In this document: one piece after another, positions 1-64,000 of the stretch | Numbering within the stretch: position 1 is the first letter of the stretch | Layout of the letters: each line of letters opens with the position of its first letter | DNA from: Pseudomonadota bacterium | GTDB lineage: Bacteria; Pseudomonadota; Gammaproteobacteria; CALCKW01 | Length of the DNA: 64,000 nt | Direction of reading: 5' to 3' | Assembly (NCBI GenBank): GCA_039196715.1 | Contig: JBCCUP010000015.1 | Coordinates: forward strand, 4,292 to 68,291 | Notes under the pieces: generated by a model | Databases searched by the model: none | Told to the model about the DNA's origin: nothing | What the model saw: the letters and a program-made list of their open reading frames with translations, nothing else | Program-made: the position numbers and the translations under genes

Positions 1-815
1 GAGCGGTTCCGTCGCAGCGATGAAATTGTTGATCGGCATGACCCGGGCGCTGACGTGCCTGTCGAGATCGCCGAGGTACCCGTTGCAGGCCAACACCAGG
101 TGACGGGCTTGCACCGTGCCGGTCGCGCTGCGCAGGCGCACGCCGGCGTGGGCGCGCTCGATCGCCTGCACACGGGTGCGCTCACGCACGCTCACGCCCG
201 CCGCGAGCGCAGCCCGCGCAAGGCCGAAGGCAAACTTCAGGGGGTGCAGGTGACCGGCCCCCCAATCGACGTAGCCACCGGCGTAGCGCGGCGAATCCAC
301 CCAGTCGCGTGACGCAGCTGGATCAACGGCTTCGACGGCGTCGTACCGGTAGGCCTTTCGCAGCGTATCAAGGTAGGCGTGCACCGCAGGCACCCCGTCG
401 GCGCGAAGCTGCGTGTAGTAGATCCCCGGCGTGTAGTCGCAGGCAATGTCGTGCGCGTGGATCAGGTCCTGCACCCGCTGTTTGGCGGCCTCGCCGATGT
501 CCCACAGCGCCCGCGCGTGCTCGACACCGAGCCAGCTCTCGAGTGTATTCTGGTCACAGCGCATGCCGCTGCCGACCTGGCCACCGTTGCGCCCCGAAGC
601 GCCCCAACCGACGCGGTGTGCATCGAGCACCACCACGGACCGCCCGGCCTCGGCGAGGTGCAACGCCGTCGAGAGGCCCGTGAAACCGGCCCCGACGACA
701 GCAACGTCGAAGCGGCCATCGCCCTCCGTCGGCGCGATCGCAGGCGGCTCGCCCGCACTGGCGGCGTACCAGGACGCCGGGTACGTGCCCGGGACGTCAT
801 TGGCGGTCAGGATGT
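1..815 (-). CDS. FAD-dependent oxidoreductase (PuuB/gamma-glutamylputrescine oxidase-like), truncated at window edge
   Basis: The minus-strand frame reads VDILTANDVPG...RFDVAVVGAGFTGLSTALHLAE, a dinucleotide-binding GxGxxG motif, near its N-terminus. A GTG start is likely around 813-815. It sits last in the polyamine operon. It is not in the ORF track because the frame runs off the window. Confidence 0.55.
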
Positions 816-892
816 CCACAGGTCCCCCGGTCCGGACAGACGCACACCGCGCGGACCTCGGCGCTGTGGCGCCGCGCGCGCGGCGCTCGACG

Positions 893-2272
893 TCACAACA
901 GCCCTTCGACGCGCAAGGTGTCCATGGCGTCGTCAAGACCGCGACGGGCACGCTCAACCAGGAGGTCGATCTCGGCACGGCTGATGATCAGCGGCGGCGA
1001 GATGATCATGGTGTCGGCGACGGCGCGCATCATCAAGCCGTGCGTCAAGCAATGCTCGCGCACGATCACACCGGCCCTGCCGGCCTCGCCGGCAAAGCGC
1101 GCGCGCATGGCCGGGTCCGGGCTGAGCTCGATTGCCCCGACCAGGCCACGGCTGCGGGCCTCGCCAATCAGCGGATGATCCGCAAGGGTGGCCCAACGCG
1201 TGTGGAGGTAGGGCGCGATGTCGTCGCGCACGCGCGTGACGATGCCCTCCTCGTCGAGGATGCGCAGGTTTTCGAGTGCGACGGCACACGCCACCGGGTG
1301 GCCAGAGTAGGTGTACCCGTGCGCGAGGTCGGTGGTGGCGAGCACCTCGGCAACCCGATCGTGGTAGATCGATGCGCCGATCGGCTGGTAGCCCGAGCTC
1401 AGGCCCTTGGCCGTCGTCATGATGTCGGCGTCGATGTCCATCGACTGGCACGCGAACCACTCGCCCGTGCGCCCGTAGCCGGTGATGACCTCGTCGGCGA
1501 TCAGCAGGATGTCGTGTGCCTTGCAGATGCGCTGAATCTCTGGCCAGTAGCTTTCGGGCGGTATGATCACGCCACCGGCACCCTGGATCGGTTCGGCGAT
1601 GAACGCCGCAACGCGGTCGGCGCCGAGTTCGAGGATCTTGGCCTCGAGCAGCCGTGCGCGTGCCAGCCCGAAGGCCTCCGGGTCGGTGTCCCCACCCTCG
1701 CCGTACCAGTAGGGCTGATCGATGTGCACGATGTCGGGAATCGGCAACCCCCCTTGTGCGTGCATTGGCTTCATGCCGCCGAGGCTCGCCGCGGCCATGG
1801 TGGAGCCGTGGTAGGCGTTCTTGCGCGCAATGACGACGGTTTTCTGCGGCTTGCCAAGCGTCGCCCAGTAGGTTCTCGCGAGCCGGAGGTTGGTGTCGTT
1901 TGCGTCCGACCCCGAGCCGTTGAAGAACACCTGGTTGAAGCCCTCGGGCGCAAGTTCGGCCAGCCGGGCGGCCAGCGACAGCACCGGTGGGTGGGTGGTC
2001 TGAAAAAACGTGTTGTAGTACGGCAACTCGCGCATCTGCCGGGCTGCGACGTCGGCCAATTCGGCGCGGCCGTAGCCGATGTTCACGCACCAGAGCCCGG
2101 CCATGGCGTCGAGGATCTGCTCGCCTTCACTGTCCCAGACAAAGACGCCGTCGGCACGCGTGATCACACGTGCGCCCTTCTCGGCGAGCTGGGTCCCGTT
2201 GCTGAACGGGTGAATGTGGTGCGCAGCGTCGAGCGCTTGCATGTGTTCGGTGGTGGGGTGGTTGCTCAACAT
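893..2272 (-). CDS. class III (omega) aminotransferase, putrescine/beta-alanine-pyruvate aminotransferase-like
   Basis: 459-aa ORF with the acetylornithine/omega-aminotransferase fold: PLP lysine region ADEVITGYGRTGEWFA...MTTAKGLSSGY and N-terminal HIHPFS. Adjacent to the glutamylpolyamine synthetase. Confidence 0.85.
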   Translation of the reverse strand: MLSNHPTTEHMQALDAAHHIHPFSNGTQLAEKGARVITRADGVFVWDSEGEQILDAMAGLWCVNIGYGRAELADVAARQMRELPYYNTFFQTTHPPVLSLAARLAELAPEGFNQVFFNGSGSDANDTNLRLARTYWATLGKPQKTVVIARKNAYHGSTMAAASLGGMKPMHAQGGLPIPDIVHIDQPYWYGEGGDTDPEAFGLARARLLEAKILELGADRVAAFIAEPIQGAGGVIIPPESYWPEIQRICKAHDILLIADEVITGYGRTGEWFACQSMDIDADIMTTAKGLSSGYQPIGASIYHDRVAEVLATTDLAHGYTYSGHPVACAVALENLRILDEEGIVTRVRDDIAPYLHTRWATLADHPLIGEARSRGLVGAIELSPDPAMRARFAGEAGRAGVIVREHCLTHGLMMRAVADTMIISPPLIISRAEIDLLVERARRGLDDAMDTLRVEGLL

Positions 2273-2306
2273 GGCGGTGCTCTCCGAGATCCGTGGGGCG
2301 GGTCGA

Positions 2307-3689
2307 CTAGACGTTCAGCAACAGGTGCTGACGTTCCCAGGGGCTGATGACTTGCTGAAATTCGTCGATTTCAAAGCGTTTGATCGTCTTGTAGACGCTG
2401 CAGAATTCCTCGCCCAGCACCGCTTCCATCGCCGGCGCAGCTTCGAACAGGTCGAGCGCCGAGCTCAGATCCCAGGGCAAGGTGCGCGACTCCATGCGGT
2501 CACGGGCACTGGCACTCATGGCGGCGGTAGGACGGAGCCCGTCGACCATGCCGAGGTAGCCACTGGCGAGGCTGGCGGCAATGGCAAGGTAGGGATTTGC
2601 ATCCATGCCGACCACGCGGTTCTCGACGCGCCGGGAGGCCGCCGACGCGTTTGGAACACGCAGGCCGGCCGCGCGGTTATCGACACCCCATTCGAGGTTG
2701 ACCGGCGCTGATTCTCCGGCAACAAAGCGGCGGTAGGAATTGACGTAGGGCGCGAGGATGCACACGACCGATGGCAGGTGCACCTGCTGACCAGCCAGGA
2801 AACCGTCGAAGAGCGCCGACGCGCTGCCGTCGGCGTTGGAGAACACCGTCTCACCGGAGTGCGCGTCCACCACGCTCTGGTGGATGTGCATCGCACTGCC
2901 CGGCTCGTTCTGCATCGGCTTCGCCATGAACGTGGCGTAGCAGTCGTTGCGCAGGGCCGCTTCGCGGATGGTGCGCTTGAGCAGGAAGACCTGATCCGCC
3001 AGACGCAGCGGGTTCCCGTGTTGCAAATTGATTTCGATCTGACCGGCACCCCCCTCCTGGATGATGGTGTCGAGCTCAAACCCTTGCGCTTCGGCGAAGT
3101 CGTAGATGTGGTCGATCACGACGCCGTACTCGTCCACCGCACTCATGCTGTAGGCCTGGCGACCAATACCGCTGCGGCCCGTGCGGCCGATCGGGGGCTC
3201 GATCGGAATATCGGGGTCAGGGTTGGGTTTGGTCAGGTAGAACTCCATTTCGGGCGCGACAACAGGCCGCCAGCCCCGATCGGCGTAGAGCGCGAGCACG
3301 CGTTTGAGCACGTTGCGCGGCGCCAGCGGCAAGGGCTCGCCGTCCAGAGACTGAATGTCGTGGATCACCTGGAGCGTCACGTCACCGGTCCACGGAACCG
3401 CCGTCGCTGCGCTGTAGTCCGGCACCAGTACCATGTCCGCTTCGGTCCAGTAGTCGTCGCGCTCGAAATGCGCGTACTCGCCGGTGATGGTCTGAAAAAA
3501 CAGCGATATCGGCAGGTAGAGCTTGTCCGAACGGAAGAACTTGTTCGCCGGCATTGCCTTGCCGCGCGCGATGCCCGCCAGGTCGGGGATGATGCACTCG
3601 ACTTCGTCGAGCACACGCCCACCCAACCAGTCGCGAAACGCATCCGGTAAGCGGTCGATCACCGGCACCTCGGGCACAGCCATAGTCAA
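2307..3689 (-). CDS. glutamine synthetase family protein, gamma-glutamylpolyamine synthetase (PuuA/PauA-like)
   Basis: 460-aa ORF with a GS catalytic domain (EFYL, NEPGSAMHIHQS, LRVP motifs). The polyamine context supports the PuuA-type assignment. Confidence 0.85.
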   Translation of the reverse strand: MTMAVPEVPVIDRLPDAFRDWLGGRVLDEVECIIPDLAGIARGKAMPANKFFRSDKLYLPISLFFQTITGEYAHFERDDYWTEADMVLVPDYSAATAVPWTGDVTLQVIHDIQSLDGEPLPLAPRNVLKRVLALYADRGWRPVVAPEMEFYLTKPNPDPDIPIEPPIGRTGRSGIGRQAYSMSAVDEYGVVIDHIYDFAEAQGFELDTIIQEGGAGQIEINLQHGNPLRLADQVFLLKRTIREAALRNDCYATFMAKPMQNEPGSAMHIHQSVVDAHSGETVFSNADGSASALFDGFLAGQQVHLPSVVCILAPYVNSYRRFVAGESAPVNLEWGVDNRAAGLRVPNASAASRRVENRVVGMDANPYLAIAASLASGYLGMVDGLRPTAAMSASARDRMESRTLPWDLSSALDLFEAAPAMEAVLGEEFCSVYKTIKRFEIDEFQQVISPWERQHLLLNV

Positions 3690-3708
3690 TCCTGTTCGGT
3701 TCGGAGGG

Positions 3709-4686
3709 TTAGAGTCGTCCGACGCGGTGGGGGGTGGCGCCGTTCGCCAAGGCGAGCTGAACCAGCCACTCGGTGGCCAGGCTGGCCGCGGCGATTGCCG
3801 TGATCTCGGCGTGGTCGTAGGGCGGCGACACCTCGACCAGGTCCATACCGACCAGGTTCAGTCCCGCGAGGCCGCGGATCAATTCGAGCGCCTGCCAACT
3901 CGCGAGCCCGCCACTGACCGGTGTACCGGTTCCCGGCGCAAAGGCCGGATCCAGTGAATCGATGTCGAAGGACAGGTACACCGGCGCGTCACCCGCGCGT
4001 TCGCGGATGACGTCGAGCGCCGCGTCGATGCCGTTGCGGTGCACCCAGGGACTGGTGAGAATCTCGAAACCGTGGTCGCTGTCGTTCTGGGTGCGCAAAC
4101 CCACTTGTGTGCTGCGCGCAACGTCGATGGTGCCTTCGCGGGCTGCTCGCAGGAACATGTTGCCGTGGTTGATTTCGCCTTCATCCTCCGGCCAGGTGTC
4201 GCAGTGTGCGTCCACCTGCAACAACGCCACCGGGCCATGGCGCTCGGCGTGGGCCTTGAGCAGCGGGTAGCTGACGAAGTGGTCTCCGCCAAAGGTCAGC
4301 ATCTTCGCGCCGCTGGCGAGCAGCGTACGGGCGTGCGCGGTGATCGCCTCGGTGACCGAGCCAGGCTCGTGCGGGTTCACGAAGCAGTCGCCCCAGTCCA
4401 CCATCGAGAGGCTCTCCTCAAGCACGATGCCCGACGGAAAGCTCGCGAGTTCGGCGAGTTGCACCGAGGCTGCGCGAATCGCCCGCGGACCCAGGCGGCA
4501 CCCCGGCCGGTAGGTCGTCGCGCAGTCGAAGGGCACGCCACTGATAACCACGTCCACGCCATCAAGTTCACGGGAATACCGGCGGCGCAAGAAGCTCAGC
4601 GCCCCGCCGTAGGTCATTTCGCGCCACTTCACGGCGTTTTTGTCCGCGAGAAAGGCCTGGTCACCGGTGTCGGAGGTCGTTGTCAC
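3709..4686 (-). CDS. arginase-family ureohydrolase (agmatinase / guanidino-acid hydrolase)
   Basis: 325 aa with the Mn-binding motifs GGDHFVSYP, DAHCD and SFDIDSLDPAFAPGTGTP typical of agmatinase/GbuA. Confidence 0.8.
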   Translation of the reverse strand: MTTTSDTGDQAFLADKNAVKWREMTYGGALSFLRRRYSRELDGVDVVISGVPFDCATTYRPGCRLGPRAIRAASVQLAELASFPSGIVLEESLSMVDWGDCFVNPHEPGSVTEAITAHARTLLASGAKMLTFGGDHFVSYPLLKAHAERHGPVALLQVDAHCDTWPEDEGEINHGNMFLRAAREGTIDVARSTQVGLRTQNDSDHGFEILTSPWVHRNGIDAALDVIRERAGDAPVYLSFDIDSLDPAFAPGTGTPVSGGLASWQALELIRGLAGLNLVGMDLVEVSPPYDHAEITAIAAASLATEWLVQLALANGATPHRVGRL

Positions 4687-4687
4687 A

Positions 4688-5497
4688 TCAGTTGTCCTGT
4701 CGCGCGCCGGCGCGACGGTTCATGATCCACAGACTGCCGAGCACCCCGACCGACACGACCGCAATCATCAGCGTCGCCAGCGCGTTGATGTCGGGGCTGA
4801 CGCCCAGGCGCACCTTGGAGAAAATCACCATCGGCAAGGTGCTCGACCCCGGCCCGGACACGAAACTCGCGATCACCAGATCGTCGAGCGACAGCGTGAA
4901 CGCGAGCAACCATCCGGACACCAGCGCCGGGGCGATGGTCGGCAGCGTGATGTCGAAAAAGACGCGCACCGGCGTCGCTCCGAGGTCGAGCGCCGCCTCT
5001 TCGGTGGAGCGGTCCATGTCCACCAGGCGCGACTGCACCACGACGGCGATGTAGGCCATGCAGAAGGTCGTGTGGGCAATGATGATGGTGGTCAGGCCGC
5101 GACCCGCCGGCCAGCCGAAAGTCAGCTCCATCGAGACGAACAACAGCAGCAGCGACAAGCCGGTGATGACTTCAGGCATGACGAGCGGCGCGGTGGTCAT
5201 GCCGTTGAACAGTGTGCGGCCGGCGAAACGGCCGAAGCGCACGAGCACCAGCGCGGCCAGCGTGCCCAACACCAGCGCCAGCGAGGCACTGATCGTGGCG
5301 ATCTTCAGGCTGACCCAGGCCGCTTGAAGAATCTGCGGGTCGCGAAACAGCTCGCCGTACCATTTGGTCGAGAAGCGGCTCCAGACGGTCACGAGGCGGG
5401 ATTCGTTGAAGCTGTAGATCACCAGCGACACGATCGGCAGGTACAGAAAGGCAAAGCCCAGCACCGCCGCACTCGACACCCACACGCTGCGCTTCAT
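4688..5497 (-). CDS. polyamine ABC transporter permease (PotI/PotC-like)
   Basis: 269-aa multi-TM ORF with an EAA-like loop (EAALDLGATP). Its start overlaps the upstream permease stop. Confidence 0.8.
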   Translation of the reverse strand: MKRSVWVSSAAVLGFAFLYLPIVSLVIYSFNESRLVTVWSRFSTKWYGELFRDPQILQAAWVSLKIATISASLALVLGTLAALVLVRFGRFAGRTLFNGMTTAPLVMPEVITGLSLLLLFVSMELTFGWPAGRGLTTIIIAHTTFCMAYIAVVVQSRLVDMDRSTEEAALDLGATPVRVFFDITLPTIAPALVSGWLLAFTLSLDDLVIASFVSGPGSSTLPMVIFSKVRLGVSPDINALATLMIAVVSVGVLGSLWIMNRRAGARQDN

Positions 5498-6387
5498 ACC
5501 TCACGCTCCGCCGCGCTCTGCGCGTTGCGCAGCAACATGATCGGCAACACCAGAATCACCAGCATGACCATCGCCACGGCCGACGCCACCGGCCAATCGC
5601 GGTTGTTGAAGAACTCGGTCCAGAGCACCTTGCCGATCATCAGGGTGTCGGCACCGCCGAGCAGCGCGGGAATCACGAATTCGCCGACAGCGGGAATGAA
5701 CACCAACAGGCAGCCCGCCAGCATGCCGGGCAGCGACAGCGGCAAGGTCACCGTCAGGAAGGTTTGCCAGGGCCGGGCACCGAGGTCTTCCGCGGCTTCG
5801 AACAGCGCGTTGTCGAGCTTCACCAGGTTGGCGTAGAGCGGCAGAACCAGGAACGGCAGGTAGGTGTAGACGATGCCGAGGTAAACGGCAAAGTCGGTCT
5901 GCAACATCGGGATAGGCTCGTCGATGAGGCCGATCCCCATGAGCATATTGTTGATGACGCCGTTCGGTTTCAGCAGACCGATCCACGCGTACACGCGCAA
6001 CAGGAAACTGGTCCAGAATGGCAGAATCACCAGCGTCAGCAGGAGGTTGCGGCGATCCGGGCGGGCGCGCGCGATGAACCAGGCCATCGGGTAACCGACC
6101 ACCAGGCAAACCAACGCCGACACCGAGGCGATGCGCAACGACTCGACAAAGGCGTTGAGGTAGAGTGTGTCCTCGATCAGGTAGCGGTAGTTGCCGATGT
6201 TGAGCGTGACGGTCAGGTAGTCCTCGTCCCATTCCCAGAGCGGCAGGTACGGCGGTCGCGCTATTGCAGCTTCGGACAGCGAAAGTTTGGCGACCACCAG
6301 AAAGGGCACGAGGAAAAAGACCAGCAACCACAGGCCCGGCACCGCCGCCACCCAGCGCCGGCCGCTGGAGCCGATCAGCCACTTCAC
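5494..6387 (-). CDS. polyamine ABC transporter permease (PotH/PotB-like)
   Basis: 297-aa multi-TM ORF with an EAAEDLGA loop, overlapping the neighbouring ABC genes. Confidence 0.8.
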   Translation of the reverse strand: MKWLIGSSGRRWVAAVPGLWLLVFFLVPFLVVAKLSLSEAAIARPPYLPLWEWDEDYLTVTLNIGNYRYLIEDTLYLNAFVESLRIASVSALVCLVVGYPMAWFIARARPDRRNLLLTLVILPFWTSFLLRVYAWIGLLKPNGVINNMLMGIGLIDEPIPMLQTDFAVYLGIVYTYLPFLVLPLYANLVKLDNALFEAAEDLGARPWQTFLTVTLPLSLPGMLAGCLLVFIPAVGEFVIPALLGGADTLMIGKVLWTEFFNNRDWPVASAVAMVMLVILVLPIMLLRNAQSAAEREV

Positions 6388-7586
6388 GAGGGCAGCACCA
6401 CACCGGCCGTGTCACCCCAGCTGAGGTAGACGGTTTCATCCCAGGACACCGGGTGCGCGTCATCGCGGTCGAGGTTGGGCTGGGTCACGTGCAGCAGCTT
6501 TCCCGACGCCAGTCGCACCCGCAACACAGACGACCCGCCCATGTAGGCGATCTCGTCGACCACCCCCTGGAGGACGTTGTGCGCTTGCGGCGGCGGCGTT
6601 GTCGACACCCGCATCTTCTCCGGCCGCAGCGCCAGCCACATGCGTTGACCCAGCGTGCAGCTCACCCCGTGGCCGACATAGACCTCGGCACCGATCTCGG
6701 CGCAATCGAGCCGCATGTGCGATTCACCGTCTTCGCTGACCACCCCCTCGAAGAGATTGACCGAGCCGATGAAGTCGGCCACGAAGCGCGAGTTCGGGTA
6801 TTCGTAGACTTCGCGCGGCGTCGCCACCTGCACGATTTCGCCGTCGCGCATGACACCGATGCGCGTGGCCAGGGTCATCGCCTCTTCCTGGTCGTGGGTC
6901 ACGACAATGAAGGTGACACCGGTTTCCTCCTGGATTTTCATCAACTCGAACTGCGTCTCTTCACGCAGCTTTTTGTCGAGCGCACCGAGTGGTTCGTCGA
7001 GCAGGAGCAGTTTCGGGCCTTTGGCGAGCGCGCGTGCGAGTGCGACCCGCTGCCGCTGGCCGCCGGAGAGTTGATCGGGCTTGCGTTTGGCAAAGTCGCC
7101 GAGCTGCACCATGTTGAGCAACTGCTCGACCCGTTGGGCGATCTCTGCCCGCGGCAGTTTGTCCCGCTTCAGGCCGTAGGCGATGTTGTCGGCCACCGTC
7201 ATGTGCGGAAACAGCGCGTAGGATTGGAACATCATGTTGACGGGCCGCCGGTAGGGCGGCACGCCTGCCATGTCCTGGCCGTCGATCTCGATGCTGCCGG
7301 CGCTCGTCGCTTCGAAGCCGGCCAACATGCGCAGCAGGGTGGACTTGCCCGAGCCGCTGCCGCCGAGCAGGCAGAACAACTCGCCGCGGTAGATGTCGAG
7401 CGACACCTTGTCGACCGCCGCAACGGCGCCGAACTGTTTGCTGACACCCTTGATGCGCAGGAAGGGTTTTGCGCCTGGATCGCGCCAGGGCTGATCGTCT
7501 GACACCGTCACGCGACGCTCCTCGGTATGACTGCCGGGCGTTGCGCCCGGCAGGGGCAGTGCGCCGCGGCTAGCGCGCCACGGCAC
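6384..7586 (-). CDS. polyamine ABC transporter ATP-binding protein (PotG/PotA-like)
   Basis: Walker A GGSGSGKST, signature LSGGQRQR, Walker B LLLLDEP, and a C-terminal TOBE-like domain. The true start may be internal (about 20-40 aa shorter). Confidence 0.85.
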   Translation of the reverse strand: MPWRASRGALPLPGATPGSHTEERRVTVSDDQPWRDPGAKPFLRIKGVSKQFGAVAAVDKVSLDIYRGELFCLLGGSGSGKSTLLRMLAGFEATSAGSIEIDGQDMAGVPPYRRPVNMMFQSYALFPHMTVADNIAYGLKRDKLPRAEIAQRVEQLLNMVQLGDFAKRKPDQLSGGQRQRVALARALAKGPKLLLLDEPLGALDKKLREETQFELMKIQEETGVTFIVVTHDQEEAMTLATRIGVMRDGEIVQVATPREVYEYPNSRFVADFIGSVNLFEGVVSEDGESHMRLDCAEIGAEVYVGHGVSCTLGQRMWLALRPEKMRVSTTPPPQAHNVLQGVVDEIAYMGGSSVLRVRLASGKLLHVTQPNLDRDDAHPVSWDETVYLSWGDTAGVVLPS

Positions 7587-7601
7587 CCGGGTGAGCGAGG
7601 C

Positions 7602-8687
7602 TCACTGGCCGGTCTTGACCTTGGTCCAGAGGCGCGTAACCGTGCGGTCCTGCCGCGCGTTGTAGACCTTCGAGGCCCAGAGGTTCTGCTTGGCGGCGTC
7701 GGTCGGGAAGATGCCCGGGTCGGAGGTGATCTCTTCGTCGACCAGCGGCATCGACGCCGCGTTGCCGTTGGCATACCAGACGTAGTTGGTGATGTCGGCC
7801 GTGATCTGTGCGTCCATGACGAAATCGATGAACTTGTGCGCCGCATCGGGGTTGGGCGCGTCAACCGGGATGGCCATGGTGTCGAACCACTGCAAAGCGC
7901 CCTCTTTCGGGATCACGTAGCTTACCGCGACGCCGTTCTCGGCTTCGTCCGCGCGGTCGCGCGCCTGGAAAATGTCACCCGACCAACCGACTGACACGCA
8001 CACATCGCCGTTGGCGAGGTCGGAGATGTATTGAGAGGAGTGGAAGTAGCGGATGTACGGGCGAACCGCCAGCAGCAGGTCGGCGCCGGCTTCGAAGTCG
8101 CGCTTCTCGGTGGAGCGCGGGTCGAGCCCGAGGTAGTTCATCGCCGCCGGCAAGAGCTCGGTGGGCGCGTCAAGCACACTGATACCGCAGTCGGCCAGCT
8201 TGGCTGCGATGGCCGGATCGAACACGAGCGACCAGCTGTCGGTCGGCGCATCCTCACCGAGGCGCTCCTGAATCATGTCGACGTTGTAGCCGATGCCGGT
8301 GGTACCCCACATGTAAATCACCGCGTGGGCGTTGTCGGCGTCATAGCCGGCCAGGCCGTCCATGAGCGCCGTGTCCATGTTCTTCAGGTTGGGCAGTTTG
8401 TTCTTGTCGAGCGGCTGGTAAGCGCCCGCAGCAATCTGACGCTGCAGGAAATCCGAGGTGGGTACAACCACGTCGTAGCCCGAATTGCCCGCCAGCATCT
8501 TCGCTTCGAGCACCTCGTTGGAATCGTACACGTCGTAGTTGACTTCGATGCCCGTGGCGGCGGTGAACTTCTCCAGCGTGTCTTCGGCGATGTAGTCGGA
8601 CCAGTTGTAGACATTGAGCGTTTCGGCGGAGGCCGCCGACGCCAACAGGGCGGTGGCAACCAGGGCGGCTGACGGGGAAAGGGTCAT
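7602..8687 (-). CDS. putrescine/spermidine-binding periplasmic protein (PotF/PotD-like)
   Basis: 361 aa with an N-terminal signal peptide (MTLSPSAALVATALLASAASA), followed by the characteristic LNVYNWSDYI. Confidence 0.85.
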   Translation of the reverse strand: MTLSPSAALVATALLASAASAETLNVYNWSDYIAEDTLEKFTAATGIEVNYDVYDSNEVLEAKMLAGNSGYDVVVPTSDFLQRQIAAGAYQPLDKNKLPNLKNMDTALMDGLAGYDADNAHAVIYMWGTTGIGYNVDMIQERLGEDAPTDSWSLVFDPAIAAKLADCGISVLDAPTELLPAAMNYLGLDPRSTEKRDFEAGADLLLAVRPYIRYFHSSQYISDLANGDVCVSVGWSGDIFQARDRADEAENGVAVSYVIPKEGALQWFDTMAIPVDAPNPDAAHKFIDFVMDAQITADITNYVWYANGNAASMPLVDEEITSDPGIFPTDAAKQNLWASKVYNARQDRTVTRLWTKVKTGQ

Positions 8688-8737
8688 GGACTCACTCCAA
8701 GGTTTTGATGTTCAACACGGGCGCAGCGGCCGGCGTT

Positions 8738-8749
8738 TTGTGATCACAA
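8738..8749. promoter_or_regulatory. perfect 12-bp palindrome TTGTGATCACAA in divergent promoter region (candidate GntR/FadR-type operator)
   Basis: The sequence is its own reverse complement and lies between the start of the polyamine operon (8687) and the GntR regulator gene (8775). FadR-subfamily operators are typically GT-Nx-AC palindromes. Confidence 0.3.
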
Positions 8750-8774
8750 TTTTCCGAAGCATATCACATCGTGT

Positions 8775-9485
8775 ATGGTGTGCCTGCCCCGGATCCGGCC
8801 CGAACCTTACCCCACCGTGAACACGCACGCACCTGCCACCGACACGACCGCACACGCCCAGGCCTACGCACGCCTGCGTCACCGTGTGCTGGTGGGCGAT
8901 CTGGCGCCCGGCGAGAAGCTCACACTGCGCGGACTCGCCGCGGAGTTGGGGCTGTCAGCCACGCCGGTTCGCGAGGCGTTGCGCCGGCTGGCTGCCGAGG
9001 GCGCACTGAGGGTGCTCGAGAACCGTCGGGTGCAGGTGCCGAAGCCGACAGCTGCGCAGCTGATCGAGTTGGTGCACCTGCGCTGCGCGCTGGAAACGCA
9101 CCTGGCGGCGCGTGCCCTGCCCTTCGTCAACGACCACCTGATCGCGCACATGCGGGACACGGACGACCGAATCGACACGGCGCTGGCGAGCCGTGACTAC
9201 GCCGACGCCGTGTTGCTGAACCAGCGCTTTCACACGCTGCTCTTCACCGCCAACCCGCTGGGCGTGGGACTGCCGTTGGTGGAGAGCCTGTGGTTGCAGC
9301 TCGGGCCCTGCATGCGCATTGCCGCGGGTCGCGTCGACGCGCTCTACCCGGAAGACCACCACAAACGTCTGCTGCTGGCGCTGGAGGCGCGTGACAGCAC
9401 GGCCGTTCAGCGGGTGCTGATACAGGACATCCAGGCCGGTTTTGGAGAGCTCAGCGAGGTCGCCCTGCAGGCCGTGCTGGCCTGA
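8775..9485 (+). CDS. GntR-family transcriptional regulator (FadR-like, FCD C-terminal domain)
   Basis: Winged-HTH region LAPGEKLTLRGLAAELGLSATPVREALRRLAAEGAL followed by an all-helical effector domain. The start is uncertain; a GTG at about 8817 is possible. Confidence 0.75.
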   Translation: MVCLPRIRPEPYPTVNTHAPATDTTAHAQAYARLRHRVLVGDLAPGEKLTLRGLAAELGLSATPVREALRRLAAEGALRVLENRRVQVPKPTAAQLIELVHLRCALETHLAARALPFVNDHLIAHMRDTDDRIDTALASRDYADAVLLNQRFHTLLFTANPLGVGLPLVESLWLQLGPCMRIAAGRVDALYPEDHHKRLLLALEARDSTAVQRVLIQDIQAGFGELSEVALQAVLA

Positions 9486-9519
9486 GAGGGCGGCCCGTGA
9501 ATCGGTGCCTGTTGGACTG

Positions 9520-9768
9520 TCAGCCAGCGAGAGGGAAGGGCGTGTTGCCCGGAGGCACCGCGTGGAGGGCTTCGCCGACGTACTCGGCGTCGATCTGACT
9601 CACCGTTTTTTCGGCCAGAGTCAGGCAGTTACAGCATTTGGGGCACTTCCCCAGCTCGCCGTACACGCGGCGAGCGCACACGTCGGCGGCGGGACACCTG
9701 GACTTCAGACACGCCACGGCACCCCGAAGATCGGCGTCGGAGATACGGTTGCAGTGGCAAATGATCAT
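9520..9768 (-). CDS. bfd: bacterioferritin-associated ferredoxin (Bfd, 2Fe-2S)
   Basis: MIICHCNRISDADLRGAV plus downstream Cys pairs (CPKCCNC). The start is set at the internal ATG (9766-9768) rather than the extended ORF start. Confidence 0.7.
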   Translation of the reverse strand: MIICHCNRISDADLRGAVACLKSRCPAADVCARRVYGELGKCPKCCNCLTLAEKTVSQIDAEYVGEALHAVPPGNTPFPLAG

Positions 9769-9825
9769 GGTGCCCGCACTGGACGAGAACAGTACGAGCA
9801 CTATAGCAAAACAAGAACCAACAGC

Positions 9826-9848
9826 AAATGCGAATCATTCTTGAGAAT
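9826..9848. promoter_or_regulatory. Fur-box-like motif AAATGCGAATCATTCTTGAGAAT upstream of bfd
   Basis: About 12/16 match to the canonical Fur box core AATGATAATCATTATC. The AAATGCGAATC core is repeated upstream of bfr (10462-10485). Confidence 0.3.
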
Positions 9849-9882
9849 CTGGGCGCCGATGGACGGCCACCTGCAGCGTGCT

Positions 9883-10368
9883 TCAGGCGGCGTGGTCGGC
9901 GGGGTCAGCCTGGAGCTGGTTGTAATTCTTCTCGCCGATTCGCTCGAGCAGCTCGAGCTGCGTCTCGAGAAAATCGATGTGGCCTTCCTCGTCCGACAGC
10001 AACTCTTCGAACATCGCCATGGTCACAAAATCGTTCTCGGCCTGGCAGATGGCACGCGACTCGGCGTAAGAGGTGCGCGCCTCGTGCTCGCCCGCCAGAT
10101 CCGCCTCGAGCACTTCTTTCACATTCTCGCCGATGCGCAACGGCGCCACGTGCTGCAGGTTGGGGTGACCTTGCAGGAAGATGATGCGCTCGATGAGCTT
10201 GTCTGCGTGCTGCATCTCCTCAATCGACTCTTCACGTTCCTTGCGGGCGAGGCGGTTCAGACCCCAATCGTCGAGCAAACGGTAGTGGATCCAGTACTGG
10301 TTGATCGCACCGAGCTCGAGGAAGAGTGCCTGGTTGAGTCGCTCGATGACTTTCTCACTGCCTTTCAT
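9883..10368 (-). CDS. bfr: bacterioferritin
   Basis: [30 protein letters not shown]...[15 protein letters not shown] aligns along its full length to Bfr. The start ATG (10366-10368) was verified codon by codon. Confidence 0.9.
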
Positions 10369-10461
10369 GATGCGGTTTCCGCCTGTTTTCCGATCGACAT
10401 TAGACCACAACAGAAGCGAAAAGTGCGTGAAGAACGCGTAAAGATTGACAGGCTTGTATAA

Positions 10462-10485
10462 TGGAAATGCGAATCTATATCATTT
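10462..10485. promoter_or_regulatory. Fur-box-like motif GAAATGCGAATCTATATCATTTTC in AT-rich bfr upstream region
   Basis: Shares the AAATGCGAATC core with the site at 9826. It lies in a roughly 200-bp low-GC island (10420-10620). Confidence 0.3.
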
Positions 10486-10638
10486 TCAAATCTTTGTTTT
10501 TACGTGTTTAATTCGAATCCAGTTCTGTTCCATACCGCTCTTCAGTATAGCCAGTTAATGCAAGTCTGGATAATATGGTCTCGTGTGCCGGCGCTCAAAC
10601 GACAACGTTGGCATCACTGCCAAATGCCGCGATCATCG

Positions 10639-10851
10639 TCACATCCCACGCCCGTCCAACGCCATCAGGATATCGGCTTCAAGCGAATCCAGTAACGCCT
10701 TGACGCGGGGGTTGTCGAGGTCAAGCTGTACCCACCCATCCGTACTCAGCAACGCAATCTCGCTGACCTCCAACGCCGTTGCCGTGTGGCGACCGGCCAC
10801 CGCGAAGGTCCCCTGATCGGCCTCGAAACGGTGCAGTCGAAACGGACTCAC
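10639..10851 (-). CDS. hypothetical small protein (70 aa), translationally coupled to CoA-transferase
   Basis: Its GTG start overlaps the CoA-transferase stop (GTGA). I recognise no domain, and GC3 was not evaluated rigorously. Confidence 0.25.
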   Translation of the reverse strand: MSPFRLHRFEADQGTFAVAGRHTATALEVSEIALLSTDGWVQLDLDNPRVKALLDSLEADILMALDGRGM

Positions 10852-11996
10852 GGGGCAATCTCGCCAAGAATCTCTTCGGTGTGCTCACCCAGGTTGGGTG
10901 AGCGGCGGCTGAGGTCCAGCGTCGCGTCGGAAAACTGCAAGGGCGTGCGCACGCCGGGTACCCCCTGCGGCTCGATACGCAAGCCGCGCGACACGATCTG
11001 TGGGTCGACGAAGACATCGGCCAGCGTGTTGATGGGCGCACCCGGCACCACCGCGCGCTCCATCGCCTCAAGCAGCTCGGCCTTGCGCCAGGGCGCAATG
11101 GCGTCGACGAGCAGCGGCACGAGCTGATCCCGGTGCGCAACCCGCGCCGGGTTGGTCGCGTAGGCCGGGTCCAGGGCGAGCTCGGAGCAGCCGAGCAACC
11201 TGCAGAAGCGCTCGAACTGCCCGTCGTTGCCGACCGCGGCAATGATGTGCCCGTCGGCACAGGCAAACACCTGGTAAGGCACGATGTTCGGGTGTGCGTT
11301 GCCGAGCCGATTCGGCGTGACACCGCCAATCAGTTGATTGGACGCCTGGTTGGCCATCACCGCGACGATGCTGTCGTAGAGCGACAGGTCGATGTGCTGA
11401 CCCCGTCCCGTGCGCTGCCGCTCCGCGAGGGCAGCCTGGATGCCGATGACGCCGTAGAGGGCAGTGAAGATGTCGCTGAAGGCCACGCCCATCTTCTGTG
11501 GCAAGCCGTCCGGCTCGCCGGTCACCGACATGATGCCGCCCATGCCCTGCACCAGAAAGTCGTAGCCGGCCCGGCGTGCATAGGGGCCGGTCTGACCGAA
11601 ACCGGTGACGGAGCAGTAGATCACGGCCGGGTGCCGCTCGCGCACGGCGTCGTGGTCGAAGCCGTGCTTCGCAAGCCCACCGACCTTGAAATTTTCGATG
11701 AACACATCGCAGCCGGCAATCAGGCGCTCCAGGGTGCGCTGCCCGTCCTCGGTCTTGAAGTCGAGCACGATCGAGCGCTTGCCACGGTTGCAACAATGGA
11801 AGTAGGCGGCGGTGTTCTCACCCTCAACGTCGATGAAAGGTGGGCCCCATTTGCGCGTGTCGTCACCGGCGGGGCTCTCGACCTTGATCACGTCAGCGCC
11901 GAGGTCAGCCAGGGTCTGGCCGATCCAGGGGCCGGCGAGGATGCGCGCCATCTCGACAACGCGCAAACCCGCGAGCGGCGCACGGGCGTCAGCCAT
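10848..11996 (-). CDS. CaiB/BaiF family (class III) CoA-transferase, glutarate-CoA transferase-like
   Basis: 382 aa. The N-terminal LRVVEMARILAGPWIGQTLADLGADVIKVE is the family signature. It lies immediately downstream of glutaryl-CoA dehydrogenase, as in Pseudomonas gcdH-gcdG. Confidence 0.8.
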   Translation of the reverse strand: MADARAPLAGLRVVEMARILAGPWIGQTLADLGADVIKVESPAGDDTRKWGPPFIDVEGENTAAYFHCCNRGKRSIVLDFKTEDGQRTLERLIAGCDVFIENFKVGGLAKHGFDHDAVRERHPAVIYCSVTGFGQTGPYARRAGYDFLVQGMGGIMSVTGEPDGLPQKMGVAFSDIFTALYGVIGIQAALAERQRTGRGQHIDLSLYDSIVAVMANQASNQLIGGVTPNRLGNAHPNIVPYQVFACADGHIIAAVGNDGQFERFCRLLGCSELALDPAYATNPARVAHRDQLVPLLVDAIAPWRKAELLEAMERAVVPGAPINTLADVFVDPQIVSRGLRIEPQGVPGVRTPLQFSDATLDLSRRSPNLGEHTEEILGEIAP

Positions 11997-13246
11997 CAGA
12001 AAAACGCCTGCAAGCCGGTCTGTGCACGCCCGAGGATCAACGCGTGCACGTCGTGCGTGCCCTCGTAGGTGTTGACGGTCTCGAGGTTCATCATGTGTCG
12101 GATCACCTGGAATTCCTCACTGATGCCGTTGCCACCGTGCATGTCCCTGGCCAGCCGCGCAATGTCGAGCGCCTTGCCGCAGTTGTTCCGCTTGATCAGG
12201 GAAATCATCTCCGGGGCCGCTTCGGCCCGGTCCATGAGCCGCCCGACCTGCAGCGCCGATTGCAGGCCGATGGCAATCTCGGTCTGCATGTCGGCGAGCT
12301 TCTTCTGAAACAGCTGCGTGTTGGCCAGCGGTCGCCCGAATTGCTTTCGGTCGAGGCCGTACTGCCGTGCCGCGTGCCAGCAGGTCTCCGCTGCACCCAT
12401 CGCACCCCACGCGATGCCGTACCGTGCGCGGTTCAGACAGCCGAACGGCCCCTTGAGCCCGGAGACGTGCGGCAGCAGCGCATCCTCGCCGACCTCGACC
12501 TTGTCGAGCACGATCTCACCGGTGACCGACGCCCGCAGGCTGAGCTTGCCGCCAACCTTGGGCGCGCTCAGTCCGGCCATGCCCTTTTCCAACACGAACC
12601 CGCGGATGCGATCCCCGTGTTCCTCCGACTTCGCCCAGACCACGAACACGTCGGCAATCGGGCTGTTGGAAATCCACATCTTACTGCCGCTCAAGCGGTA
12701 ACCACCGTCGATCTTCTCGGCGCGCGTCTTCATGCTACCGGGGTCCGAACCCGCGTCAGACTCGGTCAGGCCGAAACACCCGATCCACTCGCCGCTGGCG
12801 AGTTTGGGCAGGTACCGCACCCGCTGCGCCTCGCTGCCGTAGGCGTAGATCGGGTACATGACCAGCGAACTCTGCACCGACATCATCGAGCGGTAGCCGG
12901 AATCCACCCGCTCGACCTCGCGCGCCACCAGGCCGTAGGCGACGTAGCCCGCGCCGATGCCGCCGTAGGCCTCCGGGATCGTTGAGCCGAGCAAGCCGAC
13001 CGATCCCATTTCCGCGAAGATCTCGGGTTCGACCGACTCCTCGCGGAAGGCCGCCGTCACGCGTGTCTGGAGCTTGTCCTGCGCGTAGGCGTTGGCGCTG
13101 TCGCGGATCATGCGCTCTTCGTCGCTGAGCTGGTCGTCGAGCCGCAAGGGGTCGGCCCAGTTGAAACTCGACAGGTCGGGCGCGTCTTTGGCGCTAAGCT
13201 CAGGTCGTTCCACGGTGTCGTCCTCTGTCCGGAAGTCAACGCGCAT
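11996..13246 (-). CDS. gcdH: glutaryl-CoA dehydrogenase
   Basis: Near-colinear with the GcdH I recall from Pseudomonas ([24 protein letters not shown]...[23 protein letters not shown]). Confidence 0.85.
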
Positions 13247-13313
13247 GATAGGCCAGCAGACCGCCGATTGACGCGATAAACTGGCACTATGTCATGCCGT
13301 GATGGAATGAACC

Positions 13314-14219
13314 ATGGCCCTGCCCCGCCGCTACCTGCCACCGCTGCACTGGTTGTCCGCCTTCGAAGCGGCGGCCCGCTGCGGCAGTTTCAGTGCCGCT
13401 GCGCGCGAGTTGGCGCTGACGCAAAGCGCGGTCAGCAAGCAAGTGGCGGCGCTTGAAGGGCGGCTTGAAACCCAGCTGTTCGCACGCGAGCGCCAACGCG
13501 TGCGGCTGACCGCCGCCGGCGACCGCTACGCGCGCGAGGTGCGCACAGCGCTCGAGCAGCTGGCCAGCGCCTCGCTGAATCTGCGCGCCAACCCCGAAGG
13601 CGGTGCGCTGCACCTCGCCGTGCTACCGACCTTCGCTGCGCGCTGGCTCGCTCCACGGTTGTCCAGCTTCGTCACAGAGCACCCCGGTGTCACCCTGAAC
13701 CTCACCACGCGCATCCGCCCTTTCGACGTGAGCGAGGCGCCCTTCGACGCGGCCATCACGGTCGGCGGGGCCACCTGGCCCGGCACCGAGCAACAGGACC
13801 TGATGAGCGAAACCCTGCTGCCCGCCTGCTCACCCGTGCTCAAGCGCACCCACCGATTCGAACAACCGGCCGACCTGTTGCGCGCGCCGCTCATGAACCT
13901 CGAAACCCGGGCGGGGGCCTGGCAACGCTGGCTCGGCCACCACGGCGTGGTGGCCGAGGCCAACGAGCTTCTGGTGTTCGACCAATTCGCGACGGCAGCG
14001 CAGGCCGCCATCTCGAGCCTCGGCACCGCACTGCTGCCGCAGTTCCTGATCCAGGGCGAGCTCGACGCCGGCTTGTTGGTGCCCGCACTGCCCCTGCCGA
14101 TCACCAGCGAATCGGGCTACCATCTGGTCTGGCCAGCGTCGCGCCGCGACTACCCTCCGCTCGCAGCCTTTCGCGCCTGGCTCACCCCGCTGGCCACCGC
14201 TGAGACCGACCCCGCATGA
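13314..14219 (+). CDS. LysR-family transcriptional regulator (GcdR-like), divergent from gcdH
   Basis: N-terminal HTH LHWLSAFEAAARCGSFSAAARELALTQSAVSKQV and a LysR substrate-binding domain. The arrangement is divergent like gcdR-gcdHG. Confidence 0.8.
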   Translation: MALPRRYLPPLHWLSAFEAAARCGSFSAAARELALTQSAVSKQVAALEGRLETQLFARERQRVRLTAAGDRYAREVRTALEQLASASLNLRANPEGGALHLAVLPTFAARWLAPRLSSFVTEHPGVTLNLTTRIRPFDVSEAPFDAAITVGGATWPGTEQQDLMSETLLPACSPVLKRTHRFEQPADLLRAPLMNLETRAGAWQRWLGHHGVVAEANELLVFDQFATAAQAAISSLGTALLPQFLIQGELDAGLLVPALPLPITSESGYHLVWPASRRDYPPLAAFRAWLTPLATAETDPA

Positions 14220-15637
14220 CGAGCTCGAGTTCACTCCCCGACGCTGCGTTGACGGCGCTGCGGGCGGCCCTGGGCGAAGACGCAGTGAAACCCACCCCCG
14301 CGCCGTGCTTGCAGGAACCCCGCGACCTCTTCACCGGCCACAGCCCCTGGCTCGCCGAACCGCGCACCACAGCGCAGGTGGTCAAGGCCCTGCAAGTGTG
14401 CTCGGCTCACCGCATCCCCGTGATTCCCTACGGCGGTGGCACCGGGCTGGTCGGCGGGCAAACCGACACGGCCGTGCGCGCGTCGCTGCTGCTGAGCACC
14501 GCGCGCCTGAACGACATCCGCCGCATCGATGCCCTTGATGCGGTACTGGTGTGCGGTGCAGGCCTGACCCTACACGACGTGCAGCAACGCGCCGCTGACC
14601 ACGGGATGCTGTTTCCCCTGTCACTGGCGTCCGAGGGCAGCTGCACCGTCGGCGGCAACCTTGCAACCAACGCCGGTGGCGTCAACGTGCTGCGCTACGG
14701 CAACGCCCGAGCCCTGTGTCTCGGCGTCGAGGCCGTGTTGGCCGATGGCACCGTCGTAAGCGACCTCGGTGGATTGAGAAAAGACAACACCGGCTACGCC
14801 CTGAGCCAACTTCTGATTGGCAGCGAGGGCACCCTCGGTGTTATCACCGCGGCGGCGCTCCGGCTGTTTCCGCAACCGCATGAGCGCGTCGCCACCCTCG
14901 CGGCCGTGCCACACCCACGGGCCGCGCTGGCGTTGCTCGACCGTTTGCAACAGGCACTCGGCGAGCGCGTTACCGCGTTCGAACTGATTTCGCACCAAGG
15001 CATCGCATTCCTCGCCGAATCCGGCATCGCGCACCGCATGCCGCTCACCGAAGAGAGCCCCTGGTACGTCCTGACCGAAGTCGCCAGCGGGCCCGACCCC
15101 GCACTCGGCGACACGGTGGCCAACCTGCTGGCCGACGCCGCCTCGGCCGAGCTGGTCGACGACGCCATTATCGCCAGCAACGAGGCGCAGCGGCAGGCGC
15201 TGTGGCACCTGCGTGAATCGATTCCCGAGGCCAATCGGCTGGTGGGGTCGGTTGCAAGCTTTGACATCTCGGTGCCGATCAGCGCCATCCCGGATTTCAT
15301 CGACCACGCCCAGCGCGCGCTGGGCGCGCTCGACAGCCGGTTGCGCATCAATTGCTTCGGCCACGTGGGCGATGGCAACCTGCACTTCAACAGCTTCCCA
15401 CCAACCGGCGCCAGCAAAGCCGATTTCCGGGATGTGGCAGGCGAGGTCAAACGCATCGTGTACGACCTGGTGGACACACACGGCGGTTCGTTCAGCGCCG
15501 AACACGGCGTCGGTCGTCAGAAAACCGGACAACTGGCGCAGTACGGCGACCCGGGCAAACTGGCTGCCATGCGCGCCATCAAGCAGGCGCTGGACCCCCA
15601 CAACCTCTTGAACCCGGGCGCCGTCCTGCCGGACTGA
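14216..15637 (+). CDS. FAD-linked oxidase, GlcD/D-lactate(2-hydroxyacid) dehydrogenase family
   Basis: FAD-binding PCMH domain (VIPYGGGTGLVGG) and a C-terminal oxidase domain. The start ATG overlaps the regulator stop (ATGA). Confidence 0.8.
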   Translation: MTSSSSLPDAALTALRAALGEDAVKPTPAPCLQEPRDLFTGHSPWLAEPRTTAQVVKALQVCSAHRIPVIPYGGGTGLVGGQTDTAVRASLLLSTARLNDIRRIDALDAVLVCGAGLTLHDVQQRAADHGMLFPLSLASEGSCTVGGNLATNAGGVNVLRYGNARALCLGVEAVLADGTVVSDLGGLRKDNTGYALSQLLIGSEGTLGVITAAALRLFPQPHERVATLAAVPHPRAALALLDRLQQALGERVTAFELISHQGIAFLAESGIAHRMPLTEESPWYVLTEVASGPDPALGDTVANLLADAASAELVDDAIIASNEAQRQALWHLRESIPEANRLVGSVASFDISVPISAIPDFIDHAQRALGALDSRLRINCFGHVGDGNLHFNSFPPTGASKADFRDVAGEVKRIVYDLVDTHGGSFSAEHGVGRQKTGQLAQYGDPGKLAAMRAIKQALDPHNLLNPGAVLPD

Positions 15638-15646
15638 GCACCCCGC

Positions 15647-15671
15647 CGCGGCACTCCGACCCCGTGCCGCG
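15647..15671 (+). terminator. GC-rich hairpin downstream of FAD oxidase (CGCGGCAC-N9-GTGCCGCG)
   Basis: Perfect 8-bp stem 10 nt after the stop. There is no T-tract, so it is weak as an intrinsic terminator. Confidence 0.25.
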
Positions 15672-15760
15672 TGGCAGCCGATTCGGCCAGACACGGCTGA
15701 GGGGGCTGTGCGCGAAACTTGCACCCGAGTGGAGACCGTCGTGAACACGAGGTCTGCCGC

Positions 15761-16033
15761 ATGCACATGCCGTCCGCCAGCCTGCGCACCCTGCTCCTCA
15801 CAGGTGCGCTGCAAACGATGCTGCTGCATCAGTTGTACGCCGTGCGCGATCCCTTTCTCGAGATCGAGAACCACACACCGGACACCACCGTGACGATCAA
15901 CGGCGATCGTTTCGTGGCACGACAGGACGGACGGCTCGCGGTGCCCTGCTACCGTGGCGAGACCCTGAAGATCCGGTGGGGCGGTCAGGAAACCCACGCC
16001 CTGTGCCGGACACGCTTGTACCTCGGCCTGTGA
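15761..16033 (+). CDS. hypothetical small protein (~90 aa), possible signal peptide
   Basis: The ORF has high GC3. MPSASLRTLLLTGALQTMLL has a hydrophobic N-terminus. No known domain. Confidence 0.3.
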   Translation: MHMPSASLRTLLLTGALQTMLLHQLYAVRDPFLEIENHTPDTTVTINGDRFVARQDGRLAVPCYRGETLKIRWGGQETHALCRTRLYLGL

Positions 16034-16065
16034 GCACGCGACCCGGTTCTGGCAACACGGGCGGA

Positions 16066-17172
16066 CTAGCCGGCGCTTGGTGGAATCACCGGCGTTTCCG
16101 ACACCACATCACCGCACTGCGCCCGGTGGCGCAGCGCGTGGTCCATGAGCACCAGCGCCAGCATCGCCTCGACAATGGGCACGGCGCGAATGCCAACGCA
16201 GGGGTCGTGACGACCGGTCGTGACCACGTCCACCGGCTCGCCCTCCAGATTCACGCTGCGTCCTGGCACCTGGATGCTGGACGTCGGCTTGAAGGCAACC
16301 GACACGCGCACCGGCTGGCCCGAGCTGATGCCGCCCTGGACACCACCGGAGTGATTCGAGAGAAACCCCGTCGGTGAGACCTCATCGCGGTGTTCACTGC
16401 CGCGCTGGCCAACCACATCGAATCCGTCGCCGATCGAGACCGCCTTGGCCGCGTTGATGCTCAACATCGCGTGCGCGATGTCCGCGTCCAATCCGTCGAA
16501 GATCGGCTCGCCCCAGCCCGGTGGCAGCCCGGTCGCCTCGACCTCGACCCGCGCGCCGACGGAATCCTTGAGACGGCGGATCTCGATCAGGTACGCGTCG
16601 AGGTCAGCACACTGCGCGGCGTTCGGCCAGAAAAAGTCGTTGTCTTCAACCGCTGTCCAGTCGAAGGCGTTGGCATGCAACGCAATGCGCCCGATCTGGG
16701 TGATGCAGGCGCGCACCGTCACCCCGTAGCGCTCGCGCAGCCACTTCTTGGCGATCGCACCGGCCGCCACCCGCATCGCGGTCTGGCGGGCCGAGGAGCG
16801 CCCTCCGCCCCGGTAGTCCCGGACCCCGTACTTCTGTTGGTAGGCGTAGTCGGCGTGGTTGGGGCGGAAGCGATCGGCGATCTTGCTGTAGTCCTTGGAA
16901 CGCTGGTCTTCGTTCTCGATGATCAGCCCGATCGGCGTGCCGGTGGTGCGGCCTTCGAAGACACCGGAGACGATGCGAACCGCATCGCTCTCCTTGCGTT
17001 GCGTGACATGGCGTGAGCGACCCGGTTTACGCCGGTCGAGGTCGCCTTGAATGTCTGCCTCGCTGAGCGCCAGCCCGGGCGGGCAACCGTCCAGGATCGC
17101 GCCAATGTTGGGGCCGTGGCTCTCGCCCCAGGTGGTCACCGTGAACAACCGGCCAAACGCATTTCCACTCAT
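16066..17172 (-). CDS. aroC: chorismate synthase
   Basis: [20 protein letters not shown]...[27 protein letters not shown]. The start is set at the internal ATG at 17172, because the extended ORF runs through the tRNA gene. Confidence 0.9.
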
Positions 17173-17245
17173 GATGCCTTCCACGCCCGAGGCGCACAAA
17201 AAAAGCGACCGATGGCCGCTTGATTGTTTTCGCGATGTTCGAACC

Positions 17246-17322
<77 letters not shown>

Positions 17323-17371
17323 ACCGAGCTCGCCACTATACCGCAGCCCGCACCTGCGCGCGAGAGGTAGA

Positions 17372-17827
17372 TCAGGCCAGCACACCCCGACGGTCGAGCC
17401 GCTGCACGTAGAGCAGTATGGCCACCAGCAGGGTGACCCCCGTGGTGAACGCAATCACGGCGCCGGTCTGGATGAGGTACTGCACGTGGTCTTCGTGCGC
17501 GACCCAACCGTGGGTCGCCTGCCAGTAGATGTCGACCACGCCGACGACGAAGGCAATGCCGAGCAACCGTGCCGCGCGGCGGCGTAACCGGTAGAGGTCG
17601 AACGCAACGGTCAACCACAGCACCGTGTTGGCCGCGATGAGGGTGAGGTGGATGGGGTCGAGCTCGGTGTAGACATCGGCCCCGAACACTTCGTTCGCGA
17701 GGGTCGGTGACCAGCTCAACGCGAGCGCACCCAGCGCAATGCCCTCGGTCAGCAGCAGGTACAGGCAGATCATCCAAACCCCTGCAGGACGGGACCTGAC
17801 CGGGGTACCGCGCTGAGATTGATTCAT
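17372..17827 (-). CDS. hypothetical integral membrane protein (~151 aa, 4 predicted TM)
   Basis: Hydrophobic segments and a GGAG RBS 6 nt upstream of the ATG at 17827. No recognisable family. Confidence 0.45.
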
Positions 17828-17962
17828 ACCCTGTCTCCTGGCAACCCGGCCTGCCCTTGGGCGCAACCACGTTGGTCCGACCAGATTAGCAGACACTGAC
17901 CCATATGAGTCAAATCTGTGTAGTGGCCAGCGAAAAATGACTACAAAAACTGACCAGTGCGG

Positions 17963-18325
17963 TCAGGTGTTCAGGATACGGAGGATGTCTTCGAGTTCGG
18001 ACCGGAGCTGGCGGGCCAGCTGGGCCGACTGAGCGTTGTCGTCGCGGACCTCTTCGCTGGTGAGCTGCTGGCGCGCGCCGCCGATGGTGTAGCCCTGGTC
18101 GTAGAGCAGGCTGCGAATCTGGCGGATGAGGATGACGTCGTGACGCTGGTAGTACCGTCGGTTGCCGCGCCGTTTGACCGGACTGAGGCTCGGAAACTCC
18201 TGCTCCCAGTAGCGCAGCACATGGGGTTTGACCGCGCACAGCTCGCTGACTTCACCGATGGTGAAGTAGCGCTTGCCGGGAATCGGCGGAAGTTCGCTTT
18301 CAGTGCTGCTGTTGGCTTCCAGCAT
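17963..18325 (-). CDS. MerR-family transcriptional regulator (conserved downstream of ihfA)
   Basis: [28 protein letters not shown]. Its position after ihfA matches the arrangement in pseudomonads. Confidence 0.8.
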
Positions 18326-18605
18326 AGGCTTCTACTCGTGCTTTCAGCTTTTGGCCGGGGCGGAAGGTCACAACGCGGCGCGCGGAAATGGGAATTTCTT
18401 CGCCGGTCTTGGGATTGCGTCCGGGGCGTTGCTTCTTGTCGCGCAGGATGAAATTGCCGAACCCTGACAGCTTGACGTCGCGGCCCTCTTCGAGCGCAAC
18501 ACGCACCATTTCAAAGAACTGCTCGACCAGCTCCTTGGACTCTCGCTTGTTGAGCCCGAGGTCGTCGAACAGGGTTTCGGCGATATCGGCTTTGGTCAAT
18601 GCCAT
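18300..18605 (-). CDS. ihfA: integration host factor alpha subunit
   Basis: [32 protein letters not shown]...[27 protein letters not shown]. Confidence 0.9.
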
Positions 18606-18614
18606 GTGATCGGT

Positions 18615-20981
18615 CTACCTGAGCTTCGCGCCCAACTCCTTTGCCACGTTCTCCAGGACACGGGACACCACGTCATCCACATCCTGCTCACTGAGAGTGC
18701 GCGAAAAGTCCTGTAAAATCAAGCCCAAAGCAACACTTTTGCATCCATCGGTTACACCTACGCCGGTGTACACGTCGAATACGATGAGATCGCTCAGCGT
18801 CGCACCGGCGTGCTGCCTTACCACATCCAGCAATCCTTGGACCGGAATGGCCGCGTCCAGCACCAGCGCCAGGTCACGCCGGACAGCCGGGAACCTGGAC
18901 AACCCTGCAAAGGTCGGCAACTGGCCGCCGGACAGCGCGTCCTGTGCCACCTCGAACACCACCGGGCGCGTGCTGAGTCCCAGCGATTCGATGTGTGTCG
19001 GGTGTAACTCGCCGAGCCAACCGGCGGGTTTGCCGTCGATCAGCACCTCGGCGCAGCGTCCCGGGTGCAAGGCGGCGTGCTCGCCAGCAGCACAGCGCAG
19101 GACTGCGCCCGAGCGCGCCACGAGGGCCTCGAGGTCGGCCTTGACGCTGAAGAAGTCCACCTCGGTGTTGTCCCGCCAGGTCTCGGCCCCCACGCCGCCG
19201 CAGGCGACACCGGCGACCAGGGGCGTCTCGACAACCGCACCCGCCGGGTCGCGCAGGTAGCGGCGACCGAGCTCGAACAACCGCACACGCGGCTGCTGGC
19301 GGTGCTGGTTGCGCTGCAGCGCCTGCACGAGTCCGGGCAGCAAACTGGTGCGCATGACCGCGAGGTCACTCGAGATCGGGTTGGCAAGTGGAATCGCATC
19401 GACACCGGGGATCAGTTGGGATTGCAACGCCGGGTCGACAAAGCTGTAGGTCACCGCCTCGAGGTACCCGCGCTCGACCAACACCGACCGCAGCGCGGCG
19501 ACGGGGGTTGACGTTTCCGACACCGCGCGCATCGTCAACGCCGTGTCCGGGCTGGTGCGCGAGATGCTGTCAAAGCCGCGAATGCGCGCGAGCTCCTCGA
19601 TCAGGTCCTCCTCGATGCGCAGGTCGTAGCGGCGGGCTGGCGGCACCGCGTCCCACCCGTCCTCCGCCGGCTGCAAGGCGACACCGAGCCGGCCCAGTAT
19701 CGCGCTCACCTCGGCGTCGTCGAAGGCGCAGCCGAGCACCGCCGGGATGCGTGCCCGGCGCAACCGGATGCACACCGCCTCCGCCGGGTAGTCGGCGTTC
19801 TCGACCACGTCGATCGGGCCGGGCTCCCCGCCGCAGATGTCGAGAACCAGCGCGGTCATGCGCTCGATCGCCTGCTCCTGCAGGCCGCGCTCGACACCGC
19901 GTTCGAACCGGGCCGCCGCATCGGTGTGCGCGTTGAGTGCGCGGGGTTTGCCGGCGATCGCGAGGTGGTGGAACAACGCGGCTTCGAGAAACACGTCGGT
20001 CGTGCCGTCGCTGACCCCGGTGCTGAGCCCGCCCATGATGCCGCCGAGACCGATCGGGCCGGACCCGTCGGTGATCAGGACGGTGCCGGCCTCAGGAGTC
20101 ACAACGCGCTCGTCCAGCAAGGTCACCGACTCGGCGCCGTCGGCGCCGCGCACGGTGATGCCGGTGTCGAGCGTGGCGAGGTCGTAGGCGTGCATCGGCT
20201 GGCCGAGCTCGAACATCACGTAATTGGTCAGGTCGACAATCGGCGAGATGCTGCGCACACCCGACCGGCGCAATTTTTCCACCAGCCACGCCGGTGACGG
20301 CGCGTCCGCCTTGACGCCCCGGATGACACGGCCGGCGAAGCGCACGCAGCCCGAGTTCGGCGCAATCGACACCGGCAGGCACTGGTCCTGCGTCGCCGCG
20401 ATGTCGGGGATTTCGACGGCGTTCACCGCCAAATCGTTACGTGCCGAGAGATCGAAGGCAACGCCGCGGATCGACAGACAGTCGCCCCGGTTCGGCGTGA
20501 GGTCGATGTCGAAGGTGACGTCATCGAGCCCGAGGTAGTCGACCACCGCGGTGCCGACCGGTGCGTCGTCAGCGAACTCGTACAAGCCCGCGTCTTCCTC
20601 GCTCAGCTCCAATTCGCGCGCACTGCAGAGCATGCCTTCCGAAGCCACGCCACGCAGTTTGCTTTTCTTGATTTTGATGCCGCCGGGCAACCGGGCGCCA
20701 GGCAGGGCCAATGGCGCGCGCAAGCCCGTCCGCGCGTTCGGCGCGCCACAGACGATCTGGACGGTACCCGCCCCGGTGTCCACCTGACAGACGCGCAGTC
20801 GGTCGGCATCGGGGTGCTGCTCGGTGGAGAGGATCTCGGCCACGATGACCTTGTCACCGAGGGCCGCGCCCCGTTCCAGATCGTCGACCTCCAAGCCCAG
20901 CAGCGTCAGTTGCTCGGCCAGGCCGTCGGTGTCAACCGCCGGGTTGACCCACTCGCGCAACCACCTTTCGGAAAATTTCAT
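18615..20981 (-). CDS. pheT: phenylalanine--tRNA ligase beta subunit
   Basis: 788 aa covering the tRNA-binding, B3/B4, B5 and FDX-ACB domains, immediately downstream of pheS. Confidence 0.9.
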   Translation of the reverse strand: MKFSERWLREWVNPAVDTDGLAEQLTLLGLEVDDLERGAALGDKVIVAEILSTEQHPDADRLRVCQVDTGAGTVQIVCGAPNARTGLRAPLALPGARLPGGIKIKKSKLRGVASEGMLCSARELELSEEDAGLYEFADDAPVGTAVVDYLGLDDVTFDIDLTPNRGDCLSIRGVAFDLSARNDLAVNAVEIPDIAATQDQCLPVSIAPNSGCVRFAGRVIRGVKADAPSPAWLVEKLRRSGVRSISPIVDLTNYVMFELGQPMHAYDLATLDTGITVRGADGAESVTLLDERVVTPEAGTVLITDGSGPIGLGGIMGGLSTGVSDGTTDVFLEAALFHHLAIAGKPRALNAHTDAAARFERGVERGLQEQAIERMTALVLDICGGEPGPIDVVENADYPAEAVCIRLRRARIPAVLGCAFDDAEVSAILGRLGVALQPAEDGWDAVPPARRYDLRIEEDLIEELARIRGFDSISRTSPDTALTMRAVSETSTPVAALRSVLVERGYLEAVTYSFVDPALQSQLIPGVDAIPLANPISSDLAVMRTSLLPGLVQALQRNQHRQQPRVRLFELGRRYLRDPAGAVVETPLVAGVACGGVGAETWRDNTEVDFFSVKADLEALVARSGAVLRCAAGEHAALHPGRCAEVLIDGKPAGWLGELHPTHIESLGLSTRPVVFEVAQDALSGGQLPTFAGLSRFPAVRRDLALVLDAAIPVQGLLDVVRQHAGATLSDLIVFDVYTGVGVTDGCKSVALGLILQDFSRTLSEQDVDDVVSRVLENVAKELGAKLR

Positions 20982-20992
20982 CGCCTTGCCCC

Positions 20993-22039
<1,047 letters not shown>

Positions 22040-22081
22040 TCATCGGCTGACGGTCGCAGTACAAGCTGCGAGGGCGACGGC

Positions 22082-22444
22082 TCAGGCCGTGCCGAGGTTG
22101 GCTTTGGCTTGCTCTGCGAGCTTTTCAAAGGCCGGAAAATCGTGCACGGCGAGGTCCGCCAGCACTTTGCGGTCGACCTCGACGTTGGCCTTGTTGAGCC
22201 CGTCGATCAAGCGGCTGTAGGACAGATCGCACATGCGGGCCGCCGCGTTGATGCGGGCGATCCAGAGTGCGCGGAACTGACGCTTGCGCTGGCGACGGTC
22301 GCGGTAGGCGTACTGTCCCGCCTTGGTGACTGCCTGTTTGGCAACGCGAAAGACCCGGCTGCGCGCGCCGCGGTAGCCTTTGGCCTTCTTCAGAATTTTC
22401 TTGTGGCGTGCACGTGCCGTGACGCCGCGTTTCACTCGAGCCAT
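22082..22444 (-). CDS. rplT: 50S ribosomal protein L20
   Basis: [39 protein letters not shown]... Confidence 0.9.
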
Positions 22445-22460
22445 GGTTCTCTACCTCGGG

Positions 22461-22655
22461 TCAGACGTGGGGCAGCATTTGCTTGACGGACGCAACATCG
22501 CAGGCTTCCACCTGGTGCTTGGGTCCGAGCTGGCGTTTCCGCTTGCTGGCCTTCTTGGTGAGAATGTGACGCTTGTACGACTGGGCGTGCTTGAACCCGT
22601 TCGCGGTTTTTCGAAAGCGCTTGGCCGCGCCCCGAAGCGTTTTGATCTTCGGCAT
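22461..22655 (-). CDS. rpmI: 50S ribosomal protein L35
   Basis: [42 protein letters not shown]. Start verified at 22655. Confidence 0.9.
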
Positions 22656-22770
22656 GTCAACTCCCGTTTCCTGTGTTGTGTTTTTCTGGCCCCGCTCAGT
22701 CGGAGTGGTACTGAGACGGGGGCAATGGGCCCTGCGCGCGGCTAGCCGCGGCCGGGCCATCAGGCCATGA

Positions 22771-23289
22771 TCACTTGCGCTTGGGCGCGAGCATCATGAC
22801 CATCTGCCGCCCCTCGAGGAGCGGCTTCTGTTCAACGGTGGAGATCTCGTCGAGATCCTGCTCCACACGCTGCAACAGTTGGAGCCCCAGCTCCCGGTGC
22901 GCCATCTCGCGCCCGCGGAACCGCAGCGTGACTTTCGCCTTGTCACCGTTTTCGATGAACTCGGTCAGCTTGCGCAGCTTGACCTGGTAATCGGCGTCCT
23001 CGGTACCGGGCCGGAACTTGATCTCCTTGACCTGCTGCTGCTTCTGCTTCTTCTTGCCAGCGTTCTGCTTCTTGGACTGCTCAAACCGGTACCGCCCGAA
23101 GTCCATGATCCGGCACACCGGCGGGTCGGACTGGGGGGCGATCTCGACGAGGTCGAGACTGGCCTCTTCGGCGGCGGACAAGGCGTCGCGTATGGACATG
23201 ATGCCGGCTTGTTCGCCATCGGCGGTGATCAGTCGAACGGTTTGTACGGTGATTTCACCGTTGTGCCGCAGTCGGTTTTTTGCAGCTAT
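22771..23289 (-). CDS. infC: translation initiation factor IF-3
   Basis: ...[32 protein letters not shown]...[22 protein letters not shown]...[13 protein letters not shown]. Alignment to E. coli IF3 puts the start at an ATA (or nearby non-AUG) codon around 23289, 5 nt after the thrS stop. Confidence 0.8.
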
Positions 23290-23293
23290 TGCG

Positions 23294-25219
23294 CTATCCC
23301 TCTTCAGTTGTTCGGCCGCGGTTGGCGACCTCGGTGCCGAGCCGCTCGGCAAAGGCATCGATCGACATCGTGCCCAGGTCCTCGCCGTCTCGGGTGCGCA
23401 CCGCACAGGAGCCGGCGTCCATCTCCCGGTCGCCGACAACGAGCAGATACGGCACACGTTGCAAAGTGTAATTGCGTATCTTAAATCCGATCTTCTCGTT
23501 CCTCAAGTCCGCCGAGACCCGAAAGCCCTTGTCCTGCAAGGCTTTGGCGGTGTTTTCAGCGTACTCGCCCTGCGCGTCTGTGATGTTCAGCACCACCGCC
23601 TGCTCGGGGGCCAGCCAGGCCGGGAAGCGCCCGGCGTGGTGCTCGATCAGGATGCCGATGAAGCGCTCGAAGGAACCGATGGTTGCGCGGTGGAGAAGTA
23701 CGGGCACATCGCGTTCGCCCGCCTCGTTGACATATTGAGACCCAAGTCGACCCGGCATGTTGAAATCGACCTGCAAGGTGCCGCACTGCCAGACGCGGCC
23801 GATGGTGTCCTTGAGCGAAAACTCGATCTTCGGCCCGTAGAAGGCGCCCTCGCCCGGCAGCTCCTCCCAGTCGATGCCCTTGGCGTCGAGCGCCTCGGCC
23901 AGGGCCTTCTCGGCGCGGTCCCAGGTCTCGTCCGAGCCGACGCGTTTCTCCGGCCGCGTTGACAGCTTGTAGATGATGTCGTCGAAGCCGAAGTCAGCAT
24001 AAATGCGGTGTAAAAAGTCGATGAATGCGAGGCTCTCACTGAGAATCTGCTCCTCAGTGCAGAAAATGTGGCCGTCATCCTGGACAAAGCCGCGCACCCG
24101 CATGATGCCGTGCAGAGCGCCGGACAACTCGTTGCGATGACAAAGACCAAACTCGGTAAAACGCAGCGGCAGGTCTCTGTAGCTACGCAGGCCCTGGTTG
24201 AAGACCTGCACGTGGCCCGGACAGTTCATCGGTTTCACCGCGTAATCGCGGTCCTCCGACTGCGTCGTGAACATGTTCTCCGCGTATTTTTCCCAGTGCC
24301 CGGACTTCTCCCACAGGGAGCGGTCAATAATCTGCGGCGTTCGGATCTCCAGGTAGCCGTGGTCGCTCTGCTGCTGACGCATGTACTGCTCGACTTGCTG
24401 CCAGAGTGTCCAGCCGTTCGGGTGCCAGAACACCATACCCGGCGCCTCTTCCTGCAGGTGAAACAGGTTTTGCTGTTTCGCGATTTTGCGGTGGTCGCGC
24501 TTCTCGGCTTCTTCGAGCTGGTGCAGGTAGGCCTTCAGGGCCTTTTTGTCCGCCCAGGCGGTGCCGTACACGCGCTGGAGCATGGCGTTGTTGCTGTCAC
24601 CGCGCCAGTAAGCGCCGGCAACGCTCATCAGCTTGAACGCCTTGATGAACCCGGTGTTCGGCACATGCGGACCGCGGCAGAGGTCGACAAACTCTGCCTG
24701 CGTGTAGAGGCTGAGGTCCTCGTTGGAGGGAATCGAGTCGACGATCTCGGCCTTGTACGCCTCGCCCTTGTCGGTGAAAAACGCCACGGCGTCGTCCCGA
24801 CCGATCAGCGAGCGCTCGATCGGGATCTGCTGCTTGGCGAGCTCGGCCATGCGCGCCTCGATCTTGCCGAGGTCGTCCTCGGTCAACGGTTCGACCGTGG
24901 CGAAGTCGTAGTAGAAGCCGTTTTCGATCACCGGCCCGATGGTGACCTGCGTTCCGGGGTAGAGCTGTTGCACCGCCTGCGCCATCAGGTGCGCGCAGGA
25001 GTGGCGTATCACCTCGACGCCCTCGTCGTCCTTGGCGGTGACGATGGCGAGCTGCGCATCCTCGGCGATCACGTGGTGGGTGTCGACCAGGGTGCCATCG
25101 ACCTTGCCGACCACCGCGGCCTTGGCAAGCCCCGGCCCTATGTTTGCTGCCACCTCGTGCACTGACACGGGCGCATCGAACTCTCGCTGACTGCCGTCAG
25201 GCAGCGTGATTACCGGCAT
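23294..25219 (-). CDS. thrS: threonine--tRNA ligase
   Basis: [28 protein letters not shown] (TGS domain), then a class II core and anticodon-binding domain. Start ATG at 25219. Confidence 0.9.
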
Positions 25220-25432
25220 GGTCGCTACTCGTCTGAAAGGCCGCAAGCGCAGCCGAGAAAACCCACTATCTTAGCAAGTTGGGGCCCATTGATGCGGACA
25301 AAAGCGAATATTGTGGCGCGAACCCGGCACGCCACCGCGTTGTGCTGCACTGCGGTGTGCATGGCACTCGCCGGTTGCGACAGTGGCAGCAGCCGCACAC
25401 CGGCATTGCCCTGACAGGGCAGCGCGGCCGCG

Positions 25433-26021
25433 ATGCACGCCACTGCACCGCGGCTCCCGCTGTGGATCACCGACGCGGCCCTGCGCAGCCTCGACGGCGC
25501 CATCGAAGGCTGCACCACACTCAGCATCAACCCCGGCAACCCGAGCGTGGAGAACCGCCCGGCGGTTGGTTTTCGGTCGCCTCGCTGCAGCGCTTCGCCA
25601 GCGTCGACGCGCTCTGTGGCCGCGACAGCACCGTCACAGCGCAGTACACCCGGTTGGTCGACACCGCCACGGTGACCACGGCTGGCGCCATGCCACCCGT
25701 CGGCCTGCCGCTGCCGAGTCCGGCGTCGGGGACGGGCCCGCTGACCCACACCCCACTCGGCAGCCATCTCACCGTCCCGGTCGCCCAGGTACAGTCCACG
25801 CTGCCGTTCGACAGCGCCGAGTGCGATCCCGAGGTCATCGACGATTCGCTGCCCACCCCGCCGCACGTCTACCTCAACACCGTCGGTGGCGTGGCCGGGC
25901 TGACCGGCACCCTGAGCTGGGCCAGCCCACCGACCGACGTGCCCTGGGCCAGACCCGACCGGCTTGCGGCCACACCACGCCAGCCAGATACTGGCGCGCA
26001 CGCAGCCGAGGGGGCCCGACC
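25433..26021 (+). pseudogene. unknown N-terminal coding region read through two apparent -1 frame changes into the WYL regulator gene
   Basis: GC3 is >90% in frame A (25433-25575), then frame B (about 25578-25920), then frame C (from about 25920, continuous with the YafY CDS). Frame changes occur at a TTTT run (25571-25574) and near GGGCC/CCC (about 25915-25930). There is no independent canonical start for the downstream regulator. Confidence 0.3.
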
Positions 26022-26975
26022 ATCAAACGTTTCGACCGCGTCAACGCCATCCTGGTGTTGTTGCAAGGCCGCCGCCAGGTGCGCGCCGCCGACCTGGCCG
26101 AACGCTTCGGGGTCAGCGAGCGCTCGATCTACCGGGACATTCGCGCGCTCGAAGCCGCGGGCATTCCGATCCTGGGCGAGCCCGGCGTCGGCTACCGGCT
26201 CGACCGCAGCTACCGCCTGCCGCCGGTCAATGTCCAGAGCGACGAGGCCCTCGCGCTCGCGATTGCCGCGAAGTTCGCGGCCACACGCCTCGGTGGCCGG
26301 GTGGCGGAGGACGCGACGCGGGCCATGGACAAGGTGCTGACGGCGCTGGCGCCGGTGGAGCGGCGACGGCTGACGGACTTCATCGACACCGTCGCCCTGC
26401 CGGACGGCAACACGCCGACCCCGAGCGGCCAGGGCGACGGCTGGCTTGGCCTGCTGCAACACGCGCTGACCGAGCGCCGCGTCGTCGAGCTCGACTACTG
26501 CCCGCCGACGCGACCGGCATCGCGTCGGGCTGTCGAGCCGATTGGCGTGTGCCACTACAGCCAGCACTGGCACCTGATTGCCTGGTGTCGCCGTCGCGCG
26601 GCCTACCGCGACTTCCGCCTCGACCGCATTCGCGAGGCCCACCTGCAGGCCGAGCACGTGCCGGCCGATCGGCGCACCGGCATCGAAGACTACCTCGCCA
26701 CACTCGGTTCGACCGAGGCACTCACACCGATCACCGTGGTGTTCGACACCCGCATGGCACACGTCGTTGGGGCCGAGCGCTACCGACACGGGTTCATCGA
26801 CGCCGAGACGCACGACGACGGCGTTCACATGCGGTTCATGTGCGCGCACACCGAGTACCTGTGCCGCTGGCTGCTGCAGTACACGACTGGCGTGCAGCGC
26901 ATTGACGGCGGCGACGCGCCCGCGCAGTGGCACACACTGGTTCGGGCGTTGTCAGACCACGCCACCGCGCGCTGA
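26022..26975 (+). CDS. YafY-family transcriptional regulator (N-terminal HTH + WYL domain)
   Basis: IKRFDRVNAILVLLQGRRQVRAADLAERFGVSERSIYRDIRALEAAGIPI is a DeoR-type HTH. A WYL-like domain and C-terminal extension follow. The codon at the expected start is ATC, so there is no canonical start, and the frame stays open upstream. Confidence 0.6.
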   Translation: MKRFDRVNAILVLLQGRRQVRAADLAERFGVSERSIYRDIRALEAAGIPILGEPGVGYRLDRSYRLPPVNVQSDEALALAIAAKFAATRLGGRVAEDATRAMDKVLTALAPVERRRLTDFIDTVALPDGNTPTPSGQGDGWLGLLQHALTERRVVELDYCPPTRPASRRAVEPIGVCHYSQHWHLIAWCRRRAAYRDFRLDRIREAHLQAEHVPADRRTGIEDYLATLGSTEALTPITVVFDTRMAHVVGAERYRHGFIDAETHDDGVHMRFMCAHTEYLCRWLLQYTTGVQRIDGGDAPAQWHTLVRALSDHATAR

Positions 26976-27971
26976 GCCGGGCTGCCCCGCGCGCCAGGCA
27001 CTCGGGGTGGTGCCGGTGACGCGCTTGAACTCGCGGTTGAAACTCGACTTGGTGTTGAACCCACTCTCGAAGATCACGTCGGTGACCGCCCGCTCGGGCG
27101 CCGCCAACAGCGCCTGTGCATGCTCGATGCGCAAGCGATTGATCCACTGCGAGACGTTCATGCCCTCGACCGCGTTGACCGCGGCCGAGACCCGCTTGGT
27201 CGGCACACCCACCTTGCGCGCGAGCCGTTGCAGGTTGAGGTCCGGGTCGAGGTACAAGGTGTGTGCCCGAACGCCCGCATCCACGGTGGCGAAGTCGGCA
27301 GTGCGCCGGGCGGCACCGTCGCCCGAGTCGTCCACCGCACCCTCCCCCGCGGGCTCGCCGGGGGGCACACTGCGCCAGAGCAGCACGGCGACACCGACCA
27401 CCGTAAGCGCCTGCACCACGCCCATGATACGGCCGAGGTTGGCACCGCCGGTGCGACCGAAATCGATCGCGATCGCGATATCCGCACCACAGGAACTCAC
27501 CAGCGCCACCACGACCACCCAGAGCGCAAGGCGGCTCGAGGCCATGTCGCCAAGCCGCGCCCAGGGCATCGCCTGCTCACCACGCAAACCGAAGCGCGCC
27601 AACAGCGCCGCGTAGACCAGAAAGGTCAGCGGCACGATCAGGTCGATGGCCGGTGGGAACGCAACCAGCGCGAGGGCCACCGCCCCAACCGGCACGGCGT
27701 GCGGCCACGCACCGCGGCCGAAGGCCGGCCGCACGAAGCTCGCGTAGGCCAACGGTGGCAACAACACCGCCGTGACCGGCAGCAACGCACCGAGCAGGTC
27801 GAGTGCGTAGCCGTGACGCAGGCCAAGGAGGATCGATTGCAGCGCCGCCAGAGCGAAGAAGCCCTCGGCATAGCTGATCGAGACCGCCCCTCGCGGGCGG
27901 TTCGCCCGCAGCGCGAGCAACAGCGTCAGCAACACCGCAGCAGTCAAAAAAGGAAAGGGAATCAGCAACAT
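26952..27971 (-). CDS. AraC-family transcriptional regulator with N-terminal 6-TM membrane domain
   Basis: 339 aa. The N-terminal about 200 aa are hydrophobic helices (MLLIPFPFLTAAVLLTLLL...). The C-terminus has the AraC HTH (SQWINRLRIEHAQALL...IFESGFNTKSSFNREFKRVTGTTPS). ATG at 27971 verified. Confidence 0.7.
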   Translation of the reverse strand: MLLIPFPFLTAAVLLTLLLALRANRPRGAVSISYAEGFFALAALQSILLGLRHGYALDLLGALLPVTAVLLPPLAYASFVRPAFGRGAWPHAVPVGAVALALVAFPPAIDLIVPLTFLVYAALLARFGLRGEQAMPWARLGDMASSRLALWVVVVALVSSCGADIAIAIDFGRTGGANLGRIMGVVQALTVVGVAVLLWRSVPPGEPAGEGAVDDSGDGAARRTADFATVDAGVRAHTLYLDPDLNLQRLARKVGVPTKRVSAAVNAVEGMNVSQWINRLRIEHAQALLAAPERAVTDVIFESGFNTKSSFNREFKRVTGTTPSAWRAGQPGSARGGVV

Positions 27972-28109
27972 GGCGACGGTGTGTGCGGTCTCGACCAGGT
28001 TGCATGTTAGCAAAACCCGCATCTGCGACGTCGCACATCCGTTTCCTGGACGCGGGCTGCGGGGCCGCCGCCGATGCTGTGACGGCACCTCACACAGCGA
28101 GAACCACTC

Positions 28110-29180
28110 ATGTACACACGCCATTTCACTCAACCGCTCGCCGCAGCGCTGGCCGCCAGCGCGCTCGCCCTGGCAACTCAGACACCCGCATTCGCCGCCG
28201 ATGCCGCCACCGACACGCGCGTTGGCATGACTCACCTCAGCGTGCCGGACTCGAACGGAGAGCGGGCCTTGACTGGCTGGGTCTGGTACCCAACCGCATC
28301 GGACGCACCGGAGGCCCGCGTGCTGGGGAACCCGGTCTGGGCCCCCGTCGACGCGGTCGAGAACGCCACACCGGCGCGCGGGGCGCACCCGGTGCTGCTG
28401 GTGTCTCACGGCATGTACGGCAACACGCGCAACCAGGCCTGGTTGGCGCGCCGACTGGCCCAACGCGGCTACCTGGTCGCTGCTGTCAACCACCCCGGCA
28501 GCACCACACGCGACCGCCGACCGAGCGAATCTCGCAAGCTCTGGGAGCGACCGCGCGACCTCTCTCGATTGCTCGACGCCCTGCTCGAGGCACCCGAGTG
28601 GCGCAACCACGTCGACGCCGACCGCGTGGCCGCAGCCGGGCACTCGCTCGGGGGTTTGACCGTGATGCGCCTCGCCGGCGCGCTCGGCGACAACGCGCGC
28701 CATCGCCAGCTGTGTGCCGCCGATCCCGGCCACGTCGACTGCCAGGCACTGGCACAGCTCAACATCGGCCACGTCGAAGACACCGCGCGATTGGCGATGA
28801 GCAACCGCGACCCGCGGGTTCGGGCAGTGGTGTCGATGGACCTCGGTGGCACGCAATCGCTCGACCAGGCGAGCCTCGAGGCCATCAGCGTGCCAGTGCT
28901 GGTGATGGGCGCGTCACGCGGCGAACAGCTCGATCAGGCGCGTGAATCCCGGGCGCTGGCCGCGCGCCTGCCCGCGGGGGTTCGACACCGCTTCGACCTG
29001 CCGGACGTGGGTCACTTCGACTACCTCGGCGTCTGCACCGACATCGGCCTCGCGATCCTCCGCGACGAGGAACCCGAGGACGCCGTGGTCTGCGAACGGG
29101 GCACCGCCGAGCGCGACGCGAAGCACACGGCGTTTGCCGAGGCGATCGACGCCTTTCTGACCGACGCGCTGGCCCGCTAG
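28110..29180 (+). CDS. secreted alpha/beta-hydrolase (dienelactone hydrolase / PAF-acetylhydrolase-like serine hydrolase)
   Basis: Signal peptide MYTRHFTQPLAAALAASALALATQTPAFA, nucleophile elbow GHSLGG, and a conserved His near the C-terminus. Confidence 0.7.
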   Translation: MYTRHFTQPLAAALAASALALATQTPAFAADAATDTRVGMTHLSVPDSNGERALTGWVWYPTASDAPEARVLGNPVWAPVDAVENATPARGAHPVLLVSHGMYGNTRNQAWLARRLAQRGYLVAAVNHPGSTTRDRRPSESRKLWERPRDLSRLLDALLEAPEWRNHVDADRVAAAGHSLGGLTVMRLAGALGDNARHRQLCAADPGHVDCQALAQLNIGHVEDTARLAMSNRDPRVRAVVSMDLGGTQSLDQASLEAISVPVLVMGASRGEQLDQARESRALAARLPAGVRHRFDLPDVGHFDYLGVCTDIGLAILRDEEPEDAVVCERGTAERDAKHTAFAEAIDAFLTDALAR

Positions 29181-29304
29181 CGCGATGGCGGTGCCGGCCT
29201 CGCCCCGCGCGAGGTCGGCGCCGCTCCCGGGGCGAAACGCTCCTGACACAGGACTGTCAGGGGACGCGGGGACACTGCACCGGCACACCGAACCGGAGCC
29301 CACC

Positions 29305-29778
29305 ATGCAGATCGATACCCTCACCGCCCAGACCGCCCTCGCAACCTCACTCGACACCTGCCTCGCCACGCTGAGCCGGGATGTCGACGGTCCCGTCCAG
29401 GCGCTCTACGCCGACCTTGCCGCCCAGCGCATCGCGCCGGACGCGCCCCTCGTGTTCATCTACCGCGACCTCGACGGCGACCCGCAGCGGCGCTTCACCC
29501 TCGAAGTTGCACAGCCGCTCGAGGAGGCCGACCTCGCCACCTACGACGGCGCACTGCGCGCCGTGACACTCACGCCACTGCGCTGTGTGCAGCGCGAGCA
29601 CCTGGGCGACCTCGAGGACATGGGTAGCCGCACCTACGCGCCGTTGTTCGCCGACATCGCCGCCGCCGGGCTGACACCGGGCGCGCAGTGCCGCGAGGTC
29701 TACAGCGTGTACAACGGGCCGCACAGTGCGGACAACCGCACGCTCGTTCAAGTCGAAGTGCAGGCCGCTGGCGGCTGA
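29305..29778 (+). CDS. hypothetical protein (~157 aa), possibly GyrI-like small-molecule-binding fold
   Basis: ATG at 29305 with a GGAG RBS. Composition and size resemble AraC-effector/GyrI-like domain proteins. The assignment is tentative. Confidence 0.35.
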   Translation: MQIDTLTAQTALATSLDTCLATLSRDVDGPVQALYADLAAQRIAPDAPLVFIYRDLDGDPQRRFTLEVAQPLEEADLATYDGALRAVTLTPLRCVQREHLGDLEDMGSRTYAPLFADIAAAGLTPGAQCREVYSVYNGPHSADNRTLVQVEVQAAGG

Positions 29779-29939
29779 GCACCGCGAGCTTGCGCTCGCT
29801 ACCCTGCCGGGCGCCCGGCGACCGTCGGCGCAGCGGCGGGTCGCCGCGTCGAACCAGCCGATACTGTCGCGACGGTTGTCACCACCGCGGCGGCAGCCGG
29901 TCGCGGTGCTACCCTGTGGTTTTGCCCATCGGACTGCCC

Positions 29940-30977
29940 ATGCGCCAACTCGGCACCAGCGACCTCGTCGTCTCTCCACTCTGTCTCGGCACCATGACCT
30001 TCGGTACGCAAACCGGGTCGGCCGATGCCCACAACCAACTGAGCACCGCAATCGCGCACGGCATCAATGTTGTCGACACCGCCGAGATGTACCCGGTCAA
30101 CCCGATCAGCGCCGACACCGTCGGTCGCAGCGAGACCATCATCGGCGAGTGGCTGTCGCGAGACGGCAACCGCGCCAAGGTGTTGGTGGCCACCAAGATC
30201 ACCGGCAACAACCCTGGTTTTGTGCGTGATGGCGCGGGCATCGATGCGGCCACCCTGGTCGAGGCCGTGCACGGCTCGCTGCGCAGGCTGCGCACCGATG
30301 TGATCGACCTGTACCAGCTGCACTGGCCCAACCGCGGTTCGTACCACTTTCGCCAGAACTGGCAGTACGACCCCACGCAGCAGTCCAAGACCGCTTTCAT
30401 CGACCACATCGGCGAGGTACTGAAAACCGCAGATAGCCTTGTTCGTGATGGCAAGGTGCGATACCTCGGCCTGTCAAACGAGAGTGCCTGGGGCGCAGCG
30501 CAGTGGCTGCGATTGAGCGAGGAGCAGAACATGCCGCGGGTGCAGAGCATCCAGAACGAATACTCTCTGTTGTGCCGTTCTTTCGACACCGACCTGGCGG
30601 AGCTCGCCCACAACGAACGTGTCGACTTGCTCGCGTTCTCGCCCCTGGCGACCGGTCTACTCACCGGAAAATACAGCCCAGACACGACACCCGAAGGCTC
30701 GCGCCGATCGATCGTGCCCGACCTCAGTGGCCGTATCACTGACCGGGTGTGGCCCGCCGTGGCCGCCTACCGCGGCATCGCAGACTCGCACGGGATATCA
30801 GCCATCGAACTGGCCTTGCGCTTTTGCCAGCACCGCCCCTTCGTGGGATCGACCATCGTCGGCGCAACGAATGCGGCGCAGTTGGATGAGGTGCTGGCCG
30901 CCGCGTCGGCCCCGCTCGGCGACGACGTGCTGAAAGCCATCGACACGGCCCACCGAGCGCACCCGATGCCGTACTGA
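29940..30977 (+). CDS. aldo/keto reductase (Tas/YghZ-like NADP-dependent oxidoreductase)
   Basis: MRQLGTSDLVVSPLCLGTMTFG...DTAEMYP...LDYIDLYQLHWP-type motifs, 345 aa. Confidence 0.85.
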   Translation: MRQLGTSDLVVSPLCLGTMTFGTQTGSADAHNQLSTAIAHGINVVDTAEMYPVNPISADTVGRSETIIGEWLSRDGNRAKVLVATKITGNNPGFVRDGAGIDAATLVEAVHGSLRRLRTDVIDLYQLHWPNRGSYHFRQNWQYDPTQQSKTAFIDHIGEVLKTADSLVRDGKVRYLGLSNESAWGAAQWLRLSEEQNMPRVQSIQNEYSLLCRSFDTDLAELAHNERVDLLAFSPLATGLLTGKYSPDTTPEGSRRSIVPDLSGRITDRVWPAVAAYRGIADSHGISAIELALRFCQHRPFVGSTIVGATNAAQLDEVLAAASAPLGDDVLKAIDTAHRAHPMPY

Positions 30978-31071
30978 GCCGGAGGACAGCGAGCCTGGGT
31001 CGGCGTGCCGATTGGCAAGCCAGTCGTGAATGCCCGAAGGGGAGACTGCGGGCGCGCCGAATCGGGTCGCG

Positions 31072-31854
31072 CTAGAACTGGCGCATCACCATGGTTTTCT
31101 TGATTTCGCCAATCGCCTTGGCCGGGTTCAGTCCCTTGGGGCAGGCACTGGTGCAGTTCATGATGGTGTGACAGCGGTACAACTTGAAGGGATCTTCGAG
31201 CGCGTCCAATCGCTCGCCGGTGTGCTCATCCCGGGAGTCCGCAATCCACCGATAGGCATTCAGGAGCGCAGCCGGTCCCAGGTAGCGATCCGAGTTCCAC
31301 CAGTAACTCGGGCAACTGGTGGAGCAGCACGCGCACAAGATGCACTCGTACAGACCGTCGAGCTTTTCTCTGTCTTCCGGGCTCTGCAGCCGCTCGCGCC
31401 CACTCGGGGCGGGCGTGTCCGTCTTCAACCAGGGTTCAACCGACGCGTACTGTGCGTAGAAGTTGGTCAGATCGGACACCAGGTCGCGCACGATCGGCTG
31501 ATGCGGCAAGGGGAAAATCGCGATGTCGCCTTTGTAGTCCTCGATACCTGCAGTGCACGCGAGCGTGTTTTGGCCGCCGATGTTCATCGCGCACGAGCCG
31601 CAGATGCCCTCCCGGCAGGAGCGCCGAAACGACAACGTCGGGTCGATCTCGCTCTTGATCTTCATCAACGCGTCCAGAACCATCGGGCCGCAACCGTCAA
31701 GGTCGACGTCGTAGCTGTCGACACTCGGGTTGTCACCGGTGGACGGGTCGTAGCGGTACACCTTGAACGTGCGCACTCGGGTCGCTCCGGCCGGTGCCTT
31801 GTAGGTTTTTCCGCCCTTGGGAATGGAGTTCGCAGGTAGCTTGAATTCAGCCAT
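31072..31854 (-). CDS. sdhB: succinate dehydrogenase iron-sulfur subunit
   Basis: Cys clusters [27 protein letters not shown] and [14 protein letters not shown]. Confidence 0.9.
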
Positions 31855-31866
31855 TGCTCTGTTTCC

Positions 31867-33657
31867 TCAGTAGACGCGTTTTTTCGGTGGGAAGACGTCG
31901 ACGTCGTCGGTCAGTGTGTACATGTGGACGGATCTGTCGTCGTAACTGACCTGACCTTTTTCGTCCACCCAGGCCAGGGTGTGTTTCATCCAGTTTTCGT
32001 CGTCCCGGTCCGGCGTGTCCTCGCGCGCATGTGCGCCCCTGCTCTCGGGCCTGCGCGCAGCGCCACCGACGATGGTCACCGCCTGCGCGAGCAGGTTCTC
32101 GAGTTCCAGGGTCTCCACAAGGTCGGTGTTCCAGACCAGTGATCGGTCGGTCACGCCGATATCTGAAAAGCCATCGTATACGGTTGCGACCTTTTCGACA
32201 CCCTGCGACAGCGATTCGCCGGTCCTGAACACAGCCGCGTGCTGCTGCATCGAGCGTTGCATGCTCAATCGCAGCTCGGCGGCGCCCGTGCCGCCGCTGG
32301 CGTTGCGCACCGCGTCGAGGCGGTCGAGGCTGAAGGACGCCGCCTGGTCGCGTGCCATTGCCTTGTGCGGCGCACCCGCCGTCACGGTCTCCGCGGCGCG
32401 CAAGGCCGCGGCGCGCCCGAACACGATGAGATCGAGCAGCGAATTGGACCCCAACCGGTTGGCGCCGTGCACGGACACACACGCCGCCTCGCCGATCGCC
32501 ATGAGGCCAGGCACCACCGTGTCGGCGTCACCGTCTTTCAAGGTGACGACCTCACCGTGGTAGTTGGTCGGGATGCCGCCCAGGTTGTAGTGCACCGTCG
32601 GCAGCACCGGGATCGGTTCCTTGGCGACATCGACTCCGGCGAATATCTTGGCGCTCTCGGAGATTCCGGGCAGGCGAGCATTGATCACGTCGGCGCCGAG
32701 GTGTTGAAGGTTGAGGTGGATGTGGTCACCGTCCTTGCCGACGCCTTTACCGTCGTTGATCTCCATCGTCATCGACCGGCTCACCACATCGCGAGATGCG
32801 AGGTCCTTGGCGTTCGGCGCGTAGCGCTCCATGAAACGTTCGCCGTCGCTGTTGGTGAGGTAACCGCCCTCGCCGCGCACGCCCTCGGTGATCAGCACAC
32901 CCGCCCCGTAGATGCCGGTGGGGTGGAACTGAACGAACTCCATGTCCTGCAGTGGCAAGCCGGCCCGCAGCACCATGGCGCCGCCGTCGCCGGTGCAGGT
33001 GTGAGCCGACGTGCAAGAGAAGTACGTGCGCCCGCAGCCACCGGTTGCCAGCACGGTCTGGTGGGCGCGGAACACGTGCATGTCACCGGTCGCGAGGTCC
33101 CACGACACGACACCGCGACACTCGCCGTCGTCCATGATCAGGTCGACCGCAAAGTGCTCGATGAAGAACTGCGCCTGGTGCTTGAGCGACTGCTGGTACA
33201 AGGCGTGCAGAATCGCGTGCCCGGTGCGGTCGGCCGCCGCGCAGGTGCGTTGTGCCGCCGGACCCTCACCGAAGTTCTGGGTCATGCCACCGAAGGGCCG
33301 CTGGTAGATTCGGCCGTCTTCGGTGCGCGAGAACGGCACACCGTAGTGCTCGAGCTCGAGCACCGCGGGTACCGCCTCGCGACACATGTACTCGATCGCG
33401 TCCTGGTCGCCGAGCCAGTCGGAACCCTTGATGGTGTCGTACATGTGCCAGCGCCAGTCGTCCGGCCCCATGTTGCCGAGCGACGCACTCATGCCGCCCT
33501 GAGCAGCCACCGTGTGTGACCGTGTGGGAAAGACCTTCGTCACACACGCGGTGTTCAGTCCGGCTGCCGCCATGCCGAGCGTCGCGCGCAAGCCGGCGCC
33601 CCCGGCACCGACAATCACCACATCGTAATGGTGTTCAATGATGTTGTAGGCGCTCAT
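31867..33657 (-). CDS. sdhA: succinate dehydrogenase flavoprotein subunit
   Basis: [25 protein letters not shown]...; 596 aa. The ATG at 33657 overlaps the sdhD stop (ATGA). Confidence 0.9.
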
Positions 33658-34049
33658 CCAGCGACTCCCAGCGAAATTCGAATAACCGAAAACACCCCGA
33701 CGACACCCAGAATGATGCAGACGAAGTGACTCGCGATGATCGCGGCAGTGCGCACTGCATGATCGGACACGTAGTCTTCGATGATGACCTGCAAGCCAAG
33801 CGCATAGTGGTAGAACACCGCCATCAAAGTCAGGATCAGCATGACCGAGTTGAACGGCGAGCCGACCCAGGCAGTAAAGTCGCTGTAGGCCATGCTCGGC
33901 AACGAGGCCAAACCGAAACAGAACCACAGCGTCAACGGGATCAAGGCGATGCCGGTCAGCCGCTGCACCCAAAAGTGGTGAGTGCCGGACTTGGCCGAAC
34001 CCCAGCCTTTCGCGCGCGACAGCGGCGTGCGCATTTGCGTCGTGCTCAT
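33654..34049 (-). CDS. sdhD: succinate dehydrogenase hydrophobic membrane anchor subunit
   Basis: 131 aa, 3 [11 protein letters not shown] heme-ligand region. Confidence 0.85.
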
Positions 34050-34058
34050 AGTGGTCTC

Positions 34059-34439
34059 CTAGAGGGCGACGAGCCAGGTCAGCGCAGTCAGTGACAAGCT
34101 CACACCCAGGACAGCTTGCCCGCTGTGCTTTGAGGTCTTCAGGTCGAGCCCCCAACCGATATCCCACAGCAGATGACGGATACCGTTGCAAAAGTGGTAG
34201 TACAGCGCTGCGGTAAATCCGAACAGCACCAACTTGCCAAGCAGGCTGCTCAGCACCCAGTTTGCTGCCGCGAAGTCGTCCTCCCCACCGGCTGCGCGCG
34301 CGAGTATCCAGACGATTAGCAGACCGCCCACGCCGAGCGCAGCACCGGTACCTCGGTGGAGCACGGAAAGCACTGCGGTCATCGGCAATTTGTAGATTTG
34401 CAGGTGTGGCGACATGGGTCGCTTGTCAGTCCAGGCCAT
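34059..34439 (-). CDS. sdhC: succinate dehydrogenase cytochrome b556 subunit
   Basis: 126 aa, 3 [25 protein letters not shown]. Confidence 0.85.
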
Positions 34440-34492
34440 CGGTGGCTACCTTCGGTGCAGTGTGTTGGCAGGTGGTGTTGCCCTGAACGGAC

Positions 34493-34741
34493 TCAGAAAT
34501 CGATGCAGCGCCCTTTGAGCTCCCAATCGCCGTAACGCGTGGGCTCCGGCCCCCGCGGCCCACCGACTTCCGCCGGTTTTTCCGACGACTGCGGGTGCCC
34601 GGCGGGCGGGGACTGAAATTGCGAATCATTTGCATCCGCACCCGCGTTTTCGGCAACATCTGATCTCACCGCAGGATCAGTGCCCGTTTCCGGTTTCGAT
34701 TGGGAGTCCATGTCTGTGTCGTTGGGTGTCTGATTCATCAT
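34493..34741 (-). CDS. DUF1674-domain protein (SDHAF4-like), first gene of the sdh operon
   Basis: C-terminal ...GPRGPEPTRYGDWELKGRCIDF matches the conserved DUF1674/SDHAF4 C-terminal motif. Tandem ATG starts at 34741/34738. Confidence 0.65.
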   Translation of the reverse strand: MMNQTPNDTDMDSQSKPETGTDPAVRSDVAENAGADANDSQFQSPPAGHPQSSEKPAEVGGPRGPEPTRYGDWELKGRCIDF

Positions 34742-34876
34742 CGCTAGTCTATCCTGCGTCAAACCGGCGCCACAATATGAAGCATTCTGCACCACTGTCG
34801 TGCAGCTCGGCCGCGCCGGGCACCGGCATTTTAGTGCACTTCGATGCGACCCACCGCCACGCGTGGAGGCGTGACC

Positions 34877-35869
34877 ATGCAGCCATCAGATGCAACTTCC
34901 GTCGATCGGTTCACTGACCAGATCAACCCGACTGTTGTAGCCACACTGTCAGAAATCACGGTGTTGCACGTAGCGGGTACCGATGCGGCGGCTTTTCTGC
35001 AAAGCCAGTTCTGCAACGACGTCGCTGCATTGCCGGATTACGGTGTCCAGTTGAACGGGTACTGCACACCCAAAGGGCGCCTGCTTGCTGTGTTTCACCT
35101 GATTCGACGCGGAGACGGTTTCATGATGCTCGTGCCCGAGTCCGTCGCGCCGGCGTTCCGCAAACGTTTGTCGATGTTCGTGTTGCGCGCCGACGTCACA
35201 ATCGACAGGTGGACGATCGGCGCGCCGATCGCGATCCTCGGTGGCGGAGCGGCCGACGCGAGCGCCGGTGAACTGCCCGACGTGCCTGGCCAAGGATGCG
35301 TTCACGGCGAGAGCTGGGTGGGTCGCCTGCCCGGCCCGACACCGTCCTGGATCGCCTTGGGCGAAGCCGGCTCACTGGACTCGGTACGAGCAGCATTGCC
35401 ACCGGACACCCCAACGGCGACCGACGCACTGTGGCGTGCATCCCGCCTGCTCGCCGGTGAACCGATCCTGGCAGGCGATGCGGTGGACCGCTTCGTGCCA
35501 CAAATGCTGAACCTCGATCTGATCGACGGGCTGAGCTTCCGCAAAGGTTGCTACCCGGGACAGGAAATCGTGGCCCGCACACGCTACCTCGGAAAGCAGA
35601 AACGCCGGATGCTGCTTTACCACGTCGACGCGGTGCCGACAGACGCGCCCGTCGGGCCCGGCTCGGCAATCAAGTCCGAGTCGAAATCCGGTGTTGGAGA
35701 AGTGCTCGCCGCGGAGCGCTCTGGCGACGGCCTGCTGCTGGCCGTGGTGCTGCGCCTGGAGCACCTCAGGTCTCAACTGAGCCTCGACATCGAGGGCCCG
35801 GATTGTCCATTGGCCCCGGTCGCGCTGCCCTACGATGCGCTTGAAGGCACCGACTTCGTCAACGCGTAG
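34877..35869 (+). CDS. ygfZ: folate-binding Fe-S cluster assembly/tRNA-modification protein YgfZ (GcvT-like)
   Basis: GcvT-like fold with the C-terminal KGCYPGQE motif. Divergent from the sdh operon. Confidence 0.8.
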   Translation: MQPSDATSVDRFTDQINPTVVATLSEITVLHVAGTDAAAFLQSQFCNDVAALPDYGVQLNGYCTPKGRLLAVFHLIRRGDGFMMLVPESVAPAFRKRLSMFVLRADVTIDRWTIGAPIAILGGGAADASAGELPDVPGQGCVHGESWVGRLPGPTPSWIALGEAGSLDSVRAALPPDTPTATDALWRASRLLAGEPILAGDAVDRFVPQMLNLDLIDGLSFRKGCYPGQEIVARTRYLGKQKRRMLLYHVDAVPTDAPVGPGSAIKSESKSGVGEVLAAERSGDGLLLAVVLRLEHLRSQLSLDIEGPDCPLAPVALPYDALEGTDFVNA

Positions 35870-35884
35870 GGGTGTGGTGCGCCC

Positions 35885-37261
35885 TCACTGACGCGGCTGC
35901 TCGATGGTGCGGAACTCGACGCGCCGGTTTCGACGCCGCCCCTCTTCCGTGGCGTTCTGAAATGCCGGCCGGGACTCGCCGTAGCCCACCGGCCGAAGCC
36001 GCGTCGAACTGATGCCGCCCTGGATCATGTACCGCACCACCGCCTCGGCACGGGCCTGTGACAGTTCGAGGTTGCCCCGCGCCGGCCCACGGTTGTCGGT
36101 GTGGGCTTGCACTTCGAGCAACACGGTCGGGTGCTTGAGCAACTCGAAGATGATCGCGTCAAGCACCGCGCGAGACGCACTGTCCAGGTCGGAGGAGCTG
36201 CTGGCGAAGTACAAGCCCTCAACCACACCCGCGAAGCTGCATCCCGCGTCGTCGACGACCTTGCCTGGCGGGGTGTCTGCACAGCGATCGATCTCGTTGA
36301 CGACGCCATCACCGTCGCTGTCGAGCGGCGCGGGTTCGGTTTCGATCGCAGTGGCCTCCAGGGTATTCACCGGGTCCGCTGCGACCACAGCCGAAACCGC
36401 CCCGTCGGCAAGCGTCTCGCCCGCCTCGGCAGTCGGCTCGATGGCCAGGACACCGTCATCGGCCACCTCGCCGGCGTCCACACCGTCGACACCGTCGACA
36501 CCGACGGCGACCACGGTCTCGTCGCCGCTCGTGCCCGGTGACAGATCGATTGCCGTGTCGTCCAGTCCGCCCTCTGACACCGCCCCATCACCGTCTGGCT
36601 CGGGCACGAGCACCGGTGTGTCGAGCGGGCTGGGGTTGTCATCCCGCGCCGTGCCGCGCTGCGATTTGAAGTAATCCACCGACGGCGGCGACGGGTCCGG
36701 CACGTCGCCGAATCGCTTGATCAGCCCGAGCGACACCAGCGCCGCGTCCTCGCCGTAGGCTTCGGCTTCGATGCGCCAGGTCACGCCGCCGGCTATCAGG
36801 CCGGAGACGCCGAGCCCGGCACTGACGTGAAAGTCGTCCGGCTCCTCGACGGTCACCGTGGCATCGGTGCTCAAGCTGCCCGCGCCCAGCTTGGCGTACA
36901 CCGAGAGGCCGTCCCGGAAATAGCGGCCGAGGCTCGACCCGTTGTTGTAGAGGTGCATGACCAGCTGCGCCCCGAACACCTGGTAGGTGATCTCGTCACT
37001 CGCCCCGATCTCAACCGCACCGAGGTCCGCTGCGTAGGCCTCGAGGGACAGACGGTGCGTGAGATCACGCCCGATCACCACTTTGCCGCCCTCGGACTGG
37101 TCTTCCGTCAGGGTCAACCCGGTGCCGGCGAGGTCGGGGTCCATCTGACTGGTGCCGCCCGCCAGGCCGATGTACCACCGGCCGTGGAAGGTCTCGTCGG
37201 ACGCCTGCACGGCAGTGCCCAGTGCCAGGGCCATCGAGGCAACCAGAAGTCGGAGTTTCAT
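35885..37261 (-). CDS. OmpA-family outer-membrane protein with thrombospondin type-3 (Ca-binding) repeats
   Basis: Signal peptide MKLRLLVASMALALGTAVQA, N-terminal beta-barrel-like region, acidic D-rich repeats (DSDGDGVVNEIDRCADTP), and a C-terminal OmpA peptidoglycan-binding domain (...NRRVEF). Confidence 0.75.
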   Translation of the reverse strand: MKLRLLVASMALALGTAVQASDETFHGRWYIGLAGGTSQMDPDLAGTGLTLTEDQSEGGKVVIGRDLTHRLSLEAYAADLGAVEIGASDEITYQVFGAQLVMHLYNNGSSLGRYFRDGLSVYAKLGAGSLSTDATVTVEEPDDFHVSAGLGVSGLIAGGVTWRIEAEAYGEDAALVSLGLIKRFGDVPDPSPPSVDYFKSQRGTARDDNPSPLDTPVLVPEPDGDGAVSEGGLDDTAIDLSPGTSGDETVVAVGVDGVDGVDAGEVADDGVLAIEPTAEAGETLADGAVSAVVAADPVNTLEATAIETEPAPLDSDGDGVVNEIDRCADTPPGKVVDDAGCSFAGVVEGLYFASSSSDLDSASRAVLDAIIFELLKHPTVLLEVQAHTDNRGPARGNLELSQARAEAVVRYMIQGGISSTRLRPVGYGESRPAFQNATEEGRRRNRRVEFRTIEQPRQ

Positions 37262-37533
37262 TGCACACCCACGTTTCGAATTGACGCTGTCCCGCACGAC
37301 GCCGACGGGCGCTCGCGCGGTGCCGCGGACACGCAGCGCTGTCCGATGCTGTCCGAAATATAGGCAATCAAAGTCGAATCCGCTGCGCGGCGGGCAAATT
37401 CGCCGGACAGGGAGATCGCTCAAAGCCGGCCACGGTGGTGGGGTATGCCGCCTTCGGCACGCCGTGCCAACACACGGGGTGCGCGTTTCAGGTCAGGCAA
37501 CCACCGGGATTGCAGGGCCGAGCAGCGGGTTGA

Positions 37534-39024
37534 TCACTCCGGGCGCATGTGCGGGAAGAGGATCACATCGCGGATCGATGCAGCATCCGTCAACAGCATG
37601 ACCAGCCGGTCGACGCCTATGCCAAGCCCTGCGTTGGGCGGCAACCCGTATTCGAGGGCACGCACGTAGTCGGCATCGAAATACATCGCCTCCTCGTCGC
37701 CGCGGTCCTGGCGATCGACCTGATCGCGAAAACGCTCGGCCTGGTCCTCGGCGTCGTTGAGTTCGGAGAAGCCGTTGGCAATCTCGCGGCCGGTGATGAA
37801 CAGCTCGAAGCGGTCGGTCAGTGCAGGGTTGCTGTCGGAGCGCCGCGAGAGTGGCGACACTTCGATGGGGTGCTGAGTGATGAACGTCGGTTGGCGCAGC
37901 TGGTCCTCGACGGTCTCTTCGAAGGCGACGAGCTGCAGTTCACCGAGGCTGGCCCCGGCCTCGGCGCTCAGCTTGCGGTCGCTCAGCCAGGCGGCAAGGC
38001 GTGCGGGGTCGTCCACGGTGTCATCGTCGAGGTCCGCGTTGAACGCGACGACGGCGTCGCGCATGGTCATGCGTGCGAACGGCTCGCCGAAGTCCACGGT
38101 CTCCCCCTGGTAGGTCACACGGGTCTCGCCGCACACCGTGCGCGCGATGTCGCGCAACATGGCCTCGGTCATGTCCATGTAGTCGACGTAGTCAACGTAG
38201 GCTTCGTTGCACTCCATCATCGTGAATTCGGGGTTGTGGCGGGTTGAGAGGCCCTCGTTGCGAAACACCCGGTTGAGTTCGAACACCCGGTCGAAGCCAC
38301 CCACCAGCGCCCGCTTGATCGGCAGTTCCTGCGCGACGCGCAGGTAGAGGTCACGGTCGAGCGCGTTGTGGTGTGTGATGAACGGCTTCGCGGTCGCGCC
38401 GCCAGGGATCACCTGCATCATCGGCGATTCGATTTCGAGGTAATCCCGTTCGACCAGAAATCGCCGCATCGCGTCGATGGTTGCCGCGCGCTTCTTGAAG
38501 GTGTCGCGGGATTTTTCCGTGACGATCAGGTCGACGTAGCGCTGGCGGTAGCGCAACTCCTGATCGGTCATGCCGTGAAATTTTTCCGGCAGCGGCCGCA
38601 ACGACTTGGTCAGCAGCGAGAGCGCGGCGACACGCACCGAGAGTTCGCCCTTCTGCGTGACGAACAAGGTGCCTGTTGCACCGACGATGTCACCGACATC
38701 GAGCGTTTTGAACGCCGCGTACGCCGCCTCACCGATGCGGTCGCGTTGCACGAAGAGCTGAATGCGTCCGGTGGTGTCCTGCACGCTGGCAAAACTCGCC
38801 TTGCCCATCACGCGCTTGGCCATCATGCGGCCGGCGACAGCGACCTCGACCGTGTTGTCAGCGAACCAGGCGGCATCGTGCGACGCACAGTCCGACTGCA
38901 GCTGGCCCGCCTCGTGTGTGCGCCTGAAGTCGTTCGGAAACGGGTTGCCCGCCTTGCGCAAGGCGGCCAGCTTCTGCCGACGCTGCGCGATCAGTTGGTT
39001 CTCGTCCTGCGGGGAATCTGTCAT
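37534..39024 (-). CDS. lysS: lysine--tRNA ligase
   Basis: 496 aa, an OB-fold followed by a class II core (FRNEG, GGFDRVFE motifs). Confidence 0.9.
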   Translation of the reverse strand: MTDSPQDENQLIAQRRQKLAALRKAGNPFPNDFRRTHEAGQLQSDCASHDAAWFADNTVEVAVAGRMMAKRVMGKASFASVQDTTGRIQLFVQRDRIGEAAYAAFKTLDVGDIVGATGTLFVTQKGELSVRVAALSLLTKSLRPLPEKFHGMTDQELRYRQRYVDLIVTEKSRDTFKKRAATIDAMRRFLVERDYLEIESPMMQVIPGGATAKPFITHHNALDRDLYLRVAQELPIKRALVGGFDRVFELNRVFRNEGLSTRHNPEFTMMECNEAYVDYVDYMDMTEAMLRDIARTVCGETRVTYQGETVDFGEPFARMTMRDAVVAFNADLDDDTVDDPARLAAWLSDRKLSAEAGASLGELQLVAFEETVEDQLRQPTFITQHPIEVSPLSRRSDSNPALTDRFELFITGREIANGFSELNDAEDQAERFRDQVDRQDRGDEEAMYFDADYVRALEYGLPPNAGLGIGVDRLVMLLTDAASIRDVILFPHMRPE

Positions 39025-39030
39025 GCCAGC

Positions 39031-40132
39031 TTATTCCAGCCCTGCTTTGAGGCTGGCCTCGATGAAGGGGTCCAGGTTGCCGTCGAGTACGCTCTGGGTT
39101 GAGCTGATCTCGACGCCGGTGCGCAGATCCTTGATACGGGATTGGTCCAGTACATAGGACCGGATCTGGTTGCCCCAGCCGACATCCGATTTGGCATCTT
39201 CGATCACCTGCGCTTCACCACGGCGTTTTTGCAACTCCAACTCGTACAACTTCGCCTTGAGCTGCTTCATCGCCTGGTCTTTGTTCTTGTGCTGCGACCG
39301 GTCGTTCTGGCACTGCACCACCACGCCTGACGGGTTGTGGGTGATGCGTACCGCCGATTCGGTGCGGTTGACGTGCTGCCCGCCCGCGCCGGATGCGCGG
39401 TACACGTCGATACGCAAATCCGCCGGGTTGATGTCAACTTCGATGTTGTCGTCGATCTCGGGTGACACGAAGACCGCGGCGAAGGACGTGTGGCGCCGGT
39501 TGCCGGAATCGAAGGGCGACTTGCGCACCAGGCGGTGAACGCCCAACTCGGTGCGCAGCCAGCCGTAGGCGTATTCGCCATCCACCTGCACGGTCGCCGA
39601 CTTGATACCCGCCACGTCGCCCGGTGAGCACTCCATGAGTTGCGCCTTGAAGCCGCGGCGCTCCGCCCAACGCAAATACATGCGCAACAGCATCTCGGCC
39701 CAATCCTGGGCCTCGGTCCCGCCCGCACCGGCCTGGATATCGAGGAAGCAGTTGTTGCCGTCCTGCTCGCCGCTGAACATCCGACGGAATTCGAGGCCAC
39801 TGACGCGCGAGGCGAACTGCTCGACGTCCGCTGCGACCGAGTCCAGTGTGTCCTGGTCAGCCTCCTCGCGTGCGAGGTCGAGCAGCTCCGTGGCGTCGGC
39901 CAGGCCGTCACGCAGGCTGTCTAGGGTGTCCACCACCGCCTCCAGCGAGGCGCGCTCGCGCCCGAGCGACTGGGCCCGGTCCGGGTCGTTCCAGACGTCA
40001 GGCTGCTCGAGCTCCCGCAGCACTTCCTCTAGCTGTTCGCGCTTGTCGGCGTAGTCAAAGGTACCCCCTCAGCGCTTCACAACGCTCCTGGAGGTCGACG
40101 ATCTGGTTGCGCACCGGGTTGATATCGAGCAT
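39031..40132 (-). CDS. prfB: peptide chain release factor 2 (programmed +1 frameshift)
   Basis: Frame 0 reads [25 protein letters not shown] then UGA. The CTT TGA C motif is preceded by AGGGGG (minus strand, about 40055-40070). The +1 frame continues [12 protein letters not shown]...SPGQ (GGQ motif as [18 protein letters not shown]). Confidence 0.9.
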
Positions 40133-40348
40133 TGCGGGGACCGCGTTCCAAAACCCCCCAGCATACGACAAATCGGCCCATTTCTCACCACCGAACACCA
40201 CCCTGTGGGCCGGTGGGGCCCACGCGATACCGCGGCATTTGCCGCATTGCAATGGCGGCATTGACCTGCAGCGCGCTACCGTTGAACCTAGAGCCGCGCC
40301 CGCCACTCTACTAGAGTGCACCGTTTGTATTGCGAAGGAGACCCTCCC

Positions 40349-41002
40349 ATGAAACACGCCATCGCCGCCATCTGCCTCGGATCCCTGCTCGTCGGATGCG
40401 CGACCGAGGGGGGGCTCTCCAAAACCCAGACCGGTGCCGTGATCGGGGCGGTCCTCGGTGCCGCCGCTGGCAACCAAACCGGCGACAGCAGCAAGGAGCG
40501 GCGGAAGGACCGGCTCGTGGGCGCAGTGCTCGGGGCCGCAGCCGGGGCCGGCGTCGGCCGGGTGCTCGATCAACAGGAAGCCGAGCTGAACCAGGCACTC
40601 GAGGATGAGCGCGTTGCCCGACAGGTGGAAGTGCAGCGCGTGCGCGAAGACCTGCTGCGCCTGACGCTCGACAGCGAGGTGTCCTTCGATTTCGACAGCG
40701 CGGACATCAAACCGGCGTTCAGCAACAGCCTGGACAAGGTTGCCGACGTGCTGCTCAAATACACCGAAAGCCAGGTCCGCATCGTTGGCCACACCGACTC
40801 GATCGGCAGTGAGAGCTACAACCAGGTGCTCTCGGAGCGGCGTGCCGCAGCGGTCGAGCGCTACCTGGTGTCGGCGGGTGTCAACCCGACACGCCTGAGC
40901 AGCAGCGGCGCGGGCGAGTCTCAGCCGCGTGAAGCCAACGACACCGAAGCGGGCCGCCAGCTCAACCGACGGGTCGAAATCTTCATTGCCCCGAACGCCT
41001 GA
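40349..41002 (+). CDS. OmpA-family lipoprotein with glycine-zipper segment
   Basis: AAGGAG RBS. The lipobox is LVGC. Gly-zipper GAVIGAVLGAAAG...GAVLGAAAGAGVG. C-terminal OmpA domain (...NRRVEIFI). Confidence 0.8.
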   Translation: MKHAIAAICLGSLLVGCATEGGLSKTQTGAVIGAVLGAAAGNQTGDSSKERRKDRLVGAVLGAAAGAGVGRVLDQQEAELNQALEDERVARQVEVQRVREDLLRLTLDSEVSFDFDSADIKPAFSNSLDKVADVLLKYTESQVRIVGHTDSIGSESYNQVLSERRAAAVERYLVSAGVNPTRLSSSGAGESQPREANDTEAGRQLNRRVEIFIAPNA

Positions 41003-41016
41003 CCACGTCGCAGGAG

Positions 41017-41991
41017 TCAGCGGGCGAGGAAATCGACAAGCAAGGCGCTGACCTCGTCAGGCCGCTCCTGCTGAGTCCAGTGCCCGCACCCGGCGAGCGT
41101 GTGACACTGCACCTGGGGCACCGCCTTTTGCATGCGGTTGAATTCCCCGCCGAAACGGGGAACCGGGTCGCAGTCACCGGCGATGAACAAGGCCGGCTGG
41201 CGCACGGGCACACCCGCAAGCGACCGTGACATCGCCCAGGTCGTGTCGAGATTGCGGTAGTAGCTCAGCGGCCCACGCAAGCCAACGCGTTCGAATTCGG
41301 TGACGTAGACGTCGAACTCGGCCTGTGAAAGCCACGCTGGAAGCCGCCCCGGGTCGGCCATCACGTCAAGCAATTTCGCGCTCGGGGGGTGGGCCCGGGT
41401 GTCGAATCCACGCGGGTTTTCGCCGCAGCAACTGAACAGGAAGCTGCGGAGAAACCGGGGCACGTCCGGCTCGATTTCCGCTTCGGCGACGCCGGGCGTC
41501 TGAAAGTACTGCATGTAGAAGAAGCAATCGGCAAAGAGCCGCTTGAACCCCTCAGTGGGCGGACGCGGCGGCTGCCCGCCGTAGGGCACGCTCAGTGCGG
41601 CCACCCGTTGAACGCGCTCCGGAAAGCGCAAGGCCGTGTACCACGCCGTCGGCGCTCCCCAATCGTGACCTGCCACGTCGAACCGCGTGTATCCCAGCGC
41701 CGTGGCAATCGCCGCCACATCGTCGCTGAGGGCAATCTGGTTGGTCCGCGACACGTCCGCGGGCACGTCGGTTTGGCCGTAGCCCGGCATGTCGAGGGCG
41801 ACCGCCCGGATCCCGGCGTGTGCCAGAGGCTGAAGTTGGTGACGCCAGGAAAACCAGGATTCCGGAAAGCCGTGCAACAGCAGGACAAGAGGCGCTGCGG
41901 CATCGCTGTCCGCGTGCTCCACGAGGTGGTAGTGCACATCCTGTATGCGCAGTGATCGGTGGAAGACCTTGCCCGAGCTCCCTGCCGCCAT
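41017..41991 (-). CDS. alpha/beta-hydrolase, epoxide-hydrolase/haloalkane-dehalogenase-like
   Basis: HGFPESWFSWRHQ (HGxP oxyanion motif) and GHDWG nucleophile elbow. 324 aa. Confidence 0.75.
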   Translation of the reverse strand: MAAGSSGKVFHRSLRIQDVHYHLVEHADSDAAAPLVLLLHGFPESWFSWRHQLQPLAHAGIRAVALDMPGYGQTDVPADVSRTNQIALSDDVAAIATALGYTRFDVAGHDWGAPTAWYTALRFPERVQRVAALSVPYGGQPPRPPTEGFKRLFADCFFYMQYFQTPGVAEAEIEPDVPRFLRSFLFSCCGENPRGFDTRAHPPSAKLLDVMADPGRLPAWLSQAEFDVYVTEFERVGLRGPLSYYRNLDTTWAMSRSLAGVPVRQPALFIAGDCDPVPRFGGEFNRMQKAVPQVQCHTLAGCGHWTQQERPDEVSALLVDFLAR

Positions 41992-42060
41992 ACCGACTGC
42001 TCCCGTTGCTGTTGCGGTGATACGCCCTCGCCTGCCTGCCCCACTGGTCCTGCCGGGCGG

Positions 42061-42627
42061 TCAGTGCACCTCGTCCGCGTCGAAGTCGAGCACCGTCGCC
42101 TCGTGCTGCCACGCGTCCAGCGCGGCGAGGAGATCGGCAGTGCGCATGCGCGTGCTGTGGGTGTTGCGGCACGGGTGCAACCAGATCCACTCGTGCGCGA
42201 GCACCTGCTTGTCGATCACCACACGCACCAGACCGCCGTGGTCGTTGATTGCGGCCAGTGGTGTGACCGAGCCCGGCACGACACCGAGGTACCGTGCCAT
42301 GCGCTCGGAACTGGCAAACGCCAACTGCCCCCCGGGAACCGCCAGGCGATCACGCAAGGCCTTGAGGTCCAGCTGCCGGTCCTGCTCCAGCACGACCAGA
42401 AACATGCGCCCTTTCTTGTTGCGCAGAAACAGGTTCTTCGTGTGCGCGCCAGGCAGGCCATAGTCGACCTGCTTGGCATCGTCGACGGTGTAGAGCGGTC
42501 CGTGCTCGAGCGTGTGGGTCTCGAAACCCAGCACGGTCAGGGCTGCGATGACCGCATCGGCAGTTGCGGGAGGCGCACCGGATTCAAGCTGCAGCGCCTC
42601 GGGGTCGGGTCGGTCGGAATGCGCCAT
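42061..42627 (-). CDS. YbaK/ProX-family aminoacyl-tRNA deacylase
   Basis: Size and motifs (KNLFLRNKKGRMFLVV...) typical of the YbaK/EbsC/ProX editing domain. Confidence 0.7.
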   Translation of the reverse strand: MAHSDRPDPEALQLESGAPPATADAVIAALTVLGFETHTLEHGPLYTVDDAKQVDYGLPGAHTKNLFLRNKKGRMFLVVLEQDRQLDLKALRDRLAVPGGQLAFASSERMARYLGVVPGSVTPLAAINDHGGLVRVVIDKQVLAHEWIWLHPCRNTHSTRMRTADLLAALDAWQHEATVLDFDADEVH

Positions 42628-42684
42628 CGGGCTCGCAGGACAACGGAATCGGGCCCGCAGTGTATCGGGCCCGCGCGCGTCCCG

Positions 42685-44820
42685 TCACCCGCGTCTCCAG
42701 GCGTGGTACTTGGCCACCCACTCGAGCAGCTTGGTGGGTTGGTTAGCGCGCCGCCATTCGCCAGCGACGTATTTGTTGGCCTCGGCCAGTGTCGGGTAGA
42801 TGTGAATCGTCCCCAGGACCTTGTTCAACCCGAGCTTGTGCTTCATCGCCAGAACGTACTCGGCAATCAAGTCACCGGCGTGCTCACCGACAATCGTGAC
42901 GCCGAGAATGGTGTCCTTGCCCGGCACGGTCAGCACCTTGACGAAACCGTGCGCCTCGCCATCGGCGATGGCGCGGTCGAGGTCGTCGATGCCGAAGGTG
43001 GTGACCTCGTGCGCGATGCCCTGCTCCTTGGCCTCGAGCTCGTTCAGCCCGACGCGTGCCACCTCGGGTTCGGTAAAGGTGGCCCAGGGAATGACCCGGT
43101 AGTCGACCTTGAACGACTTGAATGTGCCGAACAGCCCGTTGACCGCGGCATACCACGCCTGGTGCGCCGCGGTGTGAGTGAACTGGTACGGGCCGGCGAC
43201 GTCACCGACCGCGTAGATGTTCGGAAAATTCGTGCGCAGGTTGGCGTCCACGTCAACGGTGCCGCGCGGTGTGAGTTTCACGCCGACGTCCTCGAGGCCG
43301 AAGCCCGCAGTGCGCGCCTTGCGCCCGACGGCGACGAGGATGTCGTCGAAGGGCACGGTGATCTGCTCGCCGTTCCGCTCACACACAAGGACCTTCTCGC
43401 CGTCGGTGAGGCGCGCTTCGGTCGCACGGGTGTCGGTGAGCACCGTCACGCCGTCGCGCTTGAAGCTCGCCTCGACCAACGCCGAGATTTCCTCGTCCTC
43501 ACGGATCATGATCCGTGGCAGCATTTCGACCTGGGTGACCTCGGAACCGAGCCGAGCGAACGACTGGGTGAGTTCGCTGCCGATCGGACCGCCGCCGAGC
43601 ACCACCAGTCGACGGGGCAGCTCGGTCAGGTTCCAGATGGTGTCAGAGGTCACGTAACCGGTCTGATCCAGACCCGGGATCGGCGGCACGAAAGGCTCCG
43701 CGCCCGACGCGATCACGATGCTGCGCGCGGACAGCAAGGTGCCGTCGATGTCGACATGCCAGGGCGAGACCAGCTTCGCGCTGCCCTGCATGACGTCGAC
43801 GCCGAGGCCGGTGTAGCGCTCGACCGAGTCGTGTGGCTCGATGCGCTCGATGACCTTGTGCACGCGCTGCATGACCGACGCGAAATCCACGTCGGGGTCG
43901 ACCTCGGACAGGCCAAATTCGGCGTTGCGCGAGAGCAACTTGCGCTGTTTGGCCGACCGGATCAGCGCTTTCGACGGCACGCAGCCGAAATTCAGGCAGT
44001 CCCCGCCCATCTTGTGCTTCTCGACCAGGGTCACTTTGGCCTTCACCGCAGCGGCGATGTAGGCGGACACCAGGCCGCCCGAGCCCGCGCCGATGACAAC
44101 CATGTCTCGATCGAAGGTCGCGGGCTTGTCCCACCCCTCGTACACCTTGCGGGCCTTCACCAGATCCACCGCCTTCTTGGCGATCAACGGGAACACACCG
44201 AGCAGTGCAAAAGACAGCAGCAGGCCGGGTGAGAGGATGCCGGCCGGCGACTCGATGGAGGCGAGTTGCGTACCGGCGTTCACGAACACGAAGGTCCCCG
44301 GCAACATGGCAAGCTGACTGACGAGGTAGAACACCCCGGTGGCGATGCCGGTGAGGCCCATGGCGAGGTTGATCAACCAGAACGGGAACAAGGGCACCAG
44401 CCGCAGGGTCACCAGGTAGAAGGGCCCGTCGGCGGCAATGCCGTCATTGATCGGCTTGAGCTGATCGCCGAAGCGGGCCTGCACCGTGTCGCGCAGGACG
44501 TGGCGCGAGACGAGAAACGCAAGCGTCGCTCCGATGCTCGAGGCAAACGACACCAACAACAGGCCCTTCCACAAGCCGAACAGGGCGCCGCCGAGCAGGG
44601 TCAGGACCGCCGCACCGGGTAGGGACAAGGCCGTCACCGCCACGTAGACGAGGAAGAAGACGCCGAAGCCCGTCCAGGGTCGTGCCGCCACCCAGTCTTG
44701 CAACGCAGCCTGTTTCGATTTGATATAGTCAAATTCGAAGTACTGCCCCAGGTCCAGAACAAAATACGCCACTGCCAATGCGGCAATGACGACGGCTATG
44801 GCAATTTTCTTGGTGTTCAT
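42685..44820 (-). CDS. fusion protein: N-terminal DedA/TVP38 membrane domain + C-terminal pyridine nucleotide-disulfide oxidoreductase (mercuric/dihydrolipoamide reductase-like)
   Basis: The N-terminal about 230 aa are multi-TM DedA-like. The C-terminal part has FAD GxGxxG (VVIGAGSGG), redox-active CLNFGCVPSK, NAD GGGPIG, and a dimerisation domain. Confidence 0.8.
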   Translation of the reverse strand: MNTKKIAIAVVIAALAVAYFVLDLGQYFEFDYIKSKQAALQDWVAARPWTGFGVFFLVYVAVTALSLPGAAVLTLLGGALFGLWKGLLLVSFASSIGATLAFLVSRHVLRDTVQARFGDQLKPINDGIAADGPFYLVTLRLVPLFPFWLINLAMGLTGIATGVFYLVSQLAMLPGTFVFVNAGTQLASIESPAGILSPGLLLSFALLGVFPLIAKKAVDLVKARKVYEGWDKPATFDRDMVVIGAGSGGLVSAYIAAAVKAKVTLVEKHKMGGDCLNFGCVPSKALIRSAKQRKLLSRNAEFGLSEVDPDVDFASVMQRVHKVIERIEPHDSVERYTGLGVDVMQGSAKLVSPWHVDIDGTLLSARSIVIASGAEPFVPPIPGLDQTGYVTSDTIWNLTELPRRLVVLGGGPIGSELTQSFARLGSEVTQVEMLPRIMIREDEEISALVEASFKRDGVTVLTDTRATEARLTDGEKVLVCERNGEQITVPFDDILVAVGRKARTAGFGLEDVGVKLTPRGTVDVDANLRTNFPNIYAVGDVAGPYQFTHTAAHQAWYAAVNGLFGTFKSFKVDYRVIPWATFTEPEVARVGLNELEAKEQGIAHEVTTFGIDDLDRAIADGEAHGFVKVLTVPGKDTILGVTIVGEHAGDLIAEYVLAMKHKLGLNKVLGTIHIYPTLAEANKYVAGEWRRANQPTKLLEWVAKYHAWRRG

Positions 44821-44880
44821 GTCGCCTCTGACTCAGTCCGCCGAAGGCCGTTCCAGCCCTCGCATTTGTACGTATACGCT

Positions 44881-46602
44881 GTGACAATCGCCCGCATCCT
44901 GCGCCGAGAAACACCGGCTGCGACGAACGTCGAACTGCACCCCAATGCCGTGCTGAACCGGGTGTTTGCCGCGCGTGGCATCACCGACCCGACCGACCTC
45001 GACCCCTCGCTCGGCTTGCTGCTGCCGCCCGACAGCCTCGGCGATATCGGCAAGGCCACCGCTCGCCTGCGCGAGGCCCTCGAGCGCGGTGAGTCCATCA
45101 CCGTGGTCGGCGACTTCGACGCGGACGGCGCGACCAGCACCGCGCTTGCAGTGTCTGCCTTGGGTGCCATGGGCGCCCGACAGGTCCACTACCTGATCCC
45201 GACCCGCACGACCGACGGCTACGGCCTGTCACCCAGCCTGGTCGACAGCGCTGCCGCTTCAGGTTCGACGCTGATAGTGACTGTAGACAATGGCATCGCC
45301 GCGCACCGAGGAATCGAGCGCGCGAGCAGCGTCGACGTGGACGTGATCGTCACGGACCACCACCTGCCGGGCGACGAATTGCCGGAAGCCTTCGCGACCG
45401 TCAACCCCAATGTGCAGACCGACCGGTTCCCGAGCAAGCACCTGGCGGGGGTCGGAGTCACGTTTTACGTCATGGTTGCGCTGCGCAGCGAGCTGCGCCG
45501 CGTCGGGTGGTTCGACAACCGCGGCATCCCCTGCCCGAGGCTCGCCGATTGGCTGGACCTGGTCGCCGTCGGTACCGTCGCCGATCTCGTTCCCCTCGAC
45601 AGCAACAACCGGCGCCTGGTCGAGCAGGGTCTCAGGCGCATCCGCGCGGGACAGTGCCGCCCGGGGATCAGCGCGTTGATCGCCTTCGGTCGGCGCCCGC
45701 AAACCGATGTGGTCGCGAGCGATCTGGCTTTCAGCGTCGCGCCGCGGTTGAACGCCGCCGGGCGCCTCGACGACATGGCCCACGGCGTCGACTGCCTGCT
45801 GGCGGTTGACGACGCCACCGCGCGGGAGCTCGCGCAAACGCTGGATAACCTCAACCAGGAGCGTCGCGTCATCGAATCACAGATGCGTGACAGCGCCGAC
45901 CTCGCGGTGCAGAAACTGACTGCCTCCGGCAAGACCCTGCCCGCGGCGCTCAGCCTGCACCACCCGGACTGGCACCCCGGTGTGGTCGGCATCCTCGCCG
46001 GACGGATCAAGGACCGCCACCACCGCCCGACTGTCGCCTTTGCCGCAGCCGACCACGGCAAGTTGGTCGGTTCGGCGCGCTCGGTGCCAGAGCTGCATAT
46101 ACGCGATACGATCGCGGAAATCGCCCACGCCAACCCGGATCTGATCGAGCGTTTCGGTGGGCACGCGATGGCCGCCGGCCTGACCATCTCGGCGGCACGC
46201 CTCGGCACTTTCGAAGCCCTGTTCGCCGACGTCTGCGCACAGCACCTTGGCGACAAGGCCGACGTCAAGACCGTGATGTCCGATGGACCCCTGGCGGCCG
46301 ATGATTTCAGCCTCGAGCTCGCGCGGTTGCTGCGCTTTGCGGCGCCCTGGGGCCAAGCCTTTGCCGAGCCGCAATTCGACGGCGAGTTCACGGTGCTGCG
46401 CAGCCGAGTGGTGGGCGAGCGACACCTGCAGCTCGAACTGCAAGGCGCCCACGGCGGCGGTGGACATTCGGCCATCGCCTTCGGCCAGGCGGCGCTGCGC
46501 GGTGCGACACAGGTCCGCCTGGTCTATCGGCTCGAAATCAACCATTGGCGCGGCCGGGACAGCGTGCAACTCAACGTGCTGCACATCGAGGTGATGGCGT
46601 GA
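44881..46602 (+). CDS. recJ: single-stranded-DNA-specific exonuclease RecJ
   Basis: DHH motifs VVGDFDADGATSTA, VTVDNGIAA, VIVTDHH, then DHHA1 and an OB domain. GTG start at 44881 chosen by alignment to E. coli RecJ. Confidence 0.9.
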   Translation: MTIARILRRETPAATNVELHPNAVLNRVFAARGITDPTDLDPSLGLLLPPDSLGDIGKATARLREALERGESITVVGDFDADGATSTALAVSALGAMGARQVHYLIPTRTTDGYGLSPSLVDSAAASGSTLIVTVDNGIAAHRGIERASSVDVDVIVTDHHLPGDELPEAFATVNPNVQTDRFPSKHLAGVGVTFYVMVALRSELRRVGWFDNRGIPCPRLADWLDLVAVGTVADLVPLDSNNRRLVEQGLRRIRAGQCRPGISALIAFGRRPQTDVVASDLAFSVAPRLNAAGRLDDMAHGVDCLLAVDDATARELAQTLDNLNQERRVIESQMRDSADLAVQKLTASGKTLPAALSLHHPDWHPGVVGILAGRIKDRHHRPTVAFAAADHGKLVGSARSVPELHIRDTIAEIAHANPDLIERFGGHAMAAGLTISAARLGTFEALFADVCAQHLGDKADVKTVMSDGPLAADDFSLELARLLRFAAPWGQAFAEPQFDGEFTVLRSRVVGERHLQLELQGAHGGGGHSAIAFGQAALRGATQVRLVYRLEINHWRGRDSVQLNVLHIEVMA

Positions 46603-46697
46603 GCGCCACGCTGTCGACGTCGCGGCGCACTGCGGGGCCGAGGCGGGTCCGTGGTACCCTCCGGCGCGCTGTCGCCCCCTGCGCCTGACCGACAACC

Positions 46698-48284
46698 ATG
46701 TGGAACCCAACCGTCCGAGAAAGCCTGTATCTGGTCATCCTCGCTGCGTTGTGTTTCACCCTCCAACTCGGCTCGGCGCCGCTTTTCGATGGCGACGAGG
46801 GTCGCGCCGCCGTGTCGAGCTGGTCGATGTGGCAGTCCGGCGACTTTCTCGCACCGCGCGCCGACGGCGAGGTGCTCATGCACCAGCCGCCGTTGTTTTT
46901 CTGGGTTCAGGCCCTGAGCAGCGCGATGTTTGGCCTGGACGAACCGGGCTTCCGCCTGCCGTCCTCGCTGGCTGCCAGCGTCTGGATGCTGGTGCTGTAC
47001 GCCTTCTGTCGCACACGCATGGGCGTCAGCAGTGCGCGAGCCGTGGCAATGTTCATGGCGGCCAGCATCGCCGTATCGATCATCGGACGCTCTGCCACAC
47101 CCCATGCGATGATGAATCTGTGGGTCACCCTTGCACTGCTCGACGCCTACCGCTGGACCGAGCGCGCGAGACCTGCGCTGGTGTACCGCGTCTTTCTGTG
47201 GATGGGCCTCGGGGTGCTCACCCAGGGCATCGCGGCCGTGTTGATTCCGTTGCTCGCAATCAGTGCGTACCTGATGGCGAGCCGCCGAACGGCCGATGCC
47301 CGCACGCTGGCGACCAACGGCTTCGGTTGGTTGGTGCTGCTCGCCCTGACGGCGCCCTGGTTTGCCGCGATGGGGCTGCGACACGGGAGTGCGTTCTGGA
47401 CCGGCTTCTTCGTCGACCAGTGGGGCGGGCTCTTCCCCGAGGGCACCTCGCCGACAACGAGTTCGCCGATTGAATTCCTCAGCACACTGCCCCTGGTGGT
47501 TGTGCCCTTCAGTGTCCTTGCCCTGGTGGCCCTGTGGCGCGCTGGCCAGAGTTGGCAGAACCCACTGCACCGCTTCTCGTTGATCTGGCTCGGCACCGTG
47601 CTTGTGGTGTTTTCCATTCCGGGCGCCGAATTGCCGCACCAGTTGTTGCTGGGCAGTTCGCCGTTGTTCATCCTCATGGCGCGCTTTCGCGAAACCGTGC
47701 GAAACCGCTGGCTGCTGCTCGCACCGCTGGTGGGGTTCGCCGCTGTCGCCGCGGTGTGGCCGATCGTGCAACGGTACCGCGAACTCGACCCGCTGGACCC
47801 GTTTCGCAACCAGACCATTACCTACGCCATCGACACCTTCTCATCCCCCTTCTACGTTGTCGGCGCACTGCTCTTTCTCGCCCTCTCGCTCGCGCTGTGC
47901 GCGGCACGGCGCCTGCACAGCAGCGAGGCCCTGCTCGCCGCCGGCTTCCTGCAGGCCTGGTTCGTCGGGCTCTGCCTGCTGCCGACCATCGCCGACTCGC
48001 GCCAGTTGCCGGTCAAGGAGGCGGGGCGACTGGCGGCGGAGCGCCAGTTCGACGTTGTCACCTGGGCAACGCGATCGCCGAGCTTCAGTGTGTACCGAGG
48101 CACGCTGACGCCGAACCGCGTGCCGCGCGCTGGCGAGTGGGTGTTCACGCGGGAGGGCCGCTTGCCCCTGGACGGCGCCGAGATTGCCTACCGGCGCGGC
48201 GGCTATATTCTCATGCGACCGTCGGACGCCGTGCTGCCGCAGCCGGACGCAGACACCTCGGGCTCCGACACCACCGACCCGTGA
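46698..48284 (+). CDS. glycosyltransferase family 39 (ArnT/PMT-like undecaprenyl-phosphate sugar transferase)
   Basis: About 11 TM helices. The N-terminal loop PLFDGDEGRAAVSSWSM carries the family DE motif. Confidence 0.7.
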   Translation: MWNPTVRESLYLVILAALCFTLQLGSAPLFDGDEGRAAVSSWSMWQSGDFLAPRADGEVLMHQPPLFFWVQALSSAMFGLDEPGFRLPSSLAASVWMLVLYAFCRTRMGVSSARAVAMFMAASIAVSIIGRSATPHAMMNLWVTLALLDAYRWTERARPALVYRVFLWMGLGVLTQGIAAVLIPLLAISAYLMASRRTADARTLATNGFGWLVLLALTAPWFAAMGLRHGSAFWTGFFVDQWGGLFPEGTSPTTSSPIEFLSTLPLVVVPFSVLALVALWRAGQSWQNPLHRFSLIWLGTVLVVFSIPGAELPHQLLLGSSPLFILMARFRETVRNRWLLLAPLVGFAAVAAVWPIVQRYRELDPLDPFRNQTITYAIDTFSSPFYVVGALLFLALSLALCAARRLHSSEALLAAGFLQAWFVGLCLLPTIADSRQLPVKEAGRLAAERQFDVVTWATRSPSFSVYRGTLTPNRVPRAGEWVFTREGRLPLDGAEIAYRRGGYILMRPSDAVLPQPDADTSGSDTTDP

Positions 48285-48285
48285 T

Positions 48286-51018
48286 TCAACCGGGTTCGAG
48301 CGCGACCCAGTCGGGGGTGCTGACCGCGGCGCCGCCGGCCATCGCCACCCGCAGTGCACGCAATCCGGCCAGTTGCGTGGCGTCGTCGAGGTTGACCACG
48401 GACACCGCCAGGCCGTCGTCGAGGGCGCGCTGCACCGCCGTACCCCAGCGGCGCCGCTCGGCCTCCTCCGCGAGCGCGATGCCTGCCGCCGCCGCATCAA
48501 GTTGCAGGCCCGTGAGGTGCTCGCAGCGGAAATCGAGCGCCGCGTCGGAGGCCACCACGCCGCAACCCCAGCGCACCAATCGGCCCAGGTCGGCTGCGAC
48601 GGCCCGCCCCAGAGCGGACGCGGGCGCCTCGAGCACGAGCTTGTTGGCCACACCCGACACTTCGAGCCGGCGTGCCACGTCGTCGAGCGAGCTGGGGTCG
48701 GCAAACAGGGCGCCGGAGAGCACGATCTGCAAGCGCGCCAGGGCACCCAGCTCTGAGGTGTTTGCCCGCAGCCAGTCCAGGCAGCGCGCGATGGTCTCGC
48801 GGTCCGCGGCCGCCGACGCGGAAGGGTACATAGCGAGTGCCGAGGCAAAGCCAGCCAGTGGCAAGGCACCGCCGGGGTTCGGACAGAGCAACACGCGCTG
48901 GTGGTCGCCGGACAGCGGGCGCTGCAGTGGCAGAAGCAGTTCGCGTAACAGCCCCACCCGAGCCGGGACCCCAAGGTCCGAGTCCGAAGCGGCTTCGCGC
49001 TCACGCGCGCCCTGCCGCGCCGGTTCGTACAGCGCGATGCGCCCACGCCCGGCCGCCTTGGCCTCGTAGCAGGCCATATCGGCCGCCCGCATGACCTCAG
49101 CCCGGTCGCCGCTGCGGGCGGTCAGGGCCACCACGCCGACACTGGCGCCGACACGGTACGTCGCGCCCTCCCAGTCCAGCCGGTAATCCTGCGCCGCGTC
49201 ACGCAGTTGCGTCGCCAGGCGCTCAGCTCGATCGAGATCGCAGTTGTATATCAAGACACCAAACTCATCGCCCCCGAGTCGCCCGACACAGTCCGACTGC
49301 CGCAGGCACTCGACGAAACGCGCGCCGAGCGCCTGCAACACCGTGTCGCCCGCCTGGTGACCGGCATTGTCGTTTACATGCTTGAAGTGATCGAGGTCAA
49401 TGAAGCACAGGGCGTGGGACGCATCGGAGGCTTTGGCCCCGGCCAGCGCAGCTTCCAGTACGCGGTCGAATTCTCGCCGGTTGACCAGCCCGGTCAGCGC
49501 ATCGTGGGTTGCGTGGTAATGCACCTGGTCCGCCAACTCGCGATCCCGCGTGATGTCCCGGCCGACGCCACGAAAACCGTTGAAGCGGCCAGCCGAGTCG
49601 GAAATCGGGTGACAACTGTGCACGAGAATGCGTTTCTCGCCCTGCCCGCGTGTCCAGTGGTACTCGAAATCGAGCTGCGACTGGTGGGCCCGCAGCGCAG
49701 CGAGGTGGCGCACCCAGGCCGCCGAGCTCGGTTGCGGAATGTAGCGGTTGTGAAAGCCCTCGATGCTCAAGCCGATCACGTCGTCCGCCCGTATACCGAA
49801 CACCGATTCGAATCGGTCGGACAGATAGACGAAACTCAGGTTGGCATCGAGCTCGAAGAAGTAGTCGGCGGCGCTCTCGGCGAAATCGTGGAACCGCTCG
49901 CGGTCGGCCGTCAGCGAGGTGAGCCGGCGCACAACCGGAGTCTGATCACTGAGGTACACCGCAAGGCAGGTTTGACCCTGAACCGGCAGTTGCGCGGCGG
50001 TCAGCGAGAGCTCGAGCGCGAGACCGTCGCCGCGTTGCCACCGACAGTGCACGGCACGGCGCTGACCCGCGACCGCCTCGAGCCGACGCCGAATGGCGTC
50101 CGGGAAAACCAGGTGCGCGCACGCCGCCTCCGGGTTGGCAAAGCCAAGCAGCCGCGCCGCAGCGGCGCTCGCCCGCACGACACGTGCACCGGCGAGCAGC
50201 ACGACGCCGGTCGGTGCCGCGTCCAGCAGCGCACTGGCGATATCGCTGTGCGTGTCCACCGTCGGCGTCGGCACGACCGGCACCGCCGAACGCGCAGGTT
50301 GCGGCGCGGCGCGGGCAACGGCACCGGGTTGCGCAGCACTGTGCGGCAACAACCACAGGGCCGCCCGCCGGCGGTGCCACCGAATGGGCAGCCGCCAGAG
50401 CGAGAGACAGTGCCGGTCTGACTGAGCGTGCTGCGGCGGCGGCGCGACGACGCCCTCGCGGCGATTCAACCAGGCGCGCCAGCCGGAAGACTCGCGCAGG
50501 CCGCGCTCGACGTCCCGCACACCGCCGTGCCGGGCCAGCCAATCGCGCGCCCAGGCGTCGCCGTGCAGGACACGGTCCTCGGCGACGACCGCACTTCCGC
50601 CAATGTGAGACCCGACATCCTGCAGGTGAGCGCTGGCGAGGAAACCGAGCACCTCGCGTGCAGCGACCACGGCGATCTCAATGCCGTCGCCATCGCGGGT
50701 GCGCGCGTGAACCATCCAGGCGCCCGCGCGTCCGTTGGCCACCAGGGGCATGGCACTGCTGACACCGTCGTGCAGCACCAAACGCTGCGTGGCCTCCCAG
50801 AACGCGGCACGCGACGCCCGCAGCAGGTCGGTGTCACGCCGCCCGATCACGCCGGCCGGTTCGCGGGCACCGAGCAGCTCCGCGTACGCCGGACTGCACG
50901 CGCGGTAGACGAGTGCGCGGTCCTTGCTCGCGGTGATGGCTGTCGTCGGTGGCTTGAACCCAGTGTCTGTCACGTCGCCGTGCCCTGATCTCCCGGTGTC
51001 CGGCCATCGTCCCGACAC
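48286..51018 (-). CDS. PAS/PAC sensor-containing diguanylate cyclase with degenerate C-terminal EAL-like domain
   Basis: GGDEF active site RLGGDEFGVLI. Upstream are PAS segments. The C-terminal about 230 aa resemble EAL but lack the EAL/DDFGTG signatures. Confidence 0.75.
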   Translation of the reverse strand: MSGRWPDTGRSGHGDVTDTGFKPPTTAITASKDRALVYRACSPAYAELLGAREPAGVIGRRDTDLLRASRAAFWEATQRLVLHDGVSSAMPLVANGRAGAWMVHARTRDGDGIEIAVVAAREVLGFLASAHLQDVGSHIGGSAVVAEDRVLHGDAWARDWLARHGGVRDVERGLRESSGWRAWLNRREGVVAPPPQHAQSDRHCLSLWRLPIRWHRRRAALWLLPHSAAQPGAVARAAPQPARSAVPVVPTPTVDTHSDIASALLDAAPTGVVLLAGARVVRASAAAARLLGFANPEAACAHLVFPDAIRRRLEAVAGQRRAVHCRWQRGDGLALELSLTAAQLPVQGQTCLAVYLSDQTPVVRRLTSLTADRERFHDFAESAADYFFELDANLSFVYLSDRFESVFGIRADDVIGLSIEGFHNRYIPQPSSAAWVRHLAALRAHQSQLDFEYHWTRGQGEKRILVHSCHPISDSAGRFNGFRGVGRDITRDRELADQVHYHATHDALTGLVNRREFDRVLEAALAGAKASDASHALCFIDLDHFKHVNDNAGHQAGDTVLQALGARFVECLRQSDCVGRLGGDEFGVLIYNCDLDRAERLATQLRDAAQDYRLDWEGATYRVGASVGVVALTARSGDRAEVMRAADMACYEAKAAGRGRIALYEPARQGAREREAASDSDLGVPARVGLLRELLLPLQRPLSGDHQRVLLCPNPGGALPLAGFASALAMYPSASAAADRETIARCLDWLRANTSELGALARLQIVLSGALFADPSSLDDVARRLEVSGVANKLVLEAPASALGRAVAADLGRLVRWGCGVVASDAALDFRCEHLTGLQLDAAAAGIALAEEAERRRWGTAVQRALDDGLAVSVVNLDDATQLAGLRALRVAMAGGAAVSTPDWVALEPG

Positions 51019-51061
51019 AGCTCAGCCGTCACGGGCGCATCGGACACTCCGACCCGCGAGA

Positions 51062-52204
51062 TTACGCGCTTTGCGGTGACAGCGTTGTGGGCGGGTTCAC
51101 ACCGCGCGACGGTTCGAGTGCGCTGTCCCGCACCCGGGCCCGGCGCACGGCGGCGGCCAGGCCGGCGAGCGCCTCGGCCGTCTCGTCGAAACCGAGGCAC
51201 TCATCGGTGATCGACACCCCGGGCGCCAACGCCCCGTCCGGGCCCACCGTCTGGCGGCCGTGCTGCAACTGGCTCTCGAGCATGATGCCGTTCGGTGGCT
51301 GATCGCCTTGATCGATCTGCAACACCACCGAGGACACCACGTCGAGTTGGTTGCGGGCTACCTTGCCACTGTTGCCGTGGCTGCAATCCACCAGTACGGC
51401 GTCGGTCACACCACGGGCAGCCAGCGCGGCGCGCGCGGCGTGTTGGTCTGCCGACGCGTAGTTGGGCCCGGGTTCCCCGCCACGCAGCACCAGCGCCGCG
51501 TCGCCGTTGCCAGACACAAACCGACACGCAGCGCGGCCGTCTTCGTCCAGGCCGAGCACCCACTGCGGTTCCGCAATCGACACGGCCGCATCGGCCGCGA
51601 GCGCCACGGACCCGCACACCGCGTTCTTGACGCCGACCGGGCACCCCACCGCGGCCGCCATCTGCCGGTGCGTCTGCGAGGTGACCGTGCGCGCGCCGAT
51701 GGACGTGAAACTCAACAGGTCGTCGACGTAGGGCAAGACAAAGGGGTCGAGGCTCTCGGTGGCAACACCCACGCCACGCTGCGTCACCCCAAGCATGAGT
51801 CGACGGCTCTCTTCGAGGCCGTCGTCCGGACCCCGCGACCCGTCGAGTGCCGGGTCGACAGCGAGCCCGCGCCAGCCGACCGTGGTGCGCGGTTTCTCGA
51901 TGTAGACCCGCATCAGCACCAGCAGCGCATCGTCGAGCGAGTGTGCGAGCGTGGCGAGGCGGTCGGCGTAGTCGAGGGCTTCGTCGACCCGGTGCACCGA
52001 GCACGGGCCCACGATGGCGAGCAGGCGTGGGTCCCGCCCACGCAGCACGTTGACGGTGGACGTTCGCGTGCGCGAAACGAACAGGCGGTCGGCCTGGCTG
52101 AGCGCGTGTCGGGATTTGACCGCGTGGGGGGACGGCAGCGGTCGAACCGCCGCGTCAGGGCCGTGCGGCCCAGGGCCGGCATCACGTTGGGGTGTGGACT
52201 GCAT
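51062..52204 (-). CDS. 3-deoxy-7-phosphoheptulonate (DAHP) synthase, class I
   Basis: LLAIVGPCSVH...LLVLMRVYIEKPRTTVGWRGL... is colinear with E. coli AroG/F/H. There is a short C-terminal extension. Confidence 0.85.
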   Translation of the reverse strand: MQSTPQRDAGPGPHGPDAAVRPLPSPHAVKSRHALSQADRLFVSRTRTSTVNVLRGRDPRLLAIVGPCSVHRVDEALDYADRLATLAHSLDDALLVLMRVYIEKPRTTVGWRGLAVDPALDGSRGPDDGLEESRRLMLGVTQRGVGVATESLDPFVLPYVDDLLSFTSIGARTVTSQTHRQMAAAVGCPVGVKNAVCGSVALAADAAVSIAEPQWVLGLDEDGRAACRFVSGNGDAALVLRGGEPGPNYASADQHAARAALAARGVTDAVLVDCSHGNSGKVARNQLDVVSSVVLQIDQGDQPPNGIMLESQLQHGRQTVGPDGALAPGVSITDECLGFDETAEALAGLAAAVRRARVRDSALEPSRGVNPPTTLSPQSA

Positions 52205-52322
52205 GGGTGTTTCTCCGTGCTGGTCGCCAGCGGAGTGTCATGCAGTGGTGCGGTGTCCGGTGGCGGTGGGTGAGTCTCGCCGTCGGACAAAGCCGGTCAG
52301 GCGGTAGACCAGTACGCGAAAT

Positions 52323-52359
52323 AAAAAAAGCCCGGCCACGCACGCACAGCTGCGCCGGG
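52323..52359 (-). terminator. terminator-like hairpin in the 5' leader of the DAHP synthase gene
   Basis: On the minus strand: CCCGGCGC-N14-GCCGGGC followed by T7 and A. Located about 120-155 nt upstream of the start at 52204. Confidence 0.4.
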
Positions 52360-52620
52360 TGCAGAAAGCACACGGCGGGGGGCGAGAGCAGCGGCCAATG
52401 ATTTCACGTCGGGTTCCGAGGTGGGACACCGCGAGCGGGTGCCTGCGGTTGACCGGATTCTAGCACCGCGCACCTGCCGTGCAAACGCAGCCGAGGCGAT
52501 CGGTGGCACACCGGGCATCCGCCGCGTCATTCGCCGCGGTCGCTGACAGACACAAAGCCGTGCCCCCGCGAACTGCCGGTGGCATCATGCCGGGCCTACC
52601 CCGCACCTGGACGCCGACCC

Positions 52621-53979
52621 ATGAGCACCTTGCACGCACTCGACCAGCGCCATGTCATCCACCCGTACACCAACCTCGCTGCGCACCGCGACACCGGCGC
52701 CATGGTGCTTTGCAAGGGCGACGGGGTGTATGTGTTCGACGACCAGGGCAACCGCTTCATCGAAGGCATGGCGGGCCTGTGGTGCGCCTCGCTCGGCTAC
52801 AGCGAGTCGCGCCTGGCGGAGGCCGCGGCCCGGCAGTTCGCCGAACTGCCGTTCTCTCACCTGTTTGCACACCGTGCCACGCCGCCAGCGATCGAACTCG
52901 CCGCCGCGTTGGCCCGCATCACGCCGCCGGGGTTGGACCGCGTGTTCACCGTCAACTCCGGTTCCGAAGCGGTGGACGCGGCCATCAAAATGGTCTGGTT
53001 CTACAACAACGCCCTAAATCGGCCGCACAAGAAGAAGTTCCTGGCGCGCCACCGCGCGTACCACGGTGTCACCGTGGCGGCGGGCAGCCTGACCGGTCTG
53101 CCCTACGTGCACGACGGATTCGACCTGCCCAGCGGTGCCATGGTGACGCACCTCACCACGCCGCACCACTACCGCTACGCCGAGCCCGGTGAGTCCGAGG
53201 CCGCGTTCACCGATCGCCTGGTGGACGAACTGCGCTCGACCATCGAGCGCGAAGGCGCAGACACCATCGCCGCTTTCATCGCCGAGCCGGTCATGGGCGC
53301 CGGCGGTGTGCTGATTCCGCCCCAGGGCTACTTCGAGAAAATGCAAGCCGTGCTCAGGGAGCACGATATCCTGTGCATCAGTGACGAGGTCATCAACGGT
53401 TTCGGTCGAACCGGCGAGATGTTCGGCTGCACGCGCTTCGGCTACCAGCCCGACATCATCACGTGCGCCAAACAGTTGAGTTCGGCCTACATCCCGATCG
53501 GCGCGGTCGTGGCGGCGGACCATGTCTACAACGCGCTGGCCGAGTACAGCGGCGCGCTGGGCATGTTTGGCACGGGCAACACGTACGGCGGTCACCCGGT
53601 GTCCTGTGCCGTCGCGCTGGAAACGCTCAAGATCTACGAGGAACGCGACATCGTCACGACAGTCAAGGCACGCGAGCCGCACTTCCTCGCCCACCTGGCA
53701 ACACTCGCCGACCACCCGCTGGTCGGCGATGCACGCGGCGTCGGTCTGATCGGTGCGGTGGAACTGGTGCAGGACAAGGCCAGCAAGTCCCAGTACCCGC
53801 CCGCGCGGAAAGTGGCCGCGGCTGTTGCCGGTGCCTGCGTGAGGCACGGCCTGATCCTGCGGCCCACCCCGGGTGACGCCGTCGCACTGTGCCCTCCGCT
53901 GATCATCACCGATGCCGAGCTCGACGCGGTCTTTGCCGCGTTGCGTGCGGCGCTCGACGACGTCGCGGCGACCCTCTGA
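52621..53979 (+). CDS. class III (omega) aminotransferase, second paralog in window
   Basis: MSTLHALDQRHVIHPYTN...SDEVINGFGRTGEMFG...ITCAKQLSSAY. ATG at 52621 verified. Confidence 0.85.
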   Translation: MSTLHALDQRHVIHPYTNLAAHRDTGAMVLCKGDGVYVFDDQGNRFIEGMAGLWCASLGYSESRLAEAAARQFAELPFSHLFAHRATPPAIELAAALARITPPGLDRVFTVNSGSEAVDAAIKMVWFYNNALNRPHKKKFLARHRAYHGVTVAAGSLTGLPYVHDGFDLPSGAMVTHLTTPHHYRYAEPGESEAAFTDRLVDELRSTIEREGADTIAAFIAEPVMGAGGVLIPPQGYFEKMQAVLREHDILCISDEVINGFGRTGEMFGCTRFGYQPDIITCAKQLSSAYIPIGAVVAADHVYNALAEYSGALGMFGTGNTYGGHPVSCAVALETLKIYEERDIVTTVKAREPHFLAHLATLADHPLVGDARGVGLIGAVELVQDKASKSQYPPARKVAAAVAGACVRHGLILRPTPGDAVALCPPLIITDAELDAVFAALRAALDDVAATL

Positions 53980-54149
53980 GCCATGTACCGGGGTGCGGTG
54001 CACCGACTCTGGTGCCCCACTCGACCCGTGTCTGCGCCTCGCGACGGTGGAACGCTATCTGCTCGGCGGAGGGAACCCCGCGCGATGGTGTGGCTCCTAC
54101 ACTCCACACCGTGCGTGCCAACACGACTTCGCCCCCGAGGACACCCACC

Positions 54150-55958
54150 ATGGTTCTGGGCCTGCGGATACCCACCGCTCTCATTCTGCTTCTGACCGTT
54201 GCGTTCTCGATCGGGAGCGCCCGTGCGCTCAGTCTTTTCGGCGGGCAGGACGAGCTGATGGACCCGAACGACGCGTTCGAGATCGGTCCGGTAGACGCCG
54301 ACACGAACAGCGTCTTGCTCAGCATCACGGCCGCTGAGGGGTACTTTCTCTACCGCGACAAGTTCCGTTTCACCTCGCAAACCGACGGCGTCGTGCTCGG
54401 TGTGCCGACGATCCCACCGGGCAAGGTGAAGCAGGACGAGTTCTTCGGCCTGGTCGAAACCCACCGTGGGCAGGTCGACATCTCCATCCCGTTGTTGGCC
54501 AACACCGCTGGCGCACGCCGCGTCGAATTGGTGGTGGGCAACCAGGGGTGCGCCGATATCGGTGTGTGTTTTCCACCCCAGGAACGCACCATCAGCGTGT
54601 CCCTGCCCGCTGGCGCGGGCTCGGGCGGCTCGGGCGCACCGGAGGGGGCACCGCGCGCCGCTGTCGAGCCGATCCCGCTGAGCGAGCAGGATGCCCTCGC
54701 TGCACGGCTGCAGCACAACGCACTGTTGCCCACCGTCGCGCTGTTTTTCGCCCTCGGCGTGTTGCTCGCTTTCACGCCGTGCGTGTTTCCGATGATTCCG
54801 ATTCTCTCGGGCATCATCGCCGGCCAGGGCGAGTCGATCACGACCCGGCGCGCCTTCGGCCTGTCGTCGGTGTACGTGCTCGCCATGGCCCTGACCTACG
54901 CCGCCGTCGGCGTTTTGGTGGGCCTGTCGGGCAACAACATCCAGGCCGTGTTCCAGGCCCCCTGGGTCATAGTCGCGTTCGCCGCACTGTACGTGGCGCT
55001 CAGCCTCTCGATGTTCGGGCTCTACGAGTTGCAGCTGCCGAGCGCACTGCAAACCCGACTGACCGCGCTGAGCGAAAACCAGCAACGCGGCACCCACGCC
55101 GGGGTTGCAGTCATGGGTGTGCTGTCCGCGCTGATCGTCGGTCCCTGCATCACGGCGCCGCTGGTCGGTATCTTGATCTACATCAGCAGCACCGGGGATG
55201 CGCTGGTGGGCGGCCTGACGCTGTTCGCGCTTGCGCTGGGCATGGGGGCACCCCTTTTGGTGATCGGCACCTCCGCCGGCCAGTGGCTTCCGAAAGCCGG
55301 CGCGTGGATGAACACGGTCAAGGCCGCCTTTGGCGTGCTCTTGCTGGCCATGGCCATCTGGATGATCGACCGGACTGTCCCGCCCCAGGTCACGCTCGCG
55401 CTGGCGGGCGTGCTCGCGGTGTGCAGCGGGGTGTACCTCGGTGCCTTCGACGCGGCGGAACGGGGGTGGCAAAAACTGGCCAAGGGGGCCGGGCTGGTTG
55501 CCGCCCTGATCGGCAGCCTGTGGTTGATCGGTGCGGCCACCGGCACGGGCCGCCTGACCGCGCCGCTCGCGCACTTCGGCGCGTCACCGGCCGCTAACGC
55601 GGCGCACGTCGACTTTGCACCGGTCGATTCCCTGGACGAGCTGCATGCGGCACTCGAGCGTGCCGGCACCCGCCAGACCATCCTCGATTTCTACGCCGAC
55701 TGGTGCGTGAGCTGCAAGGAAATGGAGGCATTCACCTTCTCCGACCCCAGTGTTGCCAGCCGCATGCGCGAGTTCCAGCTGTTGCAGGCCGACGTCACAG
55801 CCAACAACAGTGAACACCAGGCGCTGCTCAAATCACTGGGGTTGTTCGGACCGCCCGCAATCGTGTTTTTTGACGAGCGCGGTGATGAGCGGCAGGGCAC
55901 ACGGGTTGTCGGGTTCCAGAATGCCGAGCGTTTTCTCGCACACCTGAACCGGCTCTGA
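54150..55958 (+). CDS. dsbD: thiol:disulfide interchange protein DsbD (protein-disulfide reductase)
   Basis: Signal peptide, periplasmic alpha domain (CADIGVCFP), 8-TM beta domain (CVFPMIP...GPCITAPL), and C-terminal thioredoxin domain (WCVSCK). Confidence 0.85.
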   Translation: MVLGLRIPTALILLLTVAFSIGSARALSLFGGQDELMDPNDAFEIGPVDADTNSVLLSITAAEGYFLYRDKFRFTSQTDGVVLGVPTIPPGKVKQDEFFGLVETHRGQVDISIPLLANTAGARRVELVVGNQGCADIGVCFPPQERTISVSLPAGAGSGGSGAPEGAPRAAVEPIPLSEQDALAARLQHNALLPTVALFFALGVLLAFTPCVFPMIPILSGIIAGQGESITTRRAFGLSSVYVLAMALTYAAVGVLVGLSGNNIQAVFQAPWVIVAFAALYVALSLSMFGLYELQLPSALQTRLTALSENQQRGTHAGVAVMGVLSALIVGPCITAPLVGILIYISSTGDALVGGLTLFALALGMGAPLLVIGTSAGQWLPKAGAWMNTVKAAFGVLLLAMAIWMIDRTVPPQVTLALAGVLAVCSGVYLGAFDAAERGWQKLAKGAGLVAALIGSLWLIGAATGTGRLTAPLAHFGASPAANAAHVDFAPVDSLDELHAALERAGTRQTILDFYADWCVSCKEMEAFTFSDPSVASRMREFQLLQADVTANNSEHQALLKSLGLFGPPAIVFFDERGDERQGTRVVGFQNAERFLAHLNRL

Positions 55959-56161
55959 CACCGCACTGCACACCCCCGACCTCTGCTGGCCAGTGCGCGC
56001 GCCTGTGTTGGTGCGGGGGCCCGCACCTTTGAAAGAAATCGAGAGGCGCCTTCCCTGGCAGGCCACCGACACACACAGGTGCGTGTCAGCGCTAGGGCAT
56101 CCGTGCCCTGAACCTCTCTGTCTGGTCACATTCAAGATGCGCACCAAACCGCGCCTTGAGC

Positions 56162-56818
56162 TCAAGATGAGGTGACTTCCCCGTCACACAGCGCGTCGCC
56201 ACCCGGGTGGTGAGCGACAAACCGCAGCGCACCGTCAGGACGCTGCACGACTACGAAACGGGCACAGTTCTGCGCCTGGGGCCCGGACCAGAGGGCGGAC
56301 AACGGCAAACCCGCGGCGACGCAGTACACCGCCTTTATCAGCGCACCGTGACTGATCACCAGCACGCGTTGCCCCGGCTGAGCGGCCGCGATGGTGGACA
56401 ACGCCGAGCACCCTCGGTGTTGCAGCTCCGCCACGGTTTCGGCCCCCTCGAGCGCGAAACGCTCTGGCGCGTTGAGAAAGTGATCGAATGCCCTGGGCCA
56501 GACCCGCGTGACCTCGGTCCTGAGCTTTCGCTGCCAGGGCCCGAGGTGTATTTCACGCAGCGCATCACGGAACACCGGCTTGCAGGGTCGCCCCGCCAGC
56601 ACGCCATCGAGGGTCTGCCGGGTCCGCACGCTGGAGCTGCAGTACACCGCGTCGTAGTGCGCGATGTCGAGCTGCGTGCCCAGGGCCGCGGCCTGCGCGA
56701 GTCCGCGTGCCGACAAACGCGATTCCGCCTGTCCCTGCACACGCCCGGCCGCATTCCATTCGGTTTCACCATGGCGCACCAGGTGAAATTCGGTTTCAGG
56801 CGGGGCCTGCTCGGTCAT
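56162..56818 (-). CDS. histidine phosphatase family protein (phosphoglycerate mutase-like)
   Basis: RHG catalytic motif LVRHGETEWN and downstream His (ISHGALIKA). Confidence 0.75.
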   Translation of the reverse strand: MTEQAPPETEFHLVRHGETEWNAAGRVQGQAESRLSARGLAQAAALGTQLDIAHYDAVYCSSSVRTRQTLDGVLAGRPCKPVFRDALREIHLGPWQRKLRTEVTRVWPRAFDHFLNAPERFALEGAETVAELQHRGCSALSTIAAAQPGQRVLVISHGALIKAVYCVAAGLPLSALWSGPQAQNCARFVVVQRPDGALRFVAHHPGGDALCDGEVTSS

Positions 56819-56914
56819 CTCGGCGCACCACGGCGGGGGGTTGGTGTCACATTGTCCGGTATAATTTGCACAGGTACCAACCGGCGCACCGCGCCGCGGA
56901 TGCAGAGCAGGAGG

Positions 56915-57910
56915 ATGGCAGTGCCCGGTTCACCCGTGCCTCAACGCGATGGCCAACCCCACCGTGTCGCCGTGATACTGGTGCCCGAGTTTTCCCTGAT
57001 GGCATTCAGTTGCTCGACCGAGCCGCTGCGGTCGGCCAACCGGATGACCGGCCGCGATCTCTACGAATGGCGTGTGTTCACGCTCGACGGCGCGCCCGCC
57101 CGCAGCAGCAGTGGGATCGAAATTGCCAGCCACGGCGCACCCGACCTCGGCTGGCCGGACACGGTGTTGGTCTGCGGTGGGCTCGATCTCAACCGCAGCC
57201 TCTGTGAACCCTACCACCGCCTGATGCACCGCTTTGCCAACCGTGGTATCCGCATCGGCGGCGTGAGTACCGGCGGCTATCTGTTGGCGAGCTCGGGCCT
57301 GCTCGACGGGTACCGTTGCACTTTGCACTGGGAGTACATCGCGAGCTTCGCCGAGGATTTCCCGAACCTCGACATCACCGATCAGCTGTACGTGATCGAC
57401 CGCAACCGCATGACGAGTTCCGGTGGTACCGCCGCGATGGACATGATGCTCGCCCTGATCGCCGGCGAGCACGGCGAGGACATCGCCACCCTGGTCGCGA
57501 GCCAGTTCATTCACGAGCGTGCACGCACAGGGTCCGAGCACCAGCGCATTGCCGAGGACACGCTGAATGCGCGACAGTCACAGAAAATGGCGGACGCGAT
57601 CGCGTTGATGCGCGAAAACATGGAATCCCCGCTCACGCCGCGCGAGCTCGCCGAGCGGGTGAACCTGTCGTTGCGCCAGCTCGAGCGGCTGTTCCGAAAA
57701 TACAAGGACGATACGCCGCAACACTACTACCTGCGCCAGCGGCTCGAACAGGCCCACCGCTACATCATCCAGACCGGCATGCCGCTGATCGAGGTCGCCG
57801 TCGCCGTCGGTTTCGTGTCGCAGTCCCATTTCACCAAGTGCTACCGTGATCTCTACGGACAGACCCCGTTGCAGAACCGACGCATGCACGATCAGCAACA
57901 CCCGGGCTGA
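56915..57910 (+). CDS. GlxA-family AraC-type regulator (DJ-1/PfpI-like GATase1 domain + AraC HTH), GbdR/CdhR-like
   Basis: AGGAGG RBS then ATG. The N-terminal DJ-1/PfpI domain (VAVILVPEFSLMAF...GGVSTGGYLLA) is followed by a C-terminal AraC HTH (HFTKCYRDLYGQTP). Confidence 0.8.
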   Translation: MAVPGSPVPQRDGQPHRVAVILVPEFSLMAFSCSTEPLRSANRMTGRDLYEWRVFTLDGAPARSSSGIEIASHGAPDLGWPDTVLVCGGLDLNRSLCEPYHRLMHRFANRGIRIGGVSTGGYLLASSGLLDGYRCTLHWEYIASFAEDFPNLDITDQLYVIDRNRMTSSGGTAAMDMMLALIAGEHGEDIATLVASQFIHERARTGSEHQRIAEDTLNARQSQKMADAIALMRENMESPLTPRELAERVNLSLRQLERLFRKYKDDTPQHYYLRQRLEQAHRYIIQTGMPLIEVAVAVGFVSQSHFTKCYRDLYGQTPLQNRRMHDQQHPG

Positions 57911-57919
57911 CACCACGCC

Positions 57920-58855
57920 ATGCACATTCTCGTGAGCATGCCGACAGAGCAACGCGACCACGCCGAACGCTGGCGCACGGCGCTGATGCAACGGCTACCG
58001 TCTGCCGACATCAGCGTGTACTCGAGCGGCGAGGTGCCACGCAACGTCGACTACGTCGTCACCTGGAAACCCGATGCAGACTTGATGTCACGGCTGACCG
58101 GCTTGCGCGCTGTGTTCACCGCCAGCGCGGGGGTCGACGCCATCCTCGCACAGGCAGACCTGCCCGACTGCCCGATCGTGCGCTTGCTCGACGCCGGCAT
58201 GGGCGACCAGATGGCCGACTATGCCCTGTTCGCCGGGCTGTACCTGCAACGTGGCTTTGACCGCATGCGCGAGGCCCAGGCCGAGGCCCGTTGGGCACCG
58301 GCGCTCGGTGCCGCTCGTGACCGACCGGTGGTTGGTATCCTCGGTCTTGGCACCCTGGGCTCGGTCGTGGCTGCGCGCCTGGTCGCAAACGGCTTCCCCG
58401 TGCGCGGCTGGTCGCGCACGGCGCGGACCGTGCCGGAGTTGAGCTGTTTCCATGGCCTGGATGGTCTGGACGATTTCCTCGCCGGCACCGAGCTGCTCTT
58501 CTGTCTCCTGCCACTGACGCCGCAGACGCGGCACCTGATCGACCGCCGACGTCTCGAGGCCCTGCCACGTGGTGCGGCGGTCGTGAACGTTGCCCGTGGG
58601 CCTGTCGTCAACGAAGTGGATCTTCTGGCCGCACTCGACTCCGGGCACGTGCGTTGCGCCCTGCTCGACGTGTTCGCCACCGAGCCGCTGCCGCCGGACA
58701 ACCCGCTCTGGCAGCACCCCCGGGTCGTGATCACCCCGCACGTTGCTGCTGCCACGCTGATCGAACCCAGTGCCGACAGCGTCGTCGCGGACATGGCACG
58801 CCTTGAACGCGGCGACACACCGCGCGGCCTGGTGGACCGAGCCCGGGGTTACTGA
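57920..58855 (+). CDS. D-2-hydroxyacid dehydrogenase (glyoxylate/hydroxypyruvate reductase A-like)
   Basis: NAD-binding GILGLGTLGSVVA and a catalytic R/E/H arrangement (VNVARG...ITPHVAA). Confidence 0.8.
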   Translation: MHILVSMPTEQRDHAERWRTALMQRLPSADISVYSSGEVPRNVDYVVTWKPDADLMSRLTGLRAVFTASAGVDAILAQADLPDCPIVRLLDAGMGDQMADYALFAGLYLQRGFDRMREAQAEARWAPALGAARDRPVVGILGLGTLGSVVAARLVANGFPVRGWSRTARTVPELSCFHGLDGLDDFLAGTELLFCLLPLTPQTRHLIDRRRLEALPRGAAVVNVARGPVVNEVDLLAALDSGHVRCALLDVFATEPLPPDNPLWQHPRVVITPHVAAATLIEPSADSVVADMARLERGDTPRGLVDRARGY

Positions 58856-59319
58856 CCGGCACTGATCCGCACCCAGTGCTCAACCCGCTCGGCGTCGCTG
58901 TCGCGCAGCCGACGGCTCATTTCCCGTCCGATATTCATGTGCAACAGGGTCATCTGCTCCAGGTCCTGCTGCCACACGCGGTGCATGGTGTCGGGCCCGA
59001 TCTCCAGCGCGATGCACGGCGATTGAGCAACGGCCGTGTAGCTGCGAGGCTGCAGGTCAATGTGTGCCGCCTCGCCGTAGGAGTCACCCACGGCAATGGA
59101 TCGCAAGACATAGCACAGCGTGTCGGTCTCCCAGACCGCGAGCGCACGCCCGTGAAGCAACACAAAGAGGCTGTCACCGTCCTCGCCTTGCCGAAAGAAC
59201 GCCTGGCCGGGCGCGCGCGGCAACGCCGGCGCATGCGTCATCAGCGTGCCGAGGGTGAGCTCGGACAAGCCACCAAACACGGGCATCTGCTGCAGCGTTT
59301 CGATCGAAGGCGGGGTCAT
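58849..59319 (-). CDS. stand-alone cyclic-nucleotide-binding domain protein
   Basis: About 156 aa with cNMP-binding-fold hallmarks (FFRQGEDGDSLFVLLHGRALAV...). No DNA-binding domain. Confidence 0.55.
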   Translation of the reverse strand: MTPPSIETLQQMPVFGGLSELTLGTLMTHAPALPRAPGQAFFRQGEDGDSLFVLLHGRALAVWETDTLCYVLRSIAVGDSYGEAAHIDLQPRSYTAVAQSPCIALEIGPDTMHRVWQQDLEQMTLLHMNIGREMSRRLRDSDAERVEHWVRISAGQ

Positions 59320-59509
59320 GGTGGGCCTTGGACGGTCGCGTGAGTCACGGCGGCTGCACATCGCAGGCCACTTACGGCCGAGGACGTTTGCCACGCTGCG
59401 ACACCGATCACATTTCGGAACGTCATGTCAGCCCGTTTGAGCTGACCGGTGACCTGTGCGCTGCCCCTGATTATACAATCCGCGCACCCGCCCTCCGCGA
59501 CCAACCGCC

Positions 59510-60910
59510 ATGGCCATCAGCGTATTCGACCTGTTCAAAATCGGTATCGGACCATCAAGCTCTCACACGGTGGGCCCCATGCGCGCAGCTCATCGGTTTC
59601 TGGAGGCGCTGGACGCACGGGACCTGATCGAACGCACGGCGCGGGTGCAGACCGAGCTCTTCGGGTCGCTCGGCGCCACCGGCCGCGGTCACGGATCCGA
59701 CAAGGCCGTGATCCTGGGTCTGATGGGCGAAACCCCCGAAGACACGGATACCACCACGGTCAACACGCGGGTGCGCACGGCGCGCGAACAGCGCAGCCTC
59801 ATGCTGGCCGGGCGCCACCGCATCGCCTTCGACGACGACAGCGATCTGGTGCTCTACCGCGAAAAGTCGCTGCCGTTTCACAGCAACGGCATGCGACTGC
59901 GTGCGCTGGACGCCAGCGGTGCGGTGCTGCACGAGGCCGTCTACTACTCGGTCGGCGGCGGCTTTGTCGTCGACGAGTCTGCCGTTGCCGGCGATGACCC
60001 GTTGACCGAGGACCAGACAACCCTGCCCTACCCGTTCACCACGGCGGAGGAACTGCTCTGTCTGGCCAACGAGCACAACGTGCCGATCAGCAGCATCATG
60101 TTCGCCAACGAACGCGTTTGGCACTCGGACGAGGACATACGCGCCGGCCTGCTGCGCATCTGGGACGTGATGCAAGGCTGTGTGCAGCAGGGCATGACCA
60201 CCGAAGGCGTATTACCAGGTGGCATGAAGGTCAAGCGGCGCGCGTTCGCGCTGCACCGCAAGCTCACCTGCGAGGCCCCGGGCGAGGCCTTGCCAATCGG
60301 CGTGCTGGACTGGGTCAACCTCTACGCGCTGGCGGTGAACGAGGAAAACGCCGGTGGTGGCCGCGTCGTCACCGCGCCGACCAACGGCGCGGCGGGCATC
60401 ATCCCCGCGGTGATGCACTACTACGCCAAACACTGCCCCGGTGCGACCGAGGACGGCATCATCCGTTTCCTGCTGACCGCCGGCGCGATCGGCATTCTGT
60501 TCAAGGAGAACGCCTCGATCTCGGGCGCGGAAGTCGGTTGCCAGGGCGAGGTCGGGTCGGCTTGCTCAATGGCAGCTGGCGCGCTGACGGAAGTGCTCGG
60601 CGGCACGCCGGCACAGGTCGAAAACGCCGCTGAAATCGGTATGGAACACAACCTAGGCCTGACGTGCGACCCGATCGGCGGCCTGGTTCAGGTCCCCTGC
60701 ATCGAACGCAATGCCATGGCCTCGGTCAAGGCGATCAACGCCAGTCGCATGGCGCTGCGCGGGGACGGTACCCATTTCGTCTCGCTCGACAAGGTCATCA
60801 AGACGATGCGCGAGACCGGCATGGACATGTCCCAAAAGTACAAGGAAACCGCCCGCGGCGGCTTGGCCATCCACGTGTTGGAAGTGCCGGTGAACGTGGT
60901 CGAATGTTGA
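59510..60910 (+). CDS. sdaA: L-serine ammonia-lyase (Fe-S dependent L-serine dehydratase)
   Basis: [27 protein letters not shown]... covering the full-length alpha+beta domains, 466 aa. Confidence 0.9.
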
Positions 60911-61130
60911 GGCCTCGCACCCACGATAGCCACGAAAATGGACGGGCAAAAAGCCTGAAAACGGTCTAAACCATGCAAACCATGATGTTTGGTTCACCTG
61001 TCGACAGAGGCTTGCACTTATATGTCGCAATCCGTTACCGACCTGTCGCGAGTGAATCAGCTGCTGGCGCAGCCCAGACATAGAGTTCCGCGTTCCATAG
61101 TCCGGTGATTCACCGGCCAACCAGAGCCCA

Positions 61131-61853
<723 letters not shown>

Positions 61854-61887
61854 CGCGCGGCCTCGCCGTGGTCGGTGGAACCTTGCC

Positions 61888-62553
61888 ATGCCGTGTGACA
61901 CCGAATCCAGCCGCAAGACGCGATCCCCCGACACCCCTGTTGCCAAGACCACACTTGTCATTGCCTGTGGTGCGCTTGCGCACGAAATCACGGCCTTGCA
62001 ACGACTCGGCAACTGGCAACACATTGCCGTTCAATGCCTGCCAGCCGAGCTGCACAACCGACCCGACAAGATCCCTGAAGCGGTACGGGCCAAGATCCAG
62101 GCGGGTCGTGATCGTTTCGCGCACCTGTTTGTCGCGTATGCCGACTGCGGCACCGGCGGTCTGCTCGACAAGGTGCTGCGCGAGGAAGGCGTGGAGCGCT
62201 TGCCCGGCGACCACTGCTACGGTTTTTTCGCCGGGCAAAACGCATTCGATGCGATTAGCGAGGCCGAGCTTGGCACGTTTTACCTGACCGATTTTCTGGC
62301 GCGCCACTTCGACCGCTTGATCTGGCGGGGCATGGGGTTGGAGGCGCACCCGGAACTGTTGCCCATGATGTTCGGCAACTACACACGCCTGCTCTACCTT
62401 GCGCAGAAGCCTACGGACGACTTGCAGCACCGTGCGCAACAGGCTGCCGACAAGCTTGGCTTGCGCTACGAGTTCAAGCAAACGGGGTATGGCGAACTCG
62501 CCACAGAACTGACATCCGTCGCGGAGAAAACAATCACATGGCGAAACTTGTAA
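61888..62553 (+). CDS. DUF1638-domain protein
   Basis: About 221 aa. As far as I recall, this conserved family sits next to corrinoid/methyltransferase genes. ATG at 61888 verified. Confidence 0.6.
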   Translation: MPCDTESSRKTRSPDTPVAKTTLVIACGALAHEITALQRLGNWQHIAVQCLPAELHNRPDKIPEAVRAKIQAGRDRFAHLFVAYADCGTGGLLDKVLREEGVERLPGDHCYGFFAGQNAFDAISEAELGTFYLTDFLARHFDRLIWRGMGLEAHPELLPMMFGNYTRLLYLAQKPTDDLQHRAQQAADKLGLRYEFKQTGYGELATELTSVAEKTITWRNL

Positions 62554-62846
62554 CCATTTGGTGGCGGGACATCCCCTCACAGGTCACCGTAAAAAAAGGC
62601 CGCAAGAACGGAAAAGTCCTGTTATCCGAGCGCTTCCAGGAAGCGATAGACAGGGCCGCAATGCGTGCGGGGAAAAAGACCACCGACGAGTACCTCGAGG
62701 ACTGGCGGCGTGAAGAGAGAGAGGTCGAGGGCGAGTTGCAAGCAATCGCAGACGCCGAGGCCGCTGCACTGGAGGCTCGGTACAGTGATGACGATCTGAA
62801 ACAACTGGAGCGCCAACACGGCCACGCGCAAACCGCCGACAACTGA
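62538..62846 (+). CDS. hypothetical small charged protein (102 aa)
   Basis: Its start overlaps the DUF1638 stop by 16 nt. Lys/Glu-rich, with GC3 lower than its neighbours. No known domain. Confidence 0.35.
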   Translation: MAKLVTIWWRDIPSQVTVKKGRKNGKVLLSERFQEAIDRAAMRAGKKTTDEYLEDWRREEREVEGELQAIADAEAAALEARYSDDDLKQLERQHGHAQTADN

Positions 62847-62883
62847 CCGGTCCCGCCACAACGCCCTACAGGCAGACAAATAG

Positions 62884-63810
62884 ATGAACTCCGATATCAA
62901 CACCAGCGACATTGAGAGCACAGTCCAGGCTTTCATGCGGGACTTTACGCTCGAGACGACACCTGGGCAGGCCGCCAAGCTCGAAAGCTACCAGGGCATC
63001 CTGCGCGAGGGCACGACCGTGGCCGTGACCTTCCTGCCCGGTTCCGACTACCGCGACACGGTGAAAACCGCTGCACGCTTGCGCGCCGAAGGCTTCGAAC
63101 CCGCTCCGCACTTTGCCGCGCGATCGATCGCCAGCCGCGATGAATTCAACGACTTTGTCGCACGGTGCGCTGGCGAAGCCGGCGTCAACCACGTCGTCGC
63201 CCTGGCCGGTGGCGTGGACAACCCTGTCGGCCCCTACGACAGCTCGATGGCCATTCTCGAGACCGGTATTTTTGACAAGCATGGCATCGCGAAGGTTGGT
63301 GTGGCGGGTCATCCCGAGGGCAGCCCGGATATCAGCGATGCCCTGCTCACCGAAGCGTTGCAATGGAAGAATGCGTTGTCCGAGCGCACCGACGCAGAGC
63401 TGTATATCGCGACTCAGTTCGTGTTCGAAGCCGAACCCGTGATCGCCTGGGACAAAGCGATCCAGGCCGAGGGCAACCGACTGCCGATCCACATTGGTGT
63501 GCCGGGCCTCGCGACCATCAAGACCTTGCTGGCGCACGCCAAGGCCTGCGGCGTCGGGCCGTCCATGCGCTTTCTCACCCGACAGGCGATGAACGTCGCC
63601 AAGCTCATGACCGTCAGTGCACCGGACAAACTGGTCACAGCGCTCGCCCAGTACCAGGCGACCGACCCCGATTGCGGCATCAGCCATGTGCACATGTACC
63701 CGCTGGGCAGCTTCAAGAAAACCGCGGACTGGAGCTACGCCGTCGCCGACGGCGCGATCCGGATGAACGCGAAACGTGACGGATTCGAGGTCGATCTGCC
63801 CTCGGCTTGA
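62884..63810 (+). CDS. methylenetetrahydrofolate reductase-like protein (MetF family)
   Basis: 308 aa with a TIM-barrel MTHFR-like fold (VAVTFLPGSDYRDTV...HVVALAGGVDNP...) and high GC3. Confidence 0.75.
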   Translation: MNSDINTSDIESTVQAFMRDFTLETTPGQAAKLESYQGILREGTTVAVTFLPGSDYRDTVKTAARLRAEGFEPAPHFAARSIASRDEFNDFVARCAGEAGVNHVVALAGGVDNPVGPYDSSMAILETGIFDKHGIAKVGVAGHPEGSPDISDALLTEALQWKNALSERTDAELYIATQFVFEAEPVIAWDKAIQAEGNRLPIHIGVPGLATIKTLLAHAKACGVGPSMRFLTRQAMNVAKLMTVSAPDKLVTALAQYQATDPDCGISHVHMYPLGSFKKTADWSYAVADGAIRMNAKRDGFEVDLPSA

Positions 63811-63896
63811 GGCGGATTCAACGCGGCTTTGAGCCGCCGTCACCCCCGAGACACCTGTACAGTTGTTAGGCTGTACGCGACACAGAGCACCCCAAC

Positions 63897-64000
63897 ATGA
63901 GTGAAACAGTTCTCACATCAGCGAGCGGAAAGGAATGGGTCATGGGTTTCGACCGTCCTTTCACGATCATCGGCGAACGCATCAACCCGACTGGCCGAAA
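63897..64000 (+). CDS. methyltetrahydrofolate:corrinoid methyltransferase-like pterin-binding protein (MtgA/AcsE/MtrH-like), truncated at window end
   Basis: MSETVLTSASGKEWVMGFDRPFTIIGERINPTGR. The IIGERIN motif is characteristic of pterin-binding methyltransferases. Confidence 0.5.
   Translation, partial: MSETVLTSASGKEWVMGFDRPFTIIGERINPTGR

Follow-up and report, generated by a model that had tools for sequence, protein, structure and literature searches.

Beside thrS in a gammaproteobacterial genome, a WYL transcription regulator carries ATC at the codon where proteins of its family normally start, and the DNA ahead of it appears to code in two other frames. This locus, part of a 64,000-nt stretch of DNA analysed as a whole (the window), raises the question of whether these frames belong to a single broken gene, and of where translation of the regulator begins. 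A preliminary description of the same DNA offered two readings: a degraded pseudogene of an N-terminally extended WYL regulator, or an intact fusion protein of about 510 aa interrupted by two assembly indels. The analysis presented here points instead to two independent genes, most likely a dead lipoprotein gene followed by an intact WYL regulator that starts at ATC. The features of the locus, in window coordinates, are:

23294..25219, minus strand: thrS, threonyl-tRNA synthetase, a 641-aa ORF beginning MPVITLPDG; divergent neighbour and synteny anchor
25292..25947, plus strand: lipoprotein pseudogene with signal peptide and lipobox (MALAGC), ortholog of an intact gene of 212-215 aa
25412-25414, plus strand: lesion 1, in-frame TGA, 12 codons past the lipobox cysteine
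25540..25570 (approximate), plus strand: lesion 2, frameshift (frame 2 into frame 1) with the effect of a 1-nt deletion
25945-25947, plus strand: lesion 3, stop loss from TGA to TGG, seen in the DNA alignment; TGA stop in loci L001 and L003
25948..26021, plus strand: intergenic spacer and 5' leader of the regulator, 74 nt
25987-25994, plus strand: conserved GATACTGG, a possible -10 box or operator
26008-26014, plus strand: Shine-Dalgarno-like GAGGGGG, 7 nt before ATC
26022..26024, plus strand: ATC, putative start codon of the regulator, conserved in seven loci; the next codon, AAA, is invariant
26022..26975, plus strand: YafY-family wHTH-WYL-WCX transcription regulator, 317 codons and a TGA stop; intact
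26952..27959, minus strand: AraC-family regulator (HTH_18), convergent; start approximate

A lipoprotein pseudogene ahead of the regulator

Coding potential was followed as GC3 in 90-nt windows, with frames defined by coordinate mod 3. GC3 is high in frame 2 over 25290-25560 (0.72-0.93), in frame 1 over 25560-25960 (0.87-0.93) and in frame 0 from about 25965 on (0.8-0.97). Since the high values move from frame 2 to 1 to 0, the frame switches are real, and the upstream coding signal that the preliminary description had placed in two other frames is confirmed. The first of these frames is also real, but it begins at 25292 rather than 25433, with a signal peptide and the in-frame TGA, beyond which homology and high frame-2 GC3 both continue. 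The frame-2 translation, MRTKANIVARTRHATALCCTAVCMALAGCDSGSS, matches ...LLAGCDSGSS of protein P0121, and a lipobox of the form L-[AS]-[GA]-C can be read from the sequence in the window (...CMALAGC), in P0121 (...TLLAGC) and in L003 (...ALLASC).

When the frames are repaired, the 218-aa product aligns end to end, through both internal lesions, with P0121, residues 22-210 matching residues 14-204 (37% identity, E 3e-26). In a tblastn comparison, the lipoprotein of L003 matches the window with an E value of 9e-24, and the match ends exactly at the last residue of the ortholog. Relatives carry this gene intact between thrS and the regulator: L003 and L084-L086 each have a separate ORF of 212-215 aa with its own stop codon, which lies 117-145 nt ahead of the ATC of the regulator. 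The lipoprotein family is tiny. Searched exhaustively by HMMER, 1.84 billion cluster representatives yielded one real relative of the frame-1 segment, P0121, while the repaired protein has no match in an index of 5.8 billion proteins and none in Pfam or NCBIfam.

The lipoprotein gene is dead in this genome. The first shift, earlier assigned to a T-run, is a true frameshift, crossed by the ortholog alignment between ...ENRPA and GWFSVAS...; the T-run itself lies at 25570-25573 (TTTT), just after a quasi-palindrome, AACCGCCCGGCGGTT, at 25553-25567 that a terminator scan reported as a hairpin, and the shift can be placed only within about 25540-25570. Unlike the two substitutions, this frameshift could be an assembly error. 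The second shift, proposed near 25920, is instead the end of a gene: the ancestral stop, now TGG, is followed by the 74-nt spacer, after which the regulator gene begins. With its stop lost, frame 1 continues open as far as 26340, so the dead frame runs on for 390 nt into the live regulator gene and creates the false look of a fusion.

A single gene of about 510 aa, in which an unknown N-terminal domain was joined to HTH-WYL and which two frameshifts then disrupted, whether by true decay or by assembly indels, is scarcely credible. Frames 0 and 1 are stop-free over 25900-26060 and coding potential is nearly continuous over 25292-26975, as a fusion would have it. However, a lipoprotein signal peptide and lipobox make no sense on a cytoplasmic DNA-binding protein, none of the approximately 190 homologs examined has such an extension, and the second "shift" falls at the stop codon of the ortholog. 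Comparison of orthologous loci, set beforehand as the refutation test of the preliminary description, found an unrelated separate gene upstream: in four syntenic loci the upstream part is an ORF of its own, closed by a stop and set apart by the spacer. The extended regulator and the intact fusion were both abandoned on this ground, and of the two supposed indels only one is a true frameshift. There is a small chance that sequencing or assembly errors account for all the lesions of a lipoprotein gene that is really intact. The frameshift does adjoin two kinds of sequence at which errors are typical, a quasi-palindrome and a T4 run, but two of the three lesions are substitutions (TGA at 25412, TGG at 25945) in non-repetitive sequence, where consensus assemblies rarely err on base substitutions, and the other scanned genes of the window are long, uninterrupted ORFs of high GC3.

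Two forms of recoding were considered and rejected. Readthrough of the in-frame TGA by recoding does not fit because TGA is the stop codon of the regulator here, and of the lipoprotein gene in L001 and L003. Programmed -1 frameshifting, as known from dnaX and IS transposases, has in common with this locus the -1 direction of both frame changes and a T-run near the first; it was set aside because L003 and L084-L086 each carry the lipoprotein ortholog as one unbroken ORF, the X XXY YYZ heptamer is absent and the second "shift" is a gene boundary. With one nonsense mutation, one frameshift and one stop loss, and with intact orthologs, the gene resembles ordinary bacterial pseudogenes.

The WYL regulator and its neighbourhood

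The regulator matches the Pfam HTH_11 domain at residues 6-59 (61.7 bits; cut-off 25) and the WYL domain at residues 142-207 (73.2 bits; cut-off 21.8), and the PADLOC WYL model with an E value of 1e-53. The WCX domain scores 20.5 bits, under the Pfam cut-off of 23.9; the Foldseek alignments include this C-terminal part. In the AlphaFold2 model (pLDDT 82), the wHTH is made up of helices alpha1 (residues 3-16), alpha2 (22-29) and alpha3 (33-45) and a wing (50-60).

Next to thrS, the gene occupies a housekeeping neighbourhood that is conserved. The window and the syntenic loci alike have thrS-infC-rpmI-rplT-pheS, the lipoprotein gene, the AraC-family regulator, an alpha/beta hydrolase and an aldo-keto reductase around it. 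The thrS product of the window is 90% identical, without gaps, to those of L003 and L085, both of which also carry the thrS-infC-rpmI-rplT-pheST block, and the convergent AraC-family gene, which overlaps the 3' end of the regulator by 24 nt in the window, is placed likewise in L001-L003. A link to a defence island, raised earlier because WYL regulators often control such islands, found no support, as none adjoins and the neighbours are instead the genes just listed. The region is otherwise ordinary, with no 510-aa fusion, new domain or defence link.

The clade of the regulator comprises seven loci (the window, L001, L002, L003 and L084-L086) from four or five lineages, at 66-93% identity. A search of genome contigs returned only a contig of a Granulosicoccaceae MAG and an unrelated Microbacterium locus. 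The search of metagenome contigs yielded 78 loci, none above 45% identity, which were therefore used as an outgroup and not as clade members. All comparison loci are metagenome assemblies.

All seven clade loci keep 317 uninterrupted codons with zero indels, at a dS of about 1.0 between lineages and a dN/dS of 0.09-0.26. Within the gene, constraint is strongest over codons 1-65 (pN/pS 0.06-0.16), and codons 1-12 show a pN of 0-0.07 against a pS of 0.33-0.71. Judged from these comparisons, the regulator is intact and under purifying selection; the degradation proposed earlier is thus real for the lipoprotein gene but not for the regulator.

The start codon of the regulator

The absence of a canonical start at the family position, reported in the preliminary description, was verified. 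The window reads ATC AAA CGT TTC GAC CGC (I-K-R-F-D-R) at 26022, and ATC is placed at the family N-terminus because, counted from this codon, residue 6 is the first in the HTH_11 match and residue 3 the first matched by the PADLOC WYL model. Nearly all of 120 database homologs begin M/V-N/K-R-x-D/E-R. In distant relatives (n=71, at most 45% identity), the codon aligned to ATC is ATG in 67 and GTG in 4, whereas every one of the seven clade loci reads ATC AAA CGN TTY GAS. Conservation of the kind seen in coding sequence starts exactly at ATC; the sequence immediately 5' is not conserved as protein.

Taken alone, the window does not lack canonical starts, because codons 12-14 include GTG and TTG and the regulator frame continues open ahead of ATC. 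The frame extends, as first described, without interruption for 244 codons to the stop at 25290, so that an upstream start would be compatible with the window by itself; in that frame, GTG at -67 codons and CTG at -26 are the candidates closest to ATC. Several lineages have no alternative start. In L003, L085 and L086 a stop closes the frame upstream, with no ATG, GTG or TTG between it and ATC, and in L084-L086 the first canonical start downstream is codon 66, where initiation would leave a protein without any of the HTH. Just 5' of ATC, the G-run carries a 1-nt indel that distinguishes the window from L001 (93% protein identity) and breaks the upstream frame between these two closest relatives. 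By these comparisons, translation of the regulator most likely starts at ATC itself through near-cognate initiation.

The leader holds a ribosome-binding site candidate directly ahead of this codon. In the window its duplex with the anti-SD has an energy of -10.9 kcal/mol, more extreme than the 1st percentile among 22-mers drawn from the window as background (median -3.0, 5th percentile -7.2 kcal/mol). Four of five lineages have duplexes of -7.0 to -10.9 kcal/mol whose ends lie 2-8 nt ahead of ATC; L002 has a weak SD (-3.9 kcal/mol), and the contig end truncates its upstream DNA. In the window, L001, L003 and L084-L086, the conserved GATACTGG precedes ATC by 28-32 nt. A sigma-70 promoter scan of 25150-26150 gave nothing at threshold, and TTGCGG-17-GATACT matches only 7 of 12 promoter positions, so naming GATACT a promoter element is a guess. 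A search for operator repeats ahead of the regulator at four loci turned up no inverted repeat conserved across lineages, and an Rfam scan of 25100-26150 gave a single chance-level match and thus no known leader or riboswitch. Other routes of initiation were rejected as well. Termination-reinitiation from an upstream small ORF was dismissed since the loci read show no conserved ORF with its end close to ATC, and a leaderless mRNA since leaderless initiation requires a 5' AUG.

A downstream start at GTG 26055, TTG 26058 or TTG 26061, with ATC lying in the 5' leader, was the choice of the gene caller for L003 (307 aa). Codon 13 is TTG in the window, L001 and L003 and ATG in L002, and TTG is a minority Leu codon in the genome (222 TTG against 700 CTG). 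This reading is nonetheless quite improbable: L084-L086 have CTG GTC CTG CTG at these positions and nothing canonical until codon 66, codons 1-12 evolve as coding sequence in which all or nearly all changes are synonymous, and the family profile begins at ATC. Because alpha1 spans residues 3-16 in the AlphaFold2 model, starts at codons 12-13 would also truncate it, at a cost of 9-10 of its 14 residues. Lineage-specific upstream starts, which would make ATC an ordinary internal isoleucine codon, can draw on the open upstream frame of the window, on an in-frame GTG at -9 codons in L001 that is used by the NCBI annotation (P0001, 326 aa) and on a CTG at -19 codons common to L003 and L084-L086. 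They appear unlikely as well, given that, over the 19 codons before ATC, L003 and L085 agree in about 37% of residues, against 91% for the whole gene, and vary equally at all three codon positions. The 1-nt indel, moreover, puts the GTG and TTG of L001 out of frame in the window, whose own nearest canonical start lies 67 codons upstream inside the lipoprotein gene, in a frame of low GC3, and the SD-like tract directly precedes ATC and not the upstream candidates.

The missing canonical start, next to a gene that is decaying in this genome, could also mean that the regulator is a start-loss pseudogene (ATG to ATC) that is no longer made. This is very hard to believe. Seven loci preserve all 317 codons without indels across a dS of about 1.0, with the dN/dS given above and the strongest constraint in the HTH, a pattern of selection that could not be maintained without translation.

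Under the preferred reading, initiation at ATC, the ancestor of the clade would have swapped the family ATG for ATC, and all sampled descendants would have kept it. The codon would be read by near-cognate pairing with initiator tRNA, probably aided by the G-rich SD-like tract 5-8 nt upstream and by the AAA second codon. Such a start would yield the full-length regulator at a low rate and would probably be sensitive to discrimination by initiation factor IF3.

Near-cognate starts and related systems

[quoted passage not shown] Near-cognate AUH starts are found in infC (AUU/AUA) and pcnB (AUU) of E. coli and many other bacteria, and the infC gene of the window itself most likely starts at ATA. 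ATC is a rare but documented start type. For instance, the ATC start of Deinococcus dnaA was validated by N-terminal proteomics (PMC2830850), and in E. coli reporters AUC initiates at 1-2% of the level of AUG, with Met at the N-terminus (10.1101/063800). No report of a non-canonical start in a WYL transcription regulator was found. The clade described here would add a transcription factor to the list, with ATC retained across a dS of about 1.

It is doubtful that the ATC start is a selected device tying the level of the regulator to start-codon discrimination by IF3, as the AUU/AUA of infC does. If it were, altered initiation fidelity or an altered ratio of IF3 to ribosomes, as in cold shock, ribosome-assembly stress or growth-rate shifts, would change the abundance of the regulator and its regulon, and the conserved position beside the thrS-infC operon would be more than coincidence. 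To our knowledge, the regulator has no autoregulatory logic like that of IF3 acting on its own AUU start. The locus also illustrates an annotation pitfall, in that public pipelines have given one ortholog group three different and probably wrong N-termini: a 326-aa form with a spurious extension, a 307-aa form with helix 1 truncated, and a 252-aa "WYL-only" form from which the entire DNA-binding domain is gone. A survey of domain architectures would misclassify the last of these.

Comparison with known systems places the protein within a familiar family. [quoted passage not shown] Unlike defence-island WYL regulators of the BrxR/CapW type, it adjoins neither a defence system nor a DNA-damage regulon. 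Its start differs from those of infC, pcnB and dnaA in belonging to a WYL transcription regulator and in being proposed from sequence comparison. As in those genes, the codon is one base from ATG, stands at the ATG position of homologs and is conserved in relatives, protein conservation begins exactly at the near-cognate codon, and the N-termini assigned by annotation pipelines disagree.

Lipoprotein gene upstream of the regulator

The window has a G+C content of 65.5%, and GC3 in its real genes is ~0.85-0.95. From thrS to position 26975 on the plus strand, high GC3 passes through three frames in succession: frame 2 (coordinate mod 3 = 2 in window numbering) over about 25290-25560, frame 1 over 25560-25960, and frame 0 beginning at about 25965. 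The preliminary description had offered two readings of this pattern: a degraded pseudogene of a WYL regulator extended at its N-terminus, or an intact protein of ~510 aa with two assembly indels. The raw observation holds, but the T-run lies at 25570-25573 and the first coding frame begins at 25292, not 25433. The upstream part is a separate lipoprotein gene with its own stop codon in syntenic loci, and there is no such 510-aa protein.

Features of the region between thrS and the regulator
23294-25219, minus strand: thrS (threonyl-tRNA synthetase), divergent to the lipoprotein gene and the regulator
25292-25947, plus strand: lipoprotein gene
25412-25414, plus strand: lesion, nonsense codon TGA
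somewhere in 25540-25570, plus strand: lesion, a single frameshift with the effect of a 1-nt deletion
25945-25947, plus strand: lesion, stop loss
26022-26975, plus strand: regulator

From the ATG at 25292, frame 2 encodes a lipobox-bearing lipoprotein signal peptide (MRTKANIVARTRHATALCCTAVCMALAGCDSGSS...); the frame is broken by the TGA at 25412-25414, and high GC3 resumes beyond it. Syntenic contigs were reached via the regulator's closest homologs. The window shares with L003 and L084-L086 (comparison loci from metagenome assemblies) pheST-rplT-rpmI-infC-thrS on one strand, with a small ORF and then the WYL gene divergent, and ThrS of L003 and L085 is 90% identical to that of the window. L003 and L084-L086 carry the small ORF as an intact lipoprotein gene (215 aa in L003; 212 aa in the ortholog P0121), whose own TGA precedes the regulator ATC by 145 nt in L003 and by 117 nt in L085. 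In a tblastn search, the L003 lipoprotein matched frame 1 of the window at 25579-25944 (38% identity, E 9e-24), stopping precisely at the ortholog's final residue. When the frame-2 and frame-1 pieces were joined and the TGA taken as a sense codon, the repaired 218-aa product gave one alignment with P0121 from lipobox to C-terminus (37% identity, E 3e-26). The stop position of the ortholog is TGA in L001 (another comparison locus) and L003, and TGG in the window (25945-25947); because of this replacement, frame 1 runs on to 26340 and apparently merges with the regulator. Of the two frameshifts proposed, one lies inside the lipoprotein gene and the other is a gene boundary.

Because two of the three lesions are substitutions, a real pseudogene is favoured, and the window copy appears to be a lineage-restricted lipoprotein gene that has become an ordinary pseudogene. 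This family is very small, with one convincing match among 1.84 billion cluster representatives, none in an indexed protein search, and no matching Pfam or NCBIfam model. The frameshift, which could instead be an assembly error, adjoins a quasi-palindrome and a T4 run. The quasi-palindrome, AACCGCCCGGCGGTT followed by GGTTTT, is terminator-like and lies exactly at the frame change (25553-25573); it could be an indel hotspot or plain chance (one such structure found, 0.3 expected). Spurious open frames of 554 codons (25311-26975) and 353 codons (25279-26340), which result from high G+C and the lost stop codon, should not be taken for genes.

The regulator and its start position

The regulator is an intact YafY-family gene whose probable ATC start is conserved across its clade. 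A non-canonical codon at its start position had been reported, and is confirmed: 26022-26024 is ATC in frame 0, followed by AAA CGT TTC GAC CGC (I-K-R-F-D-R). The 317-codon product matches Pfam HTH_11 (61.7 bits, residues 6-59), WYL (73.2 bits) and, below threshold, WCX (20.5 bits). It has sequence matches to PafB/PafC and CapW and full-length Foldseek matches to DriD, PafBC, BrxR and CapW (E 1e-13 to 1e-7); its predicted structure places it in the wHTH-WYL-WCX group. No defence system was found beside the regulator in the window or in the syntenic-locus neighbourhoods looked at, leaving an earlier hint of a defence island without support. The convergent neighbour, an AraC-family gene (HTH_18), shares 24 nt with the regulator 3' end (26952-26975). 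Tail-to-tail overlaps of 12-24 nt also occur in L001-L003, and L085 and L086 have an additional 360-aa gene, with no Pfam match, between the two genes.

In all seven clade loci (the window, L001, L002, L003 and L084-L086), ATC AAA CGN TTY GAS CGC opens an ORF that runs for exactly 317 codons without interruption. Regulator identity to the window is 93% for L001, 69% for L002, 67% for L003 and about 66% for L084-L086, the latter being 90% identical to L003. Inter-lineage dS is about 1.0 with dN/dS of 0.09-0.26, hence the clade regulators are not pseudogenes; the degraded pseudogene once suspected here is the lipoprotein gene with its three lesions, but not the regulator. At the aligned codon, 67 of 71 distant relatives from metagenomes (<=45% identity) have ATG and the other 4 have GTG, and nearly all of 120 database homologs have the N-terminus M/V-N/K-R-x-D/E-R. 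The start position is therefore fixed in the family, and only this clade carries ATC in place of the usual codon.

Evidence for initiation at ATC

Sequence comparison makes it quite probable that ATC is the start codon. Public records of this one ortholog group carry three different N-termini, none of which matches the 317-codon frame from ATC.

Public gene calls for the regulator
L001, 146-1126: P0001, 326 aa
L003, 10001-10924: P0003, 307 aa
L084, 3856-4614: P0004, 252 aa

An upstream start is annotated by NCBI in L001 (GTG, P0001). The G-run 8-14 nt before ATC is one nucleotide longer in the window than in L001 (GAGGGGG vs GAGGGG), and this 1-nt indel takes the GTG out of the regulator frame in the window. 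In L003, L085 and L086 the frame is closed by a stop 35-52 codons ahead of ATC, and no ATG, GTG or TTG lies in between. Protein conservation does not extend ahead of ATC, the preceding residues varying per lineage (RSRGGPT, TRPRGPA, NRSQGAA, ERRDGH, GRDSQ). A downstream start is offered by GTG, TTG or ATG within codons 11-14 in the window, L001, L002 and L003. In L084-L086 these codons are CTG GTC CTG CTG and the earliest canonical start is codon 66, which is why gene callers produce the 252-aa protein without an HTH domain. In the AlphaFold2 model (pLDDT 82) helix alpha1 comprises residues 3-16 and would be truncated even by initiation at codon 12 or 13. Codons 1-12 change in the manner of coding sequence, with third-position, synonymous changes (CGT/CGA/CGG, TTC/TTT, GCC/GCG, ATC/ATT, CTG/CTA/CTC/TTG, GTG/GTC) and pS of 0.33-0.71 against pN of 0-0.07. 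Within the gene, constraint is strongest over codons 1-65, the HTH (pN/pS 0.06-0.16).

Four of the five lineages have a G-rich Shine-Dalgarno-like tract ahead of ATC. The anti-SD duplex energy is -10.9 kcal/mol in the window, -7.0 to -7.2 in L001, L003 and L085, and weak (-3.9) in L002; background 22-mers from the window have a median of -3.0 and a 5th percentile of -7.2 kcal/mol. All clade loci have AAA as their second codon, although it accounts for only 30% of Lys codons in the window. AAA is favourable as a second codon for initiation, a minor point that fits an ATC start.

In all lineages for which upstream DNA is available, a conserved octamer, GATACTGG, lies 28-32 nt before ATC; it may be a -10 element or the regulator's operator.

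Positions of GATACTGG
window: 25987-25994
L001: about 137-144
L003: 9933-9940
L085: about 5718-5725

A promoter scan upstream of the regulator gave nothing reaching its threshold, and a search there for conserved inverted repeats found none. In L003 and L085, TGTACTG lies another 23 nt upstream of the octamer, whereas in the window and L001 GATACT is preceded, 17 nt upstream, by TTGCGG.

Near-cognate starts and annotation

Near-cognate AUH codons seldom serve as starts, but documented examples exist in infC (AUU or AUA) and pcnB (AUU). For the window's own infC, which encodes IF3, ATA is the most likely start codon, a non-canonical start that is classic for this gene.

Position of infC
22771-23457, minus strand: infC ORF, likely ATA start at 23289

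From ATA it reads ATA GCT GCA AAA AAC (I-A-A-K-N...), with AAGAGGGA upstream. Gene callers truncate IF3 to 158 aa in L003, L084 and L085. The regulator locus is always adjacent to infC, and by analogy a weak ATC start might couple regulator level to IF3 activity, although we consider this improbable.

The ATC start matters for annotation, since three wrong N-termini are public, one of them without the DNA-binding domain. It is of modest interest for translation-initiation biology, and adds to a known, rare class of near-cognate starts. Initiation at AUC in E. coli reporters reaches 1-2% of the AUG level, with Met at the N-terminus of the product (10.1101/063800). In Deinococcus, an ATC start of dnaA was shown via N-terminal proteomics, and the argument there likewise used conserved versus heterogeneous N-termini (PMC2830850).

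What the first reader, a model, noticed from the sequence alone, without database searches (positions are those of the whole stretch)
56915..64000. Corrinoid-dependent (MttB-type?) quaternary-amine demethylation module in an aerobic, high-GC gammaproteobacterial context
A B12-binding corrinoid protein, a DUF1638 protein, a small charged protein, a MetF-like methylene-THF reductase and a pterin-binding methyl-THF:corrinoid methyltransferase (cut by the window end) form one co-directional cluster. Immediately upstream are sdaA (serine to pyruvate), a 2-hydroxyacid dehydrogenase and a GlxA/GbdR-type AraC regulator. That regulator family controls glycine betaine and carnitine catabolism in Pseudomonas. 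Together these suggest non-oxidative, cobalamin-dependent demethylation of a quaternary amine (glycine betaine, proline betaine, carnitine or similar) feeding C1 units into folate and glycine/serine into pyruvate. The substrate methyltransferase (MttB-superfamily) is probably just beyond the 3' edge. Such systems are described mainly in anaerobes, with only a few reports in aerobic marine bacteria.
Basis: partly seen in the sequence, partly recalled or inferred. Interest (0 to 1): 0.8.

Follow-up and report, generated by a model that had tools for sequence, protein, structure and literature searches.

The report
Cobalamin methyl-transfer hub (MtgC/MtgD type)
This gene cluster is a gammaproteobacterial copy of a recently described vitamin-B12-dependent system that strips methyl groups from glycine betaine and also makes methionine in aerobic marine bacteria, so it is real and coherent but not a new kind of system.

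Summary
Window 56900-64000 holds a GbdR-like AraC/DJ-1 regulator, a GhrA-like 2-hydroxyacid dehydrogenase and SdaA. These are followed by a tight co-directional cluster: corrinoid protein, DUF1638, PF13769 'virulence factor', an MTHFR-like protein and a pterin-binding methyltransferase (cut). An identical Logan contig shows the next gene is a RACo/RamA-type corrinoid activase, not MttB.

The cluster is orthologous to the MtgC/DUF1638/MetF2/MtgD/RamA module of Ruegeria, Phaeobacter and Sinorhizobium. MtgC is 82% identical to the S. meliloti protein. That module was shown genetically in 2018 and 2025 to be both the core of a split methionine synthase and the core of aerobic glycine betaine demethylation.

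The predicted adjacent MttB is absent. None lies in the 64 kb window, and none lies within 1-10 kb of the cluster in five related gammaproteobacterial loci.

Two smaller points go beyond the papers read here. A GTCGC-N16-GTCGC direct repeat, of the GbdR/CdhR operator type, sits 100-155 bp upstream of mtgC in alpha- and gammaproteobacteria. PF13769 is a constant but uncharacterised companion of the module.

Verdict: a new member of a known kind, of modest interest.

The parts
56900..57910 (+). GbdR-like GATase1/DJ-1 plus AraC-type transcription regulator. Start is at 56900 or 56915.
   Evidence: Pfam DJ-1_PfpI, HTH_18 and HTH_AraC. NCBIfam GbdR NF052371 gives 338 bits, below the 480 cutoff. Translation. 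Relatives 45-90% identical lie in or near the cluster in L002, L003, L005, L008, L010, L018 and L021.
57920..58855 (+). D-2-hydroxyacid dehydrogenase, GhrA-like. Candidate glyoxylate/hydroxypyruvate reductase.
   Evidence: Pfam 2-Hacid_dh_C, 155 bits. NCBIfam GhrA gives 264 bits against a cutoff of 403. Syntenic in L002, L003, L018 and L021.
58849..59394 (-). Small cyclic-nucleotide-binding domain protein with no DNA-binding domain detected. Role unknown.
   Evidence: Pfam cNMP_binding, 45.6 bits. Conserved at this position in L002, L003, L018 and L021.
59510..60910 (+). L-serine ammonia-lyase SdaA (serine to pyruvate plus ammonium).
   Evidence: TIGR00720 gives 701.6 bits against a cutoff of 345. 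SdaA is among the most induced proteins of R. pomeroyi on N-osmolytes (PMC12478193).
61024..61049 (+). Predicted operator for the GbdR-family regulator: direct repeat GTCGCAATCCGTTACCGACCTGTCGC (TGTCGC hexamers with a 15-bp spacer), 113 bp upstream of the mtgC ATG.
   Evidence: Invariant in an alignment of four relatives. Exact copies lie 106-155 bp upstream of mtgC in L002, L003, L018, L021, L005, L006 and L007. One-mismatch copies lie at the same place in L004, L008 and L010. It matches the reported GGTCGC half-site with a 15-bp spacer of CdhR, which that paper describes as very similar to the GbdR, SouR and ArgR sites (PMC5806209). The pattern is not enriched in the window as a whole, so the evidence is position and conservation.
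61137..61853 (+). MtgC-type corrinoid protein: B12 cap plus Rossmann B12-binding domain, with the His-on DxHxxG motif.
   Evidence: Pfam PF02607 and PF02310. 81.6% identical to the S. meliloti protein that sits between MttB and DUF1638. NCBIfam anaerobic MtgC gives 213 bits against 370, and MetH 151 against 1011. Best PDB matches are stand-alone corrinoid proteins ahead of MetH. DxHxxG is at residue 123.
61888..62553 (+). DUF1638 protein, an accessory factor genetically linked to B12 reactivation.
   Evidence: Pfam PF07796, 100.6 bits. 46% identical to the S. meliloti DUF1638 protein. The P. inhibens DUF1638 mutant is a methionine auxotroph and the family co-occurs with the RamA-like protein (PMC5764234). 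Induced on N-osmolytes in R. pomeroyi.
62538..62846 (+). PF13769 'Virulence_fact' protein: 102 aa, no cysteine, function unknown.
62884..63810 (+). MetF2-type MTHFR-like flavoprotein. Predicted to oxidise methyl-THF to methylene-THF.
   Evidence: Best PDB match is 7xg9, Sphingobium SYK-6 MTHFR: E 1.7e-58, 36% identity. That enzyme oxidises CH3-THF and hardly uses NADH (PMC11868366). The Leu-Pro of the TFLPG motif, Cys219 and Pro268 equivalents are conserved. Phe269 is Leu, Phe215 is His, and Asp107 is Gly with an Asp two residues later.
63897..64000 (+). MtgD-type methyl-THF:corrinoid methyltransferase (pterin-binding), cut by the window end after 34 codons.
   Evidence: The full 302-aa protein comes from the 100% identical contig L001. 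NF005719 gives 365 bits against a cutoff of 259. 64% identical to the S. meliloti 'methyltetrahydrofolate cobalamin methyltransferase'. In L001 a RACo/RamA-type activase follows after 90 bp. The full-length orthologue in L003 is 691 aa and scores 406 bits on AcsV.

Best explanation
The cluster encodes the shared core of an aerobic, cobalamin-dependent methyl-transfer system of the MtgBCD(E) type.

Proposed mechanism:
- MtgC carries cobalamin.
- MtgD moves a methyl group between methyl-Co(III)-MtgC and tetrahydrofolate, in either direction.
- The RACo/RamA-type activase, whose gene starts 90 bp after mtgD just beyond the window, and DUF1638 return oxidised Co(II) to active Co(I).
- MetF2, an S6MTHFR-like flavoprotein, oxidises the resulting methyl-THF to methylene-THF.
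- Methylene-THF is either oxidised further or condensed with glycine to give serine. SdaA converts serine to pyruvate plus ammonium, and the GhrA-like reductase serves the hydroxypyruvate/glyoxylate branch.
- A GbdR-family activator, encoded four genes upstream, binds the conserved GTCGC-N16-GTCGC repeat in front of mtgC and switches the operon on in response to a betaine-type osmolyte.
- The substrate-specific methyltransferase (MtgB, an MttB-superfamily protein) is not part of this locus and must be encoded elsewhere.
- The same MtgC/MtgD pair probably also runs in reverse with a homocysteine-binding MtgE to make methionine.

Shown here: gene content, order, orthology, the conserved operator, and the absence of MttB and MtgE from the window.

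Inferred from the Ruegeria and Phaeobacter genetics: the direction of methyl flow, the substrate and the dual role.
For: - Domain content.
- Extension of the locus by the identical contig.
- Orthology to the S. meliloti cluster, which has the same order MttB / MtgC / DUF1638 / ... / virulence factor / MTHFR / MtgD / ASKHA. Identities are MtgC 82%, MtgD 64%, RACo 60% and DUF1638 46%.
- Genetics and proteomics in R. pomeroyi: mtgC and mtgD knockouts lose both growth on glycine betaine and methionine prototrophy. MetF2, SdaA, RamA and DUF1638 are induced on N-osmolytes (PMC12478193).
- The split methionine synthase of P. inhibens (PMC5764234).
- The closest characterised relative of MetF2 is an MTHFR that runs in the oxidative direction.
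- The operator is conserved upstream of mtgC in 11 of 14 loci across two classes. It is present in all 8 loci that carry a GbdR-like gene.
- The Kiloniellaceae locus L005 combines the same module with an MttB gene, a GbdR-like regulator and sarcosine oxidase genes.
- The relative L021 adds formate-THF ligase on one side and a DmdA-like demethylase on the other.
Against: - No MttB-family gene lies in the 64 kb window or within 1-10 kb of mtgC in any of the related gammaproteobacterial loci L003, L018, L019, L020 and L021.
- Whether this genome has an MtgB at all could not be tested. A search with the L005 MttB returned gammaproteobacterial orthologues (Oceanospirillaceae, Competibacteraceae) but none labelled Granulosicoccus.
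- The regulator scores below the GbdR equivalog cutoff, so its ligand is unknown.
- MetF2 lacks some residues highlighted for S6MTHFR, including the Asp107 position.
- There are no experimental data for this lineage.
Confidence: 0.6

Rival explanations
1. In this lineage the module is only a split, cobalamin-dependent methionine synthase core (MtgC, MtgD, activase and DUF1638, with MtgE elsewhere). MetF2 next to it disposes of methyl-THF made by THF-dependent demethylases such as DmdA. No corrinoid-dependent amine demethylation takes place.
For: - No MttB gene lies near the cluster in six gammaproteobacterial loci.
- A DmdA-like gene (373 bits against a cutoff of 410) directly follows RACo in L021.
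- S6MTHFR-type enzymes are reported to pair with THF-dependent demethylases.
- In L011, L015 and L016 the MetF2 homologue sits next to an MtgE/Bhmt-like gene.
Against: - A biosynthetic methionine synthase would not be expected under a GbdR-type operator or beside SdaA.
- MtgE is also absent from the window.
- In R. pomeroyi the scattered mtgB genes are likewise not adjacent to mtgC, yet they work with it.
Confidence: 0.2
2. The module is catabolic, but the physiological methyl donor is not glycine betaine. It is another methylated compound (proline betaine, carnitine, gamma-butyrobetaine, choline derivatives, trimethylamine or a methylated sulfur compound), delivered by one or several MttB-superfamily or other methyltransferases encoded elsewhere.
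For: - MttB paralogues are substrate-specific. Up to seven occur per genome alongside a single MtgC (PMC12478193 Discussion).
- The two MttB proteins seen near mtgC, in L005 and S. meliloti, are only 30% identical to each other.
- The regulator is below the GbdR cutoff, and GbdR relatives sense other amines, for example CdhR with carnitine.
Against: - Glycine betaine is the only substrate shown for this aerobic system so far.
- L005 links the module to sarcosine oxidase genes and L020 to an OpuAC betaine-binding protein.
- This reading overlaps with the best explanation rather than excluding it.
Confidence: 0.15
3. The locus is a cmu-like methyl halide (chloromethane) pathway, or the B12-binding protein is a light or B12 sensor of the CarH type.
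For: - The cmu pathway also combines a corrinoid methyltransferase, a methylcobalamin:THF methyltransferase and an S6MTHFR-type MetF2.
- MtgC is reported to be phylogenetically close to the CmuA corrinoid domain.
Against: - The corrinoid protein is a stand-alone 238-aa protein with no fused methyltransferase domain.
- CarH scores 31 bits against a cutoff of 400, and there is no MerR-type DNA-binding domain.
- The whole operon is orthologous to the Mtg module.
Confidence: 0.02

Closest known systems
MtgBCD(E) of Ruegeria pomeroyi DSS-3 (SPO2160 MtgC, SPO1863 MtgD, SPO1862 MetF2, SPO2041 RamA, SPO2162 DUF1638; Mausz et al. 2025, PMC12478193) and the split methionine synthase of Phaeobacter inhibens (Price et al. 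2018, PMC5764234)
   Same: - Same protein set: stand-alone corrinoid protein, pterin-binding methyltransferase, MetF-like protein, RamA/RACo activase and DUF1638.
- As in R. pomeroyi, the MttB-family and homocysteine-binding partners are not adjacent.
- SdaA belongs to the same physiological response.
   Different: - In the window the parts form one compact operon, with SdaA, a GhrA-like reductase and a GbdR-like regulator alongside. In the two roseobacters they are scattered.
- Direct sequence comparison with the R. pomeroyi proteins was not possible. Orthology rests on S. meliloti and other alphaproteobacterial homologues, plus a 19/20 match of a published mtgC primer to window 61176-61195.
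- The lineage is Granulosicoccaceae-like, not one of the gammaproteobacterial groups named in the paper (SUP05).
Sinorhizobium meliloti mtg cluster (CP090106.1; locus L017)
   Same: Same order: corrinoid protein, DUF1638, 'virulence factor', MTHFR, methyl-THF:cobalamin methyltransferase, ASKHA (RACo) protein. Identities run from 46% to 82%.
   Different: - S. meliloti has the MttB-family gene directly beside mtgC and bmt (MtgE) nearby. The window has neither.
- S. meliloti uses a MetV-plus-MetF type MTHFR, as does Granulosicoccus locus L019. The window uses an S6MTHFR-like single-subunit protein.
- S. meliloti lacks the GTCGC-N16-GTCGC site upstream of mtgC.
Anaerobic glycine betaine methyltransferase system MtgB/MtgC/MtgA of Desulfitobacterium hafniense, and the quaternary-amine systems of Eubacterium limosum
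   Same: Same three-component logic: substrate methyltransferase, then corrinoid protein, then methyl-corrinoid:THF methyltransferase, with a RamA-type activase.
   Different: - The window corrinoid protein falls below both NCBIfam MtgC cutoffs (213 against 370, and 177 against 310).
- It belongs to a separate clade according to PMC12478193.
- The host is an aerobe.
- Methyl-THF is oxidised by a MetF2 rather than entering the Wood-Ljungdahl pathway.
Type 4 MTHFR (S6MTHFR of Sphingobium lignivorans SYK-6, PDB 7xg9; Yu et al. 2025, PMC11868366)
   Same: It is the best structural-database relative of the window MTHFR-like protein (201 bits, 36% identity). The Leu-Pro that blocks NADH binding, Cys219 and Pro268 are conserved. 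Like S6MTHFR, it sits next to a system that makes methyl-THF.
   Different: Phe269 is Leu, Phe215 is His, Arg78 is Ser, and the catalytic Asp107 position is Gly with an Asp two residues later. Activity and direction are untested.
GbdR / CdhR / SouR regulators of Pseudomonas aeruginosa
   Same: Same GATase1-like plus AraC architecture. The operator has the same design, direct GTCGC-containing half-sites with a 15-bp spacer placed upstream of the promoter.
   Different: 338 bits against the 480-bit GbdR cutoff, so it is a family member rather than an equivalog. Its target is a cobalamin-dependent operon, not the GbcAB oxygenase pathway.

Membership tests
Aerobic MtgBCD(E) methyltransferase / split methionine synthase | Stand-alone corrinoid protein (B12 cap plus B12-binding domain) of the MtgC clade | tested here: met
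   Pfam PF02607 and PF02310. DxHxxG present. 81.6% identity to the S. meliloti cluster protein and 76-83% to other alphaproteobacterial homologues on plasmids and chromids.
Aerobic MtgBCD(E) methyltransferase / split methionine synthase | Separate pterin-binding methyl-THF:corrinoid methyltransferase (MtgD) | tested here: met
   NF005719 gives 365 bits against a cutoff of 259. 64% identity to the S. meliloti protein. Only 34 codons lie inside the window; the rest comes from the identical contig L001.
Aerobic MtgBCD(E) methyltransferase / split methionine synthase | RamA/RACo-type reductive activase and a DUF1638 protein | tested here: met
   DUF1638 scores 100.6 bits. The activase N-terminus is in L001. 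The full-length orthologues in L003, L019 and L021 carry Fer2 and RACo domains.
Aerobic MtgBCD(E) methyltransferase / split methionine synthase | MttB-superfamily (PF06253) substrate methyltransferase MtgB in the genome | tested here: inconclusive
   Absent from the window and from about 10 kb around mtgC in related gammaproteobacterial loci. The rest of the genome could not be reached.
Aerobic MtgBCD(E) methyltransferase / split methionine synthase | Homocysteine-binding MtgE (PF02574), or absence of MetH | tested here: inconclusive
   tblastn with S. meliloti Bmt/MtgE finds no match in the window. No MetH or MetE appears among the annotated window genes. The genome-wide answer is not available.
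Aerobic MtgBCD(E) methyltransferase / split methionine synthase | Requirement for growth on glycine betaine and for methionine prototrophy | not testable with these tools
   Needs genetics in a cultured relative, for example Granulosicoccus.
Anaerobic MtgC (NCBIfam NF047996 / NF047995) | Score at or above the curated cutoff | tested here: not met
   212.7 bits against a cutoff of 370, and 176.9 against 310.
Classical methionine synthase MetH | Single chain with homocysteine, pterin, B12 and AdoMet-activation modules | tested here: not met
   The corrinoid protein is 238 aa and scores 151 bits on TIGR02082 against a cutoff of 1011. MtgD scores 125 bits. No PF02574 or activation domain is present in the cluster.
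Type 4 (S6MTHFR-type) MTHFR | Conserved motifs in loop beta2-alpha3 (Leu48-Pro49), helix alpha8 (Phe215, Cys219) and loop beta8-alpha11 (Pro268-Phe269), plus the catalytic Glu21, Asp107 and Gln175 | tested here: inconclusive
   From the alignment to 7xg9. Conserved: Glu, Gln, Leu-Pro, Cys219 and Pro268. Changed: Phe215 to His, Phe269 to Leu, and Asp107 to Gly with an Asp two residues later. The same pattern holds across the clade.
Pseudomonas GbdR (NF052371) | Equivalog score, and GTCGC-type direct-repeat operator | tested here: inconclusive
   338 bits against a cutoff of 480, so not an equivalog. An operator of the family's design is present and conserved upstream of mtgC. Binding is not testable here.

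The most novel reading that the evidence does not exclude
In Granulosicoccaceae-like gammaproteobacteria the MtgC/MtgD hub may have no MttB partner at all. It would then work as a GbdR-controlled switch point for methyl-THF: towards methionine through MtgC, or towards oxidation through MetF2. The methyl-THF would be supplied by THF-dependent demethylases such as DmdA, or by an unrecognised first methyltransferase. In this reading the ubiquitous PF13769 protein, which has a confidently predicted fold with no PDB relative, is a so far unnoticed functional subunit of the module.
Probability: 0.15. Interest if true: 0.55.

Novelty: new member of a known kind. Interest (0 to 1): 0.3.

Why it matters
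The finding extends a recently recognised, ocean-relevant route of osmolyte demethylation and methionine synthesis to a Granulosicoccaceae-like lineage. Members of that family are common on kelp and in coastal waters (from my own knowledge, not checked here).

The whole pathway context sits in one operon here: regulator, methyl-THF oxidation and serine deamination. That makes it a convenient locus for studying regulation.

Two by-products are directly testable. One is a GbdR-type operator conserved in front of mtgC across two proteobacterial classes. The other is the constant presence of the uncharacterised PF13769 protein. Both could refine the published model. Neither changes the basic picture.

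Tried and rejected
1. Recovering the source contig. The 100% identical NCBI proteins P0001 and P0121 come from a 72,677-bp MAG contig, but it is not in the position index. Only a 3.6-kb Logan contig, L001, extends the window.

2. MttB in the window. tblastn with the Kiloniellaceae and S. meliloti MttB proteins gave only noise. Pfam scans of all large window ORFs found none.

3. MttB in the Granulosicoccaceae. The last large protein search, with the L005 MttB, returned no hit labelled Granulosicoccus. This is inconclusive, because only the best 120 hits are listed and most are unnamed.

4. Cobalamin riboswitch or other known RNA in 56-64 kb: none. The promoter and terminator consensus scans were uninformative.

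5. Function of PF13769.
- phmmer against PDB found nothing below E 0.07.
- A search of 1.84 billion representatives showed almost only stand-alone proteins of about 100 aa.
- The ten longest hits carry no second Pfam domain, so there is no Rosetta-stone clue.

6. DUF1638 and TM0269. I recalled a possible link to the Thermotoga MetH reactivation protein TM0269. The paper is not held, and DUF1638 has no PDB match. I therefore dropped the claim.

7. The GTCGC-N16-GTCGC pattern is not enriched in the window overall. No second copy was seen in front of sdaA or the regulator gene.

8. CarH-type photoreceptor, MetH fragment and cmu readings were rejected on domain content.

Full report
**What is in the sequence**

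High GC content (61-71%) produces many shadow ORFs. Third-position GC and profile searches pick out one gene per stretch.

From 56900 to 64000 the plus strand carries, in order:
- a DJ-1/PfpI plus AraC regulator, closest to Pseudomonas GbdR (338 bits, cutoff 480);
- a GhrA-like D-2-hydroxyacid dehydrogenase;
- SdaA;
- a corrinoid protein;
- a DUF1638 protein;
- a 102-aa PF13769 'Virulence_fact' protein;
- an MTHFR-like protein;
- the first 34 codons of a pterin-binding protein.

The minus strand carries a small cNMP-binding protein, between the dehydrogenase and sdaA.

The five genes from the corrinoid protein onwards are separated by -16 to +86 bp.

**What lies beyond the window**

A 3.6-kb Logan contig (L001) is identical over the last 2.4 kb of the window. 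It completes the pterin-binding gene: 302 aa, and NF005719 scores 365 bits against a cutoff of 259. It also shows that the next gene, 90 bp on, begins with a plant-type 2Fe-2S ferredoxin domain.

In the closest genomes the full-length orthologue is a 670-690-aa RACo/AcsV/RamA-type reductive activase of corrinoid proteins. These genomes are Granulosicoccaceae MAGs. Their proteins from the aminotransferase to MtgD are mostly 69-95% identical to the window's, with three flanking genes at 49-62%, and they are fully syntenic from the upstream aminotransferase onwards.

In L003 the cluster ends after this gene. What follows is about 500 bp of repeat-rich non-coding DNA, what reads as a tRNA gene and a csrA-like gene on the other strand (read from the sequence only).

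**The predicted MttB is not there**

- tblastn with an MttB from a Kiloniellaceae relative (Pfam MTTB 368 bits) and with the S. meliloti MttB finds nothing in the 64-kb window.
- Pfam scans of the other large window ORFs show housekeeping genes, a polyamine/agmatine utilisation cluster and a glutaryl-CoA-type module. They show no MttB, MetH, MetE or Bhmt/MtgE.
- Loci L003, L019, L020 and L021 hold 1-6 kb of sequence beyond the activase. None has a PF06253 gene within the fetched flanks. L018 ends inside the activase.
- Of the 15 loci found through the MTHFR-like protein, only L005 has an MttB nearby, 4 kb upstream on the other strand.

**What the module is**

The literature search turned up two directly relevant papers.

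Price et al. 2018 (PMC5764234) showed by transposon fitness that Phaeobacter inhibens makes methionine with a three-piece synthase. The pieces are a PF02574 protein, a pterin-binding protein and a stand-alone corrinoid protein. A RamA-like protein and a DUF1638 protein are also required.

Mausz et al. 2025 (PMC12478193) showed the following in Ruegeria pomeroyi:
- The corrinoid protein (MtgC) and the pterin-binding protein (MtgD) are needed both for methionine synthesis and for glycine betaine demethylation.
- Two PF06253 proteins (MtgB), MetF2, RamA, DUF1638, SdaA and serine-cycle enzymes are induced on N-osmolytes.
- mtgC occurs in marine Alpha-, Gamma- and Deltaproteobacteria.

The S. meliloti cluster that this paper describes was retrieved with its annotation. 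It has the order MttB, corrinoid protein, DUF1638..., virulence factor, MTHFR, methyl-THF:cobalamin methyltransferase, ASKHA protein. Identities to the window proteins are 82% (MtgC), 46% (DUF1638), 57% (PF13769 N-terminal half), 64% (MtgD) and 60% (activase, via L003).

A published R. pomeroyi mtgC primer matches window 61176-61195 at 19 of 20 bases. This is a small direct link to SPO2160.

The corrinoid protein falls below the cutoffs for the anaerobic MtgC models and far below MetH. Its best PDB relatives are stand-alone methylotrophic corrinoid proteins rather than MetH. Both results agree with the separate clade reported in 2025.

**The MTHFR-like protein**

It barely matches Pfam MTHFR (30.8 bits) but matches PDB 7xg9 at E 1.7e-58 (36% identity). 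7xg9 is the Sphingobium SYK-6 enzyme. Yu et al. 2025 (PMC11868366) showed that it oxidises methyl-THF, hardly reacts with NADH, and typifies a 'type 4' MTHFR family that accompanies systems producing methyl-THF, including CmuAB.

The window protein keeps the Leu-Pro of TFLPG, Cys219, Pro268 and the catalytic Glu and Gln. It differs at Phe215, Phe269 and Arg78. It has Gly where Asp107 lies, with an Asp two residues later. This pattern is shared by its whole clade. I therefore treat it as MetF2-like and probably oxidative, but not as a proven type 4 member.

The Granulosicoccus locus L019 and S. meliloti use a MetV (DUF5981) plus MetF pair at the same position. The MTHFR slot has thus been filled by two different enzyme types, while PF13769 stays.

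**Regulation**

Aligning the 220-bp sdaA-mtgC spacer of four relatives shows an invariant block, ATGTCGCAnTnnGTTnCCnAnnnGTCGC. This is two TGTCGC hexamers 15 bp apart, at window 61024-61049.

CdhR of P. aeruginosa binds direct GGTCGC half-sites with a 15-bp spacer. That site is described as very similar to those of GbdR, SouR and ArgR (PMC5806209).

The bare pattern occurs about 1.4 times per window by chance, so its presence alone means little. Position and conservation carry the weight:
- Exact copies lie 106-155 bp upstream of mtgC in the window, L002, L003, L018, L021, L005, L006 and L007.
- One-mismatch copies lie at the same place in L004, L008 and L010.
- Every one of the 8 loci with a GbdR-like gene in the fetched span has the site.
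- S. meliloti and L019, which have no full-length GbdR-like match to the window regulator in the fetched span, lack it. L019 does have a DJ-1/AraC gene cut by the locus end.

These loci represent at least five separate lineages in two classes.

A conserved CATAGAGTT about 30 bp downstream would fit a -10 element, which would place the site just upstream of the -35. That is inference.

No cobalamin riboswitch is present.

**How it most likely works**

This is given in the best explanation. A GbdR-family activator turns on mtgC-DUF1638-PF13769-metF2-mtgD-activase. MtgC and MtgD shuttle methyl groups between a substrate methyltransferase encoded elsewhere and THF. MetF2 pulls methyl-THF towards methylene-THF. 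SdaA and the GhrA-like enzyme handle the serine and hydroxypyruvate produced from glycine plus C1. The same MtgC/MtgD pair can run in reverse for methionine synthesis.

Context in relatives supports a C1-catabolic setting. L021 has formate-THF ligase and a DmdA-like gene. L020 has an OpuAC gene. L005 has sarcosine oxidase and MttB genes.

The main rival is that this lineage has no MtgB, so the module serves only methionine synthesis and disposal of methyl-THF. It cannot be excluded without the genome.

**The PF13769 protein**

**Verdict**

The cluster is real, coherent and correctly read as a cobalamin-dependent methyl-transfer module linked to betaine-type regulation. It is an orthologue of a system already characterised genetically. 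The predicted adjacent MttB is absent, and the methionine-synthase role was overlooked.

I rate it a new member of a known kind, with interest 0.3. The residual value lies in the conserved operator, the unexplained PF13769 component and the open question of the methyl donor in this lineage.

Noticed in passing
window 62538-62846 (+); also L002-L021: The PF13769 'Virulence_fact' protein is a constant companion of mtgC/MTHFR/mtgD clusters in alpha-, beta- and gammaproteobacteria, whichever MTHFR type is present. Its predicted fold is confident (pLDDT 91.6) and has no PDB relative. There are no informative domain fusions. It is not discussed in the 2025 paper that defined the system.
   Followed up: yes
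window 62884-63810 versus L019 11820-13402 and L017 18195-19870: The MTHFR slot of the module is filled by two non-orthologous solutions, even within the Granulosicoccaceae. The window has a single S6MTHFR-like protein. L019 and S. meliloti have a MetV (DUF5981) plus MetF pair. The S6MTHFR-like clade has Gly at the position of the catalytic Asp107, usually with an Asp two residues later. L011 has no Asp there at all.
   Followed up: partly
window 61088-61112 (+): A short conserved hairpin-like element (CCGG, a 6-10 nt loop, CCGG, then CCAAC) lies just upstream of the mtgC ribosome-binding region in all four close relatives aligned. A conserved CATAGAGTT lies about 10 bp before it. No Rfam match.
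   Followed up: no
window 56162-56818 (-): A histidine phosphatase family gene is divergent from the regulator. Its best NCBIfam hit is alpha-ribazole phosphatase CobC (109 bits, cutoff 163), followed by phosphoserine phosphatase PspA. It is syntenic in L002, L003 and L021 but missing in the 97% relative L018. This hints at a possible B12-salvage or serine link.
   Followed up: no
L021 3808-5484 (-) and 16252-17403 (+): In a relative whose MtgC is 91% identical, formate-THF ligase lies upstream of the regulator. A DmdA-like GcvT-family demethylase (373 bits, cutoff 410) directly follows the activase. This suggests the locus collects several routes into and out of methyl-THF.
   Followed up: partly
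window 896-8711 (-): A polyamine/agmatine utilisation block: class III aminotransferase, glutamine-synthetase-like (PuuA-type) protein, arginase-family enzyme and a PotABCD-like ABC transporter. It is unrelated to the finding.
   Followed up: partly
window 48286-51018 (-): A large PAS/GGDEF/EAL-type signalling protein of 910 aa. The domains were inferred from the orthologue called in L018. It lies upstream of the DAHP synthase gene.
   Followed up: no
MtgC: window 61137-61853 versus plasmid and chromid hits H1-H15: The corrinoid protein is unusually conserved across classes. It is 76-83% identical between this gammaproteobacterium and Rhizobiales, Rhodobacterales and a betaproteobacterium (Azoarcus). 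The neighbouring DUF1638 is only about 46-57% identical. This points to either strong constraint from many protein partners or lateral transfer.
   Followed up: no
L003 14080-14560: Two copies of a roughly 240-bp repeat-like non-coding element lie between the activase gene and the apparent tRNA gene in the Granulosicoccaceae relative. This was seen by eye in the sequence.
   Followed up: no

Follow-up and report, generated by a model that had tools for sequence, protein, structure and literature searches.

Corrinoid-dependent methyl transfer in aerobic bacteria has been described in the MtgBCD, or split methionine synthase, system, which is the closest known counterpart of the locus analysed here. 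In Phaeobacter inhibens, methionine is made by a three-part split MetH (Price et al. 2018, PMC5764234). A DUF1638 gene (PGA1_c13340) is located next to the gene for the B12-binding subunit, and its mutants are methionine auxotrophs. This gene and a gene for a RamA-like ferredoxin/DUF4445 protein are cofit with split MetH and with each other, and the mutants of both are rescued by methionine (PMC5764234). [quoted passage not shown] In Ruegeria pomeroyi, the corresponding parts are SPO2160 (MtgC), SPO2162 (DUF1638), SPO1863 (MtgD), SPO1862 (MetF2), and SPO2041 (RamA) (Mausz et al. 2025, PMC12478193). MetF2 is the protein most strongly induced on N-osmolytes, on which SdaA is also induced. SPO2162 and SPO2041 are induced on glycine betaine, and SPO2162 is labelled 'B12-reactivation' (PMC12478193). 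Next to metF2 and mtgD lies SPO1861, an 'uncharacterized protein' that was significantly induced in two of four N-osmolyte conditions (PMC12478193). A recent proposal sees MtgBCD/split MetH as a major way in which abundant bacteria of the sea and the soil demethylate glycine betaine and make methionine. For DUF1638, a phenotype has been on record since 2018, and no mechanism has been proposed.

Two further systems are relevant to the way in which a corrinoid protein is kept active. RACE-type ATPases include RACo of Carboxydothermus hydrogenoformans, RamA of methanogens, and the activating enzymes of O-demethylases (PMC7317905, PMC6739815). These enzymes use ATP to drive an electron from an Fe-S domain onto the inactive Co(II) corrinoid, restoring Co(I) (PMC7317905). 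The reactivation domain of MetH (PF02965) deals with a problem shared with the present locus, the rescue of oxidised cob(II)alamin in an aerobe, by means of flavodoxin and S-adenosylmethionine.

The locus is located at the end of a 64-kb stretch of DNA from a Pseudomonadota bacterium (hereafter, the window) and belongs to the aerobic MtgBCD/split methionine synthase system. It consists of an operon in the order mtgC, DUF1638, PF13769, metF2, mtgD, and a RACo/RamA-like activase gene (Table 1). Thus MtgC adjoining DUF1638, MtgD, a MetF2-type methylenetetrahydrofolate reductase (MTHFR), and a RamA/RACo-like activase are all present. The families in common with the described systems are a corrinoid protein with cap and B12-binding domains, DUF1638, the pterin-binding methyltransferase, MetF2, and the RamA/RACo-like ASKHA protein. 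The catabolic context, with a GlxA-type regulator and sdaA, is also common to them, and DUF1638 adjoins mtgC in both model organisms too. There are also differences. Like most Gamma- and Betaproteobacteria, the locus has every part gathered in one operon, in which the PF13769 gene is translationally coupled to DUF1638. In addition, the MttB-family gene (PF06253, MtgB) is absent throughout the 64-kb window, as it is beside a syntenic operon of Granulosicoccaceae (L003), and no gene for the homocysteine-binding MtgE is found in the window. Because the window has no MttB-family gene, the link of this operon to betaine is one of context only. The layout described in the original prediction was confirmed: the DUF1638 gene and the small gene behind it overlap by 16 nt and are placed between the genes for the corrinoid protein and the MTHFR-like enzyme.

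Table 1. Features of the operon and its upstream flank, in window coordinates.
Feature	Position	Strand	Domain match or source
GlxA/GbdR-type AraC regulator with DJ-1/PfpI domain	56900..57910	+	PF12833, PF00165, PF01965
sdaA, L-serine dehydratase; upstream neighbour, context for C1/glycine-betaine catabolism	59510..60910	+	PF03313, PF03315
mtgC-like corrinoid protein; B12-binding cap and B12-binding domain, DxHxxG-type motif 'DIHDIG'	61137..61853	+	PF02607, PF02310
DUF1638 protein, 221 aa, ATG start	61888..62553	+	PF07796
DUF1638/PF13769 overlap, 16 nt; ATG at 62538, TAA at 62551-62553	62538..62553	+	read from sequence
PF13769 'Virulence_fact' protein, 102 aa, ATG start	62538..62846	+	PF13769
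metF2-like divergent methylenetetrahydrofolate reductase, 308 aa	62884..63810	+	PF02219, E 2.5e-7, above gathering score
mtgD-like pterin-binding methyl-H4F:corrinoid methyltransferase, 5' end only (gene cut by window end)	63897..64000	+	

The top NCBIfam match of the corrinoid protein is 'glycine betaine-specific corrinoid protein MtgC', with a score under the cut-off of that model. The DUF1638 protein matches PF07796 over profile positions 1-158 of 161 (E 7.2e-29; 101.2 bits against a gathering threshold of 27 bits). The small protein matches PF13769 over positions 2-80 of 81 (E 3.6e-23; 82.1 bits against a gathering threshold of 25 bits). The MetF2-like protein shares 46% identity with the product of a Pseudorhodobacter gene that is sited between PF13769 and mtgD. 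The sdaA gene and the GlxA/GbdR-type regulator gene lie upstream on the same strand in an arrangement that is syntenic with L003, and 'GlxA family' annotations are found beside the equivalent operons of Azoarcus and Paracoccus. No Rfam element, including the cobalamin riboswitch, was found at 55.9-64 kb, and promoter and terminator scans were uninformative.

The distal part of the operon was read from a public 3.6-kb contig (L001), of which 2,298 nt are identical to the window. On this contig, mtgD is complete as a 302-aa ORF with PF00809 (Pterin_bind), and it is followed by a RACo-like ORF that starts at about window coordinate 64896, approximately 0.9 kb beyond the end of the window. Of this ORF, the contig contains the first 138 codons, covering the N-terminal part of the enzyme of the source organism with its 2Fe-2S ferredoxin motif. 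Over these 138 residues, identity to the N-terminal end of a 682-aa protein encoded at L003 is 74%. The L003 protein has the complete RACo architecture of Fer2, RACo_linker, RACo_middle, and an ASKHA C-terminal domain. The lack of a RamA-type activase, on which the original prediction had remarked, is thus an artefact of where the window ends. Since the activase gene is located just past this point, DUF1638 and PF13769 accompany an activase and do not replace one. By analogy with the RACE-type ATPases, whose RACo architecture it has, the downstream activase is presumed to perform ATP-driven reduction of Co(II) to Co(I). This kind of reduction is expected here, in contrast to the reductive methylation with S-adenosylmethionine carried out in MetH. 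Unlike the RACE-type ATPases, DUF1638 and PF13769 themselves carry neither an ASKHA nor a Fer2 domain. Neither ORF matched PF14574, PF17651, PF17650, or PF00111 even at E <= 10, and both were rejected as RamA/RACo ATPases. Both were also rejected as a MetH activation domain (PF02965), with no Pfam match and no PDB match by profile or Foldseek.

DUF1638 forms a family with 1,967 representatives at 50% identity, as collected by profile search. Conservation was counted over 150 family representatives. Three cysteines are kept almost without exception, C27 in 115/115, C87 in 145/146, and C110 in 147/148, as are two histidines, H56 (125/127) and H109 (145/149). D86, T134, and D135 are nearly invariant, and a further cysteine, C50, is kept in 92/125. 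In the AlphaFold2 model (pLDDT 84.4), the protein is a two-lobed alpha/beta structure in which about six strands alternate with helices. The conserved residues are located just past the C-terminal ends of the predicted beta-strands. Ligand sites of alpha/beta folds are typically found at the C-terminal strand ends. It is therefore reasonable to regard the cleft of three cysteines and two histidines as probably a metal site (Fe-S, Zn, or Co) or a thiol redox site. This assignment is derived from sequence and predicted secondary structure, because the comparisons with solved structures returned no convincing relative. With Foldseek against the PDB, the best matches of the DUF1638 model were ornithine/aspartate transcarbamoylases (E 5e-4, TM ~0.26, rmsd >12 A), a resemblance that would at most reflect a generic two-lobed alpha/beta (ATC-like) arrangement. 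A DUF1638 profile search of PDB sequences was empty, and the weak Pfam matches of both ORFs at E <= 10 gave no clan hint. The motifs 'IACG' ('ACG') and 'HCY' of DUF1638 presumably resemble those of the two-cysteine Asp/Glu racemases. This kinship was rejected, since hhalign against E. coli MurI gave a probability of 0.6% and PF01177 was not matched. The statement in the original prediction that DUF1638 has no established function is true at the biochemical level, but it overlooks the methionine auxotrophy in P. inhibens (PMC5764234) and the induction on betaine in R. pomeroyi (PMC12478193).

The small ORF behind DUF1638 is a real protein-coding gene. Homologues number 2,422 at E <= 1e-3, and the third codon position accounts for 54% of the nucleotide differences among 77 PF13769 orthologues. 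All homology, the match to Pfam, and this positional bias belong to the plus-strand frame, which argues against a chance or antisense reading and against the low coding potential that had been considered for this ORF. The description of the ORF as small, rich in Lys/Glu, and of unknown function was accurate as to charge, with 18 K+R and 21 D+E, but the protein is no orphan and belongs to the named family PF13769. It contains no Cys. Its first 60 residues form a basic region (pI 9.8), and the C-terminal part, a helical tail, is acidic. The AlphaFold2 model (pLDDT 92.7) comprises three N-terminal strands, a helix, a fourth strand, and two C-terminal helices. Conserved residues (W9, R10, D11, P13, Q15, G21, R22, R32, F33, D38, M42, R43, Y52, and W56) are found in the basic N-terminal beta-sheet/helix domain. 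Foldseek of this model against the PDB gave nothing better than E 0.5, and a PF13769 profile search of PDB sequences was empty, so that the structural check suggested with the original prediction yielded no convincing solved relative for either protein. On the minus strand, an ORF of equal length (62534-62842) is the mirror ORF that is usual in high-GC DNA, and it has none of the evidence described for the plus strand.

The neighbourhood was compared across 80 loci, one genome per species, with DUF1638 proteins 51-67% identical to the query; these loci are the closest relatives and do not sample the DUF1638 family without bias. The gammaproteobacterial hosts are Steroidobacteraceae, Granulosicoccaceae, Woeseiaceae, Arenicellales, Halofilum, and SUP05, and the others are Betaproteobacteria (Rhodoferax, Comamonadaceae, and Thauera), an alphaproteobacterium, and Gaiellales. 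The neighbour counts from unbiased clustering of every ORF and from seeded tblastn agree, with the loci having enough flank as denominators. MtgC is located directly upstream of DUF1638 in 68/68 loci. PF13769 lies beside DUF1638 in 77/78, and MtgD and the RACo-like activase are found nearby in 63/64 and 55/56, respectively. Within 10 kb of DUF1638, an MttB gene is present in 34/80 loci, and a homologue of the GlxA-type regulator is present in 28/80. Among these relatives, DUF1638 is strongly linked to corrinoid-methyltransferase genes, and the lack of enrichment that the original prediction had named as refuting evidence was not seen. The gene order MtgC, DUF1638, PF13769, MetV-MetF or MetF2, MtgD, RACo is nearly fixed across the related loci. 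The overlap between DUF1638 and PF13769 is conserved as well, spanning 13 nt at 45 loci and 16 nt at four, and suggests translational coupling of the two genes. PF13769 is not universal, because it is absent from one locus of the set (L064) and from an otherwise complete operon on plasmid IV of Paracoccus aminovorans.

Taken with the published genetics and proteomics, this gene context supports the main idea of the earlier proposal, in which the two proteins are accessory factors for the corrinoid protein; the proposal as a whole is supported in part, given the corrections on the activase, on DUF1638, and on the small ORF. We consider DUF1638 and PF13769 to be, with fair probability, accessory parts of the module that reactivates or maintains the corrinoid in a cobalamin-dependent methyl-transfer system. 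Gene identity, operon structure, conservation, a gene fusion considered below, and the published phenotypes of DUF1638 orthologues are shown. Which proteins would touch, a metal or redox site in DUF1638, and the step at which the two would act are put forward as proposals, and any specific step assigned to DUF1638 or PF13769 is much less probable than the accessory role.

A different role near the corrinoid protein would be that of a chaperone. DUF1638 might load or process the cofactor of MtgC through cobalamin insertion, removal of the upper ligand, or reduction of Co(III) to Co(II), all outside the ATP-driven step from Co(II) to Co(I), either with PF13769 or without it. DUF1638 always adjoins mtgC, also in genomes that carry the activase gene at another site. 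Its conserved Cys/His cleft might provide ligands for cobalt or serve as a thiol reductant, and methionine auxotrophy fits loading as well as reactivation. However, in the Alphaproteobacteria, DUF1638 tracks the RamA-like protein and not general cobalamin use, and the DUF1638 model resembles no PDB entry for a known B12 chaperone or B12-binding protein. The coupling to PF13769 and the fusion of PF13769 to the activase also point to the activase. A chaperone is therefore unlikely, and by the probability that we assign to it, it ranks as the main rival of the accessory role in reactivation.

The arrangement of the genes in other lineages suggests how this accessory role may be divided. DUF1638 adjoins mtgC in S. 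meliloti, in P. inhibens, and in R. pomeroyi, even though the activase gene is far off. PF13769 of Rhodobacterales and S. meliloti is grouped with metF/mtgD and not with DUF1638. In S. meliloti it heads an operon of PF13769, MetV, MetF, MtgD, and RACo. From its position beside metF2 and mtgD, SPO1861 of R. pomeroyi may be an orthologue of PF13769. Since DUF1638 stays with mtgC and PF13769 with the activase, MtgD, and MetF, this split suggests distinct targets, with DUF1638 acting on the corrinoid protein and PF13769 on the activase. Contact between the two proteins is hinted at by their translational coupling in Gamma- and Betaproteobacteria.

The link between PF13769 and the activase is new here, and the lead is a modest one. 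It comes from a plasmid of Terrarubrum flagellatum, on which the gene after those of the B12-binding protein and DUF1638 encodes a 760-aa 'virulence factor'. In this protein, PF13769 (residues 8-92) is followed by Fer2, RACo_linker, RACo_middle, and RACo_C_ter. When the 760-aa protein was used as the query, the same PF13769::RACo fusion was found in 23 of the best 120 RACo-like protein clusters, at identities down to 59% and with all invariant PF13769 residues kept. The fusion is therefore a maintained one and no assembly artefact. PF13769 as an N-terminal extension of the activase is seen in some Hyphomicrobiales and goes beyond the RACo architecture as described. The fusion ties PF13769 to the electron-entry end of the activase. 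The three fusion loci that were examined are minimal operons of MtgC, DUF1638, and PF13769::RACo, with no folate enzyme nearby.

These loci also bear on whether PF13769, perhaps with DUF1638, instead serves the methylene-H4F reductase (MetF2 or MetV/MetF), for instance as a subunit that regulates it or transfers electrons. In most loci, PF13769 is directly followed by MetV-MetF or MetF2; in the S. meliloti operon it occupies the first position, and Pseudorhodobacter has a PF13769-MetF2-MtgD cluster with neither DUF1638 nor RACo nearby. However, PF13769 is fused to RACo and not to MetF, and its occurrence as a fusion in loci without a folate enzyme argues against a primary role with the MTHFR. 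MtgD directly follows PF13769 in three loci of the set (L066, L072, and L075), and PF13769 has no Cys or cofactor motif suited to electron transfer. A partnership with the reductase is thus improbable.

For an accessory role of both proteins in reactivation, the following mechanism can be proposed. MtgC is the corrinoid carrier, MtgD the methyl-H4F:corrinoid methyltransferase, and MetF2 a methylene-H4F reductase/oxidase. In aerobic cells, as established for the family, Co(I) MtgC is often oxidised to inactive Co(II), and a RACE-type ATPase restores Co(I), spending ATP to pass on an electron that leaves its N-terminal [2Fe-2S] domain. At the N-terminus of the activase, where the electron enters, PF13769 may serve as a docking or adaptor domain that can be detached. 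DUF1638 may act on or with MtgC through the cleft of three near-invariant cysteines and two histidines. There it could feed, gate, or condition electron transfer, pre-reduce Co(III), or prepare the cofactor. Translational coupling could keep DUF1638 and PF13769 in a fixed proportion, and the pair may bridge MtgC and the activase.

A bolder form of the proposal is possible, and we hold it only tentatively. DUF1638 and PF13769 could be unrecognised subunits through which a RACE ATPase of the anaerobe type is adapted to corrinoid proteins exposed to oxygen, with PF13769 docking at the [2Fe-2S] end and the Cys3/His2 protein DUF1638 binding MtgC, to give a three-component activase. If true, such an activase would be undescribed in any characterised system. 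To our knowledge, RACo and RamA of anaerobes work in vitro without partners of the DUF1638 or PF13769 type. What is gained here for the MtgBCD system is a near-constant, sometimes fused component in PF13769 and a Cys3/His2 signature in DUF1638.

PF13769 carries a name that points elsewhere. In the uncultured Pseudomonadota MAG, the NCBI labels for the exact proteins are 'DUF1638 domain-containing protein' and 'virulence factor'. A documented virulence role for PF13769 found no support in the literature searched, in which no paper on PF13769 in this or any metabolic context was found either. The small gene is unnamed in Price 2018 (PMC5764234) and Mausz 2025 (PMC12478193). In every case examined, its gene context is C1/corrinoid metabolism. 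That the small protein is a true virulence factor, or a regulator or nucleic-acid-binding protein controlling the operon, is very improbable: the basic N-terminal 60 residues and the Pfam name 'Virulence factor' are consistent with such roles, but the hosts of the related loci are free-living environmental Proteobacteria and Gaiellales, no DNA-binding fold is matched, a dedicated GlxA-type regulator is already present, and the fusion to an ATPase/ferredoxin enzyme together with the coupling to DUF1638 argues for a structural subunit. The annotation 'virulence factor' is misleading and without support, and its correction reaches thousands of genomes.

Many 'long' DUF1638 representatives with apparent extra domains are frameshifted metagenomic reads, and one (P0477) is the sole long representative that resembles a clean fusion of DUF1638 and PF13769, for which it is a candidate.

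The slot between the PF13769 gene (Pfam Virulence_fact) and mtgD is filled in two main ways among the 80 related DUF1638 loci (L002-L081). A MetV (PF12225) and MetF pair is found there in 56 of the loci, and a single divergent MetF2 in 13. The window carries the single-gene type. That two alternative MTHFR modules occur in one slot suggests that the step oxidising methyl-H4F has been exchanged as a module.

The PF13769 gene itself is truly missing from two otherwise complete operons, those of a gammaproteobacterial MAG (L064) and of plasmid IV of Paracoccus aminovorans (L090), so that those genomes either do without it or carry it at another locus. An apparent in-frame fusion, DUF1638-linker-PF13769, is seen in the representative library (P0477, 344 aa); among the other "long" DUF1638 entries, several are frameshifted reads that run across both overlapping genes. 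In Ruegeria pomeroyi, SPO1861, annotated as an uncharacterized protein, adjoins metF2 (SPO1862) and mtgD (SPO1863), and was significantly induced in two of four N-osmolyte growth conditions (PMC12478193, supplement). Judged by its position, SPO1861 may be the PF13769 orthologue. In the window, both the DUF1638 and PF13769 genes are mirrored by long antisense ORFs, as is usual for DNA of 65% GC; these are not backed by homology and do not merit annotation as genes.

The block upstream of the operon in the window is syntenic with that of a Granulosicoccaceae MAG (L003), which additionally contains a formate-H4F ligase gene. Its gene content is compatible with a glycine-betaine/C1 catabolic island. 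No MttB-family (MtgB) gene is present in the whole window (1-64000) or adjoining the syntenic L003 operon. Methionine synthesis and betaine demethylation are both conceivable roles of the operon copy in the window, singly or together.

Two further neighbours occur in alphaproteobacterial loci. A 112-aa hypothetical gene of S. meliloti lies between mtgD and the gene of the ASKHA activase, and has no Pfam match. In both S. meliloti and P. aminovorans, the MttB gene is directly flanked by the gene of a conserved protein, about 235 aa long and also without a Pfam match. This protein may be a further accessory component of such systems, as yet uncharacterised.

Features of the window and of the compared loci
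Feature	Location	Remarks
Divergent MetF2	window 62884-63810	single-gene type of the PF13769-mtgD slot
Antisense ORF	window 61690-62580 (-)	296 aa
Antisense ORF	window 62534-62842 (-)	102 aa
Syntenic upstream block	window 56162-60910	phosphoglycerate-mutase-family gene, GlxA/GbdR-type regulator, 2-hydroxyacid dehydrogenase, cNMP-binding protein (- strand), sdaA
Corresponding block, Granulosicoccaceae MAG	L003 1952-9027	
PF13769 absent, gammaproteobacterial MAG	L064 10603-10646	
PF13769 absent, P. aminovorans plasmid IV	L090 9609-9795	
112-aa hypothetical gene, S. meliloti	L083 12058-12396	
~235-aa protein beside MttB, S. meliloti	L083 2144-2848	annotated "ferredoxin" or "hypothetical"
~235-aa protein beside MttB, P. 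aminovorans	L090 5573-6280	annotated "ferredoxin" or "hypothetical"
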